Shown here: one piece after another, positions 1 to 64,000 of the stretch
Position numbering within the stretch: the first letter of the stretch is position 1
Layout of the letters: each line of letters starts with the position of its first letter
DNA from: Escherichia phage p000y
Sequence record: MK047718.1
Length of the DNA: 64,000 nucleotides
Direction: 5' to 3' (one strand)
Notes under the pieces: generated by a model
What the model saw: the letters and a program-made list of their open reading frames with translations, nothing else
What the model was told of the DNA's origin: nothing
Databases searched by the model: none
Translations under genes and position numbers: made by a program

Positions 1-514
1 CATATGTTGGCAACACATGACGTTGGTTATCTAAATATGTCACCTGAAGTTTATTACCTTCGGATGGATGGTCTTTATAAGAAGAAATAGCGATTTGATT
101 AGCAATGGCTTCTTGTAAAGCTATACGAACTTGTGCAGTTAATTCGTTATCAGTCATACCTATTGTTGCTTTAACAGCAAGTCCAAATACGTTAATAACG
201 ACCGGCGTTCCAGGGGCCAAAGTATCGTCGAGAACATCACCAGAAAAAGTCCAATAATCAACTTGTGCTGTACCTTCAGGCGATATGCCTGAAGTGTTTG
301 TGACAACAGTACCAATATCAGCTCGTGCCATATTATGGACATCATTTATTGCAGATTCTACGTTAGCATCATAAAAACCGCGAGCTAACTGAGAAATAGT
401 CACGGAACCTACAGCTTGGTTGTTTAAAACATCAATTTGAGCTGGATTTTTTCTGTAATTCAAAAAATCGGCATGACGGGAAATAACTCCCGCCTTTGTA
501 TTAAGTACAGTCAT
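1..514 (-). CDS. 11: baseplate wedge subunit / short-tail-fiber attachment protein gp11, partial (C-terminus runs off window start)
   Basis: Minus-strand frame open from ATG at 514-512 (ATGA overlap with gene 10 stop) to position 1; translation [13 protein letters not shown]... resembles T4 gp11; synteny next to gene 10. Confidence 0.85.
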
Positions 515-2319
515 TATGCAATCCTTACCCAACGGTATACAGTTATAGATGGCTGAATATTAGTTATAGAACGCGCTGGAACATGAGATCCATTAGTCTT
601 TGCATGGTCTTCACGATATTTAGTGTAAATAGGACCTTCTTCATCCGGGTCATATTGGCAACCGCCTATAATTACTGTACCATTATCATCAGAAATAAGA
701 ACCTTTTCATCGGTTTGTGTAGCCGGTAAATCAGCATTTTCTAATGTGATGGTTGTTACACCAACGGTACCACCTGCGGTATGAGTAGGGTTACCATTGA
801 CGTCAAGGTCATTATTATTTAATGCAAAATTAGGATCGGATGCGTCGTCATTCCAACCTGCTAATACTTTGCCTTGCCCCCAAATTTTCCATGAACCAAA
901 ACCTAAATAAGTGGCCGGATTATTAGGGTTAACAGCATTTTCGTAAATAGTCCCAACAGGATAAATTGTGTCAAATATTGCTGAGATAGTCGAGAATTCA
1001 CGTTCATACTTAGGAACAGGTTCTACATTAGGCCATCCAATTTTATCGAAATCTGTTAATGCAACGTCACCAGTAATTTCAATGTTAGACCCTTGAGAAA
1101 CATATTTCTCATCAGCGACATCAAGAATTTCTTCCATTTCAAGAAGAGTTCCTAAATCGTTATTAAACCATGTTATGGTAATAATGTCTTGGTCTTCAAA
1201 TTGACGGTCAAACAGAATTGCGCTAGGGATATTATCAGTATATTCAATCGCATAATCTGTATACGATTGAGTCCATGTCCCACCGAGATTAGCGCATGAC
1301 TCTTCAGAATCAGCATCCACACCTTCACAACGGAAAATAGGAGTTCCAACAGTACCCGCTAATTCTTGGAGAATACCATTGAAGCGAACTTCTAATGAAT
1401 TCGGGTTAGGTGGTTCTGTAGGATTAATACCAAATGCTGTAAATGGAATAGACCGGAACGTACTCAAATCAGTGACGTAAATACTTCCGTCAATAGACTT
1501 TTTAGCAGTCAATTTACTATCTAAAATGCGAACTTGGCGACGAGTATATGAACTACGCCACTGAGAAACACCATCTAGGAATGTCTCAATTTGTACAGTG
1601 TCCCCAACATTACATGGTTGGCGTAATCTAATATTAAATCCATCAAGTGCAACCAGTTCACCAGGATTAGCGCCTGGGGAACCAAAATCACTATTATCAC
1701 TGAATACATCACCATAATACAATTCGTTGCCACGATGTTTTACGCGAATGTTGTTAACGTTATAAGAGGTACCGTTAAAAACATCCATGAAATCGGTCTG
1801 ACCTTGGGTTTCAACCAGATATTCTCTACGAGCAACATTACTAATGTCAGAGCTAACTATTTTATCAATTTGTTTGTTCTTGATGTATTCCCAACGTCCA
1901 GGAGCACAATAAACTAATTCTAAATCAGAGAACTGAACGTTAATTTCTACCGGAGATGAAGAACCTTTAATCGTGTCCCCGTTTGCCGGAATTAAAGTAA
2001 CAGGGTTAATGTTCCAAGTTGCAAATACGTCACGAGCACGAATAACTTTATTATAGTCTGCAATTGTCCCTTTAGGAAGATTTACCGAAACCCGTCCAGA
2101 AGTAGTATTAATTGCATAAGATTTACCCCAAGCGGCCTTAAGATTAAGACCATCAGCCGCATCATAGGTCTTCCATGCACCAGCGGCATAAGGAACTTCA
2201 CCGTCACCTAATTCATAATAGATTTCGTCAAAGTTCTCATTTATCTTTTCACCACCTCGACGAAGGTAATCGCCTTGTCCGTCATCAACGACGTTACCAA
2301 TTTTAATATTTTGTTTCAT
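514..2319 (-). CDS. 10: baseplate wedge subunit and tail pin gp10
   Basis: 601-aa ORF; size and position as T4 gp10 (602 aa); start overlaps gene 9 stop. Confidence 0.9.
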
Positions 2320-3191
2320 TATTGAGCGACCCCAATTTTCTGAGTTGAGATAATTTTAACTGCTGAACGTAATCCAATAATATCGGATGTAATCGTCATA
2401 GTAGCAAAGTTGTTAATAATACTAAAGCTAATATTAGCAATCTCGTCGGTTTCATCTACATTACCAACTCGCATTACTGCAAATTCGGTAGAAAGAACTT
2501 CTGAGTTAATTGTATCTATTAGAATATTTATTTCGCATGTTTTTATTTTTCTACCATCAGCGGATTGACATGTAACAAGCAATTTAGCCATGTTATAATC
2601 CGTGCGATAAAACAGAGGAATAGAAACTGTGTTTCCTGTAAGACTCCAAGTCCCATCAACAGGAGATTCTTTCTGTCCAAACATGCTATCAGTAGAATAA
2701 TTCCATACTGAAGTTGGCCCGTTAAGTTCAACACAACGAAGAACAACATGAGTATAAGGGGTGGAAATAACAAGATTATTAAGAACACCTTTAATTGAAC
2801 CGTCAGTTACTTGGATACTTAAAGGATTGTTAACAGAAATAGACCCATTAGAGTTTATGAATTCTACAGAGTCACCTAATTCAGGACGGTCAATAATAAC
2901 AATCACACCACCATCAGAAGCATCAATATCATGCATAGTGCCTGGTTTAATAGGAGTTTGATAATCGGCCGCCTTTCCTTTTTGATAATAACCTGTGGCA
3001 TGAATAGTTTGACCTGTAGGTCCGGTTCCATCTGCTACGGCCATTTTACGTTGATCGCCAAATGCATTGTAAATAGCGTTGATATCGTCATTTATTTTAT
3101 TACCACCGTCGAATAAGATATCACCTGTTGAGGCATTACCAATTTCGCCGGTATCGATTAATTGTTTAGGAGTTTGCTTAAAAAATGCCAT
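2319..3191 (-). CDS. 9: baseplate wedge / long tail fiber connector gp9
   Basis: 290-aa ORF; T4 gp9 is 288 aa; synteny between genes 8 and 10; own late promoter upstream. Confidence 0.88.
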   Translation of the reverse strand: MAFFKQTPKQLIDTGEIGNASTGDILFDGGNKINDDINAIYNAFGDQRKMAVADGTGPTGQTIHATGYYQKGKAADYQTPIKPGTMHDIDASDGGVIVIIDRPELGDSVEFINSNGSISVNNPLSIQVTDGSIKGVLNNLVISTPYTHVVLRCVELNGPTSVWNYSTDSMFGQKESPVDGTWSLTGNTVSIPLFYRTDYNMAKLLVTCQSADGRKIKTCEINILIDTINSEVLSTEFAVMRVGNVDETDEIANISFSIINNFATMTITSDIIGLRSAVKIISTQKIGVAQ

Positions 3192-3223
3192 AATTCTGCC
3201 TTTTGTTGTCCGATATTATATTC

Positions 3224-3231
3224 TATTTATA
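3224..3231 (-). promoter_or_regulatory. T4-type late promoter TATAAATA (minus strand) for gene 9
   Basis: Plus-strand TATTTATA at 3224-3231 = TATAAATA on minus strand, about 33 nt upstream of gene 9 ATG. Confidence 0.65.
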
Positions 3232-3235
3232 GATA

Positions 3236-3260
3236 CAAAAATGGGAGCCCGAAGGCTCCC
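3236..3260 (-). terminator. rho-independent terminator after gene 8
   Basis: GC-rich hairpin GGGAGCC-ttcg-GGCTCCC followed by T-run on minus strand, between gene 8 stop and gene 9 promoter. Confidence 0.6.
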
Positions 3261-3263
3261 TAA

Positions 3264-4268
3264 TTAAAACATAAACAAAATGTTAATTTCTTCTGTTTGG
3301 TCCATTGCCATAATAACAGGTGGTCGGTTTTCCATATAAATCATTTCACCTGAATGACGTTGCAGGTCTCTAGGGTCGTAATAATCCTTTTCTGCTTTAA
3401 CATTAGGGTCATTTGGATTTTTCTTAGCTTCTAATGGGTTTGCGATAATTGATATCTGTCTAAAACCCTTGTTACCAGGCAAAGCTGCCTCAGGGAAATA
3501 AACAGAATCAAAATATGCTTTAAACCGCATCGTATTGGCTTTAACACGGTAAATCAAACCGTAGTCATCTTGTTGCCAAGTTAAGTTATTTTCATATCCC
3601 CAACGGGTGGGGTCTTCTTTAATTTCTTCCGGCCATGGAACTACAAGATATTCATTAGTGCAACGGTTAATTGACACATCGGCAGGAATCTCATAAAGAT
3701 ATTCCCAAATGTATCCATCACCGGTTTCGATAACCCCATTAGCATCGCCTCTACCTTCAGGAGGAGACATAGAACGAACAGACGGGGTCCATTTACCACC
3801 CAATTTAAGACATTCATCTTTATTATCTAAAGATTCTATTGAACAGAGCCCTACGTCAGGGACATCTAAACAACGGTAAATTAACCAACCGGCTCCAACT
3901 TCTGTCGCGTTGTACGGAGCAGTATTACATGCGACTATATCGTTAATTCTAAACGTGTAAGGGTCTGGATATCGCACATCTCCCCAATCACGTCTAGGAA
4001 TAACAGAATCTAACATTGAAGGTAAAACTTTAACGGTACCCATCATATGGGTCCACATATCAGTAACACCAAGAACAGAATCTGTAGGATAAGGTGGGGC
4101 GAAGCCCACCTCATTTTCATTTGACGCCCAAGGCTCTGAACGTCCAAACGTAATATAAATGGAGTTCTTATCATCTCCATCCCCAACTGAATTATAAAAA
4201 TTCAGCATTTTCTCTGTTCTAAATTTTGATGTAACTATTGCACGATAGATAACACTTGAATCATTCAT
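3264..4268 (-). CDS. 8: baseplate wedge subunit gp8
   Basis: 334-aa ORF, identical length to T4 gp8; synteny. Confidence 0.9.
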   Translation of the reverse strand: MNDSSVIYRAIVTSKFRTEKMLNFYNSVGDGDDKNSIYITFGRSEPWASNENEVGFAPPYPTDSVLGVTDMWTHMMGTVKVLPSMLDSVIPRRDWGDVRYPDPYTFRINDIVACNTAPYNATEVGAGWLIYRCLDVPDVGLCSIESLDNKDECLKLGGKWTPSVRSMSPPEGRGDANGVIETGDGYIWEYLYEIPADVSINRCTNEYLVVPWPEEIKEDPTRWGYENNLTWQQDDYGLIYRVKANTMRFKAYFDSVYFPEAALPGNKGFRQISIIANPLEAKKNPNDPNVKAEKDYYDPRDLQRHSGEMIYMENRPPVIMAMDQTEEINILFMF

Positions 4269-7200
4269 CTAATTTAACCTGTGGTGGATTCACGGGGTCT
4301 CTTGGATTTCCTACATTATCGATTAACCGTTGTTCAACCAAATCTCTAAATCTAGAGAATGTTGTTCCGGACGCATCAAATAATGGGCTCATCAGTTTAC
4401 GTCGTTCCGATGGAAGTTGACCTTGAAATATGGAGTTATTGTTTTCAGCGTTATAATCTTCAGGCAATGGATAATCTTGTCCAGCCATAGGGCCTATTTC
4501 ATATATCGCTTTACCTGTAATAGGGTCAAACTCAACATTTCCTTGTGGGTCTAATTTAGCCACTCGGTCTGCATATTTAGTCGGTAATCCAGAATCCCAC
4601 TTATAGTTTTTGTATTTATTAATAATAGTTTCAACATGTTTAAGTGTTAATCCGGTGTTAATAAACATTGTGAGAAGGGTAATTGCGATAAATCCAAATC
4701 CAACCGGATGAACAAAACGTAATACGTCTGATTTCCAACGAGATGATGGAAGTTTAGATTTAATCTTCATTACGTAGTATGCTCTACCACGATTTATGTA
4801 ATCGATGTTGTTCTGAGAAAGCTCTTTACCTTTAATACCACGAACAATTTCACCTTCAAAACCCGGGAGTCTTTCAGCTTTAACTTCCTGTCCTTGGATT
4901 AAACGACCTAAGAGGTTGTGAATTGTTACAGTCCATTGTAATTTACCTTTAGAGTAACTTCTCTCGATATACGTCACATTACAACGTCCTGTCGCGGTGT
5001 ATATGGTTTGTCCGACCAAATCTTCTGTCAACGAATCAGATTCAATGATGATATCATATTCGGTCCCGGAACTAGATTCAATTTCAATTTCAACATCTTC
5101 GTTATAAAGCACTTTAAACAAGAATTTATATGATGCTTCAGTTCCTTTAGTTGAATAGAAGTCATAACTTCTTGATTCAAAGAAACGAGACACTAAGTCG
5201 CGTTTTTCGGCGTTTAAGTAAATGTTTCGTTTATAAATCTCAGACCATAAATATTCCCACGCATGTTCTTCTCGCGGATATTGATTTTTAATAAGATTTA
5301 AAAGGTTGTTATAATGGGTCCCATAACCGTCAGAAAGATACTGAATATAAGCCTCGCAGAATGCTTCGAAGTTTGTATTATCTAAAAGATAAGACTCCGG
5401 CATCATTGTAGTGAGCAATGGTCGTAAATCTGGGTCTGCAATACCGTCCTCTTCTACAGGAGTCCATGTGGTATCTTTTTCTTGGTTTTGTAATGATGCT
5501 GTTAAGAATATATTAGTAGGCTTCCAAATTATAGAAACATTATCTCTAACACGATAACTAAAATCATAATAAGAAATAATCTCACCCGATGCTTTATAGA
5601 AAATCATGCCGGACGCATATTTTTTAAATCCGGTGAAATCTACGTTAGGCATCACTATTGTACAGTCACCGTCCTTCCAATATTCATGAACTTCACGGTC
5701 TAAAGAACTAAGTGGACGATTCTCAATAACTTTAGTGTAAAGTAAATCAGAATAAATTACAACGGCCTTGTCTGAGTTATTAATCCAACATCGAGTACCA
5801 GACTTTCTAGAATAACTAAAGAATGGCTCAGCATAGTATTCCATCGGTTGAGGAGTGAACGATTCCCATTGAGAGTCTTCAGTTGAAATAAATGCCATCA
5901 TATGATAATGTTTATCAGCCAACCATTCGCGAGGATACTCATATTTAACAGCACCGATTAAACCGTACTTGATTTGTGTTTTTGGGTCATCAACAATATC
6001 CGATTCTAGAAATTTAAAATTACTAGATGAAATAGATAACTCAACACCATCAGTAGACATACTGGTGTACCCAGGTTCAATACGACGGCGTTCTTCTTCA
6101 GTATTACCAAACACACGTTTAAATGTGCCAGCATCATGGTCTAGAACGTAAACGCCCTTATCAGCAGAATCAACAATAGGAGTGGTCCTCGGGTCGTCAT
6201 TAAGATTAACAACTTCGCCGATAATCAGTGCAAATATTTTACCGCCAACAGAATCCATTTTATAGCAAACTGCCTTAGGGTTACCTGTGATGTTAAATGT
6301 TTCTTGTTCAAACAAACGTTCGGAATATGTCGGAGATAACGGGTCTGAATCAATAGGGGCATTACTAGTTTTAATAAAACGAACTTTATCTCGAGCAGCA
6401 ACGTATACATAATCGTCGTTGCAAACGATAGCTTCTGCAATACGTGATACGTTAGCAGGTAATGATGCGTAGTTACCAAATATTTCTACATCAAATCCTA
6501 AATTTAACTGGTCACCAATTTTAGCAAATGTTATATCTTGAGAACTAAATCTCACATCATCAGCAGACCAACGAACGTCAGTTGATTTACGGCCGTAAAA
6601 TAATTTATCATACCCAAGAACATACGTGGTATAACCTGTCTGGTAATACACTGTTCTTGATACAGGGTACCCTACACGGTCATTAAACAATTTAACCGAT
6701 TTCCAGGTTTGTCCCTTATCATTAGAGACTTTAACCACAGGCTGATACCGTTCAAACAAATAAAGAATTCCTTCAGATTCCATCAAATAAACACGGTTTA
6801 TATCATGACACACCTGTTGAATCGAACCTTGAATTTCATGATACTCATTTTCGCCAATAATGAAATTTTTAATAGATGAAATATCCGCATAAGCAGGGCT
6901 AAATTGGAACGATTCATTCATTAGAGCTGCCATTATAGTGTCGTTATTAAAATCGACATAAGCCGTGTTGTTATTTGTAAATTTTTCTCTAATAAAAGTG
7001 TTAGCCAATTGCATTTCAATCATATGTTGAAATGTATACGCGTTAGTCTGAAATGATTCAAATATTTCGGTGTATACCCAATCGGATCTCTCGAAGCCTT
7101 CAGCGGCAGTTGATACACGAATAATATAAGAAGTTAATGGGTCTAAGCTACTTTCGAACCAGTTGCTATTAGGAGTATATCCTAAATTTATCCATCTGTA

Positions 7201-7359
7201 GCTGGCAGGAGGAATTATTTCCCCGTCTGCCGTTTTAGTCTCAGCGATTTCTACGAAATAGTAGAAATTAGCACCAACGTCATCCCAGCGTATTTGAACT
7301 TGGTTAGCGGACAACTTGGATATTCTGAGACTTGTGACTGCTGGCGCTTTTACTGTCAT
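4261..7359 (-). CDS. 7: baseplate wedge initiator gp7
   Basis: 1032-aa ORF, identical length to T4 gp7; synteny. Confidence 0.92.
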   Translation of the reverse strand: MTVKAPAVTSLRISKLSANQVQIRWDDVGANFYYFVEIAETKTADGEIIPPASYRWINLGYTPNSNWFESSLDPLTSYIIRVSTAAEGFERSDWVYTEIFESFQTNAYTFQHMIEMQLANTFIREKFTNNNTAYVDFNNDTIMAALMNESFQFSPAYADISSIKNFIIGENEYHEIQGSIQQVCHDINRVYLMESEGILYLFERYQPVVKVSNDKGQTWKSVKLFNDRVGYPVSRTVYYQTGYTTYVLGYDKLFYGRKSTDVRWSADDVRFSSQDITFAKIGDQLNLGFDVEIFGNYASLPANVSRIAEAIVCNDDYVYVAARDKVRFIKTSNAPIDSDPLSPTYSERLFEQETFNITGNPKAVCYKMDSVGGKIFALIIGEVVNLNDDPRTTPIVDSADKGVYVLDHDAGTFKRVFGNTEEERRRIEPGYTSMSTDGVELSISSSNFKFLESDIVDDPKTQIKYGLIGAVKYEYPREWLADKHYHMMAFISTEDSQWESFTPQPMEYYAEPFFSYSRKSGTRCWINNSDKAVVIYSDLLYTKVIENRPLSSLDREVHEYWKDGDCTIVMPNVDFTGFKKYASGMIFYKASGEIISYYDFSYRVRDNVSIIWKPTNIFLTASLQNQEKDTTWTPVEEDGIADPDLRPLLTTMMPESYLLDNTNFEAFCEAYIQYLSDGYGTHYNNLLNLIKNQYPREEHAWEYLWSEIYKRNIYLNAEKRDLVSRFFESRSYDFYSTKGTEASYKFLFKVLYNEDVEIEIESSSGTEYDIIIESDSLTEDLVGQTIYTATGRCNVTYIERSYSKGKLQWTVTIHNLLGRLIQGQEVKAERLPGFEGEIVRGIKGKELSQNNIDYINRGRAYYVMKIKSKLPSSRWKSDVLRFVHPVGFGFIAITLLTMFINTGLTLKHVETIINKYKNYKWDSGLPTKYADRVAKLDPQGNVEFDPITGKAIYEIGPMAGQDYPLPEDYNAENNNSIFQGQLPSERRKLMSPLFDASGTTFSRFRDLVEQRLIDNVGNPRDPVNPPQVKLDE

Positions 7360-9329
7360 TGTGAAATAGGCTCCAAATCTATAGTTAAGTACTGAGGACG
7401 TAAGTCATTTTCGAATACGATTAACGAACCATCCTTTGTAAAAATAATATCATCTGCAGGGTCGGAATAAAGTTCAATTGTTTGAACTTCAAAACGGTCT
7501 GAAGTGAGGTCAATTTTAGCAATGTTCCAATAAATCGAATCGGCAGGATAATTCACTTCACCAATTGAATAGTATTTGTTTCGTCCGTCAGTAACAGTAA
7601 GTTTATTAAAATCATTACCTGTATAAGGTTGTATATTTTCGTTTTCAACAACATCACCGTCTGCAAATGGACCAATAATAACTTGACCTATGCCACGGTC
7701 ATTACGGTCAGAAGATACTATGCGAACACCGTATTTAATAGTTTCGTTTGCATTTTCTGGATTAGGTCTGTGCGAATCAAACGAGAATATATTAGATTCC
7801 ATCGATCTATCTTTAATCTGATTATTGTATTTAATACCGGCCTCAGGCGTTTTATAGAAGTTTTGTACTTCGCGAACCATTTGAATAGTAGCTGAAGAAC
7901 CAATAATAGAAATATCTGCATCATCGACATAAGTTAGCATTTTAGATTTTGCAAACGATGAGTTAAAAATTTCTACATCTTCAATATAATATCGGTCAAT
8001 TTTATTAATAATTTGCCCTTCAAGATATTGTTCTGATTCTTGGAGTTTATTCAACGCGTATGTAACTTTGATATTCATTTTGATAAACAAATAATCAGGC
8101 GAAATAACAACAGGTGTAATAGTCCCTAAGTTATAATCATTCAAATAGTTTTTGATATCATCGCGTTGGACAGAAGTCAAATACAATCCAGATTTAGGCT
8201 TAGCAGCAATATATGCGTACCCTGGTTTAGATGAATCTGTGAATGTTTGAACCGCTTGAATAATAGAACCAAACCGCTCAGAGACGAATGTGTCATAGTC
8301 GGAAGCGGTTACACAACGTTGTTGAGTTTCGCGTTTAATTGTGCCTAATTCTCTAATACGTTCAATATCTTCAGGGTCACCACCACCGTCGGCCCCAACA
8401 AAGTCTGGGTTATTGCTAGGGTTCTCGTTAATATCGATTACCGTGATATTAGCTAATGTATCAGCATAAGAAAATCCTACAGCACCGTTAGCATCTGCGC
8501 CATTAGTAGAAATATACTCAATTACGATTTTAGAACCCTGAACAGGTTTAAGGCCACCAATATAGTTAGATGTTAACGCACCTTCTGATGTGTTAATAGA
8601 GATTTCGCCTTCACCAAAATAAAATTCAGTGTTCCCATCAACTGTTTCACGCATATAATAGATTGTTGACGTAGAACCAGCGTGAACCATCGACTTACGA
8701 GTCCAGTTAATCCATTCTGCTCCGTCAACATACAACTTAACCAAATTACGGTCAATATTCTTATCACGAATAATGATAGGTTTTAATCTATCAAATGTTA
8801 ATTCAGTGCGAACAATACGTCCTTGAGCTAATCGAAGACGTGGAAAATATTGGTTATTTTTGTCTTTAACTACAATGACATCTTCAGTAGAAACAAAGTT
8901 ATACGGGTTAACAGAAGTATCTTTAGCGTATGCTAAGAAACGAGTGCCACGTGGAATGGTGATATAGTTTCTATTTAGTGCATCCGTACATGTGAGCATA
9001 ATTTCTGTTTGTGCTGCTGATTTAGATGAAGGCAGATATCCGTTATCTTGAGCCGCTTGTACAACAGAACTACGCAAGTTTGCAGTACGCATAAAACTTT
9101 CATACACTGCACTATTACTGAACTGTTGGATGTAAAGAGTGTTATATGCTAAAAGGTCGCACAATACGTTTAAGCGTGAACCTTCAAAATCATAATCAAG
9201 AAATTCATTCTGTCCATTGAGCCATTCAATAATGTTCTGTTTGATTTCGGCAAATGTGCCCCCGATAAAAATCTCGGGAATAGCATTCGCTGTTCGGGTT
9301 AATTGATAATTTACAGGAGTGTTTGCCAT
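7356..9329 (-). CDS. 6: baseplate wedge subunit gp6
   Basis: Track ORF 7356..9386; start moved to ATG at 9329 (MANTPVNY..., GGA Shine-Dalgarno, 657 aa; T4 gp6 is 660 aa). Confidence 0.88.
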   Translation of the reverse strand: MANTPVNYQLTRTANAIPEIFIGGTFAEIKQNIIEWLNGQNEFLDYDFEGSRLNVLCDLLAYNTLYIQQFSNSAVYESFMRTANLRSSVVQAAQDNGYLPSSKSAAQTEIMLTCTDALNRNYITIPRGTRFLAYAKDTSVNPYNFVSTEDVIVVKDKNNQYFPRLRLAQGRIVRTELTFDRLKPIIIRDKNIDRNLVKLYVDGAEWINWTRKSMVHAGSTSTIYYMRETVDGNTEFYFGEGEISINTSEGALTSNYIGGLKPVQGSKIVIEYISTNGADANGAVGFSYADTLANITVIDINENPSNNPDFVGADGGGDPEDIERIRELGTIKRETQQRCVTASDYDTFVSERFGSIIQAVQTFTDSSKPGYAYIAAKPKSGLYLTSVQRDDIKNYLNDYNLGTITPVVISPDYLFIKMNIKVTYALNKLQESEQYLEGQIINKIDRYYIEDVEIFNSSFAKSKMLTYVDDADISIIGSSATIQMVREVQNFYKTPEAGIKYNNQIKDRSMESNIFSFDSHRPNPENANETIKYGVRIVSSDRNDRGIGQVIIGPFADGDVVENENIQPYTGNDFNKLTVTDGRNKYYSIGEVNYPADSIYWNIAKIDLTSDRFEVQTIELYSDPADDIIFTKDGSLIVFENDLRPQYLTIDLEPISQ

Positions 9330-9337
9330 TTTAATTC

Positions 9338-9631
9338 CTATTTTATAAAGACTTTTGACGAGGCCTGAGAAACAGTATCCCCGCATGAAATTGGGTCAGC
9401 CATTTGAACGGCCTTTTTACCGGTGACGTATACTTTAGATGTACGAGGTTCAGTAACACCTCCATGAGTCTCGTATGGTTTTTTAATTTCTGTATGAGGT
9501 GTTATTTGGTCTCCTGCCACAAGAACAGGAATACCGCCGGTGAACACTTTAGATTGGGAAGCATTTATTACAGTAGGAGGCCATGCTTCATGACCTGCTG
9601 TAACGCACTTGTCGTAACTTAAGCCAGACAT
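9338..9631 (-). CDS. 5.4: PAAR-repeat spike-tip protein gp5.4
   Basis: Track ORF 9338..9685; start at internal [17 protein letters not shown] gives 97 aa as in T4 gp5.4. Confidence 0.85.
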
Positions 9632-9633
9632 TT

Positions 9634-10149
9634 TCACGGCCTCATATAAACATAGTTTCGTAATTGTTGTGCCCATTTGCTCCAATTTCCTACTATAGTT
9701 TTTGTATAAACCTTAGTAAGAGTTTTTTGTACTGGAGCCGGTGGAGGTTCTGCACCAGAGTCACTTCTAGAACCGCCTGATGAACTTTCTTCTTGGTAGT
9801 TATAAATCATTTCAACCGTATAACTAAACACTTTACGAAGATTCTGAGGAGCTCTCCACAAATATAACTGTGTGGATTCATCTTTTGGTAAATCATCCCA
9901 TGAAGATGCGGTTTCAAAATCATCATTTAATCGGTATTTCAATGCATCCGAAGAAAAGCTAAACACACTTTCATATGTCCCATATAAACGATTACCATCT
10001 ACCGTAATGCCTTGTGTCGGTTCATAATCTGTTATATTTATTGACACTAAAGTTTCGGTTGTTTCTAACTGTGGAGTAAAAAGGACGTCAATAGACGCCC
10101 CTTCCATGTCTTCTCCTAAGTCGGTATTTAAAGGAAGTATTTGTGCCAT
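9634..10149 (-). CDS. 5.1: gp5.1-like protein
   Basis: 171-aa ORF between gene 5 and 5.4; synteny with T4 5.1. Confidence 0.75.
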
Positions 10150-10152
10150 ATA

Positions 10153-11886
10153 TTACCCAATATCAATACGAGATCCATCAACAGTGTATTGTCCTGAAGC
10201 TACTGAGCTCATTGTAGACATTGTTTCTGCCCAATCACCGGCAACAGTCATATCAACATTACCATTAACAGTCCATTTAACGTTCCCGTTTACGGTGTAA
10301 TCATGATTCCCTTCGACCTGAGTTTTAGCATCACCTTTAACAAGAATATCTGCATTTCCGTCAACAACTATTTTGATATTACCCTTAACGTAAAGAGTTC
10401 CATCGCCTTCAACAGTTTTAGATTGGTTACCACGAATAAAGATTGTGTCATTGCCGTCTATTTGATGGAGGCGGTCTGCCATGTTATAATATATTTCATT
10501 AGCACCAACGTTAACAAGCTTATCGCCAGAAATCAAGAAGTTCCCATCGCCATTAGTGATGTCAAAAAGGTCTTCTACAGTTTTACGAGTACGACGCCCA
10601 GACGGAGAAACTTCCTCATATGACCCTGTTGGATGAACTAAGCGATAACGTTCATTACCTGGAGTGTCGTCAAATTCTTGGATATGACCACTTTCTGTTT
10701 CCATAGCATGAACGTATGGATACTCACCACGATAACTTGATTCAGGTTCTTTAAAAAGGATGCGTGAATCTAATGGAACAGGAGGACCAGCCGGGTCTTC
10801 TGGATCGGCATTTCTAGTAACTAAATCGGCACCAACTCCTGGTGAAGGCGGTGTTTTAACAGGAACGCCATATGATTCCATGTTACCGGTTAAAATAATT
10901 GTTGTTACACGTGAAGCACGCCCTTTAGTCTGTTGGAACCATAATGAATCGCGTCCAGATTTGTATGCGGTTTTCCAATCACCATCGGCCATTGCTTTAA
11001 GCATAGTATTGAATTTTGCTACACCACCAACGCCCATCTGGAAGCACATGTTTTCTAATGCCATTTGGCGAGATCTGTTCATTTTAGCGTAAACAGGACC
11101 TACTTTAGAATTAGAACGAATGTCTTTCTGCATCTTAGCAAGGTCTTTCTCAAATAACGCTGTTGCTTCTTCTAATGTAATAGTTCCGGGATTTCCTGTT
11201 ACTTCACGCCCTACTTGATCGGATAACAATTTATTAATTCGAGACATATCTCGGGTCTTTTCCATTACGATAAGGTGTCCAATACCTACTGTAGGATACC
11301 CGAGATGGTCCCAATACACTTTATCACGAAGTCCTTCGTCACGACGTAACATTTCTGTTATTGTAAAATTAGGGTCATCATCTTCTGGAATATTTGCTAA
11401 ATCTGTATCATCCGGGTTTATACCATAATCCAAGTTGTTATCTTGAATTACGTTAGAGTTCGAATAATAGCCAGCTTCACCACCTTGGTTTAATACGTTC
11501 GTATCATTACCTAAACGTCGTGGATACTGGCCAGTCGGGTCTGAAAAACCTTCAAGTCTATTAGGCTTTTCACGTACAATCCCGCCGTATGTACCAAGTA
11601 CAATCCCGTTTGTTTTCCATTTGTCTAAGAAATGACCATATACTCGAGTTCCTTCAACAGGACCTGTAACAGAACCACCAATACCTGACATTGATGCGGA
11701 CGTAATAGGTTGAATAACAGTCATCCATGGAAGTTTTTCTGTAGGAATACCTTGTACATCACCTTGTGCTCTCTGTGCTGGATGAAGACCAACGACTCGA
11801 ACTCGAACTCGCCCTTGTTTTAATGGGTCCATTCTGTCCTCGACAACACCCACGAACCAATTAAGGCTACTGCTAATCATTTCCAT
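10153..11886 (-). CDS. 5: baseplate hub subunit and tail lysozyme gp5 (cell-puncturing device)
   Basis: 577 aa; N-term MEMISSSLNWFVGVVEDRMDP..., central T4-lysozyme-like segment (DEGLRDKVYWDHLGYPTVGIGHLI), C-terminal VxGxxxxxV beta-helix repeats. Confidence 0.95.
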   Translation of the reverse strand: MEMISSSLNWFVGVVEDRMDPLKQGRVRVRVVGLHPAQRAQGDVQGIPTEKLPWMTVIQPITSASMSGIGGSVTGPVEGTRVYGHFLDKWKTNGIVLGTYGGIVREKPNRLEGFSDPTGQYPRRLGNDTNVLNQGGEAGYYSNSNVIQDNNLDYGINPDDTDLANIPEDDDPNFTITEMLRRDEGLRDKVYWDHLGYPTVGIGHLIVMEKTRDMSRINKLLSDQVGREVTGNPGTITLEEATALFEKDLAKMQKDIRSNSKVGPVYAKMNRSRQMALENMCFQMGVGGVAKFNTMLKAMADGDWKTAYKSGRDSLWFQQTKGRASRVTTIILTGNMESYGVPVKTPPSPGVGADLVTRNADPEDPAGPPVPLDSRILFKEPESSYRGEYPYVHAMETESGHIQEFDDTPGNERYRLVHPTGSYEEVSPSGRRTRKTVEDLFDITNGDGNFLISGDKLVNVGANEIYYNMADRLHQIDGNDTIFIRGNQSKTVEGDGTLYVKGNIKIVVDGNADILVKGDAKTQVEGNHDYTVNGNVKWTVNGNVDMTVAGDWAETMSTMSSVASGQYTVDGSRIDIG

Positions 11887-12461
11887 TATGCAATCTCCAT
11901 CTCACGAATCAAATCAGTAATAAACGAGTTTATATCTTCTTTTGCAACAATTTTTATTTTACGAAGTTTTTCGTTATCTAATACAGCCGCTTCATAAATA
12001 TCTACTGCAGCTAAAGGTCCTTTATATTGCGGATACTTACGAGCTTCATCACCTTTATCGTACCAAACTAAAGGCTCGTCTGGATATGAAACTAAATTGT
12101 AAAATTTCTCACGGTTCTCATTAATATGGTAAAGAATTTGGTCTCCACCAGCATTAGCATATTTCTGAATAGAAGCTTGATACGCGGCTTCCTGAGATGT
12201 AATCCAACCATAATACGGGTCGTAGTTATCGTTGCACATCAAAAGAACCCAGTATAATTGCGGGTTGCCATAAATGATATTCGCTAGTTCTTCAGGACGT
12301 GGAGAGCCTTTAATATAATAAGAACGTAATCTATAATTGGCAGCAACACGTTTAAAGTACTCTTTATAGTTACGAAATATGTCTGTCATAGGAATAGTAG
12401 GTGCATTCTTATCAACTGTTTTAGCACTATATCCTATTGGGTCGAAGAATGTAAATAACAA
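11886..12461 (-). CDS. 53: baseplate wedge subunit gp53
   Basis: 191-aa ORF, divergent from gene 4, T4 gp53 is 196 aa; synteny. Confidence 0.85.
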   Translation of the reverse strand: MLFTFFDPIGYSAKTVDKNAPTIPMTDIFRNYKEYFKRVAANYRLRSYYIKGSPRPEELANIIYGNPQLYWVLLMCNDNYDPYYGWITSQEAAYQASIQKYANAGGDQILYHINENREKFYNLVSYPDEPLVWYDKGDEARKYPQYKGPLAAVDIYEAAVLDNEKLRKIKIVAKEDINSFITDLIREMEIA

Positions 12462-12488
12462 AATAGTCTCCTTCCAATATGAAATTGG

Positions 12489-12496
12489 TATAAATA
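12489..12496 (+). promoter_or_regulatory. late promoter TATAAATA for gene 4
   Basis: Exact TATAAATA 27 nt upstream of gene 4 ATG in the 53/4 divergent intergenic region. Confidence 0.7.
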
Positions 12497-12503
12497 ATAA
12501 TAC

Positions 12504-12511
12504 TATTTATA
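12504..12511 (-). promoter_or_regulatory. late promoter TATAAATA (minus strand) for gene 53
   Basis: Plus-strand TATTTATA = TATAAATA on minus strand, about 43 nt upstream of gene 53 ATG. Confidence 0.6.
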
Positions 12512-12522
12512 AGGAGGACAAC

Positions 12523-12972
12523 ATGGCCTACTCTGGTAAATGGGTCCCGAAAAATTTAAAAAAATACCGTGGAGACCATACCAAAATAACGTATCGTTCA
12601 AACTGGGAAAAATTCTTTTTCGAATGGTTAGATAAAAATCCAGAAATTATTGCATGGGGCAGCGAAACGGCAGTAATTCCATATTTTTGTAATGCTGAAG
12701 GTAAGAAACGTCGATACTATATGGACATATGGATGAAAGATGCATCAGGTCAAGAGTTCTTTGTAGAAATAAAACCAAAGAAAGAAACTCAACCACCTAT
12801 TAAACCGGTGAATCTTACAACTGCGGCTAAGAAACGTTATATGAACGAGATCTACGTGTGGTCTGTGAACTGCGACAAATGGAAAGCTGCCTCAGCTGTT
12901 GCTGAAAAGAGAAATATAAAATTTCGAGTTCTAACCGAAGACGGACTTAGGAAACTCGGATACAAGGGGTAA
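12523..12972 (+). CDS. 4: head completion protein gp4
   Basis: Start at ATG 12523 (AAGGAGG SD) inside track ORF 12379..12972; [11 protein letters not shown]... near-identical to T4 gp4 by recall. Confidence 0.93.
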
Positions 12973-12974
12973 TT

Positions 12975-13796
12975 ATGAGCATATTCCAAATTATATCTGA
13001 AGGCGTACAAGCCCCTAAGATTGCTCAGTCTATGAATGAAAGAAAATGGATTGAGATAGGATTAGAATACAAGAAAGCTAAAGAGAAAGGAATCACTGCA
13101 AAAGCATTTGCAGAATCAAAAGGAATAAAATACTCGTCGTTTACATCTGCAATGTCTAGATATGCATCATCTATTAAGACTGCACAGAAAATTGAAACGC
13201 TTGAATCTAAACCTAAAAATAAACTCAATAAGCAAGAACGTCAACTTCTGATGATAAACTCGTTTCGCAGTTCAATACGAGAAAAGATTAGAAATGAAGG
13301 CGCAGCAGTAAACAACAAATCATCTAAGTGGTTTGTTGAAACAATTAAGAAAAGTGTAAAAGGTCATAAAGTAGTCAAGCCTACGCCAGGCAAAATTTAC
13401 ACTTACGTGTATGATGCTAAACATAAAGATACTCTGCCATACTGGGACAGATATCCTTTGATTATTTATTTAGGATTAGGTAAACATAATTTGATGTATG
13501 GGTTAAACTTGCACTATATCCCACCTAAAGCACGACAACAGTTTCTTGAAGAATTGCTGAAGCAATATGCTAGCACAACTACTATTACTAATAACACAAA
13601 GTTGAAGATAGACTGGAGCAAGGTGAAAGGATTTCAAGGTGCAGACAAAATGATTAAAGCATACCTGCCAGGCCACATTAGAGGAACGATAACAGAAATA
13701 GCTCCTAAAGACTGGGCTAACATAATCATGTTACCTACTCAGCAGTTTATGTCAAAAGGAAAACGTTTCTCTGCGAATACTGTTTGGAAATCTTAA
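12975..13796 (+). CDS. 2: DNA end protector protein gp2
   Basis: 273-aa ORF; T4 gp2 is 274 aa; synteny 4-2-3. Confidence 0.88.
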
Positions 13797-13898
13797 TTCT
13801 ATTCTCTTCCGTTCTTCCGATATTCTGTTGAACCAGATTAATGGAAGAGACCTAAAACCATTATACTGCATTTTTATTAAAGCGTTTTTGAGGTGCTT

Positions 13899-14483
13899 AT
13901 GACTCGTCCAGCGAGACAGATTTTTAACCAAACAAATATAACAAACTTTGTTGTGGATATCCCGGATAGTACACGAACTTCAGGTTTTGTGCTCAATGCC
14001 CAAACGGCTCCACTGCCAGGTGTGAGAATTCCTGTTGTTGAAACTGTGACAGGCACAATGGGGCTAGGTCGTGCAATGCGTGCAGGCACCACATTTGAAT
14101 ATGACCCTTTTATTGTACGATTTATAGTTGATGAAGACATGACGTCCTGGATGAACATGTATAAATGGATGCTCAGCACTAATAACTATATAACCGGACA
14201 TAATACGGCCCACTCTGATGGTCCTGAGTTTGTTACTTTGCACATTTTAAACAACAATAAGACTGAAGTAGTTTTGACGGCAAATTTCTATAAACCATGG
14301 ATTTCTGATTTGAGCGAAATTGAATTTAGTTACACTGAAGATTCTGATCCTGCCGTTACGTGCGTAGCAACTATTCACTACGCGTATATGACGATAGAAA
14401 AAGACGGTGAAGTCATTGTATCTCAACAGCCTCGTCAAGCAGCCGAATCTAAATCCATTTCTAGACACCCTTCCTTGCGTTAA
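13899..14483 (+). CDS. 3: tail completion / sheath stabilizer protein gp3
   Basis: ATG at 13899 with GAGG SD (track ORF begins at GTG 13893); assigned by synteny between 2 and 1. Confidence 0.75.
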   Translation: MTRPARQIFNQTNITNFVVDIPDSTRTSGFVLNAQTAPLPGVRIPVVETVTGTMGLGRAMRAGTTFEYDPFIVRFIVDEDMTSWMNMYKWMLSTNNYITGHNTAHSDGPEFVTLHILNNNKTEVVLTANFYKPWISDLSEIEFSYTEDSDPAVTCVATIHYAYMTIEKDGEVIVSQQPRQAAESKSISRHPSLR

Positions 14484-14537
14484 TCGCTTCTAGCTCCGTA
14501 TGTTATAATCACTCATAAATTATATGAGGAAAAACCT

Positions 14538-15272
14538 ATGGAGCTAATCTTTTTAAGTGGCATCAAACGTAGTGGTAAAGACACTACTGCTGATTACATC
14601 AATTCAAACTTTAAATCCGTAAAATACCAATTGGCATATCCGATTAAAGACGCTCTAGCAATAGCCTGGGGACGTAGGCATGCTGAAAACCCTGATGTAT
14701 TCACAGAGTTGAAATACGAATACTTTGAAGGCATTGGATACGACCGTGAAACACCATTAAATCTCAATAAGTTGGATGTTATTGAATTATTGGAAGAAGC
14801 GCTAATTTATTTGCAAAGTCAATATTTACCAATTAATAATGTTAAAGTATTATCATCGTTAGAAGGTGGATATTCATATCTAGATATTAAACCATATGAA
14901 GCCCTGCGTGAAGCTATAAATAATATCAACGACACATGGTCAATCCGCCGTCTTATGCAAGCCCTCGGTACGGATGTTGTCGTTAATTTATTTGACCGTA
15001 TGTATTGGGTTAAGCTTTTTGCATTAAACTATATGGATTATATTGGAAGTGATTTCGATTACTATGTTGTAACCGATACACGCCAAGTCCATGAAATGGA
15101 AACCGCTAGAGCGATGGGTGCTACAGTTATTCATGTGGTTCGCTCTGGTACGGAATCCACCGATAAACATATTACAGAAGCTGGGTTGCCTATTGAAGAA
15201 GGCGATTTAGTTATTACAAACGACGGCTCTTTAGAAGAGCTTTATTCTAAAATTGAAACAATCTTAAGGTAA
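14538..15272 (+). CDS. 1: deoxynucleoside monophosphate kinase gp1
   Basis: 244 aa; P-loop GIKRSGKDT; size and position as T4 gp1. Confidence 0.88.
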   Translation: MELIFLSGIKRSGKDTTADYINSNFKSVKYQLAYPIKDALAIAWGRRHAENPDVFTELKYEYFEGIGYDRETPLNLNKLDVIELLEEALIYLQSQYLPINNVKVLSSLEGGYSYLDIKPYEALREAINNINDTWSIRRLMQALGTDVVVNLFDRMYWVKLFALNYMDYIGSDFDYYVVTDTRQVHEMETARAMGATVIHVVRSGTESTDKHITEAGLPIEEGDLVITNDGSLEELYSKIETILR

Positions 15273-15276
15273 TAAA

Positions 15277-15962
<686 letters not shown>

Positions 15963-15975
15963 TTTTCACAAAACA

Positions 15976-16005
15976 GTTTACATAAGGATGGTGGTGTGTT
16001 ACTAT
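15976..16005 (+). promoter_or_regulatory. T4-type early promoter (GTTTACA -35, 17-nt spacer, TACTAT -10) upstream of ipI
   Basis: Hexamers read directly from sequence with sigma70 spacing. Confidence 0.55.
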
Positions 16006-16039
16006 CATCCTATCAAATAAACAACCTCAAGGAAATAAA

Positions 16040-16327
16040 ATGAAAACTTATAAAGAATTTATATCACCTGCTGCTAACGTTTCTACTCTGACCGAAGCAA
16101 CCCTTACTTCCGAAGTTATTAAAGCAAACAAAGGCCGTGAGGGTAAACCAATGATTAGTCTGGTTGACGGCGAAGAAGTAAAAGGTACTGTTTACTTAGG
16201 GGATGGATGGTCTGCTAAGAAAGATGGCGCTACTATTGTTATCTCTCCGGCTGAAGAGACTGCACTGTTTAAAGCTAAGCATATTTCTGTAGCTCAGCTT
16301 AAAATTATTGCAAAAACTCTTCTGTAA
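16040..16327 (+). CDS. ipI: internal protein I (IPI-type injected anti-restriction protein precursor)
   Basis: 95 aa; N-terminal capsid-targeting sequence MKTYKEFI followed by prohead-protease-type L-x-E sites; T4 IPI is 95 aa. Confidence 0.85.
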   Translation: MKTYKEFISPAANVSTLTEATLTSEVIKANKGREGKPMISLVDGEEVKGTVYLGDGWSAKKDGATIVISPAEETALFKAKHISVAQLKIIAKTLL

Positions 16328-16330
16328 GTA

Positions 16331-16360
16331 GTTTACACGCTGATAGGACTATGTTATAGT
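16331..16360 (+). promoter_or_regulatory. early promoter cassette (GTTTACA ... TGtTATAGT) with flanking inverted repeat ATAGGACT/AGTCCTAT
   Basis: -35/-10 with 17-nt spacer; 8-bp inverted repeat brackets the -10. Confidence 0.6.
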
Positions 16361-16397
16361 AGTCCTATCAAAACAAATGAGTAAATGGAGAAATAAA

Positions 16398-16583
16398 ATG
16401 AAACGCGCTGAACTGATTCGTAATGTTGCTGTAGTAATTGCTTCAATGGCTTTTAGTTTTTCGATGTTTGTAGGATTCATTTGCGGACTACTGACAACAA
16501 CCGAAAATTCTATCTCATTGGTAGTAGCATTTCTAATCGGCTTAATCGCTATCGTTATGGATAAAATTGCAAAAGGTGAATAG
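16398..16583 (+). CDS. small membrane protein, hypothetical
   Basis: Internal ATG with GGAG SD inside track ORF 16377..16583; hydrophobic core. Confidence 0.6.
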   Translation: MKRAELIRNVAVVIASMAFSFSMFVGFICGLLTTTENSISLVVAFLIGLIAIVMDKIAKGE

Positions 16584-16584
16584 A

Positions 16585-16965
16585 ATGTATAAAGTGTACG
16601 CGGATTATCAGGCTAATCCATCTGAAAAGCCAGGTTGTCAAATTGGATGGGCTCATGATACTTTGCTTGAAGCAGTAGATGCTGCTCAAAAATTAGGATA
16701 TAAATATGTAGAGATTGTTCAACCGACAGGAAAAGTTATTACTCTTGAAGAGTTCAATAATATTAAACCGAACTTTTTACTTTTTGCAGGTGATAATTAT
16801 TATCCTCGCGGTGGATATGCTGATTTAATCGCGAAAGCCGCTACTGAAGATGAACTCCGTGACATTATCAAAGAAAATGAGAACAACCTGATGTATGGTT
16901 CTAATCGCTTTGATTGGTGGCAAATTGTAAATGCCCATACTCATACTATTGTTGATGAAGGTTGA
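16585..16965 (+). CDS. hypothetical protein
   Basis: ATG 16585 with AAGGTG SD inside track ORF 16567..16965. Confidence 0.6.
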   Translation: MYKVYADYQANPSEKPGCQIGWAHDTLLEAVDAAQKLGYKYVEIVQPTGKVITLEEFNNIKPNFLLFAGDNYYPRGGYADLIAKAATEDELRDIIKENENNLMYGSNRFDWWQIVNAHTHTIVDEG

Positions 16966-16967
16966 TA

Positions 16968-17255
16968 ATGATTCTTTATGCTAAAGTATCGTCTATTGAA
17001 AATGGATATAAATATGATCAAGACGCGGCTAAAGCCTTGATTGATGATTATGGCATTTTAACATGTTTTGAAGTTGAAAAGGTTTACATTGACCGTTCAT
17101 CTTCTCAAATTAAATTAGTGAAGGAAGACCGTAAATTTAATACAGTAAATTTTGATTTCTTTATTGAAACGGAAAAAGGTCCTCTTGAATATGATATTTT
17201 CAAGAATCCTTTGGGTCTTGACTGCATCGTAAATATGTATTATCATAAATGGTAA
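16968..17255 (+). CDS. hypothetical protein
   Basis: ATG at 16968 inside track ORF 16962..17255. Confidence 0.6.
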   Translation: MILYAKVSSIENGYKYDQDAAKALIDDYGILTCFEVEKVYIDRSSSQIKLVKEDRKFNTVNFDFFIETEKGPLEYDIFKNPLGLDCIVNMYYHKW

Positions 17256-17352
17256 ATATGCTTTAAGAATTATTTGTTATTATTAACTCATATCGCACTG
17301 ATTAATACCCTCTATCATCAAGGGTTCTTGTTAGAGAGCCTTTGTTAATAAT

Positions 17353-17425
17353 TGGGAATTAGCCAAGTTGGTAAGGCACTGGATTTTGATTCCAGGATGC
17401 AAAGGTTCGAGTCCTTTATTCCCAG
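17353..17425 (+). tRNA. tRNA-Gln (anticodon UUG)
   Basis: Manual cloverleaf: acceptor TGGGAAT/ATTCCCA, anticodon loop TTTTGAT, T-arm AAAGG-TTCGAGT-CCTTT. Confidence 0.8.
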
Positions 17426-17426
17426 C

Positions 17427-17513
17427 GCGAGAATGGCCAAATTGGTAAAGGCACAGCACTTAAAATGCTGCGGAATGATTTCCTTGTGGGTTCGAGTCCC
17501 ACTTCTCGCACCA
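17427..17513 (+). tRNA. tRNA-Leu (anticodon UAA), long variable arm, CCA encoded
   Basis: Acceptor GCGAGAA/TTCTCGC, anticodon loop CTTAAAA, T-loop TTCGAGT. Confidence 0.8.
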
Positions 17514-17518
17514 AATTT

Positions 17519-17592
<74 letters not shown>

Positions 17593-17602
17593 ATTTAATT
17601 TA

Positions 17603-17676
17603 CTCCGTGTAGCTCAGTTTGGTAGAGCGCCTGATTTGGGATCAGGAGGTCCAAGGTTCAAATCCTTGTATGGAGA
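17603..17676 (+). tRNA. tRNA-Pro (anticodon UGG)
   Basis: Acceptor CTCCGTG/TATGGAG with G-U pairs, anticodon loop TTTGGGA, T-loop TTCAAAT. Confidence 0.75.
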
Positions 17677-17678
17677 CT

Positions 17679-17768
17679 GGAGGCGTGGCAGAGTGGTTTA
17701 ATGCACCGGTCTTGAAAACCGGCAGTCGCTCCGGCGACTCATAGGTTCAAATCCTATCGCCTCCGCCA
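17679..17768 (+). tRNA. tRNA-Ser (anticodon UGA), long variable arm, CCA encoded
   Basis: Acceptor GGAGGCG/CGCCTCC, anticodon loop CTTGAAA, T-loop TTCAAAT. Confidence 0.8.
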
Positions 17769-17773
17769 ATTTT

Positions 17774-17849
17774 GCTGATTTAGCTCAGTAGGTAGAGCAA
17801 CTCACTTGTAATGAGAAGGTCGGCGGTTCGATTCCGTCAATCAGCACCA
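17774..17849 (+). tRNA. tRNA-Thr (anticodon UGU), CCA encoded
   Basis: Acceptor GCTGATT/AATCAGC, anticodon loop CTTGTAA, T-loop TTCGATT. Confidence 0.8.
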
Positions 17850-17850
17850 A

Positions 17851-17925
17851 GGCCCTGTAGCTGGAAGGTTCAAGCAAGCGACTCATAATCGCCAGATGGT
17901 GGTTCAATTCCACCCAGGGCCACCA
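17851..17925 (+). tRNA. tRNA with anticodon CAU (Ile lysidine-type as in T4, or Met), CCA encoded
   Basis: Acceptor GGCCCTG/CAGGGCC, anticodon loop CTCATAA, T-loop TTCAATT. Confidence 0.7.
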
Positions 17926-17937
17926 AATTATGAATTA

Positions 17938-18024
17938 GGGGAGTTATCCCGTAGAGGTAGCGGTGTGGACTGTAAATCCATTGTCATTGCGACTCGGGTG
18001 GTTCGACTCCATCACTCCCAACCA
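17938..18024 (+). tRNA. tRNA-Tyr (anticodon GUA), long variable arm, CCA encoded
   Basis: Anticodon stem GTGGA/TCCAT with loop CTGTAAA, T-loop TTCGACT; acceptor has G-A at pair 1-72, so ends are approximate. Confidence 0.65.
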
Positions 18025-18028
18025 ATTT

Positions 18029-18103
18029 GGATGTGTAGCTCAATGGCAGAGCGATCGCCTGTTAAGCGATTGGTTATAGGTTCGAATCCTATCACGTCCG
18101 CCA
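18029..18103 (+). tRNA. tRNA-Asn (anticodon GUU), CCA encoded
   Basis: Acceptor GGATGTG/CACGTCC, anticodon stem ATCGC/GCGAT with loop CTGTTAA, T-loop TTCGAAT. Confidence 0.75.
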
Positions 18104-18107
18104 AATA

Positions 18108-18184
<77 letters not shown>

Positions 18185-18202
18185 ACTTTAAGTGAGGAAA
18201 AT

Positions 18203-18547
18203 ATGAAAGGCAATGTTTATCTGGTAGTTCATGATTTAACGTTTTATTTTAATGAATATGATACAGTTATTTCTCATCGATTGATTAATTCACTTTATCA
18301 GCATGCCGATTACATCTATGTTCAAAATGAATTCGGTCATTGGAAGTTCATTAAAAACCGTTCTGGGTTAACTAGTTTTGAATACTTTGACCGTAAAGAC
18401 CTTTTAAACGAAATTCCATTGCAACATCGGTTCCAGAAACGCGAATCATTATATTATTGCCGTCATATACCAAACGCAGAATGTGCCAATGAAGCGATTA
18501 ATCTATGGCGTAGACGTAGAGAACAAATTGATGATATGCCAAAATAA
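18203..18547 (+). CDS. hypothetical protein
   Basis: ATG 18203 with GAGGAA SD, immediately after tRNA-Arg; track ORF 18155 start overlaps the tRNA. Confidence 0.6.
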   Translation: MKGNVYLVVHDLTFYFNEYDTVISHRLINSLYQHADYIYVQNEFGHWKFIKNRSGLTSFEYFDRKDLLNEIPLQHRFQKRESLYYCRHIPNAECANEAINLWRRRREQIDDMPK

Positions 18548-18858
18548 GAAGCCGGGTCGCTACCGGTAAGTCGTCGGACTGATGTTCCCTGAGTAAGGAC
18601 TGGTCTTAATAAATCTTTATGATTCGTTAATATCCCCTTACATCACAGCAGAAACGGCGCACAGAATTATCGATTCGAGGAAATATCTTTGCCGTAAGCC
18701 GAGTAGCGTTTTTGACGGAACGTTCGGATATGGTCGAGATATGGCCTTTTAAAAATATTGAGTAGCGTCAACTGCTTAATAACCGGGTTCGAATCCCGGC
18801 GTTTCGTACAAACATTTGCCTTAGCAGGTGGGACCCCAACAAGGTTGCCGCAAGGCAT
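18548..18858 (+). ncRNA. putative stable small RNA region (position equivalent to T4 species 1/2 RNAs); contains a tRNA-like T-arm
   Basis: About 310 nt without a convincing plus-strand ORF between a CDS and a strong terminator; contains CCGGG-TTCGAAT-CCCGG T-arm-like hairpin. Confidence 0.3.
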
Positions 18859-18887
18859 AGCCCCTTCCGAAAGGTTGGGGCTTTTTT
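18859..18887 (+). terminator. rho-independent terminator (AGCCCC...GGGGCT + T6), copy 1 of a repeated stem-loop
   Basis: GC-rich hairpin followed by TTTTTT. Confidence 0.7.
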
Positions 18888-18931
18888 GCATAATAATAAA
18901 TAGATAAGTTAATTAACTTAGGAAAAGTAAC

Positions 18932-19396
18932 ATGAAGTCATATGCAGAATTTTTGACTGAACAATCTAGTTCAGATGTAAAAGCCGCAGCAATTGCAGCA
19001 ATTCAAGCAGGTAAATATTCTTATAAAGACGCCTCTGATGAAGAACGTTTCCGTTTTATTAGAGATTTTAAAGCTGAAGGTTTTACTAATGCTAATACTG
19101 TTAGCCGAGTTTTTAAAAGCCTAGCTGCATCAGGTGAATTGTTCCAGAAAGCTACAGGTAAAGCACCAGCACCAAAAGCGGACCCTAAAGCAGCTCAAGA
19201 AAAAAATATCGCCAAAGGAATTATTTCTAAGTATGAAGCAATTCTTAAAGAACTTTTGGTAATCAAAACTGAAGGTCAGAAACTAGCTCGAGCATATAGC
19301 TTCAAAGATAATCCTCACGCTCATAGCCTTGAGTATGTTGAAGATATCCAAAAACTTATTAAAGACCGTATCTGGTCTGCTAAGCAAATTAAATAG
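18932..19396 (+). CDS. internal-protein-like protein with capsid-targeting sequence
   Basis: 154 aa; N-term MKSYAEFLTEQ matches the IP capsid-targeting consensus MK(T/S)Y(Q/A)EF(I/L)xE. Confidence 0.65.
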   Translation: MKSYAEFLTEQSSSDVKAAAIAAIQAGKYSYKDASDEERFRFIRDFKAEGFTNANTVSRVFKSLAASGELFQKATGKAPAPKADPKAAQEKNIAKGIISKYEAILKELLVIKTEGQKLARAYSFKDNPHAHSLEYVEDIQKLIKDRIWSAKQIK

Positions 19397-19401
19397 TAGA
19401 A

Positions 19402-19429
19402 AGCCCCTTCCTTACGGTTGGGGCTTTTT
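19402..19429 (+). terminator. rho-independent terminator, copy 2 of the repeated stem-loop
   Basis: AAGCCCCTTCCTTACGGTTGGGGCTTTTT. Confidence 0.7.
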
Positions 19430-19462
19430 GGCATCTAGGGCATAAAAATATTTCATAAAGAT

Positions 19463-19491
19463 GTTTACTTCTTCCCTAGATGTGTTACTAT
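19463..19491 (+). promoter_or_regulatory. early promoter (GTTTACT -35, TACTAT -10)
   Basis: Follows terminator copy 2; 16-nt spacer. Confidence 0.55.
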
Positions 19492-19519
19492 AGACCTATC
19501 AAAACATGAGGAGAATATT

Positions 19520-20023
19520 ATGAGTCTTTACACTGAACTGAATAAAAAATCTGAAGAATCTGCTGAAACTATTTTTAAAAACGTGCAAAAGCGTATTTTA
19601 GAAAAGATGTATAACACTGCAGCTAAAGGTGAAAAATCTTGCCGGTTTCCGATGAGGTGTTCTTCCGATTTATGCGCAAATACTATTGAATGGCTGGAAA
19701 GTGAAGGTCTTACGGTAGAGAAAAACCCGGCGACTTCTATTGATAACGAATCATATATTAGTATTTCTTGGGATAAATCAAGGGTAGAAGAGAAAGATGG
19801 TGATTGGGTTGTAGATGTTAAAACTTCTGATGGTGGACGTTCTGTTGAAGTTTCAGCTGTAGTTAAAGGTACCCACGAACAAAGGACTTGGGGTTGGGGT
19901 GGTGAAGAAAAAGAAATTGTTCTTAGTGTGATTGCCAGGTCAACTAGTAATAAAATTGCACAAAGCATCATTGACGCTGCAATTGCTGAAGCAGAAAAAA
20001 TTTGCAAAATTAAAAATAAATGA
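19520..20023 (+). CDS. hypothetical protein
   Basis: 167-aa ORF with GAGGAG SD after early promoter. Confidence 0.65.
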   Translation: MSLYTELNKKSEESAETIFKNVQKRILEKMYNTAAKGEKSCRFPMRCSSDLCANTIEWLESEGLTVEKNPATSIDNESYISISWDKSRVEEKDGDWVVDVKTSDGGRSVEVSAVVKGTHEQRTWGWGGEEKEIVLSVIARSTSNKIAQSIIDAAIAEAEKICKIKNK

Positions 20024-20052
20024 TGTACAAGCACCAAGGATGGTGATACTAT
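20024..20052 (+). promoter_or_regulatory. early promoter (TGTACA -35, TACTAT -10)
   Basis: 17-nt spacer; spacer contains the shared AAGGATGG motif. Confidence 0.5.
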
Positions 20053-20082
20053 AGACTTATCAACTACAGAGGAGTAAACAAA

Positions 20083-20247
20083 ATGACTACTTTAATTATT
20101 TGGTTCGATGAAAATGAAGAAACATACTGTGTGAATATTGGTGAAAGTCCAATGCCTGAATTTGAATCCTCAGATAAAAACTCTGTTGTATCTTGGGCTG
20201 AAGGTTATAAAGCAGCTAAAGGTGACGTTGAAATAATTTACATCTAA
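20083..20247 (+). CDS. small hypothetical protein (54 aa)
   Basis: Below track cutoff; ATG with AGAGGAG SD directly after promoter. Confidence 0.45.
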   Translation: MTTLIIWFDENEETYCVNIGESPMPEFESSDKNSVVSWAEGYKAAKGDVEIIYI

Positions 20248-20265
20248 GTAAGTTTATGTTATAGT
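20237..20265 (+). promoter_or_regulatory. early promoter (TTTACA -35, TATAGT -10)
   Basis: 17-nt spacer. Confidence 0.5.
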
Positions 20266-20293
20266 AATCACATCAAATCAAGAGGAAAATAAA

Positions 20294-20521
20294 ATGGCTA
20301 AAGTTAGTATTGATGTCGTTGATTATGAATACACCGAAGAAGTTATTCGCAACCGACACCCTGAAGTTCATATCGATTCAGTCCAAGATTCCAAGTTCTG
20401 GACAACTGAGCTTAATCTGAGTGGTCCTTATGAAGCTGTTAAGAAGTTCATGGTTGAAGAATACTGCGAAGGCATGCACCCCGAAGACGCAGAGTTTTAT
20501 GTCAATTTGATTAAAAAATAA
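20294..20521 (+). CDS. hypothetical protein
   Basis: 75-aa ORF with SD. Confidence 0.6.
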   Translation: MAKVSIDVVDYEYTEEVIRNRHPEVHIDSVQDSKFWTTELNLSGPYEAVKKFMVEEYCEGMHPEDAEFYVNLIKK

Positions 20522-20556
20522 TTTACAAACTCTTGAGAGCAGAGTATAATGCTCTC
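20522..20556 (+). promoter_or_regulatory. early promoter (TTTACA, 17 nt, TATAAT) with 6-bp inverted repeat GAGAGC/GCTCTC bracketing the -10 (operator-like)
   Basis: Read from sequence; near-duplicate cassette at 50995-51029. Confidence 0.6.
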
Positions 20557-20590
20557 ATGGATAATAAACCACCAATTGAAAGGTAATAGT

Positions 20591-21184
20591 ATGAACACAC
20601 TGAAGAAACTTGTTGAATTCATCCGCACTAAACTGGGTACTGCTATGGCTAAAAATCTGACTGTCGAAGAACAGTATAACGCAGCTGCAGATAAGTTGAT
20701 TACCCAGATCAAAGAACTAAAAACGGCTTCTGTTAAATCTATTAATGAAGAAAAACGTATTCGCGAACTTGTTAATGAAAAGAACAAACAAGCCGCTTCT
20801 AAGGAACGTGAAATTCGTAAGCTCCTGGCTGAAGGACAAGATGTTACCATGCATGCTAAGCTTGGTCTTCTGTATCGTCGAACTGCCGAACAACTTAATA
20901 CAAAAGCTGACGGGTACGCCGCTATGCGAATTGAAATTGCTCGTAAGGTGGTTGAACTTGACGATGCTCGTCAGAACCTGGCAATCAAACTCGAATACAT
21001 TCGTGAAACTCGAGCAGCCAATGCCCTTGGTATCTCTACGGCTGATGATGTAATTGAAATCGCTGCACTGACTAAGGTTGATATCGAAGACACTCTGACT
21101 CGTGTTGAAACGTTCAATGGCACTCCAGCTGGCGTCGAAACCACTTCTGCTGATGTACAAGAATATATTAACTCTTTGAAATAA
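20591..21184 (+). CDS. coiled-coil protein, hypothetical
   Basis: ATG 20591 inside track ORF 20549..21184; heptad-rich. Confidence 0.65.
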
Positions 21185-21193
21185 AATAATACG

Positions 21194-21214
21194 GAGGACT
21201 CCGGTCCTCCTTTT
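21194..21214 (+). terminator. rho-independent terminator
   Basis: GGAGGACT-CCGG-TCCTCC hairpin followed by TTTT. Confidence 0.65.
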
Positions 21215-21233
21215 GGATAATAAAGGAGTTAAC

Positions 21234-21836
21234 ATGCGAAACCAAAATAATGATATTGACTCAATGTTCGAAGAGTTCCGAGATAAGGTAAATCCACCTA
21301 CGTCTTTAGTTGATTCATTACGATATGTTGCAACTGGACGTAAATGGTACTGGTCGTCTTCTTATGAGACTACTGAGAAAACGGCTAGCCATAGCAGAAA
21401 ATCTTTATTAGCCCCAGGTATTATGATTCATGATATCGGAGCTATTGCTAAACTAGTTGCAGACCATGATATTAGATTCACTGATTTCGTTGCTCCTACG
21501 TGGTCTGTTTGTTGTTTAAACACTGAATGGGAATATATCAGCGAACGCTCTGAAGATTATTATGGTTTTAGAGATAAGCTTTTAAGGTCTAACATGTTTT
21601 ATATCGATACTGAAGTTCTAGTCGATAATAAAAAATATTACTTTACGTTAATCATCGATTCCGAAACTATGTATGAAGGCAAGCCTTTGCTTAAAAGAGT
21701 TGATGCTTTAAGTGCTATTGATGCGCTTTATGAAACTATGGTTGTTAGTCCTAATTTCACTAACAATTTAATCCTTGAGCAATTTATTATGGAATGTAGA
21801 GAATATGTCAAAGCCAACCCTATACATGCCAAGTAA
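21234..21836 (+). CDS. hypothetical protein ending in FIMECR motif
   Basis: ATG 21234 with AAGGAG SD (track ORF begins at TTG 21213). Confidence 0.65.
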   Translation: MRNQNNDIDSMFEEFRDKVNPPTSLVDSLRYVATGRKWYWSSSYETTEKTASHSRKSLLAPGIMIHDIGAIAKLVADHDIRFTDFVAPTWSVCCLNTEWEYISERSEDYYGFRDKLLRSNMFYIDTEVLVDNKKYYFTLIIDSETMYEGKPLLKRVDALSAIDALYETMVVSPNFTNNLILEQFIMECREYVKANPIHAK

Positions 21837-22200
21837 GCCCTGGGCGTATGAATACAAGCGTAAATTAATCCCAAATGAAGTACTATTTGGCCCTATTTTA
21901 GCTTTAGCATTTTTAATCTTTATGATTATAGGAGCTGTTTTAGATTCTAGTGAAGTTATATCGTCTGATGCAGCATTTTCATTAATGTTCGTCGCACCAC
22001 TTATTGTACCGTTTTTATTAATGCCTATTAATTGGGTAGGATATTGGCACCAAGGCCGTCATCACAGAGCCCGATTAAGAGAATGGAAAGTTCAGTGCGC
22101 AAAAGCCCAAGCTCGGTATGATGAAGCTGTTAAAAAGTATGAATATGAAGAAGCTATGGAATTCGTTAAGGAAATAAGATGCAAAAGCCTCAACTCTTAA
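21805..22200 (+). CDS. membrane protein, hypothetical
   Basis: Hydrophobic segments; start uncertain (21805 or 21826), overlaps upstream gene. Confidence 0.5.
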   Translation: MSKPTLYMPSKPWAYEYKRKLIPNEVLFGPILALAFLIFMIIGAVLDSSEVISSDAAFSLMFVAPLIVPFLLMPINWVGYWHQGRHHRARLREWKVQCAKAQARYDEAVKKYEYEEAMEFVKEIRCKSLNS

Positions 22201-22538
22201 CCGTATGGCCTTCTCTTGGTGAGAACATTCTAATTTTTATTATGAGTATTGGCATGGGATTTGCCTTTGGATTAGTTGGATTTCTTATTGACGGCGTTGT
22301 GTTAGGATTTATAGGGAACACTGGTGGATTCACAGACCAATGGCAGGACTTACGGTATACCCAAGCCTTTGCATCCATCGCATCATTTTGTACTGTAGTC
22401 TATTTTTACTACGATTTTATAAACCACAACAAGAAAAATAAAAAGGTTTACGCTTCTCAAATGATTAGTTATAATGAACTCCTAGCTAGACGTGAAAATG
22501 AAACAATAGAAAACTTTATTAAGGAATGTAGAAAATGA
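22179..22538 (+). CDS. membrane protein with C-terminal FIKECR motif
   Basis: 119-aa ORF, two hydrophobic helices. Confidence 0.6.
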   Translation: MQKPQLLTVWPSLGENILIFIMSIGMGFAFGLVGFLIDGVVLGFIGNTGGFTDQWQDLRYTQAFASIASFCTVVYFYYDFINHNKKNKKVYASQMISYNELLARRENETIENFIKECRK

Positions 22539-22840
22539 GTAAGATTATTGAAATTAAAGTACCAGAGTTTAATGATGCCAAATCCGCTTCAGATGCAATT
22601 TATAAACTTCTGAATCAAGCTGAACGTATCGAAGAAGAAGCAACAAAGATCGCAGACCAATATGCAGTATCGTTTTCTGTAGGTGATTATGGTAGCGGTC
22701 GTACTTATTATCCTAAGGGTGAAATCGTATCCCAGTGGATGAAAGATGAAATTGAAAATAATGGCGGCGATGTTAAGCGTGAAGGTAATGGATACGTTAT
22801 TACTGAAGGTGCTTGGGTTTCGTCTTCTGCGTTGTGCTAA
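22535..22840 (+). CDS. tandem paralog 1 of 3, C-terminal WVSSSALC
   Basis: 101-aa ORF; shares C-terminal motif and junction sequence with the next two genes. Confidence 0.65.
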   Translation: MSKIIEIKVPEFNDAKSASDAIYKLLNQAERIEEEATKIADQYAVSFSVGDYGSGRTYYPKGEIVSQWMKDEIENNGGDVKREGNGYVITEGAWVSSSALC

Positions 22841-22849
22841 GGAATCATT

Positions 22850-23122
22850 ATGTCTAAAGAACAAACCGAACTGGCTGAAGCTGTAGCAAAAATCTATGCA
22901 GCTATTGAGGCTGCCAAAGAAATTGCTGATAAACAAAACACAACATTCAACTTGTACCCAGCTTATGGTATGGGTGGAACCTATCATTCACCCGGACATC
23001 TTAAAGCCGATCTTGAACGTTGTACAAAAAACGGCTATGCTGAATGGGCTGACGTTTACCAATACGACTACAACCTGAGCCTCGAAACCGGTGGTTGGGT
23101 CGCATCTTCTCACACTTGCTAA
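22850..23122 (+). CDS. tandem paralog 2 of 3, C-terminal WVASSHTC
   Basis: 90-aa ORF. Confidence 0.65.
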   Translation: MSKEQTELAEAVAKIYAAIEAAKEIADKQNTTFNLYPAYGMGGTYHSPGHLKADLERCTKNGYAEWADVYQYDYNLSLETGGWVASSHTC

Positions 23123-23131
23123 GGAAACAAT

Positions 23132-23329
23132 ATGTCTCGTGAATTAGATTGTGCTGTACGTACGGCAGTAGCTGCTCTGGAAAACCTGTTCCAAATTGCA
23201 ACAGAAGAACGCGAAGAAGTTACATTATGGATTGAAGATAACGCAGGTCTGAATCTCCAGGACGCGATCTCATTATCCCACAATAGTATTACTGTTCAAG
23301 GCTGGGTATCATCTAGTTATTCTTGCTAA
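23132..23329 (+). CDS. tandem paralog 3 of 3, C-terminal WVSSSYSC
   Basis: 65-aa ORF. Confidence 0.6.
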   Translation: MSRELDCAVRTAVAALENLFQIATEEREEVTLWIEDNAGLNLQDAISLSHNSITVQGWVSSSYSC

Positions 23330-23334
23330 AACAG

Positions 23335-23363
23335 TTTACAACAAGATAGGGCTATGTTATAGT
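23335..23363 (+). promoter_or_regulatory. early promoter cassette (TTTACA, 17 nt, TATAGT)
   Basis: Same cassette type as 16331. Confidence 0.55.
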
Positions 23364-23391
23364 AGTCCTATCAAATTAAATGGAGTCCACA

Positions 23392-23631
23392 ATGATTTAT
23401 TACGAAAGTATCGGAACTGAAGTAGTTGCTAAAACTATTAGTCGTGAAAAGTTTGCAAAGATATTCGATATGCGTTATAAAAAATCTGAACATAAAGGCA
23501 TCCGATTCGAAGATGCGCACTGTACAATTTGCCCTTATAATGAAGACATAAACGGTACAATCGTTCCATTGGTAGAGGCTTCACATGTTGACCTCTGGGA
23601 TGAATATAATATCGCATGTCGTGAAATTTAA
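23392..23631 (+). CDS. hypothetical protein
   Basis: ATG 23392 after GGAG SD (track ORF 23380). Confidence 0.55.
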   Translation: MIYYESIGTEVVAKTISREKFAKIFDMRYKKSEHKGIRFEDAHCTICPYNEDINGTIVPLVEASHVDLWDEYNIACREI

Positions 23632-23659
23632 GTTAATGAATTAATCCGAGGAAAATATT

Positions 23660-24616
23660 ATGATGTTAGTTATTGGTTCTCGTGCACTTCACTATCACGG
23701 TCTTATTGATTCTAGCGCTATTAAAAATAGTGATTGGGACTTTATTGCGGATCAATGTTCTTGGAATGCATTCAAAAATCAAATGATGGGTGTATATGTT
23801 CACCAAGATAACCCTGATGTCCAAGTTTTCAAATGCTTCCATAATGGACGCGAAACTCATTTTGAAGCATATATTGTTCCGGCAATCACTAATGTCCGTG
23901 AATTAGTCGGTGAACTCACTCCTGAAGATTTCACGTCTTCTTATGACCTTTTAAAATACGCCAAGAAAAATTTGACTAAAGACCGTTTGAACGGGTTTTA
24001 CTGGGCAACTCCCGAGATATGTCTTGCAATTAAGATGTCTCATCGTTTCAAGAAAAATAATCCATTCTTTTTAAAGACTATGAATCATATTCAGTATCTT
24101 CGTGGTAAAGGTGTTACACTGAACGATGAACTTACTGAAATTATGCTGAAACGCCAGAAAGAAACCTTGAATTATGCTCACCCAGTTCTTGACACTTCTA
24201 AAAGTGCGTTCTTTAAAGATGACATCTATACATATGACCATGATACTATTCATGAAGCCATTGCACTAACTGACCAGCCTGCTTATAAGTTTTATATGAA
24301 AGAAGGCTCAGAAGTTATGACATCACGCGAGAAGTTCGAATCATTACCAGAAATGGTTAAATTAGCCGGTGTATATGAAGAAGCTTGTGTATTAGCTCTT
24401 GAACGTTCACAGATTCCTAACGACTTTAAAATCCATCCACGTGATAGTTTTATGATGGCCCTTGAAAAGGTCTGTACATCAATCACATCAGGATGGTTCC
24501 GTGAGTTCGCTTGGGAAAATTATAGCAAAGTAGTAAGTATGTACCAAAGCTTAGGACACGACGATTACGTCAAGCGTTTCAAACAAAACTTTCATATGGT
24601 AAAACCTTTCAAATAA
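23660..24616 (+). CDS. predicted nucleotidyltransferase-fold protein (Pol-beta superfamily motif GS...SDxD)
   Basis: 318 aa; N-terminal VIGSRALHYHG...SDWDF fits the minimal NTase motif hG[GS]x(9-13)Dh[DE]. Confidence 0.55.
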   Translation: MMLVIGSRALHYHGLIDSSAIKNSDWDFIADQCSWNAFKNQMMGVYVHQDNPDVQVFKCFHNGRETHFEAYIVPAITNVRELVGELTPEDFTSSYDLLKYAKKNLTKDRLNGFYWATPEICLAIKMSHRFKKNNPFFLKTMNHIQYLRGKGVTLNDELTEIMLKRQKETLNYAHPVLDTSKSAFFKDDIYTYDHDTIHEAIALTDQPAYKFYMKEGSEVMTSREKFESLPEMVKLAGVYEEACVLALERSQIPNDFKIHPRDSFMMALEKVCTSITSGWFREFAWENYSKVVSMYQSLGHDDYVKRFKQNFHMVKPFK

Positions 24617-24629
24617 TTTCACAAAACAG

Positions 24630-24658
24630 TTTACAAGGTCTGTAGTTGTTGATACTAT
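24630..24658 (+). promoter_or_regulatory. early promoter cassette (TTTACA, 17 nt, TACTAT)
   Basis: Read from sequence. Confidence 0.55.
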
Positions 24659-24696
24659 AGACCTATCAAAACAAATGAGTGAATGGAGATATAAAA

Positions 24697-24897
24697 ATGA
24701 CTACTTTGAATAAACGTTTCGGTAAAGCTAAACCTGGTTGTGCAGCAGAACGTCGTTATGTTTTCGCTCAGTTAGAAGATGTAGAGTATCAGATTAATCA
24801 AGTTCACATTACTGGTATCGAGCCTATGTGTGGCCTTGAAGCTCTTCGTGAAGTTCGTGATGGGTATCGTCGTGACATCGAAGAAATGTCAAAATAA
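24697..24897 (+). CDS. hypothetical protein
   Basis: ATG 24697 after GGAG SD (track ORF 24679). Confidence 0.55.
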   Translation: MTTLNKRFGKAKPGCAAERRYVFAQLEDVEYQINQVHITGIEPMCGLEALREVRDGYRRDIEEMSK

Positions 24898-24898
24898 G

Positions 24899-24927
24899 TG
24901 TACAAACTGATAGGGCTATATTATAGT
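24899..24927 (+). promoter_or_regulatory. early promoter cassette (TGTACA, 17 nt, TATAGT)
   Basis: Read from sequence. Confidence 0.5.
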
Positions 24928-24955
24928 AGTCCTATTAAAACATGAGGAGAATATT

Positions 24956-25261
24956 ATGAAATTAGGCGAAACCAACCGAATTGGTCTTTTAACAATATTT
25001 GCATCACCTTTTTACGCAGCTCTTTCTGTTGCAGTATTACAAAAGGCTTACGATATGGATGGTGTTCCTGGTTTTGTATTCTTATCGCCGTTTTTGCTAT
25101 TCGTTGGAGCATTGTTATTATATGCCACGACTAGTTTCGACCATAATGTCTGGGTTAATTATAAATGTAAATTGTCTGAAGAAGAACATGCAGAAGCTCG
25201 TAAAAAAGCTATTGAATCTACCAATCTAGAAAATTTCATTAAAGAATGTCGAGGAAAATAA
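24956..25261 (+). CDS. membrane protein with C-terminal FIKECR motif
   Basis: 101 aa, two hydrophobic helices, GAGGAG SD. Confidence 0.65.
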   Translation: MKLGETNRIGLLTIFASPFYAALSVAVLQKAYDMDGVPGFVFLSPFLLFVGALLLYATTSFDHNVWVNYKCKLSEEEHAEARKKAIESTNLENFIKECRGK

Positions 25262-25262
25262 T

Positions 25263-25949
25263 ATGAATAGTTCTAAAACTTTTAATAGTCAAGCTCGTGC
25301 AGTTGGTAGTTTTGCACATAACGTACAAAATGACCGAATCAAAAATGAACCAATGTTCTTTAATTGTGATTTGGGTTTTGCTTGGGATAATGGTGGCTCA
25401 ATCACTCGTAGCTTTATTGCCAATCTCCCAATTGATTGGACTAATCAACATGTTGTATTTGATTCTCGGGTTCATATGCTGATGCCTGGTTGGTATCCTG
25501 CTATTCCTGGATACCACCATGACGATGTTCCTCGCCCTGATATTCCAGTTGGTCAACACTTTATTACTGCAGGACAACCTGACTATGACAACCCTCGTTA
25601 CCATTCTGAACATATTCTTGGTCTTGTTAACGCTGACGTGTGTCCTACTCATTTTGCAACAGGAACTGCAGAGTTCAGTCAGATTCCTGATGGCGAACTT
25701 ATCTATCGCCAGTGGCACAAAGAAGTCCTCGAAAAAATTGAAAAAGGTGAACTAGAGAAATGGGAAGCTCCAGATCGTACTCTTCTTCAGTTTGATTGGC
25801 AAACATGGCACACTGGTTCTCGTGCAATTAGTAATGGATGGCGTTGGTTCGGACGTGTATCTCGTAATACAGACCGAGTTAAAAAGATTACCAATGAAAT
25901 TCGTGTCAATGCTCAAGTTTATCTGGAATTCCCTATGGAAGGCTGGTAA
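25263..25949 (+). CDS. hypothetical protein
   Basis: 228-aa ORF. Confidence 0.65.
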   Translation: MNSSKTFNSQARAVGSFAHNVQNDRIKNEPMFFNCDLGFAWDNGGSITRSFIANLPIDWTNQHVVFDSRVHMLMPGWYPAIPGYHHDDVPRPDIPVGQHFITAGQPDYDNPRYHSEHILGLVNADVCPTHFATGTAEFSQIPDGELIYRQWHKEVLEKIEKGELEKWEAPDRTLLQFDWQTWHTGSRAISNGWRWFGRVSRNTDRVKKITNEIRVNAQVYLEFPMEGW

Positions 25950-26440
25950 TGATTAACAAAACATATTGGTCTAATATAGACGATGGCAATGAAGGTATTT
26001 CATACTATTCAGTAGATTGGACAGGATGTCCATCCTACTTAGTGAAACATATTTGCCAAGAATTTAAAATCGACCAGCCAGCAGGTATTATCGTGAACAG
26101 ATACATTAATGGATATCAACCTATCGATGAAGTAATACGAACAACTCAAGCTGAGCTTGAAAAGTTTTTCAATAAGTGCCAATGGATAACAGGATGGATT
26201 ATATTTGTACCGTCGGTATGGTTTTTTAGTACTAAGGTGAGTTCTTTCGGTTTTGTTGATATTATTGCTATCTTATTAGCATCTACTATCGTAAGTATTA
26301 TTGGTGGTATTATTGGTGGAGGTACTGTAGGCATCATTATTAATCTTGTTAAAAGTAGTTTACAGGAACGTAAAGACAAGATAAAGGCCAAGAATAATGA
26401 AGTTGAACGTTTTATTACCGAATGCAGGAATTTGAGATGA
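25949..26440 (+). CDS. membrane protein with C-terminal FITECR motif
   Basis: 163 aa, hydrophobic core with G-rich helix. Confidence 0.65.
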   Translation: MINKTYWSNIDDGNEGISYYSVDWTGCPSYLVKHICQEFKIDQPAGIIVNRYINGYQPIDEVIRTTQAELEKFFNKCQWITGWIIFVPSVWFFSTKVSSFGFVDIIAILLASTIVSIIGGIIGGGTVGIIINLVKSSLQERKDKIKAKNNEVERFITECRNLR

Positions 26441-26673
26441 GTATAGCAATTTACATTAAATCAGAATCATGTGATAGTTATCTGTACACATACGATAAAG
26501 ATGTGTCAGAAGAAAAAATCAAAGACGACCTTAATATGGACCTTGATATGTTCTGTCCTATTGCAGATTACAAACTTGCGGTCTCTAATAGTGAAAGTCC
26601 ATCTAAAGAAACGCGCATTGAAGAATTTATGTCCGAATTAATGGCCAAATCATGGGACCGAGATGATGAGTAA
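26437..26673 (+). CDS. hypothetical protein
   Basis: ATGA start/stop overlap with upstream gene (track ORF 26422). Confidence 0.55.
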   Translation: MSIAIYIKSESCDSYLYTYDKDVSEEKIKDDLNMDLDMFCPIADYKLAVSNSESPSKETRIEEFMSELMAKSWDRDDE

Positions 26674-27121
26674 GAAAAATAAAGTGAAAGAACTATCAGC
26701 CGGTATTATTTTCCTTACCGAAGATAAAGAATTATTCATGGGGCGTGTAACTGGTTCTCGTCCTAAAGGTGCATTAGCTCATCGGTGGGATATTCCTAAA
26801 GGACGTGTCGAGCCCGGTGAATCTCCTATTGAAGCCGCTATTCGCGAATGCGAAGAAGAAACTGGGTTTACACAATATGACCCTGCCTTCCTGAAAGACC
26901 TAGGTGAACATAATTACTCAGACAATAAGAATATTCATCTGTTCCTATATACCATCCCTGTAGAGCACGAGCAATTCAGAAACAGTGTTTGTAATTCATA
27001 TCATACATTCCCAGACGGACGACAGATTCCTGAATTTGATGCATTCGCTTTAATTAAACCTTCTCAATGGGAATATGTAATGGGCAAATCATTATATAAG
27101 GTGCTCACTACCCTCCTATAA
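26663..27121 (+). CDS. nudE: Nudix hydrolase NudE (e.1)
   Basis: 152 aa; Nudix box GRVEPGESPIEAAIRECEEETGF; position upstream of e as in T4. Confidence 0.85.
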   Translation: MMSKKNKVKELSAGIIFLTEDKELFMGRVTGSRPKGALAHRWDIPKGRVEPGESPIEAAIRECEEETGFTQYDPAFLKDLGEHNYSDNKNIHLFLYTIPVEHEQFRNSVCNSYHTFPDGRQIPEFDAFALIKPSQWEYVMGKSLYKVLTTLL

Positions 27122-27129
27122 GTAATAAA

Positions 27130-27153
27130 TACCTCCTATAAACGTGGGAGGTA
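27130..27153 (+). promoter_or_regulatory. hairpin sequestering the lysozyme SD, with late-promoter-like TATAAA in the loop
   Basis: Inverted repeat TACCTCC/GGAGGTA; 3' arm contains the e Shine-Dalgarno; same architecture as described for T4 e. Confidence 0.5.
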
Positions 27154-27155
27154 TT

Positions 27156-27644
27156 ATGAATATATTTGAAATGCTTCGTAATGACGAAGGTCTTAGACTG
27201 ACTTTATACAAAGACACCGAAGGCTTTTGGACGATTGGCATAGGCCATTTAGTAACAAAGAACCCGTCTTTAGCCGTAGCTAAAGCTGAACTTGACAGAA
27301 TGATCGGTCGTAAATGCAACGGTACAATTACCCTTGATGAGGCTGAAAAGCTATTTAATGAAGACGTTGATAAAGCCGTTCGCGGAATCTTGGGTAATGC
27401 TAAACTTAAACCGGTGTATGATTCTTTAGATGCGGTTCGTCGATGTGCATTGGTCAATATGGTCTTCCAAATGGGTGTAGCAGGCGTCGCCGGTTTTACT
27501 AATTCTCTTCGTATGCTTCAACAGAAACGTTGGGACGAAGCGGCAGTAAATCTAGCCCAATCTAAATGGTATCGTCAGACACCTAATCGCGCGAAACGCG
27601 TAATCTCAACATTTAAAACAGGAACTTGGAAAGCGTATATATGA
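27156..27644 (+). CDS. e: endolysin (T4-type lysozyme)
   Basis: [32 protein letters not shown]... near-identical to T4 lysozyme by recall; ATG 27156 inside track ORF 27144. Confidence 0.95.
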
Positions 27645-27922
27645 AAACATATAGTGAATTTTTATCAGAATCTATTCTTAACGAAGCTACCGACACATTT
27701 GCAACTAAGCTAGGTGCAGCTTTGGTTGAAGCTGAAAGTCTATTAGCACGTATTTCTGAACTTGCTAGTAAGATAGATACTCGCAAATTTGAACGTACCA
27801 GCGATATCGCTAAGCTTGAAGCCTTGTTGCGTATGTGCGATAAACCAGAAGAAATCGCTAAGAACGGCTCGCTGATGAAACAACGTCTTGAAAAATATAT
27901 TTCAGGCGCTTCAGAAAAATAG
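27641..27922 (+). CDS. internal-protein-like protein with capsid-targeting sequence
   Basis: [11 protein letters not shown]-terminus; ATGA overlap with e stop. Confidence 0.65.
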
Positions 27923-27924
27923 TG

Positions 27925-27953
27925 TTTACTTCCTCCAAGGATTTTGATACTAT
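27925..27953 (+). promoter_or_regulatory. early promoter (TTTACT, 17 nt, TACTAT) upstream of denV
   Basis: Read from sequence. Confidence 0.55.
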
Positions 27954-27980
27954 ACATTCATCAACTACTTGGAGGAAATT

Positions 27981-28394
27981 ATGACTCGTATCAATTTAAC
28001 ACTTGTTTCTGAACTGTCCGACCAACATCTTATGGCTGAGTATCGTGAATTACCACGCGTATTTGGTGCAGTCCGTAAACATGTTCAAAACGGTAAACGT
28101 GTAAAGGATTTTAAAATCTCTCCAACATTTATCTTAGGCACAGGTCACGTAACATTCTTTTACGACAAACTCGAATTTTTACGTTTACGTCAAATCGAGC
28201 TAATCGCTGAATGCTTGAAACGTGGTTTCAAAATCAAGGACACGACTGTCCAGGATATTTCCGACATTCCTGTAGAATTTCGTAATAATTACGTCCCGTC
28301 CGAAGCGTCCATTGCGATAAGTCAAGCACGCTTAGATGAAAAAATTGCTCAACGGCCGTCTTGGTACAAATACTATGGTAAATCAATTTACTAA
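27981..28394 (+). CDS. denV: endonuclease V (pyrimidine dimer DNA glycosylase)
   Basis: [12 protein letters not shown]...[16 protein letters not shown] near-identical to T4 DenV by recall; 137 aa. Confidence 0.93.
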
Positions 28395-28401
28395 GGAAAA
28401 A

Positions 28402-28662
28402 ATGAAAATGTATCAAGAATTTATCATTGAAGCAGATGCCAAAGACCCCAAATTTAAAGTTAAAGCTTTCATTGGTGATGCGGAAGACTTTGGCTCATTA
28501 AAACGTAATGGGTATTCTTTCTTAGGTGGCGATGGTAAAGAAATCAACACCTATGCAAAACGTAGTGAAATTGCTTATGTTGTAGTAAGTCCTAAAGTAG
28601 ATGTTGACGATATTGGATACGATTTTAACAACTTCGGAATTATTTCTGGCGGTAAAGCTTAA
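28402..28662 (+). CDS. internal-protein-like protein with capsid-targeting sequence
   Basis: MKMYQEFIIE N-terminus. Confidence 0.6.
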   Translation: MKMYQEFIIEADAKDPKFKVKAFIGDAEDFGSLKRNGYSFLGGDGKEINTYAKRSEIAYVVVSPKVDVDDIGYDFNNFGIISGGKA

Positions 28663-28666
28663 ATTG

Positions 28667-28695
28667 TTTACGCTTAAGTATTAATATGGTATAAT
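28667..28695 (+). promoter_or_regulatory. early promoter (TTTACG, 17 nt, TATAAT)
   Basis: Read from sequence. Confidence 0.55.
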
Positions 28696-28726
28696 TACTC
28701 TATCAAAACAAACAAGGAAACAAAAA

Positions 28727-29041
28727 ATGAAAACGTATAAAGAATTTATTGCAGAATCCGCCAACCAACGCGTTGAAGGTGGTTATATTTGGATTGAACA
28801 AGTTGAGCCACCGAGCCGCACTTCTACAGGTAAATGGAAAATTACTGTTGACGGTCCTGGTGGTAAACGTAGGACTCTTAAAGAAATTAATGGGTACTAT
28901 GAAGAAGCTCTTTCGGATGCAGGAACTTACATGATGCAAATCATGATTAAAAACCCTGAAAACCGTTTTGCAGCTAAAGTCTTCCGTCGTATTGGTAATA
29001 AACTTTATGATGCATACTCTAAAAACTTCCCTAAAGAATAA
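28727..29041 (+). CDS. internal-protein-like protein with capsid-targeting sequence
   Basis: MKTYKEFIAE N-terminus. Confidence 0.65.
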   Translation: MKTYKEFIAESANQRVEGGYIWIEQVEPPSRTSTGKWKITVDGPGGKRRTLKEINGYYEEALSDAGTYMMQIMIKNPENRFAAKVFRRIGNKLYDAYSKNFPKE

Positions 29042-29066
29042 CATAAATTAAAACAATAGGAACAAA

Positions 29067-29396
29067 ATGAAAACATATCAGGAGTTTATCACTGAAGTTA
29101 CATTATCTGCGGAACAGAAAGCTGCTATCGAAGAAGGTAAGAATCCCAAAGTAACATATAAAGTAAATAGTAAAGGCGTTTTTGATGGCTTGGTTCAAGA
29201 CCCTGAATTGAAAAAAGCTCTTTCTAAAACTAATGCGTACTTTGCTCCTAAATTTAACGCAGCCGGTGTACTTATTGGATTGGATGTATTCAACTCTAAA
29301 GGTGTTCTATCTAATGCCTTTGGTTATGCCGCTAACAAAATTACCAAAGCCGCATGGGAATCCAATACCAAACAAGCTCAAAAGCCTAGAGTATAA
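29067..29396 (+). CDS. internal-protein-like protein with capsid-targeting sequence
   Basis: MKTYQEFITE N-terminus. Confidence 0.65.
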   Translation: MKTYQEFITEVTLSAEQKAAIEEGKNPKVTYKVNSKGVFDGLVQDPELKKALSKTNAYFAPKFNAAGVLIGLDVFNSKGVLSNAFGYAANKITKAAWESNTKQAQKPRV

Positions 29397-29568
29397 TTCT
29401 TGCCTAATAAAGGGAAACGCAACCTCTCCTCATGAACGTCGAGTCCTCTGAGTGATGTACCTTTTCCAACCTGTAATAAGGTCGAGCGCAATGCGGTAAT
29501 GGGTTTACATAGCGAGTCGAAGGACCTAACATGTGCCACGGAATGGCCCAAACCTTAAGAGAAATAAT

Positions 29569-30108
29569 ATGAGAACATTTTTAACTGGACCTTATCTATC
29601 CCTGATGAATGCTTTTACACACCATTCTGATGCTAGAGTAGAAGAAATTTGTAAGAACGGTTATGTCCCACCATTTGAAGACGTACTCAAGCAGTACTGT
29701 ACACTTCGTTTAGACGGCGGCCGACAATCAGGTAAATCAATTGCTGTGACTAACTTTGCTGCTAATTGGCTGTATGATGGCGGAACAGTTATTGTTCTTT
29801 CTAATACTTCAGCTTATGCTAAAATTTCTGCTGGCAACATTGAAAAAGAATTTTCTCGTTATTCTAGCGACGATATTCGATTCCGTTTATTTACTGATTC
29901 TGTTCGTAGTTTTATTGGCAATGAAGGTTCTAAATTCCGTGGATTAACGCTTTCTCGTATTCTGTATATAATTGACGAGCCTATTAAAGCTCCTGATATG
30001 GATAAGATTTACAATGTACATATTAAAACAGTCCAACACTGTTGCAAAAGCAAATATTGCATCGGCGGTAATGCTCGTCCTCAATTTTTTGTGATTGGAA
30101 TGCAATGA
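29569..30108 (+). CDS. P-loop NTPase-like hypothetical protein
   Basis: Walker A GGRQSGKS and Walker B-like LYIIDEP; ATG 29569 inside track ORF 29533. Confidence 0.6.
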   Translation: MRTFLTGPYLSLMNAFTHHSDARVEEICKNGYVPPFEDVLKQYCTLRLDGGRQSGKSIAVTNFAANWLYDGGTVIVLSNTSAYAKISAGNIEKEFSRYSSDDIRFRLFTDSVRSFIGNEGSKFRGLTLSRILYIIDEPIKAPDMDKIYNVHIKTVQHCCKSKYCIGGNARPQFFVIGMQ

Positions 30109-30413
30109 TGACCACCATTGAAGTTTTTGAATATTGTTATAACAGCCCAGTATGCAATAAAAGGGCCCTTGTAGAAAATTACGAGATTTACCATTTTAAA
30201 CCTAAACGATATCGTTTGACTAAAGGTCCGTTCGCAGGGCAGCAGGTTCTTTGTACTGCTCCTAATGCACGACTGATGACTAGTATTCCACATTTCAAAA
30301 TGGAATTTATTGACGGGCCATTTAAGGGATTAATCACTCAAAGTTTAATGGCGTTTAATTCCGACCCATTTTTGATTAAAGAAAAAATTTGGATAAATTT
30401 ATTTTCTAATTGA
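30105..30413 (+). CDS. hypothetical protein
   Basis: 102-aa ORF. Confidence 0.6.
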   Translation: MMTTIEVFEYCYNSPVCNKRALVENYEIYHFKPKRYRLTKGPFAGQQVLCTAPNARLMTSIPHFKMEFIDGPFKGLITQSLMAFNSDPFLIKEKIWINLFSN

Positions 30414-30419
30414 GGTTAT

Positions 30420-30782
30420 ATGAAAGCATATCAAATTCTTGAAGGCACACACAAAGGCACTATTTATTTTGAAGACGGTACTCAAGCCCGGATTATTGTC
30501 TCTAAGACTTTTAAAGAAGACGCTATTGTAGACCCAGAAATTTTCTACGGTTTGAATGCCCGTGAAATTGAAATTGAACATCAACCTAAAGTTAAAATTG
30601 AAGGTGGTCAACACCTGAACGTTAATGTTCTGCGTCGTGAAACTCTGGAAGATGCAGTTAAGCATCCAGAAAAATATCCGCAGTTGACCATCCGTGTATC
30701 CGGTTATGCAGTTCGCTTTAACTCTCTGACTCCGGAACAGCAGCGTGACGTTATCGCTCGTACCTTTACTGAGAGTCTATAA
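30420..30782 (+). CDS. autonomous glycyl radical cofactor (GrcA/YfiD-like)
   Basis: 120 aa; C-terminal glycyl-radical motif RVSGYAV; C-terminal ~60 aa match my recollection of E. coli GrcA. Confidence 0.8.
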
Positions 30783-31006
30783 TGGCTAAATTGATTATAG
30801 AAGGGTCTGAAGATGTTTTAAAATGTTTTGCCGCCTGGTTTAGTTGCTCAGGCGAGCAATCATTCATTGAAGCATTTAGAATGGGTGATATTATTGGAAA
30901 CTATCCGGCAACTGATATCACTGTACGTGGATATGGTATTAATGAGCCTATCCAATTGGTCGAATATGACCTTGCCACCGATGAGGAAATTCCTTATGTC
31001 GATTGA
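30782..31006 (+). CDS. hypothetical protein
   Basis: 74-aa ORF. Confidence 0.55.
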   Translation: MAKLIIEGSEDVLKCFAAWFSCSGEQSFIEAFRMGDIIGNYPATDITVRGYGINEPIQLVEYDLATDEEIPYVD

Positions 31007-31262
31007 AGATATTAAAGGCTACAAGCCACATACCGACGATAAAATCGGTAAAGTGAACGCTATTAAAGATGCAGAAGTCCGTCTTGGATTGTTGTTTGAT
31101 GCTCTGATTGAAGAAGCATATATCTTGAAAGAAAATGAAACAGAGCAACAAACCAAAGAAGATATGGATGCAGTACAGGCTCTTAAGTATGCTAAGCAAC
31201 ATCTAAAAGAAGCCAGCATGTGGGCCTGTCGTGCAGTATTTCGACCTGAGGAAAAATACTAA
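30996..31262 (+). CDS. hypothetical small helical protein
   Basis: ATG 30996 inside track ORF 30828; overlaps upstream stop. Confidence 0.5.
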
Positions 31263-31561
31263 TGGCTCAAATCCTATCAGGCTTTGGAACTCATTATGAA
31301 GCATCTAGACGCATAACTGAAAGCAATCCTTTTGGCCTTGTTCCGAAGCACAAGAAAATTCAAAGCCTTGATGACTTTGAGAACCGCCTATGGGCCCTCT
31401 TTAATGAGTACAAGGCGTATCTGAAAGAAGACGCTGACGATTGTCTTGAAGAAGATGAGATTGCGTATTACGAACAACGCCTTGAACAGCTCAAGAACTT
31501 CCATCAGGTTCGTGACGAAGTATCTAAAGCAGTTAAAAAGTTAATTCCTTTCAAAGAGTAG
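31262..31561 (+). CDS. hypothetical small helical protein
   Basis: 99-aa ORF. Confidence 0.6.
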
Positions 31562-31611
31562 TTTACTTCTCCTCTAGTTGTGTTACTATAGACTTGTCAA
31601 CTAGAGGAGAA
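31562..31611 (+). promoter_or_regulatory. early promoter (TTTACT, 16 nt, TACTAT) embedded in a perfect 14-bp inverted repeat that contains the regB Shine-Dalgarno
   Basis: Arms TTCTCCTCTAGTTG (31567-31580) and CAACTAGAGGAGAA (31598-31611) flank the -10. Confidence 0.6.
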
Positions 31612-31617
31612 ATCAAA

Positions 31618-32076
31618 ATGACTATCAATTCGGAAGTTTTTATCCGCCGTAATAAACTCCGTCGAATCTTTGAAACGGAGTTCCGCAAAATAAATGCCAG
31701 TATAAAAGATGCTGCAAAGTCTCTTGGACTACCAGGCTTTCATATCAAGTATTCTCAACATCTCTTAGATCGTGCCATCCAGAGAGAAATAGATGAGAAT
31801 TACGTTTTTGAATTATTTCATAAAGTAAAAAATCACGTTAAAGAAGTTGCAGAATTTTTATCAATGCCGGCACGTCCAGATGTTGATGAAGATTTTGTCG
31901 AAGGTGTCGAGTATCGTCCAGGCCGTTTAGAAATAACTGACGGAAATCTTTGGTTAGGACTTACAGTTTGTCGCGAAAATCCGGCATTCAAAATGAAGAC
32001 TCTTCAATGTAGAATGGCTATTATTAACAGTAAACGACTACCAGGAAAAGCTTCTAAAGCAGTGATTAAAATCTAG
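31618..32076 (+). CDS. regB: endoribonuclease RegB
   Basis: MTINSEVFIRRNKLRR...KYSQHLLDRAIQREIDE closely matches T4 RegB by recall; 152 aa. Confidence 0.9.
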   Translation: MTINSEVFIRRNKLRRIFETEFRKINASIKDAAKSLGLPGFHIKYSQHLLDRAIQREIDENYVFELFHKVKNHVKEVAEFLSMPARPDVDEDFVEGVEYRPGRLEITDGNLWLGLTVCRENPAFKMKTLQCRMAIINSKRLPGKASKAVIKI

Positions 32077-32084
32077 AGGTAAAC

Positions 32085-32627
32085 ATGAGAAAAGCACTAC
32101 TCGCTGGTCTATTTGCTCTTTCGTTATCAGCACATAGCTCCGAGCATACTTTTAGTAATGTCCAACTCGATAACTTGAATTATGCTTATCAGTTTGGGGA
32201 ACAGTTTTCTAAGGATGGAAAATTTAAAACGCATGAAAATATGCATAAGAAAGGACTTGGATACATAATGGCCGCAATACTATGGCAGGAATCATCTGCC
32301 GGTATTAATCTTAAAGATAAGAAAGGTCACCATGCGTATGGAATGTTCCAAAATTATCTACCAACAATGAGGGCAAGAATTAACCAACTTGGTTATAATA
32401 TGACTGATGCCCAAATTAAGAAAATGCTATCTAAGCGGTCTAATTCAGCCAGATGGGCTTATATCGAATTTTCTTATTGGTTAAATATACATAACGGGGA
32501 TATAAGAAAAGCTATATCCTCATATAATGCGGGATGGAAGACAAGTGCCGGAAGTAAATATGCTTCTGAAGTCCTAGAAAAGGCTAATTACCTTAAATCA
32601 AATAAACTACTGGAAATAAAAGAATGA
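32085..32627 (+). CDS. secreted lytic transglycosylase-like protein (SLT motifs)
   Basis: Signal peptide MRKALLAGLFALSLSA; SLT motifs WQESS, YGMFQ, SYNAG. Confidence 0.65.
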   Translation: MRKALLAGLFALSLSAHSSEHTFSNVQLDNLNYAYQFGEQFSKDGKFKTHENMHKKGLGYIMAAILWQESSAGINLKDKKGHHAYGMFQNYLPTMRARINQLGYNMTDAQIKKMLSKRSNSARWAYIEFSYWLNIHNGDIRKAISSYNAGWKTSAGSKYASEVLEKANYLKSNKLLEIKE

Positions 32628-32971
32628 CCAAAATGTTGGCTTTAATAGTTAGCTTGGTTTCATTTAACGCTCTTGCTAATACTACATATACTGATGTAAC
32701 GGAGTATACAAACAGAACGGCGTCTGATTATTGTGGTAAAAGTCAAGAGTGTAAAGTAGATTTTTCACAAAAATTGTTATATGCGTATAAAGACGGAGAA
32801 AAAGACGGGGCGTCTAGTAGGTTCAAGGCGTCTACCTTAATTAAAAGATACTATAAAAAATGGCAAATATTAGAATGCTCGGTGGCGGAACCTAAAGATA
32901 AGGCAGCATGCAATTCTATGGTGGACCGTCTAGTTGACTCTTATAATAGAGGACTTGCAGCAAGTGATTAA
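32624..32971 (+). CDS. secreted hypothetical protein
   Basis: Signal peptide MTKMLALIVSLVSFNALA. Confidence 0.6.
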   Translation: MTKMLALIVSLVSFNALANTTYTDVTEYTNRTASDYCGKSQECKVDFSQKLLYAYKDGEKDGASSRFKASTLIKRYYKKWQILECSVAEPKDKAACNSMVDRLVDSYNRGLAASD

Positions 32972-33431
32972 AAACTATATCAAGGGCGATATTGTCGCCC
33001 TGTTTTCTAAAGGTAATAATATTGCTCATGGGTGTAATTGTTTTCATACAATGGGCGCCGGTGTAGCAGGCCAATTAGCAAAGGCTTATCCAAAAATTTT
33101 AGAAGCCGATAAACTTCAAACCGAATTCGGAGACAAGTCTAAACTCGGGACTTATTCGGTTTATGAAAAATATTTTAAGACCCATAAAGCTTATTGCTTT
33201 AATCTTTATACACAGTTTGAGCCGGGACCTAATTTTGAGTACTCTGCTTTAATGAATTGTATAATAGAATTAAATGAATTCGGAAAGAATAAGATAATAA
33301 AGCCTGTAATTTATATGCCAAGAATTGGTGCAGGTATTGGTGGTGGAAACTGGGATGTCATCGAAGAGATTTTAGATACGTATTCTACTAAACTAGAAAT
33401 TGTGATTGTTGATTGGGAACCGTTATTATGA
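32934..33431 (+). CDS. macro-domain-like protein (possible ADP-ribose binding/hydrolase); start uncertain
   Basis: Motifs NNIAHGCNCFHTMGAGVAGQL and PRIGAGIGGGNW resemble macro-domain glycine-rich loops; only non-ATG starts available (TTG 32934, GTG 32964). Confidence 0.45.
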   Translation: MTLIIEDLQQVIKNYIKGDIVALFSKGNNIAHGCNCFHTMGAGVAGQLAKAYPKILEADKLQTEFGDKSKLGTYSVYEKYFKTHKAYCFNLYTQFEPGPNFEYSALMNCIIELNEFGKNKIIKPVIYMPRIGAGIGGGNWDVIEEILDTYSTKLEIVIVDWEPLL

Positions 33432-33640
33432 ATATACATTATCCACATCCATATGACCCAAAGAATAAGGCAGTAATTATTCGTCAATGGGAACGCATTT
33501 GTCGTACCAAATGTCCAATTAATAGTCAACATGATGTAGATAAAGACTACATCGGAACATTCGTTGAATATACCTTTATTGATAAGAAAGGCCATAAACA
33601 ACATGTAGAAGAATATTGCTTAAAGGTGACATGGCTATGA
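33428..33640 (+). CDS. hypothetical protein
   Basis: ATGA overlap start inside track ORF 33413. Confidence 0.5.
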   Translation: MNIHYPHPYDPKNKAVIIRQWERICRTKCPINSQHDVDKDYIGTFVEYTFIDKKGHKQHVEEYCLKVTWL

Positions 33641-33843
33641 GTCAAACAAAAATTCTTACAGGTGCTAAATGCGAAAAATGCGAATGGCCTGTAGTTTTTG
33701 CTTTATGCAATGACGAAATGGCTTGTGATTTTGATTATTGGTGTTACTGTTCGAACAAAGGTTGTAGCAATCATAAAGGTGAAGGGTTTTACTCAGGGTT
33801 TTACCCTTACCCAGATTTCGTTAAAGAAGGTGAACCTAAATGA
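33631..33843 (+). CDS. Cys-rich small protein (putative zinc-binding)
   Basis: CEKCEW...CNDEMACDFDYWCYCSNKGC; AAGGTG SD. Confidence 0.55.
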   Translation: MAMSQTKILTGAKCEKCEWPVVFALCNDEMACDFDYWCYCSNKGCSNHKGEGFYSGFYPYPDFVKEGEPK

Positions 33844-34022
33844 AATTGACTAAAGAAGAGAAAACTAAACTGTTTGAACTTATCCATGACCTATTGGATG
33901 AGCAAGCAGCCACCAATGCGTATGATGAATATGCTCCTTTGACGGACGAAGAATATCAAGCATTGTTGGAATCATTTGACAGGAAAGAACAAGAACTCAT
34001 TGACTACGTGAATTCACTATAA
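33840..34022 (+). CDS. hypothetical protein
   Basis: 60-aa ORF. Confidence 0.5.
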   Translation: MKLTKEEKTKLFELIHDLLDEQAATNAYDEYAPLTDEEYQALLESFDRKEQELIDYVNSL

Positions 34023-34031
34023 GGGACTCTT

Positions 34032-34613
34032 ATGGCTAGTTTAATTTTTACCTATGCCGCTATGAACGCTGGTAAGTCTGCTTCATTACTTACTGCCGCA
34101 CATAACTATAAAGAACGTGGCATGGGTGTATTAGTTCTTAAACCGGCTATTGATACTCGCGATTCAAAAGGTGAAATAGTCTCTCGTATTGGTATTCGTC
34201 AGGACGCCAATATAATTACAAAAGACATGGATATCTTTGAATTTTATAAATGGGCTGCAGCACAAAAGGATATTCACTGCGTATTTGTTGACGAAGCTCA
34301 GTTCTTAACTACTGAAAAGGTGTATCAACTTAGTCGTATTGTTGACGTGTACAATGTGCCGGTAATGGCATATGGACTACGAACAGATTTTAAAGGTAAT
34401 CTATTTGAAGGTTCTCAAGCATTAATGGCTATTGCCGATAAGCTTGTTGAACTTAAAGGTGTCTGTCATTGTGGTAAAAAGGCCACAATGGTAGCTAGAG
34501 TCACGGAAGACGGACTTCCAATTACAGATGGCAGTCAAATTGAAATTGGTGATACCGATAGATATGTGTCATTATGCCGGAAGCATTGGAATGATTTGAC
34601 AGGGTTGTTATAA
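34032..34613 (+). CDS. tk: thymidine kinase
   Basis: 193 aa; MASLIFTYAAMNAGKSASLL P-loop; near-identical to T4 Tk by recall. Confidence 0.93.
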   Translation: MASLIFTYAAMNAGKSASLLTAAHNYKERGMGVLVLKPAIDTRDSKGEIVSRIGIRQDANIITKDMDIFEFYKWAAAQKDIHCVFVDEAQFLTTEKVYQLSRIVDVYNVPVMAYGLRTDFKGNLFEGSQALMAIADKLVELKGVCHCGKKATMVARVTEDGLPITDGSQIEIGDTDRYVSLCRKHWNDLTGLL

Positions 34614-34640
34614 ATACTAATATCTAACCAAGAGGTATAT

Positions 34641-34853
34641 ATGCAGCAATTAAACGAAAGACAACTTCGTAATCTTACTGTAACCCAATTAGATGAAATC
34701 CGAAGAGAATTAGGACATTCTATTTCTCATTTAAACGAGGATATCCGTCAAACTGGTTCTAAAGCTGATTATACACGCAAGCGCAAGCTGGAAAAATACC
34801 TCACAGATGTTAAGGCCGTCCAAAGGCGAAAAATAAATACTGGCCAAAATTAA
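34641..34853 (+). CDS. hypothetical protein
   Basis: 70-aa ORF between tk and rI. Confidence 0.6.
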
Positions 34854-34865
34854 CAGGAGGCCTAT

Positions 34866-35168
34866 ATGGCCTTAAGAGCGATAGCTGTCATAGCGATGCT
34901 GGGGTTTTTTGCAGCAACAACTCCTATCGTTGGTACTGCACATATCGACCCATATTTTGATAACTTTATGGAATCAGGGATTAAAAACGTATATACTTTG
35001 TTTGAAATTCAAAATGTCGAGAATTCTGAAAAATTCTATAAGTATATGGCAAAGCATTACAAAAATAGCCCCTGTGATGATGCATTTGAATGTCATGAAC
35101 AAGGCATAAAAACTGCCAGACAATTTGCCGAGTTCATGAAAATAAAATTAGAGCCTACATCTATCTAA
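34866..35168 (+). CDS. rI: lysis inhibition regulator rI (antiholin)
   Basis: 100 aa with signal-anchor; resembles T4 RI by recall (FMESGI...KNSPCDD...FEC). Confidence 0.85.
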   Translation: MALRAIAVIAMLGFFAATTPIVGTAHIDPYFDNFMESGIKNVYTLFEIQNVENSEKFYKYMAKHYKNSPCDDAFECHEQGIKTARQFAEFMKIKLEPTSI

Positions 35169-35174
35169 TTTACT

Positions 35175-35202
35175 AGCCCCTTCCGAAAGGTCGGGGCTTT
35201 TT
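35175..35202 (+). terminator. rho-independent terminator, copy 3 of the repeated stem-loop
   Basis: TAGCCCCTTCCGAAAGGTCGGGGCTTTTT. Confidence 0.7.
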
Positions 35203-35214
35203 GGCATCTATCAG

Positions 35215-35242
35215 TTTACTTCTCCTCAGGTTGTGTTATAGT
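35215..35242 (+). promoter_or_regulatory. early promoter (TTTACT, 16 nt, TATAGT)
   Basis: Immediately after terminator copy 3 (stem-loop + promoter cassette). Confidence 0.55.
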
Positions 35243-35269
35243 AAACCTTACTTACTAGAGGAGAACGTT

Positions 35270-35449
35270 ATGTCACGTAAAGAAAAAATTTCTAAGTTAA
35301 TGTTTTTGATTGAAGAGTACGCTAATGCGGTATCTGATTGGGAAAATGCTCATGGTTGCGAAGATGGAGACATCGACATTAACAGAGCTATGAAAAAGAT
35401 GGCCGAAGCCCACACCGAATTGCAAATGTATGTTAACGAGATTATGTGA
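35270..35449 (+). CDS. hypothetical protein (59 aa)
   Basis: ATG with GAGGAG SD inside track ORF 35201. Confidence 0.5.
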   Translation: MSRKEKISKLMFLIEEYANAVSDWENAHGCEDGDIDINRAMKKMAEAHTELQMYVNEIM

Positions 35450-35456
35450 GGATATT

Positions 35457-35663
35457 ATGCTTTACGATTATACTGGAAAATCTGAAGACGGTGTACTTGA
35501 ACTTTTACCTGAAAGCGCTGAAGATGATGATATGGTGGTGATGTTTTGTAAAAATGGCCCTGGGGATAAGGGATGGATTTATCTTCGTCAAGAAAATGAC
35601 TTAATTGTTTTGGACCCTAAACAAGTTGAAGAACTTTATCAACATTTAAAACACAATCGGTAG
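35457..35663 (+). CDS. hypothetical protein
   Basis: ATG with GAGGAT SD inside track ORF 35430. Confidence 0.5.
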   Translation: MLYDYTGKSEDGVLELLPESAEDDDMVVMFCKNGPGDKGWIYLRQENDLIVLDPKQVEELYQHLKHNR

Positions 35664-35692
35664 TTTACATCTTGGTAGGACTATGTTATAGT
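35664..35692 (+). promoter_or_regulatory. early promoter cassette (TTTACA, 17 nt, TATAGT) with inverted repeat ATAGGACT/AGTCCTAT
   Basis: Near-identical to cassette at 16331. Confidence 0.55.
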
Positions 35693-35720
35693 AGTCCTAT
35701 CAAAACAAACGGAGAACAAA

Positions 35721-35831
35721 ATGAAACTTTTGCTTATCGCTTATGTTGTAGTACAATACAATTATCCGATGTTTACTTATAACATGGTAAACGGCATAGT
35801 GAATCTTATTGAAACGAGTATGGTAAAATGA
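35721..35831 (+). CDS. small hydrophobic peptide (36 aa), hypothetical
   Basis: ATG after ACGGAG SD; ATGA-coupled to next ORF. Confidence 0.3.
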   Translation: MKLLLIAYVVVQYNYPMFTYNMVNGIVNLIETSMVK

Positions 35832-36007
35832 CCCGTGAACAAGCTAATAAATTGATGGAACTTATCCGTAACTTACGTGAAGCCGATTCAGATTTGAATG
35901 ATGTAGCTTATCATGCAGTAAATGATAACGAAGACTTTTATGAAAATCAGGTTGATGCTTGTCTGAATGATTTGGTGAATTTTGTTGAAACTTTAATTGG
36001 TGAATAA
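35828..36007 (+). CDS. hypothetical protein (59 aa)
   Basis: Below track cutoff; acidic helical. Confidence 0.4.
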   Translation: MTREQANKLMELIRNLREADSDLNDVAYHAVNDNEDFYENQVDACLNDLVNFVETLIGE

Positions 36008-36008
36008 T

Positions 36009-36539
36009 ATGAAAACTGTAATTGAAACAACCGAGTTGTTTGGCGATTTATGTATCGAAAAACGTGGTTATGCTTACGTTCTGACACAAGAAGATGATGC
36101 TGTTACTATTCTTCCTATGGAACTGGACAAGATTTTGAAACTCAATCCGCCCGGCCATGCATCTGTAATTAACATTGATGAAGACCTTCAAGTTCGTTTT
36201 TATCACGGTCTTTATAGTGGGGTTAATATCGAAACAGAAGATGAATGCCTTTCTATCAATAATTGGAAAACATTCGTCACTAAGGTGAAAGAATTAATGG
36301 AATCTGAAACAGCCAAAAAGGCCAAACTTCAATGGGCTAAATGCCGTAATGCTTTTATTACAAATCAGGACCGCCCTGACTATACAACAGTCCTAGGCGT
36401 TAATCCTTCTTATGAAGACGGTGATGTCGTAGTTATTCGCCAAATTGATGACCTTCGTCAACATATCATTACATTAGACAAAGATGAAGCAGTTGCTCTT
36501 AAAGCTTATCTTGATTCTATTATCCCAACCTTGAAATAA
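36009..36539 (+). CDS. hypothetical protein
   Basis: ATG 36009 inside track ORF 35997. Confidence 0.65.
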   Translation: MKTVIETTELFGDLCIEKRGYAYVLTQEDDAVTILPMELDKILKLNPPGHASVINIDEDLQVRFYHGLYSGVNIETEDECLSINNWKTFVTKVKELMESETAKKAKLQWAKCRNAFITNQDRPDYTTVLGVNPSYEDGDVVVIRQIDDLRQHIITLDKDEAVALKAYLDSIIPTLK

Positions 36540-36549
36540 GGAAATTATT

Positions 36550-37023
36550 ATGATTATCAATGAAAACTCTTGGCACTTTAAAATTTATGCCACGTTTAAT
36601 AGTACATGGAATCGTCCGAAAACGTTGTGTGCTTATTTTTGGAAAACGCTAATCCCGGTATTGGCTGCTTCAATTATTGGATTTGCGATTTTAGCAGCAG
36701 TCACAATCATTGGTCAGGAAATTTTAACTAAATTCTTTGTTTTTAGCAGTCTATGGACATTAGTTCCAGCTTCAATTGGTATAGGCATTTTAACAATATC
36801 AGTAATGGTTCTTATTGCTGTCGGGGCGGTAATTGGTCCATCTTGGTTATTAGACAAATATAACGACAGAAAATATTATAAAGAAATTGAGCTCATTGCA
36901 CAAAACCAAGAACGAATTAAAAATGGACTTGAGCCTATTGAACGTAAGAAATCATTAATAGGTGAATACATTAAAGCTCGTAAAGAAAAAGTCTGTCCTA
37001 CTCTTGAATATAAGGCTAAATGA
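36550..37023 (+). CDS. membrane protein, hypothetical
   Basis: 157 aa with multiple hydrophobic helices. Confidence 0.65.
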   Translation: MIINENSWHFKIYATFNSTWNRPKTLCAYFWKTLIPVLAASIIGFAILAAVTIIGQEILTKFFVFSSLWTLVPASIGIGILTISVMVLIAVGAVIGPSWLLDKYNDRKYYKEIELIAQNQERIKNGLEPIERKKSLIGEYIKARKEKVCPTLEYKAK

Positions 37024-38009
37024 TGAAAACAATTATGAAAGGCTACTTTGGTAGCCACCTTTATGGAACGTCTACTCCTGAATCTGACGTCGATTTTAAA
37101 GAAATTTATGTCCCTCATGCTCGTGATATCTTGACCGGTAACGTTAAAGAACACATGAGCAAGAACACTAACAACACTGCTTCTAAGAACACAAAAGACG
37201 ACGTGGACCATGAGTTGTATAGTCTCAAATATTTCTTTAAACTAGCTGCAGATGGTGAAACCGTCGCATTAGATATGCTTCACACCCCACAAAGTCTAGT
37301 AGTTAAATCTGATTTGCCTGATGTATGGAAGTATATTCAAGATAACAGGTCTCGTTTCTATACCACTAACATGAAATCTTATTTAGGGTATGTCCGTAAG
37401 CAAGCTTCTAAATATGGTGTCAAGGGTTCTCGACTGGCTGTTCTTCGTCAAGCCCTTAAACGTTCTAATGAATGGGGACAATACTTTGATAATGGTGCAG
37501 TAATTCGTTTATCACATATGAAGAACGTTCTGCCTGTAGGTGAATTTGCTTCATGGGTTGAAACCGAAAACGAGAAAACAGGTAAGCAAACATTCTATAA
37601 TCTGTTGGACCGTAAATTCCAAGACACGTTAACCAATAAAGAGTTCAATGCCATCCTGGTTAAACTGGAAGAGAACTATGGTGAACGTGCTCGTAAGGCG
37701 GAAGCCAACGAAGGTATTGACTGGAAAGCATTGAGTCATGCATGTCGTGGTGGACTTCAACTATTGGAAATTTATAAAACCGGTGACTTGGTTTACCCAC
37801 TTCAGGATGCTCCATTTATTCTCGATGTTAAGCTTGGTAAACATACGTTTAAAACTGTACAAGAATTCCTAGAAGATATTGTTGACCAAGTTGAACATGC
37901 GTCAGAACAAGCTGCCAAGAATGGTATGCAACAAAAAGTAGATATGAGTTTCTGGGATGATTTCCTTGAGCAAGTCTATCTCGAAAATCATAATTCTTAC
38001 TATAAATAA
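37020..38009 (+). CDS. predicted nucleotidyltransferase-fold protein (GS...SDVDF motif)
   Basis: 329 aa; N-terminal YFGSHLYGTSTPESDVDF fits the Pol-beta-type NTase motif. Confidence 0.6.
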   Translation: MMKTIMKGYFGSHLYGTSTPESDVDFKEIYVPHARDILTGNVKEHMSKNTNNTASKNTKDDVDHELYSLKYFFKLAADGETVALDMLHTPQSLVVKSDLPDVWKYIQDNRSRFYTTNMKSYLGYVRKQASKYGVKGSRLAVLRQALKRSNEWGQYFDNGAVIRLSHMKNVLPVGEFASWVETENEKTGKQTFYNLLDRKFQDTLTNKEFNAILVKLEENYGERARKAEANEGIDWKALSHACRGGLQLLEIYKTGDLVYPLQDAPFILDVKLGKHTFKTVQEFLEDIVDQVEHASEQAAKNGMQQKVDMSFWDDFLEQVYLENHNSYYK

Positions 38010-38040
38010 ATAGATAAATAACCATTCACTTGAGGTAAAT

Positions 38041-38307
38041 ATGAAAAAATTAGTAATTGGTTTATTCGCAGTAATGATGGCGTTCTCTGTTGGTGCTACC
38101 ACGGGTGCAGGAGCTGGTGGTAACCAGTCTTCTGGGCCTTCCAATGGTTCGGTAAATGCATCACATTCTCAGGGTATTGAGAATATCAAATCAAGCTATA
38201 TTAATAGCACGGCTGGACAAGCAACTGAAGCATGGTCAAAGGGCCGAGTAGTTACTCACTCTGTATTCTGTGATATGCCTAATTATGTTGCTAAGTGCGA
38301 TAAGTAA
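38041..38307 (+). CDS. small secreted protein, hypothetical
   Basis: Signal peptide MKKLVIGLFAVMMAFSVGA; Gly/Ser-rich. Confidence 0.6.
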   Translation: MKKLVIGLFAVMMAFSVGATTGAGAGGNQSSGPSNGSVNASHSQGIENIKSSYINSTAGQATEAWSKGRVVTHSVFCDMPNYVAKCDK

Positions 38308-38312
38308 ATGTG

Positions 38313-38331
38313 GGGACCTTCGGGTCCCTTT
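38313..38331 (+). terminator. rho-independent terminator
   Basis: GGGACC-TTCG-GGTCCC followed by TTT. Confidence 0.6.
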
Positions 38332-38359
38332 AGGGGGTTAAAATATTTTAAAAAAGTAG

Positions 38360-38387
38360 TGTACATGCTTTTAGGATATGTTATTAT
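38360..38387 (+). promoter_or_regulatory. early promoter (TGTACA, 16 nt, TATTAT)
   Basis: Read from sequence. Confidence 0.5.
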
Positions 38388-38425
38388 AGACCTATCGAAA
38401 CGAAATGAGTAAATTGGAGAATAAA

Positions 38426-39406
38426 ATGTTCAACGTTCAAATCAAAAAAGGTATCTATCGTAATAACGAAATCTCTGGATCTTATGTCGCCACAAAGACA
38501 TGGTTCCCAGCAAAGCTTAATCCTGAATGTTCCCACTTAGGTGATGGTAAAATTTTCGTTATGATTGATGGTTCTGAACGTGGAGTATGGGTCTTCAAAT
38601 CAGACATCGTAATGGAAGGAGTTGAGACATCACCAGTTGCAGTTGTTGAAAGCACTGAAGATATGAAAACTCGTATCAACAAACGCTTTAAAGTAATGAA
38701 CATGATGACGAATGGCATTATCGATGGCAAAATTCGTTCACTCATCATTTCAGGTGCAGCCGGTATTGGTAAGACGTATTCTCTGGATAAAGCACTTAAT
38801 AATGCTAATGATAATGGTTTCATCAAATACAAAAGCATTAATGGTAAAATCTCTGGTATCGGCCTTTACGAACAACTTTGGCTCAACCGTGATGCAGACA
38901 GCGTTCTCTTAATCGACGATGTTGATGTATTCTCTGATATGGATATCTTGAACCTTCTTAAAGCAGCATTAGATACCGGAGATAAACGCAAAGTTTGTTG
39001 GAGCACTGCGTCATCTTATCTTGATGATAAGGGTATTGATAAAGAATTTGAGTTTGAAGGTACTATCGTTTTCATTACAAACGTTGATATCGATAAAGAG
39101 TTAGAACGTGGTTCGAAACTTGCCCCACACCTTCAAGCTTTAGTATCTCGTTCAGTGTATCTCGACCTTGGAGTACACTCTAATGAAGAGATTATGGTTC
39201 GAGTTGAAGACGTAATATTATCTACTGACATGATGCAGAAACGTGGTCTGACTGATGCTGAAACGTACAAAGCATTGTCCTGGATGAAGGCTAACGTATC
39301 TCGTCTTCGCAATGTATCATTACGTACGGCTCTTTATGTAGCAGATTTTATTTCAACTGATAAAGATGGTTGGGAGGAAATCTCCGAAGTAACTTTACTG
39401 AAATAA
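38426..39406 (+). CDS. P-loop ATPase (AAA-like), hypothetical
   Basis: Walker A SGAAGIGKTYS and Walker B LLIDDVD; ATG 38426 inside track ORF 38405. Confidence 0.65.
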   Translation: MFNVQIKKGIYRNNEISGSYVATKTWFPAKLNPECSHLGDGKIFVMIDGSERGVWVFKSDIVMEGVETSPVAVVESTEDMKTRINKRFKVMNMMTNGIIDGKIRSLIISGAAGIGKTYSLDKALNNANDNGFIKYKSINGKISGIGLYEQLWLNRDADSVLLIDDVDVFSDMDILNLLKAALDTGDKRKVCWSTASSYLDDKGIDKEFEFEGTIVFITNVDIDKELERGSKLAPHLQALVSRSVYLDLGVHSNEEIMVRVEDVILSTDMMQKRGLTDAETYKALSWMKANVSRLRNVSLRTALYVADFISTDKDGWEEISEVTLLK

Positions 39407-39543
39407 GCTTATAGGAAGTTCTGAGGTAACAAAAGCCATAAAGATGAATAATCATATGGCTTACCTCAAAGAAGGACACCAGGAACCTACTGAGGGCATA
39501 GAAATATTTAAAATAATGATGTACAAATCAAAGAGGATATGTT

Positions 39544-39831
39544 ATGGATTTTATGCAAAAAATTAAAGCCGCAGTCGAACTCTATGCTCATCGTATAGTT
39601 AGTTCTACGATGCAATATAGCGAGGAGGTTCGCCAGGACTCTTCCTTGAAAGGAAAAACTAAAGCCTTAATTACCTTAGATCGTTTGCAAAAGAATGCCA
39701 TAGAGATGCTCCAGTACGACAAGGGTGTATATAAGAAAGAACAGGAAGAGAAACTTAAATCTGAAAAATTACAAAAAATCCCGAAGTCTGTTTGGTTCAG
39801 TGGAAAAAATACCGAAAAAAGTTTCTTTTAG
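39544..39831 (+). CDS. hypothetical protein
   Basis: 95-aa ORF. Confidence 0.55.
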   Translation: MDFMQKIKAAVELYAHRIVSSTMQYSEEVRQDSSLKGKTKALITLDRLQKNAIEMLQYDKGVYKKEQEEKLKSEKLQKIPKSVWFSGKNTEKSFF

Positions 39832-39834
39832 TTG

Positions 39835-39862
39835 TTTACAAGGTCTATGGTTATGTTATTAT
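39835..39862 (+). promoter_or_regulatory. early promoter (TTTACA, 16 nt, TATTAT)
   Basis: Read from sequence. Confidence 0.5.
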
Positions 39863-39889
39863 AGACCTATCAACTACTGGAGGTAAAAC

Positions 39890-40417
39890 ATGAACGCTAA
39901 AGATATTTTCAACCTGGTAAATTATAACGACGGTAAATTTAAATCTGAAGCACAAAGCAAGTTCTTTAACGATGTTGCTTATGGTAACGAGATTACCGTG
40001 GATGGAGGTCAGATTTTCAAATCTCGCTGGAATTGGATTGTTATCATCGATTCAGTTGGAATTGTGGAAGTCTACAAAAACACTAACAAAAAACGTACAT
40101 TATTCTGGTCTCGTGAAACTAACGAGCAGTACAAAAAGGATAAAGCATCTCGTTTATCCAAAGTAACCCAGGAAGATATCGACTTCATCAAGAAAGATAT
40201 CGAGATGTACGAAAATTTAATTGCTGAAGACCAGGCAGTACTCGATAAGTTTGATGAAATTAAAGCTTCTCGTGAAATCCCTGACTTCATGAAAGAAACA
40301 GTAAACGAACGATACGCTCTCACTTCAGAACGTATTGCAAACTACACAAAACAGAAAGCAGAACGTATTAGTACTCTTCGGAAATTTGAAGAACGTTTAA
40401 AGACGGTTCACGCATAA
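39890..40417 (+). CDS. hypothetical protein
   Basis: 175-aa ORF with GGAGG SD. Confidence 0.65.
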   Translation: MNAKDIFNLVNYNDGKFKSEAQSKFFNDVAYGNEITVDGGQIFKSRWNWIVIIDSVGIVEVYKNTNKKRTLFWSRETNEQYKKDKASRLSKVTQEDIDFIKKDIEMYENLIAEDQAVLDKFDEIKASREIPDFMKETVNERYALTSERIANYTKQKAERISTLRKFEERLKTVHA

Positions 40418-40479
40418 ACGCTTTACCCAAGGACGGGTTATAATGGTTTTGAGTTCCAATTCAATCTGAGGAAATAGTT

Positions 40480-41475
40480 ATGAGCATTACATCTGATGCG
40501 ATAAAACATGAAATTAACGGTTTATGTGCTTCACAGATTAAAGTGTGGTTTAAAGACCATAATGATCGCAGAGCGCTTAATTATGAACGAATTGCTATCC
40601 AAGTTCATCAATTACTGGTTAGTAAATTTGATTTTCATATGCCGTCTGAAATCTATACTAATCTACCGCAAGCGCTTATTAAAGCGTGTAAAGGCTACGG
40701 AAAATCAATGGCTGATGGAATCTTCAGCGCGCTGAATAAACTTAACGTTCTGTCGATGATTAACTCTAACAATATCCTGCGTAATCTAGGACGTACTGAT
40801 TTGTTCGGTCGTGAACAGTGTAAAATGCCTTTGAAATGGATTGTTGCTCATCTTAACGAGAACCAAACACGTTTTATGGCCGTAACAGCACGTTTACAAA
40901 TGGGCCTAGATCGTCAGATGAACTTTAAAACTCATCCACGTTATTCAGGTTCAACTGACTTTTATAAATGTGAGCTTCAAAAGATTGCAGGCAAAACTGT
41001 CTTAGTAGTTCGTGTAACGTTTGAAGGACGTCGTCAAGGATATTTTGACCTAATCGGCTCTGGTCTCAAACATTGTGGATTTATCGACGAAGTTGATATC
41101 AAGCGAGACGGCACTGGATACCGTATTGGGTATGTTTGTACTCTTAAAGAAGAGATTTCAGGACCAGCACCAGGACTAAAAGACGTTAGATATAAAGACG
41201 AGCTAGTTGAAGAAATAAAAGAAGTTGAATACGATATCAACCAAGAAGATGCTCTTAAAGACCTTATTGACGAACTAAACCAAGACGTTATTCCGGTTCA
41301 GAAATTTGAATCAAAACATGCTGAGCAAATCAAATACTTTGAAGCTTTGATTAACGAACTTAATGTAACTATTCAACAGACTGACGATGAAATCTCACGA
41401 TTAGCAGGCTTAAATGGTAAAAATAAAACAGAACGAGCTAATCTTATTCAAGTAGTAAAACTTCTTAAGGAATGA
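40480..41475 (+). CDS. hypothetical protein with C-terminal coiled coil
   Basis: 331-aa ORF. Confidence 0.65.
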   Translation: MSITSDAIKHEINGLCASQIKVWFKDHNDRRALNYERIAIQVHQLLVSKFDFHMPSEIYTNLPQALIKACKGYGKSMADGIFSALNKLNVLSMINSNNILRNLGRTDLFGREQCKMPLKWIVAHLNENQTRFMAVTARLQMGLDRQMNFKTHPRYSGSTDFYKCELQKIAGKTVLVVRVTFEGRRQGYFDLIGSGLKHCGFIDEVDIKRDGTGYRIGYVCTLKEEISGPAPGLKDVRYKDELVEEIKEVEYDINQEDALKDLIDELNQDVIPVQKFESKHAEQIKYFEALINELNVTIQQTDDEISRLAGLNGKNKTERANLIQVVKLLKE

Positions 41476-41504
41476 TGTACAACCAAGGATGGTTGGAGTA
41501 TAAT
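41476..41504 (+). promoter_or_regulatory. early promoter (TGTACA, 17 nt, TATAAT), copy A of duplicated promoter
   Basis: Spacer CCAAGGATGGTTGGAG identical to copy at 42496. Confidence 0.55.
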
Positions 41505-41530
41505 AAATTTTTCAACATGAGGAATATAAA

Positions 41531-42490
41531 ATGGCTTTTATTACACGTAGAGAACTTATCAAAGAATTTACCTCGAACGCATATACCCCAGGACCTAATC
41601 CTATCCGTATGCCTGTAAAGACTCCTGAAGAGATTGAGGAAATCTGTTCATATTATGGGATTACTTCTCGTAAGTTTACTCAATTTGAATGCGTTACTAA
41701 CACACCCGTTAAAGAGTTCATTAAAAATGGTGAGTTCAGCCGTTTATTAGCCAAACAGAAACTTCGTAATTTTTGTATCGGCGGTGAAGGACAATATTTC
41801 GCTAAACAGTTCCGAAATAACCTTAACAATCTGATGGCCATTGCTTCTCGTATTCGTCCTCAAGCAATTAACATGAAACATTTGAAATATACTTATGATA
41901 AGTTAGAAATCATGGTTATCAGTGAGAATGAGTTCACTCTTACATATAAACCTAAGAATGATAACGTTGCTCGTGTATTCCACCAAGCGTTGGAAGTTTT
42001 AGGTGATAATATCCACCAGATTAAAGCGATTTATTCTCGTGAGCTTAATATTATCAACCCTATCAAGAATAAGGGCCATATCGCTATCCAGGCTCGTGTA
42101 TCTATTGGTAAAAAGGTTCCTGCGCCGTGGTGGCACAAAGACTCTGAATACTATCAAAATCTTAAAAAGGAAAATGCAACGTTTGAAGCATCGCTTACTG
42201 GGACCCCAATTGAACAGGCCGAAGTCCTAAGTGCTTATTCTACTTCGGGTAAATCAATGTTTAAAGGTTTGCCAAATGTGTGCAAACTGTCTGCAGTAAA
42301 ACTAAATGTTTCTAATGACCTTCTTCCGGCCGAAGATTACCATTACAATCAAATCAAGGCCACTATGGACCAACTGTCTGTTGAACTTGACAAAGCACAA
42401 GCTAAGCTTCGTGATGCTCAACAAGTAGTTACCAATCTCCAGTTGCAGTACTCTAAACTTTTTAACGCAATGAATGCATTAAAATCATAA
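41531..42490 (+). CDS. hypothetical protein with C-terminal coiled coil
   Basis: 319-aa ORF. Confidence 0.65.
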   Translation: MAFITRRELIKEFTSNAYTPGPNPIRMPVKTPEEIEEICSYYGITSRKFTQFECVTNTPVKEFIKNGEFSRLLAKQKLRNFCIGGEGQYFAKQFRNNLNNLMAIASRIRPQAINMKHLKYTYDKLEIMVISENEFTLTYKPKNDNVARVFHQALEVLGDNIHQIKAIYSRELNIINPIKNKGHIAIQARVSIGKKVPAPWWHKDSEYYQNLKKENATFEASLTGTPIEQAEVLSAYSTSGKSMFKGLPNVCKLSAVKLNVSNDLLPAEDYHYNQIKATMDQLSVELDKAQAKLRDAQQVVTNLQLQYSKLFNAMNALKS

Positions 42491-42495
42491 ATCAG

Positions 42496-42524
42496 TTTAC
42501 AACCAAGGATGGTTGGAGTATAAT
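42496..42524 (+). promoter_or_regulatory. early promoter (TTTACA, 17 nt, TATAAT), copy B
   Basis: Near-identical to 41476-41504. Confidence 0.55.
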
Positions 42525-42552
42525 GAATCTATCTTAACGAGAGGAAAATATT

Positions 42553-43497
42553 ATGACACGTTCACATTACATTGATTATTTTGCAGGTCTTATCGCTAAT
42601 GTTCATGCCCAACGTGCTTCTGGTTCATTAGGATTTGATGTTCCACACCGAGATGTAGTAAGTGGTATTCTTCGCGATTTTGGTACATATACCGGCCAAG
42701 AAAATCATATCTGTAAAGATACTCAAAATGCGTATTCTCATTCATTAGGGACACTGCTTCAATGGTTCAAACGTTCTCGTTTATTATCTTCTACTGTAGC
42801 TCGCGATAACATTAAAAACTTTATGAAACCGAGCTTTATTAAATCTGTGACATCTAAAACCGATTTGGTTGAATTCACTATTGTTAATGATGTTAAAAAG
42901 ACTCATTTAGCTGATTGGTTATCTACCATTCCTGAAACTAAATTTGCTGATAAATTTGCTTGTGAATTCAATAACCAAGTGAATATGCTTTTTAAACATT
43001 CTCGTAAATTATTCACTGGCGGTGATGGTCGTACAAATAAAGTTCATGTTAAAGATTGGGTTACTGCAGTATTCAAACCAACCGGTAATGGTAACGCATC
43101 ATTATCAATTGATATCCAGGTTCCTTATTACTACTCACGTAATCTCGGTACCATGAAAGCCGAAGAAATTAAGAAGCACAATAAAACCGTTCGTTCGCTG
43201 TCTTATAAACTTCGTATGATGTTACAGACTATGGATGTTGTTGAAATGTTCGACGAAACCGAAGATAACGGTTCAATGTTATTCAGTTCTCGAATTAAAA
43301 TTAAACTGAAGAACCCTAATGTGTTTAAGCCTATTAAAGAACCTAAAGCAGAAAAGGTTGATATCATGGCTGAAGAACGTGAGTACCTCAAATCTCGTCT
43401 GAAAGAAGTCGAAGCCCAGATTGCAGAACAAACTAAATCGTTAAAAGCTCTGAATGCGAAAGCGGATGGTTTACGAAATGCCATTGAGGTGTTATAA
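42553..43497 (+). CDS. hypothetical protein with C-terminal coiled coil
   Basis: 314-aa ORF. Confidence 0.65.
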   Translation: MTRSHYIDYFAGLIANVHAQRASGSLGFDVPHRDVVSGILRDFGTYTGQENHICKDTQNAYSHSLGTLLQWFKRSRLLSSTVARDNIKNFMKPSFIKSVTSKTDLVEFTIVNDVKKTHLADWLSTIPETKFADKFACEFNNQVNMLFKHSRKLFTGGDGRTNKVHVKDWVTAVFKPTGNGNASLSIDIQVPYYYSRNLGTMKAEEIKKHNKTVRSLSYKLRMMLQTMDVVEMFDETEDNGSMLFSSRIKIKLKNPNVFKPIKEPKAEKVDIMAEEREYLKSRLKEVEAQIAEQTKSLKALNAKADGLRNAIEVL

Positions 43498-43802
43498 TGA
43501 AACTACGTCTTCTAGAGGATATTGATATGAGCACTAATCATGGCTTGGTTAAGTTTATTGACGATAGTTCAAAGATTGAATTTGTTCAGCGAGATAAAAT
43601 CCACGGTGAAGAAGAGTTCGTTCCTCCGGCATGGAACGAAATAATGAAAATGGTTGAACGACGTGAAAATGCTGCCAAATCGGCAGCAAAACATCCATGC
43701 CCGGAATGTGGAACTATCCAAGTCCAACTGGTTAACTGGACCACTGATAACTTGAAATTGAAATGCCGTAAATGCTTCCACAAATTTGAGAGAACATTAT
43801 AA
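43497..43802 (+). CDS. zinc-ribbon protein, hypothetical
   Basis: CPEC...CRKC motif pair; start may be internal ATG. Confidence 0.55.
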   Translation: MKLRLLEDIDMSTNHGLVKFIDDSSKIEFVQRDKIHGEEEFVPPAWNEIMKMVERRENAAKSAAKHPCPECGTIQVQLVNWTTDNLKLKCRKCFHKFERTL

Positions 43803-44215
43803 TGAGATATAGCCTTCGTTGTTTTATCGCAGCTTTAGTTTTTGCTATTATTCCATTCATTTGGAACAGCCAGAATACTTACATGGAAACTAAAGTAATT
43901 CCTGTGGAGGTAGTGGAATTAATCTCAGGTCAATCTACAGGAAAATATTCTAAATTAGAATTTATTGCAGTCTATAAAGATGAGCAAGGACGAGTTTTTG
44001 ACAGGCATGTATCACCATCGTTTTATACGCTTCTGAATAAAGGTGATACGATAGCTATAGAAATTCGTGAGATGGATATCAAACAAACTACTAAAGATAA
44101 CTTGATTTGGTTCTTTGGTACGGTGTTGTTGGTTTCTATCTGTATCACAGGTTTTATTACATGTATTGTATTTGGCATTGCATATTTAATCGATGAAAGG
44201 AAAAATAATGTTTAA
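43802..44215 (+). CDS. membrane protein, hypothetical
   Basis: 137 aa, N- and C-terminal hydrophobic helices. Confidence 0.6.
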   Translation: MRYSLRCFIAALVFAIIPFIWNSQNTYMETKVIPVEVVELISGQSTGKYSKLEFIAVYKDEQGRVFDRHVSPSFYTLLNKGDTIAIEIREMDIKQTTKDNLIWFFGTVLLVSICITGFITCIVFGIAYLIDERKNNV

Positions 44216-44471
44216 AGTGTACGGGTACGACTCTACTATTCATAAATGCATTTATTGTGATAATGCGAAACGATTGCTGACTGTTAAGAAACAGCCATTT
44301 GAATTCATTAATGTTATGCCAGAAAAAGGTGTTTTTGATGATGAGAAAATTGCTGAGCTTCTGGTTAAGCTTGGACGTGAATCACAAGTCGGATTGACTA
44401 TGCCCCAAGTGTTTGCTCCTGATGGAACTTCGATTGGTGGCTTTGACCAACTACGAGAATATTTTAAATGA
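44208..44471 (+). CDS. nrdC: glutaredoxin NrdC
   Basis: MFKVYGYDSTIHKCIYCDNAKRLL... near-identical to T4 NrdC by recall; 87 aa. Confidence 0.92.
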   Translation: MFKVYGYDSTIHKCIYCDNAKRLLTVKKQPFEFINVMPEKGVFDDEKIAELLVKLGRESQVGLTMPQVFAPDGTSIGGFDQLREYFK

Positions 44472-44824
44472 CATATTCATTAAATCTTAAAGATTTCCAA
44501 GATGTATACGAAGTTTGTGCCAATGAACTTGGTCCTGATGCTCCAACTATTATTGAAGTTTTAAATGTGCTCCCTTCGTCATTAGCTTACGAAGCCAAAT
44601 CATGGGGTTGGAACGACACTGTCGTTCGTGATGACCTTTACGTCCTGATGAACGATATGATGGTTAAAAAGGCAGAACCGGTTGCACCAATGGTTACCAT
44701 TACCGTTGAAGAATATAATCGCCTGCAAGCCATTGAAGAGCTTCTGTGGAACATTGAATGTGACCTGCCATCAGGGCTAGAATCCTGGATTGATTATGAA
44801 GAGCTCAATAAACTCCGGGGTTAA
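44468..44824 (+). CDS. hypothetical protein
   Basis: 118-aa ORF. Confidence 0.6.
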   Translation: MTYSLNLKDFQDVYEVCANELGPDAPTIIEVLNVLPSSLAYEAKSWGWNDTVVRDDLYVLMNDMMVKKAEPVAPMVTITVEEYNRLQAIEELLWNIECDLPSGLESWIDYEELNKLRG

Positions 44825-44874
44825 ACCGTGGTATTCTGCTCGATGGGAGACTGTCGAGCCAGACGTCGAAACAG

Positions 44875-44903
44875 TTTACAACGACGAAGAAACATGTTAT
44901 GAT
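44875..44903 (+). promoter_or_regulatory. early promoter (TTTACA, 17 nt, TATGAT)
   Basis: Preceded by a short hairpin. Confidence 0.5.
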
Positions 44904-44952
44904 GAACCTTCAATAAATGAATTAATTGATATGGAGATGGGAAGAGATTATT

Positions 44953-45123
44953 ATGCAAGTTAAATTATTGTACCGTTTATTAAAAAATGGCAAGCACGAT
45001 TGGTATTTGCTTATTAAAACCGATCCGAATTTTTTCTCTGGGCAACCATTTACAGTTCGTCCTACTAAACGTCAGCTTCGCAAAGCTAAACGTTCTCATC
45101 GTAACTTTTATAGAGAATATTGA
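44953..45123 (+). CDS. small basic protein, paralog of 45548..45727
   Basis: C-terminal RPTKRQLRKAKRSHRNFYREY. Confidence 0.5.
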   Translation: MQVKLLYRLLKNGKHDWYLLIKTDPNFFSGQPFTVRPTKRQLRKAKRSHRNFYREY

Positions 45124-45124
45124 T

Positions 45125-45538
45125 ATGAATATTTCTGAAACTCGCGGTAAATGGTTCAAGATTGTTAAAGAAGATGAAGAACTACAAGTCAAGTTTCCTG
45201 AATTAAAGAAAGGAACAATCATCAAGGTAATTGGTACTACTACCGAAGATGGTTATGGCGACCATGGCATTATCGAAGTGATGTTGAACACAGGTGAGAA
45301 ACTTTGCATCTATGACCGTGATACTTGTCTTTGGTGCTTCTGGGAATCCCATTCAATAGATGAACTCGAAGAAATTGACCAAGTAGTTTGTGACAGTGAA
45401 CTTGGCAAATTTGAAGGTGAACGTATTTCTTATGCTTTAGCTAAATTAGCCGCCCAAGAAAATAATGACGGTTATGAAGGTAATCTGATGCAAGCCGCAG
45501 CGGAATACATTGAATATTTAGAAAGACGTTTAAGTTAA
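45125..45538 (+). CDS. hypothetical protein
   Basis: 137 aa; ATG 45125 inside track ORF 44987. Confidence 0.6.
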   Translation: MNISETRGKWFKIVKEDEELQVKFPELKKGTIIKVIGTTTEDGYGDHGIIEVMLNTGEKLCIYDRDTCLWCFWESHSIDELEEIDQVVCDSELGKFEGERISYALAKLAAQENNDGYEGNLMQAAAEYIEYLERRLS

Positions 45539-45547
45539 AGGTTTATT

Positions 45548-45727
45548 ATGAAAACTGAATTATTTTATGGTGAAAGAAAAAATGGGCAAAAATCCTGGAA
45601 ATTTATTATGATTGGGGCCCCAAACAATCCAAATATGAGGACTTCAATTATTTCAGTAACACGTCCTACTAAGAAAATGATTCGTCAATATAAACGTTTT
45701 CATCGAGACTTTTATAACGTTTACTAA
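45548..45727 (+). CDS. small basic protein (59 aa), paralog of 44953..45123
   Basis: Below track cutoff; C-terminal RPTKKMIRQYKRFHRDFYNVY. Confidence 0.45.
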   Translation: MKTELFYGERKNGQKSWKFIMIGAPNNPNMRTSIISVTRPTKKMIRQYKRFHRDFYNVY

Positions 45728-45729
45728 AT

Positions 45730-45737
45730 TATAAATA
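45730..45737 (+). promoter_or_regulatory. late promoter TATAAATA upstream of gene 49
   Basis: Exact TATAAATA 30 nt upstream of the ATG. Confidence 0.6.
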
Positions 45738-45766
45738 CCCTTATCTATTTAAGGTAAGGGTTTATC

Positions 45767-46240
45767 ATGTTATTATCAGGCGCAAAATATAAAGAAGAAA
45801 AACAAAAATTTTATGATGCACAGAACGGTAAGTGTCCTATTTGCCACCGTGAATTAGACCCTGATGTTCAAGGTAACCATCTTGACCATGACCACGAATT
45901 AAATGGGCCAAAAGCCGGTAGAGTTCGTGGATTACTCTGTAATCTGTGCAACGCAGCAGAAGGTCAAATGAAGCATAAGTTCAACCGTTCCGGTTTGAAA
46001 GGTCAAAACGTTGACTACTTAGAATGGCTTGAAGCTCTTCTTGCTTATTTGAAACAAGATTATTCTGATAATAATATCCATCCTAATTTTGTTCCAGACA
46101 AAACTAAAGAGTTCTCAAGACTAGGTAAAGAGGAAATGATGGCCGAGATGCTTCAAAGAGGATTTGAATATAATGAATCTGATACTAAAACACAATTAAT
46201 AGCTTCATTCAAAAAGCAACTTAGAAAGAGTTTAAAATGA
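45767..46240 (+). CDS. 49: endonuclease VII (Holliday junction resolvase) gp49
   Basis: 157 aa; near-identical to T4 EndoVII by recall (CPICHRELDP...HLDHDHELNGPKAG). Confidence 0.93.
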   Translation: MLLSGAKYKEEKQKFYDAQNGKCPICHRELDPDVQGNHLDHDHELNGPKAGRVRGLLCNLCNAAEGQMKHKFNRSGLKGQNVDYLEWLEALLAYLKQDYSDNNIHPNFVPDKTKEFSRLGKEEMMAEMLQRGFEYNESDTKTQLIASFKKQLRKSLK

Positions 46241-48054
46241 AAATTGAAAAAGAAATTGAAGGATTAATTCGTAAAACTAATAAAGATCTTTTGAACGAGA
46301 ATGCTAATAAAGATTCTCGTGTTTTTCCAACTCAACGGGACCTTATGGCTGGTATTGTGTCTAAGCACATTGCCAAAAATATGGTCCCGTCTTTTATTAT
46401 GAAAGCGCATGAAAGTGGAATTATCCATTTTCATGATATTGATTATTCCCCTGCTCTTCCATTTACTAATTGCTGTTTAGTAGATTTAAAAGGAATGCTT
46501 GAGAACGGGTTTAAGCTTGGTAATGCGCAGATTGAAACACCTAAATCAATCGGTGTTGCTACTGCAATTATGGCACAAATTACTGCGCAAGTTGCTTCTC
46601 ATCAATATGGCGGAACGACTTTTGCGAATGTAGATAAAGTACTTTCTCCTTATGTTAAACGCACCTATGCAAAACATATCGAGGACGCGGAAAAATGGCA
46701 AATCGCTGATGCACTGAATTATGCTCAATCTAAAACAGAAAAAGATGTATATGATGCATTCCAAGCTTATGAATATGAAGTAAATACTCTCTTTAGTTCA
46801 AACGGGCAAACGCCTTTTGTAACGATTACATTTGGTACAGGAACTGACTGGGCTGAGCGAATGATTCAGAAGGCAATTCTTAAAAACCGCATTAAAGGTC
46901 TCGGCCGTGATGGAATAACTCCTATTTTCCCTAAGCTTGTTATGTTCGTTGAAGAAGGCGTTAATCTTTACAAAGACGATCCGAACTATGATATTAAACA
47001 GCTTGCTCTAGAGTGCGCAAGCAAAAGGATGTATCCTGATATTATTTCAGCTAAGAATAATAAAGCTATCACCGGTTCATCTATTCCTGTTTCTCCGATG
47101 GGTTGCCGTAGTTTCTTGAGCGTATGGAAAGATTCGACTGGTAATGAAATTCTTGATGGACGTAATAATCTTGGTGTTGTAACGCTGAATCTTCCTCGCA
47201 TTGCGTTAGATTCTTATATTGGAACACAATTTAACGAACAGAAATTTGTTGAATTATTCAATGAACGAATGGATTTGTGTTTTGAAGCTTTGATGTGTAG
47301 AATTAGTTCTTTAAAAGGAGTTAAAGCAACTGTTGCTCCTATTCTTTACCAAGAAGGTGCATTCGGGGTTCGTCTTAAACCGGATGATGATATAATTGAG
47401 TTATTTAAAAACGGTAGAAGTTCAGTGTCCCTAGGATACATTGGTATTCACGAATTGAATATTCTTGTTGGTCGTGATATTGGACAAGAAATTTTATCTA
47501 AAATGAATGCTCGTCTTAAGCAGTGGACTGAAAGAACCGGATTTGCTTTTAGCTTGTATTCTACTCCTGCTGAAAACTTGTGTTATCGCTTCTGTAAACT
47601 TGATACCGAAAAATATGGAAGTGTAAAGGATGTTACTGATAAAGGCTGGTACACTAACAGTTTCCATGTTTCAGTAGAAGAAAATATTACTCCGTTTGAA
47701 AAGATTTCCCGCGAAGCCCCATATCATTTCATTGCGACAGGTGGTCACATTTCTTATGTTGAACTTCCTGATATGAAAAATAACCTAAAAGGTCTTGAGG
47801 CTGTATGGGATTATGCTGCACAACATTTAGATTATTTTGGTGTTAATATGCCAGTAGATAAATGTTTTACATGTGGAAGTACCCATGAAATGACTCCGAC
47901 TGAAAACGGATTTGTTTGTTCAGTTTGTGGAGAAACTGATCCTAAAAAGATGAACACAATAAGAAGAACATGCGGCTACCTGGGAAATCCGAACGAACGC
48001 GGATTTAATCTCGGTAAAAATAAAGAAATAATGCATAGGGTTAAACACCAATGA
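46237..48054 (+). CDS. nrdD: anaerobic ribonucleoside-triphosphate reductase NrdD
   Basis: 605 aa as T4 NrdD; C-terminal glycyl-radical and Cys-cluster region; uninterrupted. Confidence 0.93.
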   Translation: MKIEKEIEGLIRKTNKDLLNENANKDSRVFPTQRDLMAGIVSKHIAKNMVPSFIMKAHESGIIHFHDIDYSPALPFTNCCLVDLKGMLENGFKLGNAQIETPKSIGVATAIMAQITAQVASHQYGGTTFANVDKVLSPYVKRTYAKHIEDAEKWQIADALNYAQSKTEKDVYDAFQAYEYEVNTLFSSNGQTPFVTITFGTGTDWAERMIQKAILKNRIKGLGRDGITPIFPKLVMFVEEGVNLYKDDPNYDIKQLALECASKRMYPDIISAKNNKAITGSSIPVSPMGCRSFLSVWKDSTGNEILDGRNNLGVVTLNLPRIALDSYIGTQFNEQKFVELFNERMDLCFEALMCRISSLKGVKATVAPILYQEGAFGVRLKPDDDIIELFKNGRSSVSLGYIGIHELNILVGRDIGQEILSKMNARLKQWTERTGFAFSLYSTPAENLCYRFCKLDTEKYGSVKDVTDKGWYTNSFHVSVEENITPFEKISREAPYHFIATGGHISYVELPDMKNNLKGLEAVWDYAAQHLDYFGVNMPVDKCFTCGSTHEMTPTENGFVCSVCGETDPKKMNTIRRTCGYLGNPNERGFNLGKNKEIMHRVKHQ

Positions 48055-48521
48055 ATTATGATAGATTTTATCCTTGCGATTTTGTGAATGGCCCTGGTTG
48101 CAGGGTCGTTCTTTTCGTTACAGGTTGTTTGCATAAATGCGAAGGGTGTTATAATAAATCAACATGGAATGCTAGAAATGGTATTCAATTCACTGGTGAA
48201 ACACTAGAACAATTAATTGAATGTTTGAATAATGATTATATAGAAGGATTAACTATAACTGGAGGTGACCCTCTTTATCCTGATAACAGAGACGTGATTC
48301 ACTCTGTGGTACAAACTATTAAAAATCTTTATCCCAATAAAAGCATTTGGTTGTGGACAGGATATAAGTTTGAAGATATTAAACAACTAGAAATGCTTAA
48401 ATATGTTGATGTTATTATTGATGGTAAGTATGAGAAAAATCTTCCGACCAAAAAGTTGTGGCGAGGATCAGATAATCAGCGACTTTGGTCAAATACCAAC
48501 GGGGTGTGGAAACATGATTAA
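48051..48521 (+). CDS. nrdG: anaerobic RNR activating enzyme NrdG (radical SAM)
   Basis: 156 aa; Cys cluster GCLHKCEGC. Confidence 0.9.
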   Translation: MNYDRFYPCDFVNGPGCRVVLFVTGCLHKCEGCYNKSTWNARNGIQFTGETLEQLIECLNNDYIEGLTITGGDPLYPDNRDVIHSVVQTIKNLYPNKSIWLWTGYKFEDIKQLEMLKYVDVIIDGKYEKNLPTKKLWRGSDNQRLWSNTNGVWKHD

Positions 48522-48635
48522 ATTGAATTATATTATGGATACTATAAATGATATGATTTTTCATTTTGGTCCAGAATTTTATTCACAGTGTAGTTTAGTG
48601 CTTATCAATGCTTGGTTAACCAATTAAGGGTAAAT

Positions 48636-48851
48636 ATGTATAAATTTCGTAAAGGTTTAGCTGATTTTCTTACAACTGTAACGTTCTTTTTGTTTATGGC
48701 AGTTGGAGCTATTTTTCTTATTCCTTTTACTGTTGTATTTTTCTTGATTAGTTTAATTTCTCCGGAAAAGGGTTTATCCTCCAGCGAATTCAATGAACGT
48801 TTGGACAAAATTACTAATAAACTGAATTCTGTTCTTGATAAAAAGGCTTAA
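48636..48851 (+). CDS. small membrane protein, hypothetical
   Basis: ATG 48636 inside track ORF 48612. Confidence 0.55.
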   Translation: MYKFRKGLADFLTTVTFFLFMAVGAIFLIPFTVVFFLISLISPEKGLSSSEFNERLDKITNKLNSVLDKKA

Positions 48852-48853
48852 TT

Positions 48854-49171
48854 ATGATTAGTTTTGAGCGGTATGTGGTAGAGAGTTGGAAGGGGTTTGA
48901 TATGTTCGGTAATGACTATTATTTTTACGAATGTAGTCTAAATCCTAGTTTTTGGGCTGGACGTGAACGAGATCTCGAAGAAATTAATGCTCGTGCCGAA
49001 TTGTTAGGTGAACTGCCTACGGTTTATTTTACCTTTGATGCATCTGGATTTGTTATCCAGGTTTATTTTCCTGAAGAAAACTCTGGTGAGGATTCTGTTA
49101 ATCCTCCTTATTGGGCTTATCAAGGAATTATTTCTCGTGGAACAAAACTCGAACTTAAAGAACAAGATTGA
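48854..49171 (+). CDS. hypothetical protein
   Basis: 105-aa ORF. Confidence 0.6.
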   Translation: MISFERYVVESWKGFDMFGNDYYFYECSLNPSFWAGRERDLEEINARAELLGELPTVYFTFDASGFVIQVYFPEENSGEDSVNPPYWAYQGIISRGTKLELKEQD

Positions 49172-49460
49172 AATCTATGGCATCCCTGAAGAAGTTGGAC
49201 GTTGTCCAGGATGTTATACTGTTACAAAACTTTTAAAGGAGCTCAATGCTCCTTATACATTTTATAAAGTCCTCACTAATAATGGTAAGATTGAATATGA
49301 CCGTCCTTTAATCGTATCTCTTGCTAAACGTGCAGGATTCACTTCACTTAATATTCGTTATCCTGTCATATTTTTAAATGGTAAGAAACAAAAGAATATT
49401 GCAGAGTTTAAAAAGTCCTTGATTTCATTAGGATACGACTCTGATATCATAGAAGATTGA
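49137..49460 (+). CDS. glutaredoxin/NrdH-like redoxin (CPGC motif); GTG start inferred
   Basis: Redoxin-like IEIYGIPEEVGRCPGCY; no in-frame ATG upstream of the motif; overlaps previous ORF. Confidence 0.5.
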   Translation: MEQNSNLKNKIEIYGIPEEVGRCPGCYTVTKLLKELNAPYTFYKVLTNNGKIEYDRPLIVSLAKRAGFTSLNIRYPVIFLNGKKQKNIAEFKKSLISLGYDSDIIED

Positions 49461-49483
49461 CCAGGTGCCGCCTGGTCTTCTTT
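49461..49483 (+). terminator. rho-independent terminator
   Basis: CCAGG-TGCCG-CCTGG followed by T-rich run. Confidence 0.55.
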
Positions 49484-49803
49484 ATCCCATTTCTAATATA
49501 ATCTATTGGAACCCTCACTTCACTATCTCCTTGTGCCCCTCTCAAATCAAAAATATTTTCATAAAACAGTTTACATCCTCAATAGATGTGTTAAGATTAA
49601 ACCATCTACTATAGAGGAAAATAAAATGACAATTGAAGATAAAGAATTAAGGTCGACCAGTACTATTCTGTCAACGGTAATGCAGTACAGATAACCAGAG
49701 TTTCAAGCCTGGATGTTTGGTACCGTTCAATCAAATATCCAGAAATTGGTGAAATGCTTTGTGACCGTGGTATCTTCTGTTCAATTGCGAAGGAAATTAA
49801 GCC

Positions 49804-50052
49804 ATGATTAGTTTAGACTCAAAGAAAGTTGTTCTAACCCTTAAAGTTAATGACGAGCGACTGGTATTCATTACCATTTCCGATTTACATGTTGAAATTG
49901 CTAATGGCGTCCGTACTTATCAAACGACTAAAACACAATGGGATTATATCCCGATGTTGACGCTTACTCAGCGTTTAGAATCAATCGGTCTTAAAGACCT
50001 TTCAGTAAGTGAAGTGAATTTTATCAAACGTGTCGTATCAATCAACCTCTGA
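49804..50052 (+). CDS. hypothetical protein
   Basis: 82-aa ORF. Confidence 0.6.
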   Translation: MISLDSKKVVLTLKVNDERLVFITISDLHVEIANGVRTYQTTKTQWDYIPMLTLTQRLESIGLKDLSVSEVNFIKRVVSINL

Positions 50053-50059
50053 GGTACTT

Positions 50060-50353
50060 ATGGGTAAAACATATCGTCGTAAAGATTTGAAAGTTCGCGA
50101 TTACGACTATTTTGGTAAGCGTAAAGCTCCTGACGGTGTTAGCCACAAAGACATGGTTGAAAACATTTTCCGCTCAGATAAATGGAAACGTATGAAAGGC
50201 GTTGATTCTGAAGTCAAGAATGAAATGAATCGACAACTCCGCAAAGAAGTTCGTAAGTTGAAAAAAGATGTTTACAGTAAAGAAGAGTATGATTATAATA
50301 CTTCTCATACTGAAGCCAAACGTAAAGCTAACGAATGTTATCGTTACAGTTGA
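50060..50353 (+). CDS. basic hypothetical protein
   Basis: ATG 50060 with GAGGT SD inside track ORF 50030. Confidence 0.6.
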   Translation: MGKTYRRKDLKVRDYDYFGKRKAPDGVSHKDMVENIFRSDKWKRMKGVDSEVKNEMNRQLRKEVRKLKKDVYSKEEYDYNTSHTEAKRKANECYRYS

Positions 50354-50360
50354 GGAAATT

Positions 50361-50495
50361 ATGAATATCAAACGAATGCTTTTTAAGCAGGGATTATATA
50401 CTTTAAATGTTAATCCAAAGGGTGATACAACTAAATGGTCTGTAAATGACTGGATTAAGTTCATCGATGAAAATGGGGCGTGGAACACAAAATGA
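50361..50495 (+). CDS. small hypothetical protein (44 aa)
   Basis: ATG with GAGGAA SD; ATGA-coupled to next gene. Confidence 0.4.
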   Translation: MNIKRMLFKQGLYTLNVNPKGDTTKWSVNDWIKFIDENGAWNTK

Positions 50496-50692
50496 ATCCT
50501 GAAAATATTGTGTCATGGCAACTTCGTGAAGAACGTGCCGAATTCTTTGCCAATATGAAACTCAACGGTGTTGAGGATGAAGACTTTTTACGCTGGTTCT
50601 GGATTTACAAATACAAAGAATGTCAACATGCTGTGCTATTGACTTGTGCAGCTATGTACGAAGGCTGGAAAGGCGCTAAAAAGTTCGGTTAA
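50492..50692 (+). CDS. hypothetical protein
   Basis: ATG 50492 inside track ORF 50480. Confidence 0.55.
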   Translation: MNPENIVSWQLREERAEFFANMKLNGVEDEDFLRWFWIYKYKECQHAVLLTCAAMYEGWKGAKKFG

Positions 50693-50755
50693 TAGTTTAC
50701 AATGGTAGGAAGATAATAACATGTCTTCCTATCGTCTTAAAATGAGGAAAATATC

Positions 50756-50995
50756 GTGGCCCAAGAATTAGATTTTATCAAATTCAAAAAACACCTCGAC
50801 GTTAAAATTGGGGATTCAATTGTTAGGATTGAGTATGACATTTTAACAGATGCTATTACTGTTAGATGTGATGGAAATAGTTTCAGCTTCGATACAACCG
50901 AAAACAAATACCCAATCTATAAAGGCATCTTTGATATGGGTGTTGATATTACTCCGCGTGATACAAATTACTTACTTTTCATGCTTAAAAAATAG
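50756..50995 (+). CDS. hypothetical protein (GTG start)
   Basis: GAGGAA SD then GTG. Confidence 0.5.
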   Translation: MAQELDFIKFKKHLDVKIGDSIVRIEYDILTDAITVRCDGNSFSFDTTENKYPIYKGIFDMGVDITPRDTNYLLFMLKK

Positions 50996-51029
50996 TATAC
51001 AAACTCTTGAGAGATGAGTATAATTCTCT
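50995..51029 (+). promoter_or_regulatory. early promoter (TATACA, 17 nt, TATAAT) with inverted repeat GAGAGA/TCTCTC bracketing the -10; duplicate of cassette at 20522
   Basis: Shares ACAAACTCTTGAGAG...GAGTATAAT...CTCTC...GGATAATAAA with 20522-20565. Confidence 0.6.
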
Positions 51030-51061
51030 CGTTGGATAATAAAATAACCGAGGAAAATAAT

Positions 51062-51394
51062 ATGTCTACTAAAATCAAAAACGTAGTTAATTCTTTCGCT
51101 TTCGATAAAGTTGTTACTCTTCTGGAATCCGGCAATATTGTTACTCCTCAAGTTCTTGACGCGTGGGAATTCCGTCTTTATGAAATCATGCAAAAACACG
51201 ACCAGAAAATTGGACGTAATTCTATTCGTGAAATTCTAGTACAATATATTCTTTCCGAATTTGACGTTGCTGCATTTGGTGTTGAATCTAAAGCTTATCA
51301 GAAACATGAAATCTCTGAAAAAACTATCCGTCGTATGAAAAATCAACGTAAGAAAAAATTCGCTGACTTGAAAATTGTTAAGGCGGTAAAATGA
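51062..51394 (+). CDS. hypothetical protein
   Basis: ATG 51062 with GAGGAA SD inside track ORF 51014. Confidence 0.6.
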   Translation: MSTKIKNVVNSFAFDKVVTLLESGNIVTPQVLDAWEFRLYEIMQKHDQKIGRNSIREILVQYILSEFDVAAFGVESKAYQKHEISEKTIRRMKNQRKKKFADLKIVKAVK

Positions 51395-51618
51395 GCGTAT
51401 TAACAGAAACTTTGATTAATGACCTGCGTCTAGCTGGTTACGAAGTTGGTACAAATAGTCTAGGTCTTCCTCAGATTGAAGGTCCTGGATTTATTCTAGA
51501 ATACGAATTCAAACAATGGTGGTTATATGCTACGGTTGACGATGCGTTGAATATTGATTTCGTTGACCAATTTGATTCGCTGGATGCTGCTCTTGAAGCG
51601 GCAAAGGAACTAGAATGA
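51391..51618 (+). CDS. hypothetical protein
   Basis: 75-aa ORF. Confidence 0.55.
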   Translation: MSVLTETLINDLRLAGYEVGTNSLGLPQIEGPGFILEYEFKQWWLYATVDDALNIDFVDQFDSLDAALEAAKELE

Positions 51619-51884
51619 AATTAACTCGAATCAGTATAACTGAAGAAAAGCTGGGCGAATTTTATGTTGACGAATACATGAAAGTCACGTATTTTCCATT
51701 CGTTAAAGGTGTTGGTTTTTGGGAAACTCATGTATCTCAATTAAACGAAGGCGACTATAACGAAACGCATGAGAACTTTTTAGATTTTCTTTATAATGCC
51801 GGTCTTACTGAGCTTTATATCGATATCCATGAGTTCAAACGTTTAATGGAAAAAGTATTCCAGGCTTATTGTTTGCTCCGATAG
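51615..51884 (+). CDS. hypothetical protein
   Basis: 89-aa ORF. Confidence 0.55.
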   Translation: MKLTRISITEEKLGEFYVDEYMKVTYFPFVKGVGFWETHVSQLNEGDYNETHENFLDFLYNAGLTELYIDIHEFKRLMEKVFQAYCLLR

Positions 51885-51956
51885 TATCTCGTGCTTTAAG
51901 ATAGGTCTCTAAATATTATGATATAATAGACCTATGAATTGAGCCAAGAGGTACTT

Positions 51957-52514
51957 ATGACTGAACAAAAACCTAAAAATAACTATGTGAATAATAAAGA
52001 GCTTCTCGCCGCTATAATCGAGTGGAAAAAGGAGCTCTTAAATAATAAAGACCCAAACAAAATTATTCGTCAGAATGATACCATCGGTTTAGCAATTATG
52101 CTTATCGCCGAAGGCCTGTCCAAACGTTTCAACTTTTCAGGATATACCCAGTCTTGGAAGCAGGAGATGATTGCAGATGGGATTGAAGCCTCTATTAAGG
52201 GACTTCATAATTTCGACGAAACTAAGTACAATAACCCACATGCATACATAACTCGAGCTTGTTTTAATGCTTTTGTCCAACGTATCAAAAAAGAACGTAA
52301 GGAAGTTGCAAAGAAATATAGTTACTTCGTTCATAATGTCTACGACAGTCATGACGATGATATGGTAGCGTTGGTAGATGAAACGTTTATTCAAGACATC
52401 TACGATAAAATGACGCATTATGAAGAATCCGCTTATAAAGCTCCTGGGGCTGAAAAGAAGGAAGTTGTTAGCGATTCGCCTAGTTTGGATTTTTTATATG
52501 AGGATGACAATTGA
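51957..52514 (+). CDS. 55: late-transcription sigma factor gp55
   Basis: 185 aa; [20 protein letters not shown]...[24 protein letters not shown] near-identical to T4 gp55 by recall. Confidence 0.93.
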
Positions 52515-52713
52515 CATCTCTAACTACTTAGAAGAACCTTTTGACGAAGCAATCCCTTATTTGGTAAAACTGTTGGGTCGAGAATTTAAAATTAATTTTG
52601 ACATCGACCCTTTGAACCCGCATGACGTGTCATTTTCGATAAATGGGACTCCAGTTGAGTACGAGTTCTGTATTGAAGAGGACGGACGTTTTTATTTTAA
52701 TTTAATGAGATAA
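52498..52713 (+). CDS. hypothetical protein
   Basis: Start uncertain (52498 or 52504); overlaps 3' end of gene 55. Confidence 0.4.
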
Positions 52714-52714
52714 T

Positions 52715-53038
52715 ATGACTACCGAGATTATTGAAAATAAAGAAGCAGAAGATGCAGTAGCTAAAATGCTACAAGAAATCCAAAAGAAAAATGAAGCTGA
52801 AGCACGTAAAAAATCCGAAAAGATTCTTAAAAAGAATCGTTTTGAACTAAACCGTCTTTATGCACATGCTCAAGAAGCAGCAATTCAAAACAACTTCGAA
52901 GCTTACGAATATGCTATTAAGAAATCTCGGGATATTCTACGACAACCGTATAATGACAAGTTAATTAAAATACAGTGGGTTACTACTCGTCAGGCTATTG
53001 AGGACATCATTAATGGCGCTAGTTCAAACAAAGTTTAA
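52715..53038 (+). CDS. hypothetical coiled-coil protein
   Basis: 107-aa ORF. Confidence 0.6.
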   Translation: MTTEIIENKEAEDAVAKMLQEIQKKNEAEARKKSEKILKKNRFELNRLYAHAQEAAIQNNFEAYEYAIKKSRDILRQPYNDKLIKIQWVTTRQAIEDIINGASSNKV

Positions 53039-53219
53039 ACGTCTGAAGCTGAACGCAGGGTTCACCGTTAAATTGGGTGGTCCTCTTTGTGTTAAAATTT
53101 CTGAAAAGGAATATCACGACGGTTCTATTACAGAAATTTGTCCGCCTATTGTAAAGGCAGACCCAAAACAACTCGTGTGGGTTGATTCATTTCAAGTTAA
53201 GAAATGGTGGAAACGATGA
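53013..53219 (+). CDS. hypothetical protein
   Basis: ATG 53013 inside track ORF 52998. Confidence 0.5.
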   Translation: MALVQTKFKRLKLNAGFTVKLGGPLCVKISEKEYHDGSITEICPPIVKADPKQLVWVDSFQVKKWWKR

Positions 53220-53258
53220 GAGAAATCGATTTAGGCATTTTCTGAGAGGTGCTTATGC

Positions 53259-53432
53259 ATGACGAACATCCCGACTTCTGAAAATTTCGATAAAATCCGT
53301 AAAGGCAAAGCAGAAAGAATGAGACGTTTTAAAGAGTCTTATGATAAAGCTAAAGCCGAAGGAACTATTACGTACAAGCCCATTCGATTTAAAAGTTCAA
53401 ATGAGCCTCTGTACGGTGTACTATGTGGATAG
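53259..53432 (+). CDS. small hypothetical protein (57 aa)
   Basis: Below track cutoff; GAGAGGTG SD; followed by terminator. Confidence 0.45.
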   Translation: MTNIPTSENFDKIRKGKAERMRRFKESYDKAKAEGTITYKPIRFKSSNEPLYGVLCG

Positions 53433-53456
53433 GAACTCTTCGGAGTTCCTTTTTTG
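53431..53456 (+). terminator. rho-independent terminator
   Basis: AGGAACTC-TTCG-GAGTTCCT followed by TTTTTT. Confidence 0.7.
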
Positions 53457-53478
53457 CTTTATAAACGGATGATAGAAT
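53455..53478 (+). promoter_or_regulatory. MotA-dependent middle promoter candidate for gene 47 (MotA box TGCTTTA, 11-nt gap, -10 TAGAAT)
   Basis: T4 middle promoter consensus (a/t)(a/t)TGCTT(t/c)A about 12 bp upstream of TAnnnT. Confidence 0.5.
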
Positions 53479-53501
53479 GAATTAACTAATGAGGAAATAA
53501 T

Positions 53502-54521
53502 ATGAAAATTTTGCACTTAGGCGACTTCCATATCGGAGTCAAACAAGACGACCCATGGGTTCAAGATATTCAACGTGATGGTATTCGACAAGCAATTGAA
53601 TACTCTAAGAAACACGGGATTAAAACTTGGATTCAGTACGGTGATTGGTTTGACGTTCGTAAAGCAATAACACATCGTACAATGGAATTCAATCGTGAAA
53701 TCGTTGATATGATTTCTAAAGCAGGCATTCACGTTCATGTCACGATAGGAAACCATGACATGGCGTTTAAGAATACAATAACACCTAACACTGTTTCTGA
53801 ATTGTTAACTCAATTTGAAAACTTTACTATTTACGAGCATCCAACTACTGTAGATTTTGACGGATGTCTGATTGATATCGTTCCATGGATGTGTGAAGAA
53901 AATACAGGTGAAATCTTAGAGCACATCAAGACTTCTTCTGCTGCGTATTGTGTTGGTCACTGGGAACTGAACGGCTTTTATTTCTATAAAGGAATGAAGT
54001 CCCATGGGCTTGAACCTGATTTCTTAAAGACCTATAAACAAGTCTGGTCCGGCCACTTCCACACAATCTCTGAAGCTGCTAACGTCAAATATATTGGGAC
54101 ACCATGGACCCTTACTGCAGGTGACGAGAACGACCCACGTGGATTCTGGGTATTTGACACTGATGTTGAACGTATGGAATTTATTCCTAATGAAACAACA
54201 TGGCATCGACGAATCACTTATCCATTTAAAGGCAAAATCAATTATTCTGATTATACTAATCTAGCCGTACGTGTTATAGTATCAGAAATTGATTCAGAGT
54301 TGACTAAGTTTGAATCTGAACTTGAAAAAGTAGTTCACTCTCTTCGTATGGTTTCTAAAGTTGATAACAGTGTTGAATCTGATGACGACCAGGAAATCGA
54401 GATTAAATCACTTCAAGATATCATTAAAGAATATATTGACGCGATTCCAGATATCTCAGACGAAGACAGAGAAGCGCTGGTCAAATATTCCAACGAACTT
54501 TATATTGAGGCAACACAATGA
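53502..54521 (+). CDS. 47: recombination endonuclease subunit gp47 (Mre11-like)
   Basis: 339 aa as T4 gp47; phosphoesterase motifs GDFH, GNHD, GHWE, GHFH. Confidence 0.93.
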   Translation: MKILHLGDFHIGVKQDDPWVQDIQRDGIRQAIEYSKKHGIKTWIQYGDWFDVRKAITHRTMEFNREIVDMISKAGIHVHVTIGNHDMAFKNTITPNTVSELLTQFENFTIYEHPTTVDFDGCLIDIVPWMCEENTGEILEHIKTSSAAYCVGHWELNGFYFYKGMKSHGLEPDFLKTYKQVWSGHFHTISEAANVKYIGTPWTLTAGDENDPRGFWVFDTDVERMEFIPNETTWHRRITYPFKGKINYSDYTNLAVRVIVSEIDSELTKFESELEKVVHSLRMVSKVDNSVESDDDQEIEIKSLQDIIKEYIDAIPDISDEDREALVKYSNELYIEATQ

Positions 54522-54775
54522 CTTTAGATGAATTTAATAATGCTGGGCTCGGGCTTGAAGTTGAAATAGACGTTAAAGATGATGATGGATTCGAGAACAC
54601 TATCAAGTATTGGATTGAGCCATTACGCGTTGAAGGCAATGAAGTTAAAGCCGTTCATGTCTGTACCGACTGGGCTATTGAATTTAGCTTTAATATAATG
54701 GACAACGATACTCCTAGCTCTATTCTTAAAATGGCTGAAGCGTGTATTGAGGATGCGTATAATGACGAAGACTGA
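54518..54775 (+). CDS. hypothetical protein
   Basis: 85-aa ORF between 47 and 46. Confidence 0.6.
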   Translation: MTLDEFNNAGLGLEVEIDVKDDDGFENTIKYWIEPLRVEGNEVKAVHVCTDWAIEFSFNIMDNDTPSSILKMAEACIEDAYNDED

Positions 54776-55001
54776 CTATGAAATCCATCGTCACGAATTT
54801 AGTATTGGCGACGGTTATATTGGTATCGTTGAATGGACTGAGAATTACGAGGAATCAACTCCTCGTTTCTTTGGAACAATGTATGTTACCTGTGAGTACG
54901 CACCAGGTGTTGTTATGTATGCAGAACTAGATGAATATTTTGCTGATAGAGATGACATGTTAAAATATGTAGAGGACTTCATTCGAAGAGAATACATATG
55001 A
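54762..55001 (+). CDS. hypothetical protein
   Basis: ATG 54762 inside track ORF 54747. Confidence 0.5.
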   Translation: MTKTDYEIHRHEFSIGDGYIGIVEWTENYEESTPRFFGTMYVTCEYAPGVVMYAELDEYFADRDDMLKYVEDFIRREYI

Positions 55002-56686
55002 AATCATTTAAATTAAATCGTGTTCGTTATCAAAACATCATGTCGGTAGGTGGGAATCCTATTGATATCCAATTAGATAAAGTCCAAAAGACATTAATCA
55101 CTGGTAAAAATGGCGGTGGTAAATCTACGATGTTAGAAGCCATTACTTTCGGACTTTTCGGTAAACCATTTCGTGATGTTAAGAAAGGACAAATCATTAA
55201 TAGCACGAACAAGAAAGAGCTCTTAGTTGAGCTTTGGATGGAATTCGATGATAAAAAATACTTCATTAAACGTGGCCAAAAGCCCAATATTTTCGAAATC
55301 TCCGTTGACGGTGTTCGTCTTGATGAATCTGCCAGCAGTCGCGACTTCCAAGAAGAATTTGAACGTAGCATCGGAATGTCATACGCGTCTTTTAAACAGA
55401 TCGTTGTGCTTGGGACGGCAGGGTATACCCCTTTCATGGCTCTTAGCACCCCTGCTCGCAGAAAGCTTGTTGAAGACTTATTAGAAGTTGGAACACTCGC
55501 TGAAATGGATAAAATCAATAAGTCTCAAGTTCGAGAACTTAATTCCCAGGGGCAAGTTCTCGATGCCAAGAAAGATGGTATTATCCAACAAATTAAGATT
55601 TATAACGAGAATATCGAACGTCAAAAGAAATTATCTGGCGATAATGTAGCGCGTCTACAGAATATGTATGACGACCTAGCCAAAGAAGCTCGTTCATTAA
55701 AAGCAGAAATCGAAGAAGCTAATGAGCGACTACTTAATATCGTTCTTGATGAAGACCCTACTGAGGCATTCAATAAGATAGGACAAGAAGCATTCTTGAT
55801 TAAATCTAAAATTGACTCATATAACAAAGTTATTAAGATGTATCATGATGGCGGTACATGTCCTACTTGCGCATCACAGTTGCACCAGGGTGATCCTATT
55901 GTCTCTAAGATTACCGATAAGCTTCATGAATGTAATCACTCATTCGAGCAACTTACCTGCCACAGAGATAATCTGAGTGTCCTAGTGGACGAATATAGAG
56001 CTAATGTTAAGACTAAGCAGGACCTTGCATCTGATATTCGTACCAAGAAACAAGCAATGATTGCCACTATTGATAAAGCTAAGAAAGTTAAAGCTGCAAT
56101 AGAGCAAGCCTCGGCAGAATTTATCGACCATGCCGATGAGATAGCTTTGCTTCAAAAAGAACTTGATAAAATCATTAAAACAAAATCAGATATCGTTCTT
56201 GAAAAATACCATCGTGGTATTATCACAGATATGTTAAAAGATTCTGGTATTAAAGGTGCTATCATTAAAAAATATGTGCCTCTGTTCAACAAGCAGATTA
56301 ACCATTACCTTAAAATCATGGAAGCTGATTACGTGTTTTCTATTGATGAAGAATTCAATGAATCTATAAAATCACGTGGCCGTGAAGAGTTCAGTTATGC
56401 TTCATTTAGTCAAGGTGAAAAGGCACGTATCGATATCGCATTGTTGTTTACATGGCGAGATATTGCTGAAAAAGTTTCCGGTGTTAAAATCAACACGTTG
56501 ATTCTTGATGAGGTTTTTGATGGGGCAGTTGATTCTGAAGCTGTTAAGGCTATAGATACCATTCTTGGAAGTTTACAAAATACTAACGTGTTCATTATCT
56601 CTCATCGAGACCATGACCCTCAACGTTATGGACAACATCTTCAGATGAGTAAAGTTGGACGATTTACTGTGATGACTGTTTCATAA
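54998..56686 (+). CDS. 46: recombination endonuclease subunit gp46 (Rad50-like ATPase)
   Basis: 562 aa; Walker A GKNGGGKST, central coiled coil with CPTC hook, C-terminal signature/Walker B. Confidence 0.93.
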   Translation: MKSFKLNRVRYQNIMSVGGNPIDIQLDKVQKTLITGKNGGGKSTMLEAITFGLFGKPFRDVKKGQIINSTNKKELLVELWMEFDDKKYFIKRGQKPNIFEISVDGVRLDESASSRDFQEEFERSIGMSYASFKQIVVLGTAGYTPFMALSTPARRKLVEDLLEVGTLAEMDKINKSQVRELNSQGQVLDAKKDGIIQQIKIYNENIERQKKLSGDNVARLQNMYDDLAKEARSLKAEIEEANERLLNIVLDEDPTEAFNKIGQEAFLIKSKIDSYNKVIKMYHDGGTCPTCASQLHQGDPIVSKITDKLHECNHSFEQLTCHRDNLSVLVDEYRANVKTKQDLASDIRTKKQAMIATIDKAKKVKAAIEQASAEFIDHADEIALLQKELDKIIKTKSDIVLEKYHRGIITDMLKDSGIKGAIIKKYVPLFNKQINHYLKIMEADYVFSIDEEFNESIKSRGREEFSYASFSQGEKARIDIALLFTWRDIAEKVSGVKINTLILDEVFDGAVDSEAVKAIDTILGSLQNTNVFIISHRDHDPQRYGQHLQMSKVGRFTVMTVS

Positions 56687-56740
56687 ACGCTTTAACACGA
56701 TGTGGTTATAATGACCACATCAAATTAAATGGAGAACAAC

Positions 56741-56929
56741 ATGGAGTATTCAACCGGACAACATCTTCTTGTTGTCCCTGAAATTAAAAAATATGTTTTG
56801 ACCAATACGTTTTCAGGTGAAGAACATATTGTTACTGAACAAATGCTCAAATCTGCTTTTAAAGATGAGTATAATAAAATAATGTCTAATCGCAATTCCG
56901 CATGGACAGTTACTGACTTCTACGAATAA
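56741..56929 (+). CDS. hypothetical protein
   Basis: ATG 56741 after GGAG SD inside track ORF 56729. Confidence 0.55.
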   Translation: MEYSTGQHLLVVPEIKKYVLTNTFSGEEHIVTEQMLKSAFKDEYNKIMSNRNSAWTVTDFYE

Positions 56930-56941
56930 GAGAGAAATAAT

Positions 56942-57358
56942 ATGTTTACTACTGCTAAAGGTTTCACTGCTGCTGATCTGAAAGTTACTTCTATCCGTAC
57001 TGACGCTAACCCGCATAACCATAATCGTGTTCGTAAAGCATGGGTCCTGCATTGTGATGACGCAAGTGCTAAAAAGCTTCAATCTTTGCCACAAGAAACT
57101 CGTTTTATGATTTATGGTTTTATTGATAACGATGTATCTGATATGTGGATTCATCTGATGCGTAAGCACTATAAAGATTCTATTGAAGCCGGTGGAAAAA
57201 TCGTTCTTGATAAAGATGGTTCTGAGCGTCTGGAAGATTTCTACTGTGTTGATGCCGACGAACAATTAATTGCAGCTGGCGAAATTGTTGCTTCTAAAAT
57301 TCCAGAATATATTGAATCACTGCCTGAAGCTATTAAAAAGCAGATGGTTGCTGCATAA
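56942..57358 (+). CDS. rpbA: RNA polymerase binding protein RpbA-like
   Basis: 138 aa immediately upstream of gene 45 as in T4; assigned by synteny and size. Confidence 0.65.
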   Translation: MFTTAKGFTAADLKVTSIRTDANPHNHNRVRKAWVLHCDDASAKKLQSLPQETRFMIYGFIDNDVSDMWIHLMRKHYKDSIEAGGKIVLDKDGSERLEDFYCVDADEQLIAAGEIVASKIPEYIESLPEAIKKQMVAA

Positions 57359-57400
57359 TAAATTTGTTATAAACTTTGAATTGTCTTGAAAGGAAATAAA

Positions 57401-58087
57401 ATGAAACTGTCTAAAGATACTATCGCTATTCTGAAAAACTTTGCCTCTATTAACTCCGGTATTCTGCTGAGTCAAGGTAAATTTATTATGACCCGTGCAG
57501 TTAATGGCACCACTTATGCGGAAGCAAATATCTCTGATGAAATTGATTTTGACGTAGCACTTTATGATTTGAATAGCTTCTTAAGCATTTTGAGTCTAGT
57601 GTCTGACGATGCTGAAATTTCAATGCACACTGATGGCAATATTAAAATTGCAGATACACGTTCCACAGTTTATTGGCCTGCTGCCGACAAGAGCACTATT
57701 GTTTTTCCTAATAAGCCAATTCAATTCCCGGTGGCTTCTGTGATTACTGAAATTAAAGCTGAAGACCTTCAACAATTGCTTCGAGTTTCACGTGGTCTCC
57801 AAATTGATACAATTGCTATTACAAATAAAGATGGTAAAATTGTTATCAATGGTTACAATAAAGTTGAAGATTCTGGCTTGACTCGTCCTAAGTATTCTTT
57901 GACTCTTACCGATTATGATGGTTCTAACAACTTTAACTTCGTAATCAATATGGCTAATATGAAAATCCAGCCAGGTAACTATAAAGTAATGCTGTGGGGA
58001 GCTGGTGATAAAGTTGCAGCCAAGTTTGAAAGCTCTCAAGTAAGTTATGTTATTGCAATGGAAGCCGATTCTACTCACGACTTCTAA
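57401..58087 (+). CDS. 45: sliding clamp gp45
   Basis: 228 aa; MKLSKDTIAILKNFASINSGI... near-identical to T4 gp45 by recall. Confidence 0.95.
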   Translation: MKLSKDTIAILKNFASINSGILLSQGKFIMTRAVNGTTYAEANISDEIDFDVALYDLNSFLSILSLVSDDAEISMHTDGNIKIADTRSTVYWPAADKSTIVFPNKPIQFPVASVITEIKAEDLQQLLRVSRGLQIDTIAITNKDGKIVINGYNKVEDSGLTRPKYSLTLTDYDGSNNFNFVINMANMKIQPGNYKVMLWGAGDKVAAKFESSQVSYVIAMEADSTHDF

Positions 58088-58162
58088 GTCAAAGCTTTAA
58101 GTTTATTGTGATACGATTACGGAGGAGAAATCCTCCAGTTTAATGATAATGAGGAAAATTAC

Positions 58163-59125
58163 ATGATTACTATCAATTCCAAAGAACACATTCTAGAACA
58201 GAAATATCGTCCTTCTTCCATTGACGAATGTATTCTGCCTGCGTATGACCATGAAACATTCAAGTCTTTAGTATCTAAAGGAAAACTTCCTCATATTATT
58301 TTACACTCTCCTTCTCCTGGTACAGGTAAAACAACCGTAGCAAAAGCATTATGTAATGATATCAATGCCGAAATGATGTTCGTCAACGGTTCTGATTGTA
58401 AGATTGATTTTGTGCGTGGTCCGTTAACTGCATTCGCTCGTTCAGTCTCAATGGAAGGCAAGCCGAAAGTTATTGTTATTGATGAATTTGACCGTAGTGG
58501 CCTTGCTGAATCACAACGGCACCTTCGTACATTCATGGAAGAATTCTCTAGTAACTGTTCTATTATTATTACTGCTAACAACATCGATGGAATTATTGAA
58601 CCATTACGTAGTCGTTGTCGAGTTATCGAATTCGGACGTCCAACCGAAGAAGATAAAATCTCGATGATGAAGAAAATGATTCATCGTATGGTTGAAATCT
58701 GTAAGAATGAAAATATCGAAATCGCTGATATGAAAGTTGTTGCAGCTCTGGTTAAAAAGAATTTCCCGGACTTTCGACGTACAATTGGCCAATTAGACCA
58801 GTACTCGTCTAAAGGTGTTCTTGATGCAGGTATTCTGTCTATCGTAACTAATGACCGTGGCACAGTCTCTGATGTTATCGAAGCAATGAAGAACAAAGAT
58901 ATCAAACAACTTCGTGCATTAGCTCCAAAATATGCTGCAGATTATTCATGGTTCATCGATAAATTAGTTTCAGAATGTTATGACCAAGTTGCACCTGGTA
59001 AAAGTATTATTTCGCTTTACGAAATTGCAGGCGAAAATAATAAGTTTCATGGACTAGCAAGTAATATTGAATTACATGTTATGTATATGCTTCTTCAACT
59101 GACCTGCGAACTGACTTGGAAATAA
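58163..59125 (+). CDS. 44: clamp loader large subunit gp44
   Basis: 320 aa; Walker [15 protein letters not shown] Walker B; matches T4 gp44. Confidence 0.95.
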
Positions 59126-59126
59126 T

Positions 59127-59690
59127 ATGAACTTATTCGATGATGACGTCCAGCTTAACGAGCACCAAATTGCATGGAAGTCTAATGACGCTGATGCGAT
59201 TCAAAAATGTGCTGATATGTTTAAAGAAAAACCTGAGAATGAATTCTTTAAAATCATTAATGCTATTAATGAAAAGAAATCTATGTCAATTGCTCAGGTC
59301 GACTACTCAAAATTTATGGTTGAGAACTCATTATCCCAGTTCCCGGAATGTATGCCAGCCGTTTACATGATGAACTTAGTCGGTTCTGAATTAAGCGATG
59401 AAGCGCACTTCAACTATATGATGGCGGCAATTCCACGTGGCCGACGATTCTCTAAATGGGCTAAACTAGTCGAAGACACTTCAGAGTTACTAGTTATCAA
59501 ACTGTTGATGAAACATTACACAATCAACATGAATGATGCTACCGAGTATAAGCGGCTCCTTGAAAAAAATAACAAGTTGCCAATAGTCCTTAAAGAACTG
59601 AAGGCCATGGTCACTGATGAGTTTCTCAAAGAAGTTACAAAAAATGTGAAAGAACAAAAACAATTTAAAAAATTAGCATTGGAATGGTAA
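59127..59690 (+). CDS. 62: clamp loader small subunit gp62
   Basis: 187 aa; synteny between 44 and regA. Confidence 0.9.
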
Positions 59691-59692
59691 AA

Positions 59693-60061
59693 ATGATTGA
59701 AATTAAATTGAAGAACCCTGAAGATTTTCTGAAAGTCAAAGAGACTTTGACCCGTATGGGCATCGCTAATAACAAGGATAAAGTCCTTTACCAGTCTTGT
59801 CATATCCTCCAAAAGCAGGGTAAATATTACATCGTCCACTTTAAAGAAATGTTGCGTATGGACGGACGTCAGGTTGATATTGACGGTGAAGACTATCAGC
59901 GACGTGATTCGATTGCCCAGTTGCTTGAAGACTGGGGATTGATTGTTATTGAAGACTCTGCTCGTGAAGATCTGTTTGGCCTGACTAATAACTTCCGTGT
60001 TATCTCTTTTAAACAGAAAGATGACTGGACTTTGAAAGCAAAATACACAATTGGTAATTAA
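59693..60061 (+). CDS. regA: translational repressor RegA
   Basis: 122 aa; MIEIKLKNPEDFLKVKETLTRMGIANNKDKVLYQSCHILQK near-identical to T4 RegA by recall. Confidence 0.93.
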   Translation: MIEIKLKNPEDFLKVKETLTRMGIANNKDKVLYQSCHILQKQGKYYIVHFKEMLRMDGRQVDIDGEDYQRRDSIAQLLEDWGLIVIEDSAREDLFGLTNNFRVISFKQKDDWTLKAKYTIGN

Positions 60062-60065
60062 AGCA

Positions 60066-60085
60066 ATGGGACTTCGGTCCCATTT
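60066..60085 (+). terminator. stable hairpin between regA and gene 43 (terminator or part of gene 43 translational operator)
   Basis: ATGGGAC-TTCG-GTCCCAT with UUCG tetraloop, followed by TT. Confidence 0.5.
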
Positions 60086-60142
60086 GGAGTATAATAAGTT
60101 CATCAACAAACAAAAGACAATAACTCGTCTAAAGGAAATTAA

Positions 60143-62854
60143 ATGAAAGAATTTTACTTAACGGTTGAACAGATTGGTGATTCAATTTTTGAACGTTACA
60201 TCGATTCTAATGGCCGTGAACGTACTCGTGAAGTAGAATATAAACCATCACTGTTTGCTCATTGTCCAGAAAGTCAGGCTACGAAATATTTCGATATCTA
60301 CGGTAAGCCGTGTACTCGTAAGTTGTTCGCTAATATGCGTGATGCCTCCCAATGGATTAAACGCATGGAAGATATCGGACTTGAAGCACTTGGCATGGAC
60401 GATTTCAAATTGGCGTATTTGTCTGACACTTATAACTATGAAATCAAATACGACCATACAAAAATTCGTGTGGCTAACTTCGACATCGAAGTAACATCTC
60501 CGGACGGGTTCCCTGAGCCGGCACAAGCAAAGCATCCGATTGATGCTATCACCCATTATGACTCAATTGACGACAGGTTCTATGTATTTGATCTATTGAA
60601 TTCTCCATACGGCAATGTGGAAGAATGGTCTATCGAAATTGCGGCTAAGCTTCAAGAACAAGGTGGTGATGAAGTTCCATCCGAAATTATCGACAAAATT
60701 GTTTATATGCCGTTTGATAATGAAAAAGAATTATTGATGGAATATCTCAACTTCTGGCAACAGAAAACTCCTGTCATTTTGACTGGATGGAACGTTGAGT
60801 CATTTGATATTCCATATGTGTATAACCGAATCAAGAATATTTTTGGCGAATCTACTGCGAAACGTTTATCACCACATCGTAAAACTCGTGTTAAAGTTAT
60901 CGAAAACATGTATGGTTCTCGTGAAATCATTACATTGTTCGGTATCTCTGTTCTTGATTACATTGACCTTTACAAAAAGTTCTCTTTCACGAACCAACCG
61001 TCGTATTCTCTGGATTACATTTCAGAATTTGAATTGAACGTTGGTAAACTGAAATATGACGGCCCTATTTCTAAACTTCGTGAAAGCAATCACCAACGAT
61101 ATATTTCTTATAACATTATCGATGTGTATCGTGTATTGCAAATTGATGCTAAGCGTCAGTTCATCAACTTGAGTTTGGACATGGGTTATTATGCTAAAAT
61201 TCAGATTCAATCTGTGTTCAGTCCAATTAAAACATGGGATGCTATTATTTTTAATAGCCTTAAAGAGCAGAACAAGGTGATTCCACAAGGTCGTTCTCAC
61301 CCGGTTCAACCTTATCCTGGCGCTTTTGTTAAGGAACCTATTCCAAATCGATACAAATATGTAATGAGTTTCGACCTTACATCTCTGTATCCAAGTATTA
61401 TTCGCCAAGTGAATATTAGCCCTGAAACAATAGCAGGAACGTTTAAAGTAGCTCCACTGCATGATTATATTAACGCAATCGCTGAACGTCCTTCAGATGT
61501 GTACAGTTGCTCTCCTAACGGCATGATGTATTATAAAGACCGTGATGGTGTAGTTCCAACTGAAATCACTAAGGTCTTTAATCAACGTAAAGAACATAAA
61601 GGTTACATGCTTGCAGCTCAACGTAATGGTGAAATAATTAAAGAGGCATTGCATAATCCTAATCTTTCTGTTGACGAACCATTAGATGTTGATTATCGTT
61701 TTGACTTCACTGACGAGATTAAAGAAAAGATTAAAAAGTTGTCTGCTAAATCTCTTAATGAAATGTTGTTTAGAGCTCAACGTACTGAAGTTGCAGGTAT
61801 GACTGCACAAATTAACCGTAAATTGCTTATCAACTCACTTTATGGTGCACTTGGCAACGTTTGGTTCCGTTATTATGATTTGCGTAATGCTACTGCAATC
61901 ACAACATTTGGTCAAATGGCTTTACAGTGGATTGAACGTAAAGTTAATGAATATCTGAATGAAGTTTGTGGTACAGAAGGTGAAGCTTTCGTTCTTTATG
62001 GTGATACAGACTCTATTTACGTATCTGCTGATAAAATTATCGATAAGGTTGGTGAATCTAAATTCCGTGATACCAACCATTGGGTAGACTTCTTAGATAA
62101 GTTTGCTCGTGAACGTATGGAACCTGCTATTGATAGAGGTTTCCGTGAAATGTGTGAATACATGAACAATAAACAACACTTAATGTTCATGGACCGAGAA
62201 GCTATCGCTGGGCCTCCGCTTGGTTCTAAAGGTATTGGCGGATTTTGGACTGGTAAGAAACGTTATGCATTAAACGTGTGGGATATGGAAGGTACTCGTT
62301 ACGCTGAGCCTAAACTCAAAATCATGGGTCTCGAAACACAGAAATCTTCGACTCCTAAAGCAGTACAGAAAGCTCTTAAAGAATGTATTCGTCGTATGCT
62401 TCAAGAAGGTGAAGAATCATTACAAGAATATTTTAAAGAGTTTGAAAAAGAATTCCGTCAATTGAATTATATTAGCATCGCGTCGGTATCTTCTGCGAAT
62501 AACATTGCTAAATATGATGTAGGTGGATTCCCGGGTCCTAAATGCCCGTTCCATATTCGTGGAATTCTGACATATAACCGAGCTATCAAAGGTAATATTG
62601 ATGCACCACAAGTTGTAGAAGGTGAAAAAGTATATGTTCTGCCTTTACGTGAAGGAAACCCATTCGGTGATAAATGTATCGCATGGCCTTCTGGTACTGA
62701 AATCACAGATTTAATTAAAGACGATGTACTTCATTGGATGGACTACACTGTTCTCCTTGAGAAGACATTTATTAAACCACTTGAAGGATTCACATCAGCA
62801 GCTAAACTCGATTACGAGAAGAAAGCATCTCTGTTCGATATGTTTGATTTTTGA
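60143..62854 (+). CDS. 43: DNA polymerase gp43 (family B, RB69-type)
   Basis: 903 aa; exo motifs FDIEV and YNIIDVYRV; pol motifs DxxSLYPS, KxxxNSxYG, YGDTDS; matches recalled RB69 gp43 sequence. Confidence 0.97.
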   Translation: MKEFYLTVEQIGDSIFERYIDSNGRERTREVEYKPSLFAHCPESQATKYFDIYGKPCTRKLFANMRDASQWIKRMEDIGLEALGMDDFKLAYLSDTYNYEIKYDHTKIRVANFDIEVTSPDGFPEPAQAKHPIDAITHYDSIDDRFYVFDLLNSPYGNVEEWSIEIAAKLQEQGGDEVPSEIIDKIVYMPFDNEKELLMEYLNFWQQKTPVILTGWNVESFDIPYVYNRIKNIFGESTAKRLSPHRKTRVKVIENMYGSREIITLFGISVLDYIDLYKKFSFTNQPSYSLDYISEFELNVGKLKYDGPISKLRESNHQRYISYNIIDVYRVLQIDAKRQFINLSLDMGYYAKIQIQSVFSPIKTWDAIIFNSLKEQNKVIPQGRSHPVQPYPGAFVKEPIPNRYKYVMSFDLTSLYPSIIRQVNISPETIAGTFKVAPLHDYINAIAERPSDVYSCSPNGMMYYKDRDGVVPTEITKVFNQRKEHKGYMLAAQRNGEIIKEALHNPNLSVDEPLDVDYRFDFTDEIKEKIKKLSAKSLNEMLFRAQRTEVAGMTAQINRKLLINSLYGALGNVWFRYYDLRNATAITTFGQMALQWIERKVNEYLNEVCGTEGEAFVLYGDTDSIYVSADKIIDKVGESKFRDTNHWVDFLDKFARERMEPAIDRGFREMCEYMNNKQHLMFMDREAIAGPPLGSKGIGGFWTGKKRYALNVWDMEGTRYAEPKLKIMGLETQKSSTPKAVQKALKECIRRMLQEGEESLQEYFKEFEKEFRQLNYISIASVSSANNIAKYDVGGFPGPKCPFHIRGILTYNRAIKGNIDAPQVVEGEKVYVLPLREGNPFGDKCIAWPSGTEITDLIKDDVLHWMDYTVLLEKTFIKPLEGFTSAAKLDYEKKASLFDMFDF

Positions 62855-62894
62855 TATAATGCCAAGGACGGCCAACTAATTAAATGAGAGAAAT

Positions 62895-63530
62895 ATGAAA
62901 ACTACACCAATCACTATCGCTATTGACGCAATCGTAAAACAAGCTTCATCTCTTGCCACTATGGCTAAAGTAATTAGTCAAAACCCTGCTCGTTATAATG
63001 CTATTCTAGAAACTCTTCGACGCCCGGGACTTAGTAATTATGAAAGCCGAGTAATTATTACAGGTGTTGGTAAGAACGCTAATATCGCAACTAAAGCTTC
63101 CGAGACTTTTGCTTCACTCGGTATCCCAAGTATGTACTTGAACACTGGGCATTATTCTCATGGTGACGCAGGATTTATTGCACCTAATGATGTATTAGTT
63201 CACATCAGTCGTTCTGGTAAGACTGAAGAAATGATAGGTGTTGCTAAACATCTTCGTATGATTCGTCCTCAGGTTAAACAGATTCTGTTACATTGTAACC
63301 CTGACATTCCACAAGAATACGAAGCTCTTTTTGATTATACGTTCTGTACCGGTATCGCGGTAGAAGTTGACGAGAACTCTTTAGCTCCGACAATGTCTAC
63401 TACATTGTTGTTAGCGCTTATCGATACGTTCGCTATCAACCTTTCGTCTGAACGTGGATTTACCTCTAATGACTTCCTTAAGTTCCATCCAGGCGGTGCA
63501 CTAGGTGCCATGTTACGAGGCGAACAATGA
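62895..63530 (+). CDS. SIS-domain sugar-phosphate isomerase-like protein (KdsD/GutQ-type arabinose-5-phosphate isomerase fold)
   Basis: 211 aa; SIS hallmarks GVGKNANIATKASETF...HGDAGFI...VLVHISRSGKTEE. Confidence 0.75.
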   Translation: MKTTPITIAIDAIVKQASSLATMAKVISQNPARYNAILETLRRPGLSNYESRVIITGVGKNANIATKASETFASLGIPSMYLNTGHYSHGDAGFIAPNDVLVHISRSGKTEEMIGVAKHLRMIRPQVKQILLHCNPDIPQEYEALFDYTFCTGIAVEVDENSLAPTMSTTLLLALIDTFAINLSSERGFTSNDFLKFHPGGALGAMLRGEQ

Positions 63531-63670
63531 AAGCAATAACAATAGGACTTTTACTATTGATGCTTGTCATGACTATCTACTGGAGCTTAACGGCTCCAGT
63601 AATGATTCCAACACTTGTAATTGGATGGATTATGATTGGACTACAAGCAAAGTATGAATGCTTTAACTAG
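63527..63670 (+). CDS. small membrane peptide (47 aa), hypothetical
   Basis: ATGA overlap with SIS gene stop; single hydrophobic helix. Confidence 0.4.
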   Translation: MKAITIGLLLLMLVMTIYWSLTAPVMIPTLVIGWIMIGLQAKYECFN

Positions 63671-63711
63671 AATAGTGTACAATACTCCTACTTACCAATG
63701 AGGACTTCAAC

Positions 63712-64000
63712 ATGAAAAAAGCTGTTATTCTTGGTGCTGGATTGGCAACTCGTTTATATCCAATAACGCATCATATTCCTAAGGTGCTTGTTAACTATAA
63801 ACAAGACACTATTCTGAGCAATTTGTATACAATTTATTCTGACCTTGGCGCAGATGAAATTATTGTAGTAGTTCATTCAAAATTTGCTGAAACTGTTCGA
63901 GCTTATTGTGAGCAAGAAGGGTTCAATGTGACTATTCGTACAGTTGATGAAGCATACGGTTCTGCTTATGCTCTTGCTAAATTACACAAAGATTTAGACG
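63712..64000 (+). CDS. sugar-phosphate nucleotidyltransferase-like protein, partial (3' end beyond window)
   Basis: N-terminal MKKAVILGAGLATRLYPIT matches the G-x-G-T-R-L-x-P-x-T signature of NDP-sugar pyrophosphorylases; open to window end. Confidence 0.7.
   Translation, partial: MKKAVILGAGLATRLYPITHHIPKVLVNYKQDTILSNLYTIYSDLGADEIIVVVHSKFAETVRAYCEQEGFNVTIRTVDEAYGSAYALAKLHKDLD

Follow-up and report, generated by a model that had tools for sequence, protein, structure and literature searches.

The near-obligatory linkage of a family of small phage proteins to the gene of a predicted nucleotidyltransferase suggests an undescribed module of an enzyme and small partner proteins. The small proteins share a C-terminal element with Trp, Ser-Ser and Cys, which we refer to as the tail. 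The window under study is the whole stretch of 64,000 nucleotides (64 kb) from Escherichia phage p000y (MK047718.1), in which three such genes (p1, p2 and p3) and the enzyme gene are located. A full-text search of the literature found nothing on the tail family or the module. The module is absent from phage T4, which is probably why it was left unstudied: the whole T4 genome lacks enzyme homologs (tblastn, E ≤ 0.01), members of the family (HMM, E ≤ 10) and tail-like ORFs, and its gene order runs directly from e.3 to e.2.

Three tandem genes and the family of their tail

The three genes lie on the plus strand in the e.8-e.1/nudE/lysozyme accessory region, between the homologs of e.3 and e.2. 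At 98-99% identity it corresponds to genomes of Mosigvirus (APCEc01, JK42 and others), i.e. RB69-like T4-type coliphages. Gene p1 (22535..22840) encodes 101 residues (pI 4.6) with the C-terminus EGAWVSSSALC, gene p2 (22850..23122) encodes 90 residues (pI 5.0) ending in TGGWVASSHTC, and gene p3 (23132..23329) encodes 65 residues (pI 4.2) ending in VQGWVSSSYSC, each directly before the stop codon. Coordinates, lengths and C-termini given for these reading frames in the first-pass annotation were an exact match on re-check. The tail motifs themselves occupy positions 22814..22837 (W-V-S-S-S-A-L-C), 23096..23119 (W-V-A-S-S-H-T-C) and 23303..23326 (W-V-S-S-S-Y-S-C), all on the plus strand. If the strict pattern W[VILMA][SA]SS..C followed by a stop is applied to the six-frame translation of the window, it occurs three times, and all three occurrences are the ends of p1, p2 and p3. 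Shuffling of the window (n=300) yielded 0.0 occurrences with a maximum of 0.

By profile comparison p1, p2 and p3 are paralogs, as the first-pass annotation had claimed for the tandem. Both p1 (E 1.3e-22) and p2 (E 5e-19) match phrog_899, and p3 matches phrog_4882 (E 7.7e-37); both PHROGs are annotated as “unknown function”. A single family HMM picks out the three proteins (p3 with E 1e-7) and no other ORF of the window. Searches of p1-p3 against Pfam, NCBIfam and PADLOC gave sub-threshold noise only. Regarding the layout, p1 has a long helix at the N-terminus, GDYGSGRTYYPKG as its central motif and GAWVSSSALC at the C-terminus, p2 has a central PAYGMGGTYHSPG motif and the C-terminal GGWVASSHTC, and p3 represents a short subfamily without the YGxGG motif. 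The bodies share approximately 30% identity and the tails use different codons in p1, p2 and p3 (Val GTT, GTC and GTA; Ser TCG, GCA [Ala] and TCA at one position, TCT, TCT and AGT at another), which indicates selection at the protein and not at the DNA level.

The near-identical junctions noted earlier between the genes, TGCTAAGGAATCATTATGTCT and TGCTAAGGAAACAATATGTCT, are real, and both follow the pattern TGC TAA GGA AnC AnT ATG TCT with a gap of 9 nt. Since this pattern is composed of the Cys codon, of a TAA stop and an AAGGA Shine-Dalgarno sequence that overlap, and of ATG TCT for the initial Met-Ser, the likeness needs no special explanation. Translational coupling across both junctions is probable.

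Upstream of p1, inside the e.3-like gene, a promoter-like site TTTACG-N17-TATAAT is found by consensus match (22447..22475, plus strand), and its equivalent in phage SA35RD was annotated by the depositors as a T4 middle (MotA-type) promoter. Behind p3 an 11-bp hairpin (23345..23372, plus strand; dG -16.1 kcal/mol, z -3.96) overlaps the -10 element of a predicted early-type promoter (23335-23363); the counterpart of the hairpin is annotated as a terminator in SA35RD. The hairpin marks off the p1-p3 unit from the one downstream, and the predicted promoter context of the module in p000y is of the early/middle type. This hairpin/promoter cassette is followed by an unrelated ORF of 83 residues and then by the enzyme ORF of 318 residues. 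The 83-residue ORF, which ends in LWDEYNIACREI, was considered as a degenerate member of the tail family and rejected (hhalign probability 0.6%).

The tail family consists of small (about 60-150 residues), strongly acidic and phage-restricted proteins. Their median pI is 4.4 at a net charge of -9, compared to a pI of 5.9 and a charge of -1 for other small ORFs in the same loci. The sole invariant element throughout the family is the C-terminal G-x-W-x-[S/A/P]-S-S-x(0-3)-Cys, and in alignments of 22 and 55 sequences the invariant columns are restricted to W94, S97, (S98) and C101. The first-pass annotation had focused on the terminal Cys; this residue is indeed invariant, and the Trp and both Ser are equally so. 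The spacing between Ser-Ser and Cys varies from zero to three residues. In some relatives the motif is internal (DWLSSSCYGE), from which it follows that a free C-terminal carboxylate is not always required. More than one Cys is present in 63% of the members, and 37% possess a single Cys.

At least four subfamilies can be distinguished: p1-like (GDYGSGRTYYP), p2-like (PAYGMGGTY), short p3-like, and a “double” type with the internal DWLSSSCYGE plus a terminal IWxSSSC; one protein of the family carries three tail units. Relatives with ends of the form W-x-S-S-S-x-x-C and three to five copies per genome occur in Moonvirus, Dhakavirus, Tegunavirus, Kanagawavirus, Aeromonas phages and others, and over all genomes and loci the number of paralogs ranges from one to six. 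Each of the three paralogs of the window has orthologs in other genera. The motif is retained in orthologs and paralogs from at least nine genera of Straboviridae as well as in unrelated phage groups. The refuting condition named in the first-pass annotation, loss of the motif in orthologs of close relatives, does therefore not apply, and RB69 comes nearest to an exception.

To avoid circularity a body-only HMM was built with the tail columns removed, and run on the fetched loci. It recovered 81 unique homologs, 80 of which possess the tail, and the single exception looks like a damaged end. The core idea of the first-pass annotation, a C-terminal element kept for function on diverging bodies, is borne out by this result, its interpretation as a whole in part. 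A HMMER search with the family profile among 1.84 billion representative proteins returned 19 matches, and the genuine ones are all small phage proteins; long proteins with multiple matches were rejected as FN3-repeat noise. The profile found nothing meaningful among PDB sequences, and a BFVD search led to uncharacterised family members only.

The AF2 model of p1 is a folded alpha/beta domain (pLDDT 87.9), in which G-x-W-V-S forms the last beta-strand (E93-96) and SSxxC alone forms the terminal turn. The tail had been regarded as a terminal tag, and while its conservation is confirmed, the model does not show it as free-floating. Part of the motif conservation may therefore serve folding. In the RB69 reference genome p1 is split by a 1-nt insertion (ORF139c and ORF138c, tail WVSSPALC) with p2 and p3 intact, so individual paralogs are dispensable in the laboratory.

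Linkage to a predicted nucleotidyltransferase

The enzyme gene (23660..24616, plus strand) starts 330 nt downstream of the end of p3. This neighbor, the most informative fact about the locus, was missed by the first-pass annotation, and the linkage to it makes the finding more interesting than it appeared there. The 318 residues comprise Pfam DUF7277 (residues 2-101) and DUF7275 (residues 120-305), a combination that is also found in the homologs of approximately 315 residues. In an alignment of 40 sequences the Pol-beta signature is invariant (G6 S7, D25 x D27, E69), followed by K125, H128 and K139. The C-terminal half is helical and extremely conserved (YDHDxIH, PAY, GVYEExCVLALER, KVCTSITSGWFRE). 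The enzyme is, according to its predicted structure, a Pol-beta-type nucleotidyltransferase with a fold of the MenT/AbiEii/ANT type plus the DUF7275 domain, and judged by its signature it is apparently active. The closest structures are MenT toxins and O-nucleotidyltransferases of the ANT/Lnu type, with scores of 10.0 for MenT1, 8.6 for ANT(2''), 8.4 for TglT/MenT3, 7.7 for MenT4, 7.6 for TM1012, 7.4 for a JHP933-like NTase (4ok0) and 7.1 for LnuA. No match was found to Pfam DUF1814 or to PADLOC models. The enzyme is also no match to the family model of RlaP, an RNA-ligase-associated Pol-beta NTase (PMC7824862), as Pfam assigns DUF7275 and DUF7277 only. T4 nrdC.11, annotated as nucleotidyltransferase, was rejected as a T4 counterpart for want of BLAST similarity.

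The arrangement recurs in other phages. In phAPEC8 (Stephanstirmvirinae, not T4-like) three tail proteins are encoded directly upstream of an enzyme homolog with 43% identity. Upstream positions are also occupied by four tail proteins in Pseudomonas phage phiPsa374, by two in Acinetobacter phage AM101 and by two in Aeromonas phage CC2, and downstream positions by two in Stenotrophomonas phage Ps15 and by four in Xanthomonas X1.

To count the co-occurrence we scanned IMG/VR for the enzyme with the peptide patterns CVLALER[SC] and KVCTSITS, taken from the enzyme alignment, which led to 80 loci. A tail ORF of at least 40 residues is present in 78 of them, a figure that applies to the enzyme clade defined by these patterns only. 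The other two loci (L039, L088) contain the enzyme without any tail protein. Altogether 227 tail ORFs lie on the strand of the enzyme compared to 8 on the opposite strand, and for 223 of the 227 the stop lies no more than 3 kb upstream of where the enzyme gene begins. Elsewhere within 8 kb on either side there are approximately 4 tail ORFs among approximately 2,900 other ORFs. When the ORFs of these loci were clustered, the tail family was the only gene family common with the enzyme across lineages. GenBank phages, which were sampled independently, agree with this (Moon-, Dhaka-, Teguna-, Kanagawa-, Ceceduo- and Lazarusvirus, phAPEC8, phiPsa374, Stenotrophomonas Ps15), and tails beside the enzyme are also found in the jumbo phages RsoM2USA and fENko-Kae01, in Xanthomonas X1 and in a cyanobacterial MAG contig. 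A fusion of a small protein to the enzyme (Rosetta-stone signal) was looked for and none was found.

The presence of the tail proteins also co-varies with an enzyme motif. Enzymes bearing KVCTSITSGW[FW]R come with tail proteins. Distant homologs keep the GS...DxD N-terminus and have a different C-terminal motif: K-T-I-T-S-L-T-K takes the place of KVCTSITSGWFR in KVP40, Vibrio K406, Gordonia Norvs and Streptomyces Wakanda, and the enzyme of DSS3_PM1 has the intermediate KVCTTLCSGWFRD at the position of KVCTSITSGWFR. None of these five sampled loci of the divergent clade contains a tail protein, which means that the presence of the family tracks the specific enzyme motif. All five encode a different conserved small neighbor instead (...F[RK]xxGWYxSYxGG...EVxP..ITVY). 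In Pseudoalteromonas H101 KVCTSITS is kept, and the upstream ORF ends in EWYESRC. From these neighborhoods, the broader enzyme family seems to travel always with some small partner.

The enzyme is encoded in 734 phage records of GenBank. A screen of the genomes of 185,579 prokaryotic species yielded a single MAG contig with the enzyme, in which two tail ORFs are present as well; apart from this contig the enzyme is confined to phage genomes and viral contigs. The module occurs in lytic phages.

Possible roles of the tail

Our best inference is a tail that points towards the enzyme and provides either a docking site or a site of Ser-O-nucleotidylylation. That it is an enzyme-facing element and that the Ser hydroxyl is indeed nucleotidylylated we consider a tentative reading, with somewhat less than an even chance of being correct. 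We infer a physical interaction, Ser nucleotidylylation and a downstream role along the following lines. The enzyme at 23660-24616 would recognize the tail of each small protein, with the Trp and the preceding strand as an anchor, and the Ser-Ser hydroxyls, or less likely the Cys thiol, would accept an NMP from an NTP. One enzyme could thereby serve several diversified client proteins, the bodies of which presumably bind different targets in the infected cell.

Several observations favor this model, including the gene linkage, the co-variation with the enzyme motif and the invariant catalytic residues (GS...DxD...E). The tail keeps nucleophiles (Ser, Ser, Cys) as invariant residues, and up to six divergent paralogs beside one enzyme form a pattern of several substrates rather than of one inhibitor. 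In the nearest solved folds the NMP is always passed to a hydroxyl, namely the tRNA 3'-OH (MenT1/3/4), an aminoglycoside OH (ANT(2'')) or a lincosamide OH (LnuA). MntA, a minimal NTase, polyadenylylates HepT, which is encoded beside the MntA gene (PMC7641770); this precedent tells us that a minimal NTase can modify the product of a gene neighbor, and favors the tail proteins as substrates. On the other hand, the Ser-Ser to Cys spacing of zero to three residues and the internal motifs are a poor fit to one rigid active-site geometry. In the p000y window the hairpin/promoter cassette and the 83-residue ORF between p3 and the enzyme stand against the model. So do the two IMG/VR loci in which the enzyme lacks a tail protein, and the frameshifted p1 of RB69.

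A further-reaching version, which is a real if rather unlikely possibility, would be an unrecognised post-translational system of virulent phages. Here an NTase of the MenT/ANT fold would nucleotidylylate, or thereby cross-link, the Ser-Ser/Cys tails, and the products could be nucleotide-tagged effectors or decoys that resemble, e.g., RNA 3' ends or immune signalling nucleotides, for host takeover or counter-defence.

In the main rival explanation the small acidic proteins would not be substrates but inhibitors or regulators of an enzyme that acts on RNA, e.g. tRNA 3' ends, as MenA1 (68 residues) inhibits or regulates MenT1 in the MenAT1 system of M. tuberculosis (PMC10435456). The enzyme would then serve host shut-off as a weapon, or else repair or counter-defence. 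The small proteins would bind through their N-terminal helix and/or place the tail in the active site as a pseudo-substrate, and would not themselves be physiological end products. The acidic charge and the frequent neighborhood of tRNA and RNA-repair genes fit this explanation. We nevertheless find it rather unlikely, since up to six diversified paralogs per genome are unusual for an antitoxin and since the conservation is in the tail (W, S, S, C), whereas MenA1 uses a helix. Moreover, the family is related neither by sequence nor by fold to MenA1 or the COG5340 antitoxins, and the enzyme lacks the Pfam DUF1814 and PADLOC matches. A module of lytic phages that is virtually absent from cellular genomes is also unlike toxin-antitoxin systems.

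Two other explanations rank below nucleotidylylation and below inhibition of the MenAT1 kind. The tail could be a self-contained structural, oligomerisation or metal-binding element that is independent of the enzyme, e.g. with the terminal Cys ligating a metal or bridging subunits and the Trp packed in the core; the adjacency would then reflect co-regulation or co-transfer of an accessory block. In agreement with this, the AF2 model places G-x-W-V-S in the last strand, some members contain two or three copies of [DN]G-x3-5-W-x-S-S-(S)-C like a repeated module, the majority has more than one Cys, and coupled 9-nt junctions would favor equimolar synthesis as for a hetero-oligomer. Hitch-hiking hardly explains, however, a linkage across unrelated phages whose neighborhoods are otherwise unrelated, nor the co-variation with a specific enzyme motif. 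The members with a single Cys and the paralog number varying from one to six are further arguments against it, and we judge this explanation improbable.

Still less probable, to the point of being a marginal option, is that the small proteins are covalent carriers or precursors. As carriers they would hold an acyl, sulfur or nucleotide intermediate on the thiol of the terminal Cys, in the logic of LysW, ThiS or ACP; LysW uses a conserved C-terminal EDWGE, and NTase-like enzymes of the CitX/MdcG type load small carrier proteins with a prosthetic group on a Ser. As precursors, their Ser, activated by the enzyme, would be converted to dehydroalanine and captured by the Cys, leading to a lanthionine-like ring at the C-terminus of a folded protein. 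Small acidic proteins with an invariant terminal residue, an adjoining enzyme of the phosphotransfer type, a Ser-Ser...Cys layout suited to thioether formation and several precursor-like paralogs beside one enzyme are in line with this idea. Yet the loci share no conserved gene for a dehydratase, cyclase, YcaO, radical-SAM, E1-like or ATP-grasp protein, the AF2 model shows a folded body rather than a leader peptide, and a Ser-to-Cys spacing that may be zero is unfit for one ring size. To our knowledge thioether or carrier chemistry has not been described for this NTase fold.

That the gene ends are alike due to a recent tandem duplication, gene conversion or a recombination cassette, as the near-identical junctions and the PeSL-like hairpin/promoter just downstream might suggest, is effectively refuted by tails that differ at synonymous sites and even in Ser codon families (TCT vs AGT), by the low identity of the bodies and the orthologs of each paralog in other genera, and by a motif that is deeply conserved in the protein sequences from phages of Pseudomonas, Acinetobacter, Xanthomonas, Ralstonia and cyanobacteria.

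Provided that the linkage is functional, phages possess a widespread two-component module exclusive to them, ranging from T4-type phages of Escherichia, Klebsiella, Enterobacter, Aeromonas and Acinetobacter to phAPEC8-like, Otago-like and jumbo phages. T4 genetics would miss it because T4 is entirely without the module. The Trp/Ser-Ser/Cys tail provides a precise and cheap experimental handle, by mass spectrometry of one C-terminal peptide or by point mutants. This could reveal a new pathway of protein nucleotidylylation or a new regulation of MenT-like enzymes, and both outcomes bear on the manipulation of host translation or immunity by phages. Two Pfam DUFs and no fewer than three PHROGs, which are present in many therapeutic phage candidates, would also gain a function.

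Comparison with known systems

The phage module is similar in logic to MenAT1 and to HEPN-MNT, as all three combine an NTase with an adjacent small protein. It differs from MenAT1 in being restricted to phages, in its one to six diversified paralogs, in a conserved part that is W-x-S-S-x-x-C and not a helix, and in the additional, highly conserved DUF7275 domain of approximately 190 residues in an enzyme without a Pfam DUF1814 match. By sequence the enzyme is not a DUF1814 protein, and p1-p3 are neither of the MenA1 nor of the COG5340 (AbiEi/MenA3/4) type. Unlike MenAT/AbiE, which reside in bacterial chromosomes or plasmids, the phage enzyme has a single match, the MAG contig, in the genomes of 185,579 species.

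In HEPN-MNT (HepT-MntA, a type VII toxin-antitoxin system) the NTase covalently (poly)nucleotidylylates a hydroxyl of its neighbor's product (PMC7641770), the type of reaction proposed here. That NTase modifies a Tyr of its partner, a HEPN RNase with an Rx4-6H motif, and gene order and copy number are different. No His is present in p1, no HEPN Pfam match was found for p1-p3, and the fold of the small proteins is unrelated and unmatched. Taken together, the lack of DUF1814 and HEPN, the unrelated small-protein fold, the restriction to phages, the paralog arrays and the extra domain place the module outside both MenAT1 and HEPN-MNT.

The ANT(2'') and LnuA enzymes have 160-180 residues, small-molecule substrates and no dedicated protein partner, unlike the phage enzyme. 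A beta-grasp fold with a C-terminal Gly-Gly, as in ThiS/MoaD, was not found in p1-p3.

RiPP arrays resemble the module in that several paralogous small ORFs with a short conserved Ser/Cys C-terminus lie immediately upstream of one enzyme. A Pfam search of nine neighboring ORFs revealed no LanB/C/M/KC/L, YcaO or rSAM maturase, and none of the RiPP maturase families is conserved across the 80 loci. Unlike RiPP loci, there is also no protease or exporter. The phage family furthermore inverts the pattern of RiPP precursors, as the “core” is constant, the “leader” is variable and the bodies are folded.

Finally, in GlnD-PII a uridylyltransferase/uridylyl-removing enzyme acts on a small protein as well. 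A sequence relation to this pair was not detected, and the assignment of an HD-like domain is weak. PII is modified on a Tyr located in a loop, whereas the C-terminal Ser-Ser/Cys would be the candidate site in the phage proteins.

A second C-terminal motif in the flanking reading frames

Four ORFs flanking the locus of p1-p3 (the small acidic tandem paralogs) and the enzyme (the predicted nucleotidyltransferase) have a C-terminal motif in common, [E/N]-x-F-I-x-E-C-R, which differs from the W-x-S-S-x-x-C tail motif and lies 1-11 residues from the stop. They are located on the plus strand of the window at 21234-21836, 22179-22538, 24956-25261 and 25949-26440, comprise an e.3-like, an e.2-like and two further ORFs, and are mostly predicted to be membrane proteins. 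Looser variants (FIKECK, FVTYCR, FIRMCR, FITECR) were observed at the ends of e.3-like neighbours in JS10, fHe-Yen9-01 and the IMG/VR locus L039. These ORFs form a second paralog family at this locus, again marked by a C-terminal motif.

Between the last two of them a 228-aa ORF (25263-25949, PHROG 1843) is found, for which no Pfam match was obtained. It follows the end of the enzyme gene by approximately 0.65 kb, the distance from start to start being approximately 1.6 kb. Among the 80 IMG/VR loci, 23, all from T4-type lineages, carry a homolog 0.9-2.9 kb past the enzyme start. A phAPEC8 ORF of similar size and in the same position yielded no match in a BLAST comparison with the ORFs of the window.

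Possible partners and counterparts in other phages

The divergent enzyme clade without tail-family proteins (Gordonia Norvs, Streptomyces Wakanda, Vibrio KVP40, Vibrio K406 and DSS3_PM1) possesses another conserved small neighbour beside the enzyme in all five loci (L013 4890-5360, L014 4594-4893, L015 3360-3656, L017 5217-5609 and L101 4620-4985). The motif of this neighbour reads ...F[RK]xxGWYxSYxGG...EVxP..ITVY, and the protein may represent the counterpart of the tail-family partner in this clade.

In the RB69 reference genome (NC_004928, locus L103) the p1 ortholog at 3735-4041, minus strand, is divided into ORF139c and ORF138c by a single-base insertion, and its tail reads WVSSPALC (Ser to Pro). 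The split gene is either a laboratory-strain pseudogene or a sequencing error.

The module of enzyme and tail family was not found anywhere in the T4 genome. T4 nrdC.11, annotated as “nucleotidyltransferase” (5435-6445 of L105, T4 50001-66000; N-terminus YGTSTPESDVDF), was ruled out as the counterpart of the enzyme, as BLAST similarity is absent.

The region between p3 and the enzyme

p3 and the enzyme are separated by, among other elements, an 83-aa ORF (23380-23631, PHROG 3723), in which YKKSx(5-6)RFEDAxC..PY.E is conserved and whose C-terminus reads ...LWDEYNIACREI. Its distribution is restricted to some Tevenvirinae genera; as a relative of the tail family it was rejected (hhalign probability 0.6%).

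An early-type promoter is predicted at 23335-23363 (TTTACA-N17-TATAGT), and its -10 element is overlapped by an 11-bp hairpin at 23345-23372 (dG -16.1 kcal/mol, z -3.96). Together (23335-23372) they form a divider between p3 and the following transcription unit, an arrangement which we take to resemble the promoter-early stem-loop cassettes of T4-type phages.

What the first reader, a model, noticed from the sequence alone, without database searches (positions are those of the whole stretch)
23660..24616. Nucleotidyltransferase-fold protein of unknown function in the hyperplastic early region
A 318-aa protein starts with VIGSRALHYHG...SDWDF, the minimal Pol-beta-superfamily NTase signature (G-S, then D-x-D/E). 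I do not recall a T4 protein with this motif at this position. Such folds in phages include signal-modifying enzymes, tRNA-end repair enzymes and anti-defence nucleotide transferases. A second protein with the same N-terminal architecture is at 37020.
Basis: inference. Interest (0 to 1): 0.6.

Follow-up and report, generated by a model that had tools for sequence, protein, structure and literature searches.

The report
Phage nucleotidyltransferase paired with tail-tagged proteins
The flagged gene very probably encodes an active nucleotide-transferring enzyme of an uncharacterised, phage-only family, and in most phages that carry it, it sits just downstream of one to five small acidic proteins that all end in the same W-x-S-S-S-x-x-C tail, which suggests an undescribed enzyme-plus-partner module.

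Summary
The ORF is real: 23660..24616, + strand, 318 aa, beginning MMLVIGSRAL...SDWDF. The window is an RB69-like Mosigvirus. The gene lies between e.3-like and e.2-like genes that are adjacent in T4, and T4 has no homologue.

The protein is Pfam DUF7277 + DUF7275 and PHROG 2141, found in 734 phage records and essentially only in phages. Its very conserved C-terminal helical domain has no solved structural relative. The 37020 protein is the T4 NrdC.11 orthologue (RlaP family), related only at superfamily level.

New here: 73 of 80 related phage loci (45 of 52 diverse ones) carry 1-5 same-strand small acidic ORFs just upstream, ending G-x-W-x-S-S-S-x-x-C. In the window these are 22535-23329.

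My best guess, which is inferred and not shown, is that the enzyme nucleotidylates this tail. Rival readings are a MenT-like RNA-end NTase with small inhibitors, or a small-molecule NTase.

The parts
22535..22840 (+). Small acidic tail-tagged protein 1 (101 aa, ends ...GAWVSSSALC; PHROG 899)
   Evidence: family HMM E 1.5e-27
22850..23122 (+). Small acidic tail-tagged protein 2 (90 aa, central YGMGGTY, ends ...GGWVASSHTC; PHROG 899; RB69ORF137c homologue)
   Evidence: E 1.6e-21
23132..23329 (+). Small tail-tagged protein 3 (65 aa, ends ...QGWVSSSYSC; PHROG 4882)
   Evidence: E 3e-10. The three tails also appear as a 3 x 30-nt direct repeat, family D1
23328..23385 (+). PeSL-like early promoter cassette (TTTACA-N17-TATAGT at 23335-23363, overlapping a stem-loop that is annotated as a terminator in SA79RD)
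   Evidence: (D15)
23380..23631 (+). 83-aa ORF (PHROG 3723, contains C-x-x-C). It sits between the array and the enzyme and is probably co-transcribed with the enzyme. It is clade-specific and not conserved with the module elsewhere
23660..24616 (+). Target gene: NTase-DUF7275 enzyme, 318 aa (PHROG 2141; RB69ORF134c homologue)
23660..23989 (+). N-terminal minimal Pol-beta NTase domain (aa 1-110; Pfam DUF7277 covers aa 2-101; G6 S7 D25 D27 E69; clade-specific insert at aa 74-92)
24017..24574 (+). C-terminal all-helical domain DUF7275 (aa 120-305). It carries K125-x6-K132, which resembles AbiEii/MenT motif III. Invariant residues are H128, K139, T140, H194, D195, H198, E240, E241, E248, R249, G278 and R281. 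C272 is near-invariant
24621..24680 (+). Second PeSL-like early promoter cassette (TTTACA-N17-TACTAT at 24630-24658) that closes the gene cassette
   Evidence: (D15)

Best explanation
The ORF encodes a catalytically competent, Mg2+-dependent Pol-beta-superfamily nucleotidyltransferase. A minimal N-terminal NTase core supplies G6-S7, D25, D27 and E69. It is fused to a phage-specific helical domain (DUF7275), which supplies an AbiEii/MenT-like NTP-binding lysine motif (K125-x6-K132) and an invariant His/Asp/Glu/Arg cluster. The gene is expressed early and stands alone, but it is the enzyme half of a conserved two-part phage module. The other half is the tandem array of small acidic proteins encoded just upstream (22535-23329), which are very diverse in their body but all end in G-x-W-x-[S/A]-S-S-x-x-C. 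I think the most likely mechanism is this: DUF7275 docks that tail in the active-site cleft, and the enzyme transfers a nucleotidyl group (or a nucleotide-linked group) from an NTP to the invariant tail serine. This would mark or mature several phage effector proteins with one enzyme. What is shown: the fold, the conserved catalytic residues, the family's distribution and the genomic coupling. What is inferred: enzymatic activity (about 0.85), functional coupling to the tail proteins (about 0.8), and the tail as substrate (about 0.4-0.45).

For: Catalytic residues are conserved in 126 representatives sharing at most 50% identity. K125 is 126/126 and position 132 is K/R in 125/126, with the same K-x6-R spacing as AbiEii motif III, KLxAaxxR. 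The sequence distances D25 to K125 (100 residues) and K125 to position 143 (18 residues) resemble MenT1 D41 to K137 (96) and K137 to D152 (15).

Coupling: BLAST clustering of neighbouring ORFs found one small-protein family in 50 of 58 de-replicated loci, while the next most frequent neighbour family occurs in 15 of 58. By motif, 73 of 80 loci have at least one upstream tail ORF, and 179 of 185 motif ORFs lie on the same strand within 4 kb upstream, with a median gap of 374 bp. In the 52 diverse loci, 45 have one; 85 of 90 motif ORFs fall in a zone that holds 9.1% of ORFs (binomial 7e-82, not corrected for relatedness among loci). Ten of 11 further long-form loci from GenBank phages and MAG contigs also have them.

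Specificity: in the window, 3 of 968 ORFs carry the motif and all three are in the array. T4 has 0 of 2382 and no enzyme.

The bodies of the small proteins are very diverse (mean column identity 19%) while the tail is fixed, and copy number ranges from 1 to 5. That pattern fits a shared recognition or modification tag. The small proteins are acidic (median pI 4.4), while the enzyme keeps many invariant basic residues.
Against: The closest structural relatives act on tRNA 3' ends (MenT) or on small molecules (ANT, Lnu), not on proteins. Short-form relatives keep GS / R-x-P-K-D-x-D plus DUF7275 but have no tail proteins: 0 of 3 short-form loci and 0 of 1982 ORFs across the Gordonia phage JonJames genome. 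The enzyme core can therefore work without them. Seven of 80 long-form loci lack an upstream tail ORF. In the window, a promoter/terminator element and an unrelated 83-aa ORF separate the array from the enzyme. Pol-beta NTases that modify protein serines are rare; the precedent, CitX/MdcG, is recalled from memory and was not tested here.
Confidence: 0.4

Rival explanations
1. It is a MenT/AbiEii-like RNA-end nucleotidyltransferase. The enzyme would add nucleotides to tRNA (or other RNA) 3' ends, either to shut off or retune host translation or to repair and mature tRNA. The upstream small proteins would be antitoxin-like inhibitors or regulators whose tail plugs the active site, in the way the small MenA1 protein encoded upstream of MenT1 blocks that toxin.
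Against: The Pfam AbiEii HMM matches only 1 of 126 members, at E 0.021, and does not match the window protein. PADLOC gives no hit. The enzyme family's pI is about 6.2, which is not basic. tRNA genes are not enriched near the gene outside the syntenic enterobacterial T-even clade: 4 of 52 loci have one within 10 kb. One to five divergent 'antitoxins', often separated from the enzyme by other ORFs and by promoter or terminator signals, is unlike a toxin-antitoxin operon. The window protein lacks the motif II Arg, and in its clade position 143 is H rather than D. The Ser/Thr two residues before the first Asp, which is the regulatory phospho-site in MenT, is mostly Pro (58 of 126).
Confidence: 0.25
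2. It is a small-molecule or nucleotide-directed NTase. It would be like ANT(2'') or Lnu (O-nucleotidylation of a metabolite or an anti-phage compound), or it would modify a nucleotide signal as an anti-defence measure. The small proteins would then be adaptors or functionally separate effectors.
Against: This reading does not explain the near-universal upstream tail-protein array. There is no sequence match to any antibiotic-NTase family. The extra conserved region of about 170 aa has no counterpart in ANT or Lnu.
Confidence: 0.15
3. The link to the tail proteins is inherited gene order only and has no functional meaning.
For: Within the enterobacterial T-even clade the whole region is syntenic. 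The binomial test ignores relatedness among loci.
Against: Outside that clade the surrounding genes are not conserved: the next-best neighbour family occurs in 15 of 58 loci against 50 of 58 for the tail family. The array nevertheless stays upstream on the same strand in Aeromonas, Acinetobacter and Pseudomonas phages, in jumbo-phage contigs and in MAG contigs. Both families are absent together from T4.
Confidence: 0.07

Closest known systems
MenT1/MenT3/MenT4 and AbiEii (DUF1814, Pfam PF08843) nucleotidyltransferase toxins
   Different: The target does not reach the Pfam AbiEii model. It carries about 170 extra, very conserved residues with no structural relative. It is found only in phages and is not part of a defence or toxin-antitoxin locus. 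The window protein lacks the motif II Arg and has H143. The upstream small proteins are multi-copy, share a C-terminal tag and belong to no known antitoxin family.
ANT(2'')-Ia (AadB) and LnuA antibiotic nucleotidyltransferases; JHP933; TM1012
   Different: There is no detectable sequence similarity. They are about half the size, and they lack both DUF7275 and partner proteins.
T4 NrdC.11 / RlaP family (PF10127): the protein at 37020..38009 in this window
   Same: It is also a Pol-beta NTase with an N-terminal GS...DxD, encoded in a variable early region of the same phage.
   Different: It belongs to a different family: BLASTP E 5.7 and hhalign probability 0.1%. It is present in T4, it has a canonical 10-residue spacer, and it is paired with the NrdC.10 ATPase-like gene rather than with tail-tagged proteins.
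CitX / MdcG holo-ACP synthases (EC 2.7.7.61/66). This is a functional analogy recalled from memory
   Same: They are NTase-class enzymes that transfer a nucleotide-derived group onto a serine of a small acidic helical protein, which is what I propose here. One family member gave a sub-threshold hit to the MdcG Pfam model (E 0.062).
   Different: No significant sequence or structural relationship was shown. The acceptor serine in those carrier proteins is internal, not in a C-terminal W-x-S-S-S-x-x-C tag.

Membership tests
Pol-beta nucleotidyltransferase superfamily | hG[GS] turn between strand 1 and helix 1 | tested here: met
   I5-G6-S7. G is present in 125/126 and S in 122/126 representatives. 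The model places strand 2-5 and helix 7-12 on either side.
Pol-beta nucleotidyltransferase superfamily | [DE]h[DE]h on the second strand, plus a third carboxylate on a later strand | tested here: met
   D25 123/126 (plus 2 E) and D27 125/126, both on strand 26-31. The third acidic position is acidic in 126/126 and corresponds to window E69 on strand 64-73, matched by eye because MAFFT misaligns the window sequence there.
Pol-beta nucleotidyltransferase superfamily | alpha/beta NTase fold | tested here: met
DUF1814 / AbiEii / MenT toxins | Match to the family model (Pfam PF08843, PADLOC AbiE) | tested here: not met
   The window protein gives no hit at E <= 1. One of 126 relatives matches, at E 0.021.
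DUF1814 / AbiEii / MenT toxins | Motif II arginine upstream of DhD | tested here: inconclusive
   R is present in 96 of 126 family members, but the window protein has A20/K22 there.
DUF1814 / AbiEii / MenT toxins | Motif III KLxAaxxR and motif IV +DxxD | tested here: inconclusive
   K125-x6-[KR]132 is invariant and has the right spacing. A single acidic residue (D143, 118/126; H in this clade) stands where +DxxD would be, so there is no exact pentad. The correspondence rests on sequence spacing only, not on a structural superposition.
DUF1814 / AbiEii / MenT toxins | Cognate antitoxin (AbiEi, MenA) and growth-inhibiting toxicity | not testable with these tools
   The upstream small proteins match no known family. 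Toxicity needs an experiment.
Pfam DUF7277 + DUF7275 / PHROG 2141 | HMM matches above the curated cut-off over the whole protein | tested here: met
   DUF7277 E 1.3e-27 (aa 2-101), DUF7275 E 9e-79 (aa 120-305), PHROG 2141 E 4e-149.
RlaP / T4 NrdC.11 NTases (family of the 37020 protein) | Pfam PF10127 match or detectable homology to the 37020 protein | tested here: not met
   The target gives no PF10127 hit. BLASTP E 5.7. hhalign probability 0.1%.
HD-domain phosphohydrolase (considered for the C-domain because of H128...H194-D195...H198) | HD fold | tested here: not met
tRNA-maturation or tRNA-repair gene sets | Consistent linkage to phage tRNA genes or RNA-repair genes | tested here: not met
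   tRNA genes lie within 10 kb in only 4 of 52 diverse loci. Linkage is seen only in the syntenic T-even clade.

The most novel reading that the evidence does not exclude
The enzyme and the tail-tagged proteins form a phage-encoded post-translational maturation pathway that has not been described. The NTase core would nucleotidylate the invariant serine of the W-x-S-S-S-x-x-C tag on several small acidic proteins. The invariant His/Asp/Glu/Cys site of DUF7275 would then carry out a second step, such as elimination, ring formation with the terminal cysteine, or installation of a nucleotide-derived prosthetic group. One enzyme would thereby activate a family of diverse early effector proteins, in a way comparable to RiPP maturation or carrier-protein activation.
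Probability: 0.2. Interest if true: 0.85.

Novelty: new variant of a known kind. Interest (0 to 1): 0.62.

Why it matters
The family is large: 734 phage records and about 1,200 clusters at 50% identity. It is restricted to phages and is very conserved across phages of unrelated hosts, including therapy-relevant RB69-like coliphages and Klebsiella, Acinetobacter, Aeromonas and Pseudomonas phages. Yet it has no assigned function and I found no literature on it. Its nearest structural relatives are the bacterial abortive-infection and toxin NTases (AbiEii, MenT), so phages carry a diverged relative of a fold that bacteria use in abortive-infection and toxin systems. The tight coupling to arrays of small proteins with a fixed C-terminal tag points to a concrete, cheaply testable hypothesis: enzyme plus tagged substrates or regulators. 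If the tag is modified, this would be a new viral protein-modification system, and the tag could be used to find the relevant effector proteins in phage genomes.

Tried and rejected
1. Sequence searches for a known family: NCBIfam, PADLOC, and PDB by single sequence and by profile gave nothing significant.

3. Paralogy with the 37020 protein: rejected. That protein is the NrdC.11 orthologue.

4. A hidden T4 homologue: none was found by tblastn or by HMM over the whole genome. The small-protein HMM gives one marginal T4 hit (E 8.5e-4, 15 bits) in an ORF that lacks the tail; by my own coordinate arithmetic it lies near tk.1/tk.2, and I did not verify this.

5. Linkage to tRNA genes as a clue to a tRNA substrate: not supported outside the T-even clade.

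6. The immediately flanking 83-aa and 72-aa ORFs as partners: they are not conserved in other genera.

7. A third conserved component: other neighbour families occur in at most 15 of 58 loci and are ordinary early genes, such as a metallophosphatase, glutaredoxin, Nrd and ligase; these identities are my reading of the sequences.

8. Annotation of the small proteins: no Pfam family and no solved relative. The hits to AcrIIC4, designed helical bundles and Nif11 are all sub-threshold. The large-database profile search returned only 38 hypothetical phage proteins and no domain fusions.

9. Bacterial homologues: 8 loci among 185,579 species genomes, all on MAG contigs.

10. A profile-profile comparison with DUF1814 could not be made because I could not obtain seed sequences; plasmid pNP40 is not in the collection.

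11. Literature searches for the DUF and PHROG identifiers, gene names and motifs found nothing relevant.

Full report
**Observation.** The ORF is exactly as described: 23660..24616, + strand, 318 aa, beginning MMLVIGSRALHYHGLIDSSAIKNSDWDFIAD. A GAGG ribosome-binding site lies 8 nt upstream. The window is 97-99% identical to RB69-like Mosigvirus genomes such as vB_EcoM_NBG1 and SA79RD. In those records the same CDS is annotated as a hypothetical protein similar to RB69ORF134c. It lies between an e.3-like ORF (22179..22538) and an e.2-like ORF (25949..26440), upstream of nudE and e. In T4, e.3 and e.2 are adjacent. A tblastn search and a family-HMM search over the whole T4 genome find no homologue (best E 0.14 and 0.23). 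T4-early-type promoter elements flank the 83-aa ORF plus the target: TTTACA-N17-TATAGT at 23335-23363 and TTTACA-N17-TACTAT at 24630-24658. Both share a ...CCTATCAAA...AAATG tail. They resemble the PeSL promoter/stem-loop cassettes reported to bracket shuffled genes in the hyperplastic regions of T4-like phages, whose consensus for the T4 type is TTTACW-N17-TAYWAT (PMC4122927). 'Early, hyperplastic region, absent from T4' is therefore right.

**Is the motif more than chance?** Yes, because of its conservation. The family is large. There are 2,117 proteins with E <= 1e-3 in the 90%-clustered database and 1,239 representatives in the 50%-clustered library. Phage GenBank records with a match number 734: T4-like phages of Enterobacteria, Aeromonas and Acinetobacter, rV5-like phages, Otagovirus, Stenotrophomonas phages, jumbo phages, and, with only the C-terminal part of the query aligning, Streptomyces, Gordonia and Vibrio phages. 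In 126 representatives sharing at most 50% identity the counts are G6 125/126, S7 122/126, D25 123/126 (plus 2 E) and D27 125/126. A strand with consensus I-I-E-F-E-I-A is acidic in 126/126 at the position I match by eye to window E69; MAFFT misplaces the window sequence there because of a Mosigvirus-specific insert at residues 74-92. All three carboxylates and the GS turn of a Pol-beta NTase are therefore under selection. This argues for an active enzyme.

Foldseek gives the same kinds of hits at marginal E-values. At sequence level the protein matches only Pfam DUF7277 (aa 2-101) and DUF7275 (aa 120-305), and PHROG 2141, all of unknown function. NCBIfam, PADLOC and PDB sequence searches are empty. 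A few relatives give sub-threshold hits to other NTase families: DUF4269, DUF6036, AbiEii and MdcG. Some GenBank records already call homologues 'putative nucleotidyltransferase'.

**Relation to MenT/AbiEii.** The AbiEii paper defines the family by four features. These are hG[GS]; DhD after an unusually long spacer (15 residues); a family-specific Arg in motif II; and motifs III (KLxAaxxR) and IV (+DxxD) (PMC3985639). The active site of MenT1 is T39, D41, D43, K137 and D152 (PMC10435456). In the target the spacer is 17 residues. K125 is invariant, and position 132 is K or R in 125/126, which is the K-x6-R spacing of motif III. An acidic residue follows 18 residues later (D143 in 118/126, but H in the T-even clade). 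An Arg upstream of the first Asp is present in 96/126 members but not in the window protein. The protein therefore looks like a distant structural relative of DUF1814. It fails the family's sequence model, so I do not file it there.

Short-form relatives of about 250-260 aa occur in Streptomyces, Gordonia and Vibrio phages. They keep the N-terminal hhVGS...R-x-P-K-D-x-D element and the C-domain core (K125, H128, H194-D195, H198, E240-E241, E248-R249). They lack most of the central sheet and have Thr in place of C272. The GS/DxD element and DUF7275 always travel together, which suggests a single composite active site.

**The second protein.** ORF 37020..38009 is the orthologue of T4 NrdC.11 (77% identity). 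Its downstream neighbour at 38405..39406 is the NrdC.10 orthologue. It belongs to Pfam RlaP and to PHROG 388, 'nucleotidyltransferase'. It shows no detectable similarity to the target: BLASTP E 5.7, and hhalign pairs only the DxD octet, at 0.1% probability. The superfamily is the same but the family is different.

**Context: the unexpected result.** The genes around homologues differ between phage genera, and the 83-aa and 72-aa ORFs that flank the target are not conserved with it. I fetched 80 related loci from IMG/VR and clustered all same-strand neighbouring ORFs. One small-protein family stood out. It is present in 50 of 58 de-replicated loci, while the next most frequent family is present in 15. 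Its members are 52-207 aa (median 92) and acidic (median pI 4.4). Their bodies are very divergent (mean column identity 19%). Nearly all end in G-x-W-x-[S/A]-S-S-x-x-C followed by the stop codon. Minor variants are W-x-S-S-x-C and W-x-S-S-S-C, and some proteins carry a second, internal copy of the motif. Many also have a central YG(M)GG(T)Y motif.

Counting by motif gives the following:

- All 80 loci: 73 have 1-5 such ORFs. Of 185 motif ORFs among 25,813 ORFs, 179 lie on the enzyme's strand and end within 4 kb upstream. The median gap from the nearest one to the enzyme is 374 bp.
- The 52 diverse loci (enzyme best-segment identity about 39-61% to the window's): 45 have one. Of 90 motif ORFs, 85 fall in a zone that holds 9.1% of ORFs. 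The binomial probability is 7e-82, which is indicative only because the loci are related.
- Further long-form loci: 10 of 11 have them, including Aeromonas phage 31, Acinetobacter phage Octan, Pseudomonas phage REC and MAG contigs.

In the window, the family is the tandem trio 22535..22840 (...GAWVSSSALC), 22850..23122 (...GGWVASSHTC) and 23132..23329 (...QGWVSSSYSC). These are the only 3 of 968 ORFs that carry the motif, and the only ORFs matched by the family HMM. The repeat finder also picks up their tails as a 3 x 30-nt direct repeat. T4 has none among 2,382 ORFs and also lacks the enzyme. Detectable homologues of the second small protein occur in 280 phage records; those listed belong to clades that also carry the enzyme, and none is a Tequatrovirus. 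The small proteins have no Pfam family, only PHROG 899 and 4882 (both of unknown function), no solved relative and no domain fusions. I found no literature on either family. The three short-form loci have no tail ORFs, and the first 100,000 of the 100,446 bases of the Gordonia phage JonJames genome have 0 among 1,982 ORFs.

**Mechanism.** Three things are shown: an NTase fold with intact catalytic residues, a unique conserved helical domain, and a strong, orientation-specific genomic coupling to tail-tagged small proteins. What follows is inferred. A fixed tag on otherwise divergent, multi-copy proteins beside a very conserved enzyme is the pattern expected for a shared modification or recognition signal. 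I therefore favour nucleotidyl transfer to the invariant tail serine, with DUF7275 acting as the tag-binding and second-site module (confidence about 0.4).

The main rival takes the MenT resemblance at face value: an RNA 3'-end NTase whose small upstream proteins act as inhibitors, as MenA1 does for MenT1 (about 0.25). Several observations count against it. The family's pI is neutral (6.2). tRNA genes are not linked to it outside the T-even clade (4 of 52 loci). The copy number of the small proteins varies and their placement relative to the enzyme is loose. A small-molecule or nucleotide substrate, as for ANT and Lnu, remains possible (about 0.15), and the tail-less short forms are a point in its favour. 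Pure synteny is unlikely (about 0.07).

**Novelty and verdict.** The protein belongs to a catalogued but uncharacterised phage-only family: only 8 hits among 185,579 species genomes, all on MAG contigs. It is a new variant within the NTase superfamily and structurally nearest to the AbiEii/MenT toxins. The coupling to W-x-S-S-S-x-x-C proteins appears to be unreported, and it turns 'NTase of unknown function' into a specific hypothesis that can be tested at the bench.

Noticed in passing
window 21775-22200, 22179-22538, 24956-25261, 25949-26440: Four ORFs in the e.2/e.3/e.4-like region have hydrophobic, membrane-protein-like sequences and end in a shared C-terminal motif, F-[IV]-x-E-[CI]-R (...EFVKEIRCKSLNS, ...NFIKECRK, ...NFIKECRGK, ...RFITECRNLR). 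The repeat finder also detects the motif as short DNA repeats (D3, D10). This is a second family of proteins with a shared tail in the same region.
   Followed up: no
window 17353-18184: There is a cluster of 10 tRNA genes (Gln, Leu, Gly, Pro, Ser, Thr, Met, Tyr, Asn, Arg). The close relative SA79RD has only 2 at this position. tRNA-Gln and tRNA-Pro lack an encoded 3' CCA and abut the next tRNA, as in the T4 dimeric precursors (the T4 comparison is recalled from memory).
   Followed up: partly
window 37020-38009 and 38405-39406: These are orthologues of T4 NrdC.11 (RlaP-family NTase, 77% identity) and NrdC.10 (77% identity; the sequence contains a P-loop-like GAAGIGKT motif). They form a conserved pair that is unrelated to the target.
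   Followed up: partly
window 23328-23385 and 24621-24680: Two similar intergenic cassettes (AAAACAGTTTACAA...TATAGT or TACTAT...CCTATCAAA...AAATG) bracket the 83-aa ORF plus the target. They look like PeSL promoter/stem-loop shuffling elements. SA79RD annotates terminators at the corresponding places.
   Followed up: partly
window 23380-23631: An 83-aa ORF (PHROG 3723) with a C-x-x-C plus His/Cys pattern (AHCTICPYNED...ACREI) lies between the tail-protein array and the enzyme. It is present only in close relatives.
   Followed up: partly
window 25263-25949: A 228-aa ORF lies between the enzyme cassette and the e.2-like gene. It gave no tblastn hit in the T4 40-90 kb segment that holds the syntenic region, and it was not characterised.
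   Followed up: no
L017:2378-3133, L018:2318-3100, L019:2324-3109: These are short-form relatives (251-261 aa) in a Streptomyces, a Gordonia and a Vibrio phage. They keep GS...R-x-P-K-D-x-D and the DUF7275 core. They lack most of the NTase sheet, have Thr in place of C272, and are not accompanied by tail-tagged proteins. Their neighbours include an RNA ligase (Streptomyces), tRNA genes (Gordonia) and a nicotinamide phosphoribosyltransferase (Vibrio).
   Followed up: partly
L006:8544-12208: On a 75-kb contig binned as a Thermosynechococcus MAG, ARAGORN predicts a tmRNA-like gene and 12 tRNA genes about 2 kb downstream of the enzyme homologue. The contig is probably from a phage.
   Followed up: no
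L063:9155-9391 and L002 (about 2730-2959): Some small partner proteins carry the tag twice, once internally (DW[QL]SS[AS]C) and once at the C-terminus (VW[YM]SSSC). The motif therefore need not be strictly C-terminal.
   Followed up: no

Follow-up and report, generated by a model that had tools for sequence, protein, structure and literature searches.

Six small genes of the Mosigvirus p000y as probable members of the hypervariable, injected internal-protein set of T-even phages

Hypervariable, leader-tagged internal proteins of T4-like phages have been described since 1994. IPII and IPIII of T4 are small, start with a ten-residue leader (MKTYQEFIAE), are encoded in the e-denV neighborhood and are injected with the DNA. 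In the leader of IPIII, Y4 and F7 serve in targeting, and position 8 and E10 serve in processing (PMC9026906). The RB69-group phages share the T4 head-morphogenesis core, as established for T4-related phages (PMC9026906). The names Ip4 to Ip10 go back to Repoila et al. 1994, as cited in PMC12373910 and PMC3012670, and their use here rests on GenBank annotations and those citing papers.

Several of these proteins have known targets. Ip1, Ip2 and Ip3 each block one variant of the type IV enzyme GmrSD, with Ip2 and Ip3 each inhibiting a distinct enzyme (PMC12373910). T4 IPII and IPIII are inhibitors of GmrSD-ECOR21 (BrxU) and GmrSD-ECOR17, respectively (PMC12373910). McrBC is inhibited by Bas37_0260, a leader-tagged protein of phage Bas37 (HIDEN-SEQ preprint, 10.1101/2025.11.20.689424). 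The original prediction, which credited IPI alone with a known role in T4, is therefore outdated on this point. In tests on those members of 15 synthesised GmrSD groups that were active, ip4-10 of T4-like phages gave no reproducible inhibition. Silas et al. make the case that the ip loci, taken together, track the diversity of GmrSD (PMC12373910). BrxU, a member of the GmrSD family, restricts a Mosigvirus and cleaves arabinosylated DNA in vitro. These targets (of Ip1, Ip2, Ip3 and Bas37_0260), and targeting, cleavage and injection in T4, are taken from the literature.

We analysed a window of 64,000 nucleotides from Escherichia phage p000y (MK047718.1). The source belongs to Mosigvirus, with 99% identity to APCEc01 and 98% to RB69. 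Six open reading frames, all on the plus strand and referred to below by their start positions, begin with a T4-type leader. They and their landmarks are:

15950 to 16062, plus strand: recombination junction relative to RB69, covering the 57B-ipI intergenic region and the opening ~23 nt of the leader
16040 to 16327, plus strand: ipI (Ip1), with a 19-residue propeptide, MKTYKEFISPAANVSTLTE, then a mature GmrSD inhibitor of the IPI* type, 76 residues long
18887 to 19505, plus strand: variable cassette relative to RB69 (blastn homology to RB69 ends at 18886 and resumes at 19506)
18932 to 19396, plus strand: leader-bearing ORF of 154 aa that follows the tRNA cluster and homologues of rnaD/rnaC, a candidate internal protein not annotated as one
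27156 to 27644, plus strand: gene e (lysozyme), the left landmark, whose stop codon overlaps the start of 27641
27641 to 27922, plus strand: Ip5-like internal protein of 93 aa, with predicted cleavage after E10 and E15
27981 to 28394, plus strand: denV (endonuclease V), within the internal-protein array
28402 to 28662, plus strand: internal-protein family member of 86 aa, mature part acidic (pI 5.2)
28667 to 28695, plus strand: sigma-70/early-type promoter-like site upstream of 28727 (TTTACG, 17 nt, TATAAT, with TG; a consensus match only)
28727 to 29041, plus strand: Ip10, 104 aa, by homology to annotated ip10
29067 to 29396, plus strand: orthologue of RB69ORF123c, 109 aa, a candidate internal protein not annotated as one

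We found that the leader marks these six ORFs and no others in the window. All six start with MK(T/S/M)Y.EF(I/L), and a purine-rich ribosome-binding stretch precedes each ATG. A six-frame search of the window with M[KR].[YF].[ED][FY] gave exactly six matches, each at one of these starts; mononucleotide shuffles gave a mean of 0.12 matches, and 0.0 for the stricter MK.Y.EF[LI]. Looser leader patterns added no ORF start in the window. M1, K2, Y4 and F7 are present in every one of the six. The leaders are MKSYAEFLTE in 18932 (followed by QSS), MKMYQEFIIE in 28402 (then A), MKTYKEFIAE in 28727 (then S) and MKTYQEFITE in 29067 (then V). In 27641, the predicted cleavage after residue 10 is followed by SILNE, a second predicted cleavage and then A. 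16040 reads MKTYKEFISP...LTE and then A. Thus (I/L)8-x-E10 is found in five ORFs, and 16040 instead has L17-T18-E19, as T4 IPI does. Judged by motif, a site for the prohead protease gp21, (L/I)-x-E, is predicted to close the propeptide in all six. The original prediction had claimed a T4 capsid-targeting consensus in six ORFs, each followed by an L/I-x-E prohead-protease site. The scan returned just these six, and the comparison of N-termini that the prediction had proposed as a check gave Y4 and F7, and an (L/I)-x-E ending at residue 10 (five ORFs) or residue 19 (16040), throughout.

The first of the six, 16040, is Ip1, the orthologue of T4 IPI. It matched Pfam PF11634 (IPI_T4) over profile positions 1-76 of 76 (E 1.2e-50; 169.8 bits, cut-off 25), and 72 of 76 residues (20-95) are identical to T4 IPI* (PDB 2JUB). 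Both 16040 and T4 IPI lie after 57B, and in both a propeptide of 19 residues ends in (L/I)-T-E, with A next. Four residues of the mature part differ between the two, as does the start of the leader (MKTYKEFI in 16040, MKTFKEFT in T4 IPI), and the cytosines are arabinosylated in the phage that carries 16040 but glucosylated for T4 IPI. The IPI homologue of RB69 is gp155 (PMC13326640), and an Ip1 orthologue was reported to protect RB69 from GmrSD (PMC6024577). 16040 is therefore not an effector of unknown target, as the original prediction had it. The core of that prediction, that these are internal proteins, is supported by homology to Ip1, Ip5-like, Ip10 and internal head protein families.

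Sequence upstream of the 16040 ATG matched the spacer between 57B and ORF156c in RB69, and from inside the leader onward the match was to RB69 ipI. The Ip7-like RB69ORF156c is absent at this junction in p000y. The recombination crossover relative to RB69 thus lies within the ipI leader, which is a modest addition of the present analysis.

Four of the ORFs lie in the e-denV-vs.8 locus. The order in p000y is e, 27641, denV, 28402, 28727, 29067, vs.8, and that in T4 is e, ipIII, ipII, denV, vs.8. The original prediction was correct that the arrangement differs from e-ipIII-ipII-denV; it is not unusual, since ip genes flank denV in VR25 (annotated as ip5, denV, ip10, ..., ip7) and in WG01. The layout in VR25 is nearly identical to that in p000y: e, ip5, denV, ip10, ORF125, ip7, vs.8. 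Ip7, found in RB69 and Shf125875, is absent from the p000y window, as are orthologues of T4 ipII and ipIII.

Homology places three of these four among internal proteins. 27641 is a diverged Ip5: it is 48-51% identical over 90% of its length to the annotated ip5 of T2, PP01 and fHoEco02, and it matched PHROG 3499, 'internal head protein' (E 2e-46). 28402 matched PHROG 2667, also 'internal head protein' (E 1.5e-21), has homologues in 217 phage records, and its orthologue in APCEc01 is annotated 'internal head protein' in RefSeq. 28727 shares 96% identity with 'ip10: Ip10 internal head protein' of PP01 and 72% with VR25 ip10. The fourth, 29067, was found in 90 phage records, nearly all 'hypothetical' among the matches listed. 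It has a 36% homologue in the Dhakavirus WG01 (ORF115), in the same denV-vs.8 slot, with the leader MKTYQQFITE.

The literature names two loci, 57B-ipI-tRNA and e-denV-vs.8, which hold the other five ORFs; the remaining one, 18932, lies beyond both. It matched PHROG 2280 (function unknown), and a tblastn search gave 511 phage records, 'hypothetical' in every one among the matches listed. At the position of the 18887-19505 cassette, RB69 has a different leader-bearing gene, ORF149c (N-terminus MKTYAEFLTE), plus ORF148c and e.8. Leader-tagged genes were found in the slot after tRNA/rnaC not only in RB69 but also in Bas37 and in one IMG/VR contig. From its gene content, this slot seems to behave as a third cassette site, a second modest addition of our analysis.

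The original prediction that the bodies are unrelated beyond the leader held: an all-against-all BLASTP of the six mature parts gave no pair with E<0.1. Both 28727 and 29067 matched PHROG 3966. We rejected paralogy of these two, as BLASTP found no similarity and hhalign of the leader-trimmed family alignments gave 0.1% probability; the shared leader evidently holds this PHROG together.

None of the five proteins other than Ip1 matched Pfam or NCBIfam above threshold, and a PDB sequence search with 18932, 28727 and 29067 found no match. BLASTP of the six bodies detected no similarity to T4 IPII or IPIII (best E 0.11-0.15), and comparison with T4 IPII, IPIII, Ip7 and Bas37_0260 also found none. 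Bas37_0260 shares the leader and is likewise a cassette, next to ipI, but its sequence resembles none of the six. Two other Bas37 proteins are homologues, Bas37_0261 (of 27641, 47% identical) and Bas37_0244 (of 18932); neither is mentioned in the main text of the preprint (10.1101/2025.11.20.689424). AlphaFold gave an entirely helical model for 18932 (pLDDT 74) and, for 29067, a model with a pLDDT of 61, too low for trust. Foldseek against the PDB found nothing significant (best E 0.44 for 18932 and 0.72 for 29067), and the models gave no functional clue. In a collection of 5.8 billion proteins, 18932 and 29067 matched close T-even relatives only. The five non-Ip1 ORFs showed no BLASTP likeness, and the models of 18932 and 29067 no fold likeness, to the characterised inhibitors Ip1, Ip2, Ip3 and Bas37_0260. 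Those inhibitors are mutually unrelated, so the missing similarity is no argument against inhibitor function.

The six small genes are probably ordinary members of the long-known, hypervariable set of T-even proteins injected with DNA. Unrelated bodies (by BLASTP and hhalign), cassettes swapped between related phages and a conserved leader are what was found, the pattern of T4-type internal proteins. Different leader-tagged genes fill the same slots in T4, RB69, WG01, VR25 and Bas37. What we observed are motifs, homologies, cassette boundaries and the junction within the leader. From these we infer that the five non-Ip1 proteins would be packaged, cleaved and directed against defence, probably restriction, in p000y. 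In the mechanism that we propose, the first ten residues would act as a T4-type capsid-targeting sequence that binds the scaffolding core, so that the protein is built into the prohead. gp21 would cut after (L/I)-x-E at residue 10 (19 in Ip1), releasing mature proteins predicted at 8-16 kDa that are kept in the head alongside the DNA. These would be injected with the DNA, ahead of any phage gene expression, and would serve as stoichiometric, highly specific inhibitors of type IV (modification-dependent) enzymes of the GmrSD family and McrBC, which if uninhibited would cut the arabinosylated cytosine DNA of the genus. The common leader may double as a short homology patch for recombination that swaps, deletes and adds cassettes at 57B-ipI, at the slot after tRNA/rnaC and at e-denV-vs.8. 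We found no virion proteome of RB69 or another Mosigvirus in the literature. This gap, the position of 18932, the lack of exact late-promoter matches, the negative result for ip4-10, the structure models that gave no functional clue and the acidic or neutral pI of two mature bodies weigh against the reading. We give a probability of about 0.72 to this reading, that all six are ip genes of an RB69-like Mosigvirus and work in this way.

It is possible that the five uncharacterised proteins are injected against defences other than type IV enzymes, such as BREX, abortive infection or nucleases that sense arabinosylated DNA differently. The failure of ip4-10 to inhibit any tested GmrSD variant reproducibly suggests that the Ip5 and Ip10 families may have other targets, and none of the five resembles Ip2, Ip3 or Bas37_0260. 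However, all known targets of small leader-tagged proteins are so far type IV enzymes, the ip loci have been argued to track GmrSD diversity (Silas et al., PMC12373910), and the sampling covered only 15 GmrSD groups. We consider this explanation unlikely, though a serious contender.

The leaders of 18932 and 29067 could instead be relics of recombination with ip genes, with the proteins acting in the infected cell and not packaged. Both are 'hypothetical' in nearly every record among the matches listed, and 18932 sits outside the classical loci. In addition, the 200 nt upstream of each of the six contained no exact late promoter (TATAAATA) and gave only one-mismatch sites, such as AATAAATA at -37 of 18932, so the sequence offers no evident sign that they are expressed late from promoters of their own. 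In contrast, M1, K2, Y4, F7 and E10 are invariant in the full-length homologues of 18932 (77-98% identity), with L-x-E always directly before the conserved body. The 29067 homologue in another genus (WG01 ORF115) keeps its leader intact in the same ip slot at a body identity of 33%, and the 18932 slot of RB69 holds a different leader-tagged gene. A relic leader is therefore improbable.

That some or all of these are packaged for head assembly or DNA condensation and not for anti-defence is improbable. In favour of it, such a role was long proposed for the abundant basic internal proteins of T4, mature 18932, 28727 and 29067 are basic (pI 9.6-9.7) like IPII and IPIII, T4 IPIII mutants have slower head assembly and smaller bursts (PMC9026906), and ip4-10 had no reproducible effect on GmrSD variants (PMC12373910). 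Against it, T4 ip genes are dispensable on standard laboratory hosts (PMC12373910, PMC9026906), a restriction enzyme is by now known as the target of each of IPI, IPII and IPIII, and an assembly role does not predict extreme turnover of cassettes with unrelated bodies. Two of the bodies also depart from the basic IPII and IPIII in being acidic or neutral (pI 5.2 and 6.3).

Within the reading of all six as injected internal proteins, we tentatively propose, at a little short of an even bet, that the 18932 and RB69ORF123c families are unrecognised injected proteins. The tRNA/rnaC slot would be a third ip cassette site holding loosely related proteins of two domains, with a helical N-domain joined through a Pro/Ala/Lys linker to a C-terminal helical hairpin, and their targets would perhaps be defences specific for arabinosylated DNA and not the sampled GmrSD variants.

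The interpretation of these genes as leader-tagged internal proteins is broadly right and not new. What the window contributes is a list of candidates from a phage with arabinosyl-cytosine, of which two (18932 and 29067) go unrecognised in all annotations, together with a clear case, at the sequence level, of the shared leader serving as a recombination joint. A specialist would be surprised by neither, as the principle and most of the genes are already described. Because internal proteins act before phage gene expression, they help decide which wild E. coli a T-even-type phage infects, and this role in host range is relevant to the choice of phages for therapy.

All six leader-headed ORFs of the original prediction were present in the ORF listing, on the + strand with starts at 16040 (Ip1), 18932, 27641 (Ip5-like), 28402, 28727 (Ip10) and 29067 (RB69ORF123c). 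That is, the observation is accurate. A search of the six frames of the window with the pattern M[KR].[YF].[ED][FY] matched exactly these ORFs, each match being an ATG with a purine-rich ribosome-binding stretch upstream. Chance matches in 200 shuffles averaged 0.12, and 0.0 for the stricter MK.Y.EF[LI]. Looser leader patterns over the window revealed no further ORF start; their sole extra match (37371) is internal to a longer ORF, 117 codons from its start.

In the IPIII leader, truncations and suppressors assigned targeting mainly to residues 4 and 7 and processing to residues 8 and 10 (PMC9026906). Y4 and F7 are present in all six ORFs. The prohead protease sites expected after the leader consensus, L/I-x-E, were found as (I/L)8-x-E10 in five of the six; 16040 instead has I8-S9-P10, with L17-T18-E19|A, exactly the position at which T4 IPI is cut. 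When the six leaders are aligned over 56 bases, 16 positions are invariant, most of them within ATGAA..TAT...GA.TTT, consistent with the long-standing view that conservation among internal-protein genes is confined to the leader (PMC3012670).

The bodies had been described as unrelated to each other, and all-against-all BLASTP of the six ORFs bore this out, with no pair of mature parts at E<0.1. Nor did BLASTP of the mature parts against T4 IPII, IPIII and Ip7 give a pair at E<0.1. Because PHROG family 3966 takes in both 28727 and 29067, we built leader-trimmed alignments of the two families from several genera and compared their profiles. The result (0.1% probability over eight aligned columns) led us to reject kinship; judging from the sequences, it is the leader they have in common that artificially groups them.

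The gene at 16040 is Ip1 (Pfam IPI_T4, E 1.2e-50). Over residues 20-95 it matches IPI*, whose structure is known (2JUB), at 72 of 76 positions. RB69 IPI, a protein that protects its phage from GmrSD, has likewise been reported to have "four residues different" (PMC6024577; PMC13326640). The product of 27641 shows 48-51% identity, across 90% of its length, to annotated ip5 (T2, PP01 and others) and is 47% identical to its Bas37 homologue, Bas37_0261. 28402 matches PHROG 2667 "internal head protein", a name carried by a few of the 217 phage records of its family, and 28727 is 96% identical to the PP01 "Ip10 internal head protein". Nearly all of the 90 records for 29067 are labelled "hypothetical", as are all the listed matches among the 511 records for 18932, which include many Tequatroviruses at ~74% identity. 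For the five proteins other than Ip1, domain searches gave no match above threshold, and we saw no resemblance to any characterised inhibitor. PDB sequence searches with 18932, 28727 and 29067 gave no match, and fold searches with the models of 18932 and 29067 gave no significant one.

By megablast, window 26600-30200 is 99.0% identical (100% coverage) to Escherichia phage APCEc01 and 98.3% identical to RB69, both Mosigviruses. RB69 is annotated here as nudE, e, RB69ORF127c, denV, ORF125c, ORF124c, ORF123c and vs.8, and in RefSeq the APCEc01 counterparts of 27641 and 28402 already bear the name "internal head protein". RB69ORF124c (Ip10) aligns in two pieces.

Both largely unannotated families keep the leader. 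Full-length homologues of 18932 (77-98% identical) have invariant M1, K2, Y4, F7 and E10, and where some carry an extra "NEAVL", L-x-E still abuts the conserved body. Distant relatives of 29067 were found in Dhakavirus only; WG01 ORF115 has a body 33% identical to 29067 and the N-terminus MKTYQQFITE, occupies the same denV-vs.8 slot, and adjoins another leader-tagged ORF. That the leader is retained as the body diverges is an argument for its being functional.

The order of genes between e and vs.8 was noted as unlike that of T4. It does differ, but orders already in GenBank make this normal variation:

T4: e, ipIII, ipII, denV, vs.8
WG01: e, leader-ORF (132 aa), IPIII homologue, denV, ORF115, ORF114, vs.8
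VR25 (per annotation): e, ip5, denV, ip10, ORF125, ip7, vs.8
Window: e, Ip5-like, denV, 28402, Ip10, 29067, vs.8

The ip loci act as cassette sites. In RB69, 57B and ipI are separated by an Ip7-like gene, ORF156c, which is missing from the window. In a three-way alignment, the window upstream of the ipI ATG follows the RB69 57B-ORF156c spacer almost base for base, and from within the first leader codons onward it is RB69 ipI-like. This switch places the crossover that took out or put in the Ip7 cassette inside the leader. The gene immediately upstream of ipI, 57B (window 15507-15962), has no leader; the T4 57B product is 'RNA ligase' in RefSeq.

A third cassette slot likely lies after the tRNA genes, where 18932 directly follows the tRNA cluster and two homologues of T4 stable RNAs:

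18544-18662, rnaD homologue, 86% identical
18670-18808, rnaC homologue, 98.6% identical

RB69 homology stops at 18886 and restarts at 19506, and RB69 has a different leader-tagged gene there, ORF149c (MKTYAEFLTE). Bas37 has an 18932 homologue in the slot. On an IMG/VR contig that shares the flanking genes, the slot is filled by a further leader-tagged gene (205 aa). T4 has only e.8 and e.7 here, both without a leader. Silas et al. described two ip loci (PMC12373910); our literature search, outside which a 1994 paper falls, found no mention of a third. In the 18932 model, a PAPKADPKA linker joins a helical N-domain to a helical hairpin. A colinear alignment of 18932 with the 205-aa protein (23% identity, E 1e-4, in a single comparison with the leader included) is a lead rather than a result.

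Several other features of this region were observed. The 380-bp gap before 18932, which holds the rnaD and rnaC homologues, has no ORF of its own; neither homologue has an Rfam family, and a terminator-like hairpin and T-run follow at ~18870-18900. The cluster (17353-18184) has ten tRNAs (Gln, Leu, Gly, Pro, Ser, Thr, Met, Tyr, Asn, Arg); a ten-tRNA cluster is also present in Shigella phage JK36. At this position tRNA-Met and tRNA-Arg are the only two in RB69 and Shf125875, so the tRNA complement is variable within Mosigvirus. On the minus strand of RB69 (AY303349 2929-3491), the leader-tagged ORF149c (146 aa) overlaps ORF148c and ends in a hydrophobic low-complexity tail; the two look like one gene split by a frameshift in the deposited sequence.

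In the 200 nt preceding each of the six ORFs there was no exact T4 late promoter (TATAAATA). Early-type promoter-like sites were seen in the sequence upstream of 16040 and also upstream of 28727, and the e stop codon overlaps the start of 27641.

We also scanned IMG/VR viral contigs for the leader, written as a degenerate DNA pattern, covering at least 120 loci (L014-L133; + strand examples are L061:10124-10612 and L015:235-759). There were at least 124 matches, 101 of 124 at ORF starts, and the bodies formed at least 62 BLASTP clusters. The largest (at least 16 ORFs, ~160-180 aa, starting MKTY(K/Q)EFMQE-SSLSRIK) belongs by Pfam to the S-AdoMet lyase family (PF23780, E 1e-15), the domain starting at about residue 33; we found no mention in our literature search of a SAM lyase together with the leader. 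Its contigs carry distant homologues (25-43% identity) of the large ORFs at window 51957-63000, taken by their size as T4-type replication/recombination genes. Among the remaining ORFs with the leader are matches to an Alt-like ADP-ribosyltransferase, a weakly Acb1-like 2H phosphoesterase and a cytidylyltransferase. One, on L018, falls in the 2'-5' RNA ligase (2H phosphoesterase) superfamily, with a Pfam Acb1 anti-CBASS match below cut-off. A CHAP endolysin was set aside as a chance match.

What is new here is modest: two unrecognised family members, the likely third slot, and a clean recombination junction inside the leader. The original interpretation is sound in outline and is known biology. 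In T4, the leader takes internal proteins into the prohead core, where gp21 trims them; each head holds a few hundred copies, which enter the cell by ejection (PMC9026906; PMC3012670); IPIII without its leader is still active in the cytoplasm (PMC9391042). The premise that only IPI has a known role is outdated. IPI* inhibits GmrSD of strain CT596 (PMC3012670), Ip2 inhibits GmrSD-ECOR21 (BrxU) and Ip3 the two-gene GmrSD-ECOR17, with no cross-protection (PMC12373910), and the leader-tagged Bas37_0260 inhibits McrBC (10.1101/2025.11.20.689424). When 15 GmrSD groups were synthesised, ip4-10 had no reproducible activity against those members that were active (PMC12373910). Mosigvirus DNA contains arabinosylated 5-hydroxycytosine (PMC13326640), and BrxU, of the GmrSD family, restricts a Mosigvirus and cleaves arabinosylated DNA in vitro (PMC13390438). 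Based on this mechanism and the targets of the known inhibitors, we infer that the five proteins other than Ip1 are most likely specific inhibitors of modification-dependent nucleases.

Follow-up and report, generated by a model that had tools for sequence, protein, structure and literature searches.

We are highly confident that the vs.6 gene of Escherichia phage p000y (sequence record MK047718.1) is a T-even phage gene for a GrcA/YfiD-type autonomous glycyl radical cofactor, a predicted spare part for pyruvate formate-lyase (PFL), and that its 3′ part has been patched with Escherichia grcA DNA. The gene itself is already known and annotated, its orthologue was characterised in 2001, and its right name is public. 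The host-DNA patch, which recurs with two host genera, is a modest addition to the knowledge of phage–host recombination. No earlier description of the DNA-level tract was found in the literature searched, although a prior mention is possible. The whole stretch of DNA that was analysed, 64,000 nucleotides in length, is referred to below as the window, and the coordinates of its features are collected in Table 1.

Table 1. Features of the vs.6 locus, of related genes in the window and of the sequences compared with them (window positions unless a contig is named)
Feature	Coordinates	Strand	Description and basis
vs.7 homologue	30105..30413	+	Upstream of vs.6; ORF, PHROG 2049, annotation of Shf125875 and T4
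GAGG, Shine–Dalgarno-like (putative)	30412..30415	+	4 bases 5′ of the vs.6 ATG
vs.6 coding sequence	30420..30782	+	120 aa plus stop, ATG to TAA; ORF, Pfam, PHROG
Phage-native 5′ part of vs.6	30420..30596	+	N-terminal half; equivalent of the disordered E. coli GrcA residues 1–60
Host-derived Escherichia grcA tract	30597..30772	+	Gene positions 178–353; encodes the structured glycyl-radical domain
RVSGYAV glycyl-radical motif	30693..30713	+	Residues 92–98, from translation
Gly95 codon GGT	30702–30704	+	Equivalent of GrcA Gly102 and PFL Gly734; alignment
Phage-native 3′ tail of vs.6	30773..30782	+	Last three codons plus stop; 3/3 informative sites RB16-like
vs.5 homologue	30782..31006	+	Downstream of vs.6, start overlaps the vs.6 stop; ORF, PHROG 1986, annotation
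RegB	31594–32076		Pfam 1.7e-69
nrdD, anaerobic ribonucleotide reductase	46237..48054	+	Pfam NRDD 6.3e-172, Gly_radical 1.5e-25
nrdG, radical-SAM activase of NrdD	48051..48521	+	Pfam Fer4_12 1.4e-48, Radical_SAM 9e-8
Klebsiella-phage vs.6 loci compared	L184:11766–12128, L084:301–663, L178:123–485
Bacterial grcA, donor-type gene	L179:10255–10638	−	srmB-grcA-ung context

In the vs.6 protein, residues 59–101 are matched by the Pfam Gly_radical model (E=2e-18) and the full length (1–120) by PHROG 1209 (E=6e-63), while comparison with known structures retrieves E. coli GrcA (PDB 6OWR; E=2e-42) and residues 696–759 of PFL (PDB 1H16; E=3e-26), a resemblance that lies far above chance. The last 60 residues (EGGQHLNV...TFTESL) are identical, 60 of 60, to residues 68–127 of E. 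coli GrcA and include the RVSGYAV motif with its radical glycine, Gly95, as the earlier note had stated. The note had also described the N-terminal half as divergent, and this proved correct, since only 14 of 40 residues (35 %) are shared with E. coli GrcA; the BLASTP match (E=3e-6) shows that the two halves are nevertheless homologous. PHROG 1209 is still listed as of unknown function, even though the T4 protein was characterised in 2001.

The protein has the build of a small stand-alone cofactor of the ~14-kDa GrcA type (IPR011140), being 120 aa long and matched by glycyl radical enzyme models only over its last ~45–65 residues, without a barrel. On the NCBIfam GrcA equivalog model (TIGR04365), an operational criterion tuned to bacterial GrcA, it scores 159.1 bits, just below the cut-off of 170, because its N-terminal half is divergent; the match covers residues 18–120, and a Klebsiella GrcA reaches 228 bits. 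On the full-length PFL model (TIGR01255), it obtains 89.6 bits against a cut-off of 994, with only positions 679–744 of 744 matched. The identification of the vs.6 product as a pyruvate formate-lyase was rejected, as the ~750-aa ten-stranded barrel with its catalytic cysteines is absent, and the database label 'pyruvate formate-lyase' is thus a misnomer. Labels vary between records and also include 'putative acetyltransferase-related protein', '2-ketobutyrate formate-lyase' and 'hypothetical protein'.

Homologues of vs.6 occur in 1588 phage records, including those of T4-like, T5-like, Aeromonas and Vibrio phages, and the RefSeq name of both T4 vs.6 and Shf125875 gp115 is GrcA. The exact window protein is already public as the 'autonomous glycyl radical cofactor' of Mosigvirus phages, and the vs.6 stretch shares 99.2–99.7 % nucleotide identity with Mosigvirus (RB69-like) genomes in which GrcA is annotated; at this locus, the window phage, a T-even phage, is closest to Mosigvirus.

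The gene lies in a co-directional, tightly packed string with vs.7 and vs.5, in which the Shine–Dalgarno-like GAGG overlaps the TGA stop codon of vs.7 (30411–30413) and the vs.6 TAA overlaps the vs.5 ATG (TAATG). The order vs.8-vs.7-vs.6-vs.5-vs.4-vs.3-regB-vs.1 is conserved in the window, Shf125875 and T4, as judged by annotation, Pfam and PHROG. T4 vs.6 (Y06I, NP_049730; T4 coordinates 63557–63919), also named GrcA, is located between vs.7 and vs.5 as in the window and contains the same E. coli-like 3′ tract. Its product is identical to the window protein at 113 of 120 residues (94.2 %), without gaps. Six of the seven substitutions from window to T4 (T21I, A35S, I36F, N46H, H54P, K57T and R73H) fall in the N-terminal half, whereas at position 73 the window retains the E. 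coli state, Arg73, which is changed in the T4 reference. On sequence and gene order, the window gene is the orthologue of T4 vs.6/Y06I, a gene that is already known.

A scan for promoters and terminators around vs.6 returned 11 promoters against 10.9 expected in shuffled sequence, and therefore no transcription signals are claimed. Opposite vs.6, there is an antisense ORF of 88 codons (30399–30665, minus strand), which is probably a spurious by-product of the AT-rich coding strand. At the vs.8 position, the homologue in the Klebsiella phage contig L184 (10554–11120) shows a weak match to Pfam Terminase_6N (E=1e-5, just above the cut-off), and the window's own vs.8 homologue (29533–30108) has no Pfam match at E≤0.01. 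The product of nrdD is the other glycyl-radical protein of the window phage. T4 nrdD (sunY) carries a group I intron; the nrdD gene of the window is an uninterrupted ORF of 605 codons, and an Rfam search of the whole window detected no group I intron.

The earlier note had proposed a nucleotide-level comparison with E. coli grcA, and when this was run the identity was found to extend to the DNA, reaching 97.7 % over gene positions 178–353. Over the last 183 nt, the identity is 96.2 %, with seven differences, all of them synonymous, and the likeness, which covers 60 of 60 residues at the protein level, therefore goes well beyond the motif. Within the tract, the differences from E. coli are located at 30626, 30668, 30684 and 30746; all four are synonymous GC-to-AT changes, which fit host DNA drifting to phage composition, as expected. 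The 5′ part, in comparison, shows 43–57 % ungapped nucleotide identity to E. coli grcA. Its GC content is 35 % and its GC3 25 %; across the last 183 nt, the GC content goes up to 46 % and reaches 48 % at its peak, and GC3 is also higher in the tract.

The limits of the tract were located at informative sites, defined as positions at which E. coli grcA and vs.6 of phage RB16 differ. At gene positions 1–177, the window sides with RB16 at 47 such sites and with E. coli at 25, whereas at positions 178–353 it sides with E. coli at 27 and with RB16 at two (Fisher p=3.7e-8 versus upstream), and at positions 354–363 it sides with RB16 at three and with E. coli at none. The switches are thus placed at gene positions 178 and 354. 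The 3′ tail reads GAGAGTCTATAA, as in RB16, whereas E. coli has GAAAGCCTGTAA. The 5′ limit of the tract is also the start of the conserved domain, where position alone does not separate a crossover from the edge of the alignable region, and the argument is carried by the synonymous sites. By these sequence comparisons, the 3′ tract of vs.6 is Escherichia grcA DNA patched into an older phage gene.

The same region of T4 is 98.4 % identical to E. coli grcA, and the exact runs shared with E. coli extend over 170 nt in T2, 138 nt in T4 and 173 nt in phiE142. Among 81 bacterial grcA genes, E. coli provides the best match to the phage tract. Nowhere else in the 64-kb window is there a megablast match to E. 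coli chromosomes, since the searches with positions 1–25000, 25001–30590, 30800–55000 and 55001–64000 against E. coli genomes yielded no chromosomal match. Elsewhere in the window, a cluster of ten tRNA genes (Gln, Leu, Gly, Pro, Ser, Thr, Met, Tyr, Asn and Arg) occupies positions 17353–18184; the stretch 17935–18089, which contains tRNA-Tyr and the next tRNA, shows 83–90 % identity to plasmid-borne tRNA genes of E. coli (plasmids of ~93–111 kb, in 250 genomes) and has no chromosomal match in E. coli.

The identical C-terminus could in principle be the outcome of purifying selection for fit to the host PFL and PflA, with no movement of host DNA. Across Enterobacterales, the 60-residue domain hardly varies, its exact sequence being encoded by 13 of the 81 genes, and RB16 and similarly distant phages encode the domain without DNA-level identity. 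However, RB16 also serves as the control that separates the two processes: it has the same 60 residues, yet only 83 % DNA identity to E. coli grcA, and the match of the window is therefore not explained by protein constraint. The synonymous sites match as well, dS relative to E. coli being 0.17 in the window, 0.05 in T4 and ~2 in RB16, and 53 of 60 codons in the window are identical to those of E. coli compared with 31 of 60 in RB16 (p=1.9e-5). That codon bias combined with a fixed protein should by itself give ~96–99 % identity is contradicted by the 80–84 % seen for RB16, Slopekvirus and Salmonella. Moreover, none of the other bacterial genera comes as near to E. coli as the window tract does, Citrobacter grcA being 92.9 % and Salmonella grcA 84.2 % identical to the E. 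coli gene across the last 183 nt; in Klebsiella phages, the match is to Klebsiella DNA. An RNA-level cause of the nucleotide conservation was also considered and rejected, the folding z-score being −1.09 and the Rfam matches consisting of the ten tRNAs only, so that the tract shows neither an RNA-structure signal nor an Rfam match. Selection without transfer, already refuted by the synonymous-site contrast, is consequently very improbable. The alternatives offered by the earlier note, 'captured or strongly constrained', both hold: the constraint is seen in the residues that RB16 shares at 83 % DNA identity, and the capture in the T4-/RB69-type 3′ tract, 96.2 % identical to E. coli over 183 nt with seven synonymous differences.

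The extent of the capture has also been considered, since the whole gene might have been taken recently from E. coli, its N-terminal half then diverging rapidly. The homology of the N-terminal halves is still detectable (E=3e-6), which speaks for such a history. The switch is abrupt, however, with a 5′ half of ~43–57 % nucleotide identity adjoining a tract of 97–99 %, and the last 10 nt are of the phage type again. In addition, the N-terminal pattern MKAYQILEG...GTIY...VSKT is common to RB16, Slopekvirus and Karamvirus, which lack the tract, and comparison of the window with T4 indicates purifying selection on the 5′ half (dN/dS=0.047/0.349, ~0.13). A recent whole-gene origin is thus highly unlikely, and the capture is a patch within an older phage gene.

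With regard to direction, the 3′ and 5′ halves of E. coli grcA are 93 and 89 % identical to those of Citrobacter and 84 and 85 % identical to those of Salmonella, without discontinuity; because the E. coli gene diverges evenly from its relatives, the transfer ran from host to phage. The opposite direction, or an origin of the tract in assembly or laboratory artefact, has next to no probability, given this even divergence and the host-like GC3 of the tract. An artefact is further contradicted by the presence of the tract in 638 independently sequenced phage genomes, including Yersinia, Hafnia and Citrobacter isolates, and by its presence in isolate Klebsiella phages.

In Klebsiella phages of the Jiaodavirus type, the corresponding segment (positions 181–338) was compared with bacterial grcA, and the identity amounts to 158 of 158 nt (100 %) in L184, a 165-kb metagenomic phage contig, 98.1 % in pKp20 and 96.2 % in RCIP0102; isolate Klebsiella phages also carry the tract. 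The protein encoded by the bacterial grcA gene of the donor type (on L179) is identical to GRCA_KLEP7 of Klebsiella, whereas the Jiaodavirus-type tract shows only 87–89 % identity to E. coli grcA. GC3 in these phages is 0.63–0.67 in the tract versus 0.23–0.27 upstream. The Klebsiella-phage tract, on the evidence of these alignments, is an independent second host-to-phage replacement, and since it consists of Klebsiella grcA sequence at the same place, the replacement has happened at least twice. Each of the two replacements drew on the phage's own host genus. A further set of phage contigs from IMG/VR (L114–L119 and L125, ~32–154 kb) carries vs.6 with an 'NPDKYPQL' variant which, among the bacterial genes seen, occurs only in Haemophilus/Pasteurellaceae grcA, and L117 matches a Haemophilus grcA gene (L061) exactly over 56 nt; this is possibly a third host-specific tract.

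The earlier note had allowed for DNA-level identity as a sign of recent transfer, and this point calls for a qualification. Among 5426 complete E. coli genomes, no donor allele exceeded 96.2 % identity; it follows that all seven differences belong to the phage copy alone and that, measured against the diversity of E. coli, the transfer is not very recent. At ≥95 % identity, the tract is present in 638 phage records, and it starts at grcA position 199–200 in nearly all of the matches listed. Its 3′ end varies, being located at the stop codon in OES_C-2, at ~356 in T4, at ~350 in T2 and at ~344 in UFV-AREG1, and the states at gene positions 354 and 357 occur among the alleles in each of the four possible combinations. 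Compared with the T4 tract, that of the window contains four extra synonymous GC-to-AT changes and has another 3′ tail.

Between Mosigvirus-type and Tequatrovirus-type alleles, 13 of 180 positions upstream show fixed differences compared with none of 173 in the tract (p=2e-4), and when only synonymous fixed differences are counted the contrast is 8 of 38 versus 0 of 42 (p=0.002). The tract is thus younger than the split between the two allele classes, a contrast that fits independent host conversions and phage-to-phage spread alike. When vs.6 of the window is compared with that of T4, its 5′ half has a dS of 0.35 and its 3′ half one of 0.18, whereas in the neighbouring vs.7, vs.5, vs.3, regB and vs.1 dS ranges from 0.9 to saturation. 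In an alignment of the window with T4 (L095), vs.6 forms an island of low divergence within 29860–33400. It seems from these divergence values that the whole of vs.6, beyond the host tract, was exchanged between T-even genera after their split.

The function of the protein may be considered in the light of work on its T4 orthologue. According to PMC8683613, which cites Wagner et al. 2001 (BBRC 285:456), YfiD and T4 Y06I are the two validated spare parts for PFL and are activated by the PFL-activating enzyme (PFL-AE). Oxygen cleaves PFL at Gly734, which is the radical site, and the spare part binds to the cleaved enzyme, after which PFL-AE installs a glycyl radical and activity returns (PMC8683613). 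Residues 1–60 of YfiD are disordered and promote binding and activation, while residues 61–127 adopt the fold of PFL residues 693–759 (PMC8683613). The half of the window protein that diverges is the counterpart of the disordered half of YfiD, while the structured domain is matched by the half that is identical. By analogy with the T4 orthologue, from which it differs at seven residues, the identification of the window protein as a probable spare part for oxygen-damaged PFL is supported. The same role had been proposed in the earlier note, in agreement with what the literature reports for Y06I, which is 94.2 % identical and lies in the same gene order.

A different target has been considered, in which the vs.6 protein serves not PFL repair but as a spare part for the phage NrdD or as a decoy titrating the host PflA. 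The window does contain nrdD and nrdG, a role in nucleotide metabolism was proposed in an earlier comparative paper (PMC1524935) from a Pfam match alone, and the phage N-terminal half is unlike that of the host protein YfiD, in which this half governs binding and activation. On the other hand, the structured domain is identical to that of GrcA and also matches the PFL C-terminus (3e-26), PMC8683613 reports that PFL-AE activates the T4 orthologue and that cleaved PFL is rescued by it, and in Klebsiella phages the domain follows the grcA variant of the host. We regard this alternative as very unlikely and retain PFL repair as the preferred role.

Under PFL repair, the vs.6 protein would bind the host PFL that has been cleaved by oxygen at Gly734, its C-terminal domain would stand in for the lost C-terminus of the enzyme, and the host activase PflA would place a new radical on Gly95, rendering PFL active again. 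The phage may benefit in that the fermentative supply of acetyl-CoA and ATP would go on at low or fluctuating oxygen, presumably once host gene expression has been switched off by the phage. The earlier note had pointed to nrdD and nrdG, which are indeed present in the same genome (Table 1), and vs.6 together with these two genes may represent an adaptation to anaerobic gut hosts.

With respect to its history, vs.6 is an old gene of phages that is found in both the T4-like and the T5-like groups; in T4-/RB69-type phages, ~175 bp of its 3′ part was replaced by Escherichia grcA DNA. The replacement probably proceeded by homologous recombination with both end points within the ORF, and Klebsiella phages underwent the same replacement independently with Klebsiella grcA as the donor. 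It is conceivable, though we hold it rather doubtful, that vs.6 is a recurrent hot spot at which T-even phages overwrite the structured half with the grcA of their current host by gene conversion; if so, the domain would stay matched to the PFL/PflA system of the host. The variable 3′ ends, the four combinations at positions 354 and 357 and the lack of fixed differences in the tract would be in keeping with conversion that has recurred or is still going on, as opposed to two old events. Renewed conversion on each new host was also considered; the counter-evidence is that Tequatroviruses isolated on Yersinia, Hafnia or Citrobacter keep the E. coli tract, and conversion is thus not renewed with every change of host.

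T-even phages destroy host DNA, yet they do recombine occasionally with a homologous host gene, and a spare part that has to dock into a host enzyme is a place where host–phage recombination events survive. If conversion is ongoing and adaptive, recombination of the host chromosome into virulent phages that degrade host DNA should be measurable, and a recoded tract may potentially be used as a handle for determining host-to-phage conversion rates.

The closest known systems include E. coli GrcA (YfiD, 6OWR), a small stand-alone protein like that of the window with identical C-terminal 60 residues and radical glycine, although the N-terminal half of the window protein is seven residues shorter and ~35 % identical, and the phage gene is located in an early-gene string whereas E. 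coli grcA adjoins ung. The homologues of RB16/Pseudotevenvirus, Slopekvirus, Karamvirus, T5-like Demerecviridae, Aeromonas and Vibrio phages are likewise small proteins of this kind that end in a Gly_radical domain, but they lack the host-DNA tract; they show 70–85 % nucleotide identity to any bacterial grcA, and the exact runs that they share with bacterial grcA are ≤29 nt, the level seen between bacterial genera. A parallel to the tract is provided by cyanophage psbA, in which intragenic exchange between host and phage has given a virulent myovirus gene segments with host-like DNA and composition. The vs.6 gene differs from psbA in that it encodes a repair cofactor and belongs to enterobacterial T-even phages, and in that its tract is short (~160–185 bp) with a 5′ limit that falls on the border of the one segment over which the phage and host genes can be aligned.
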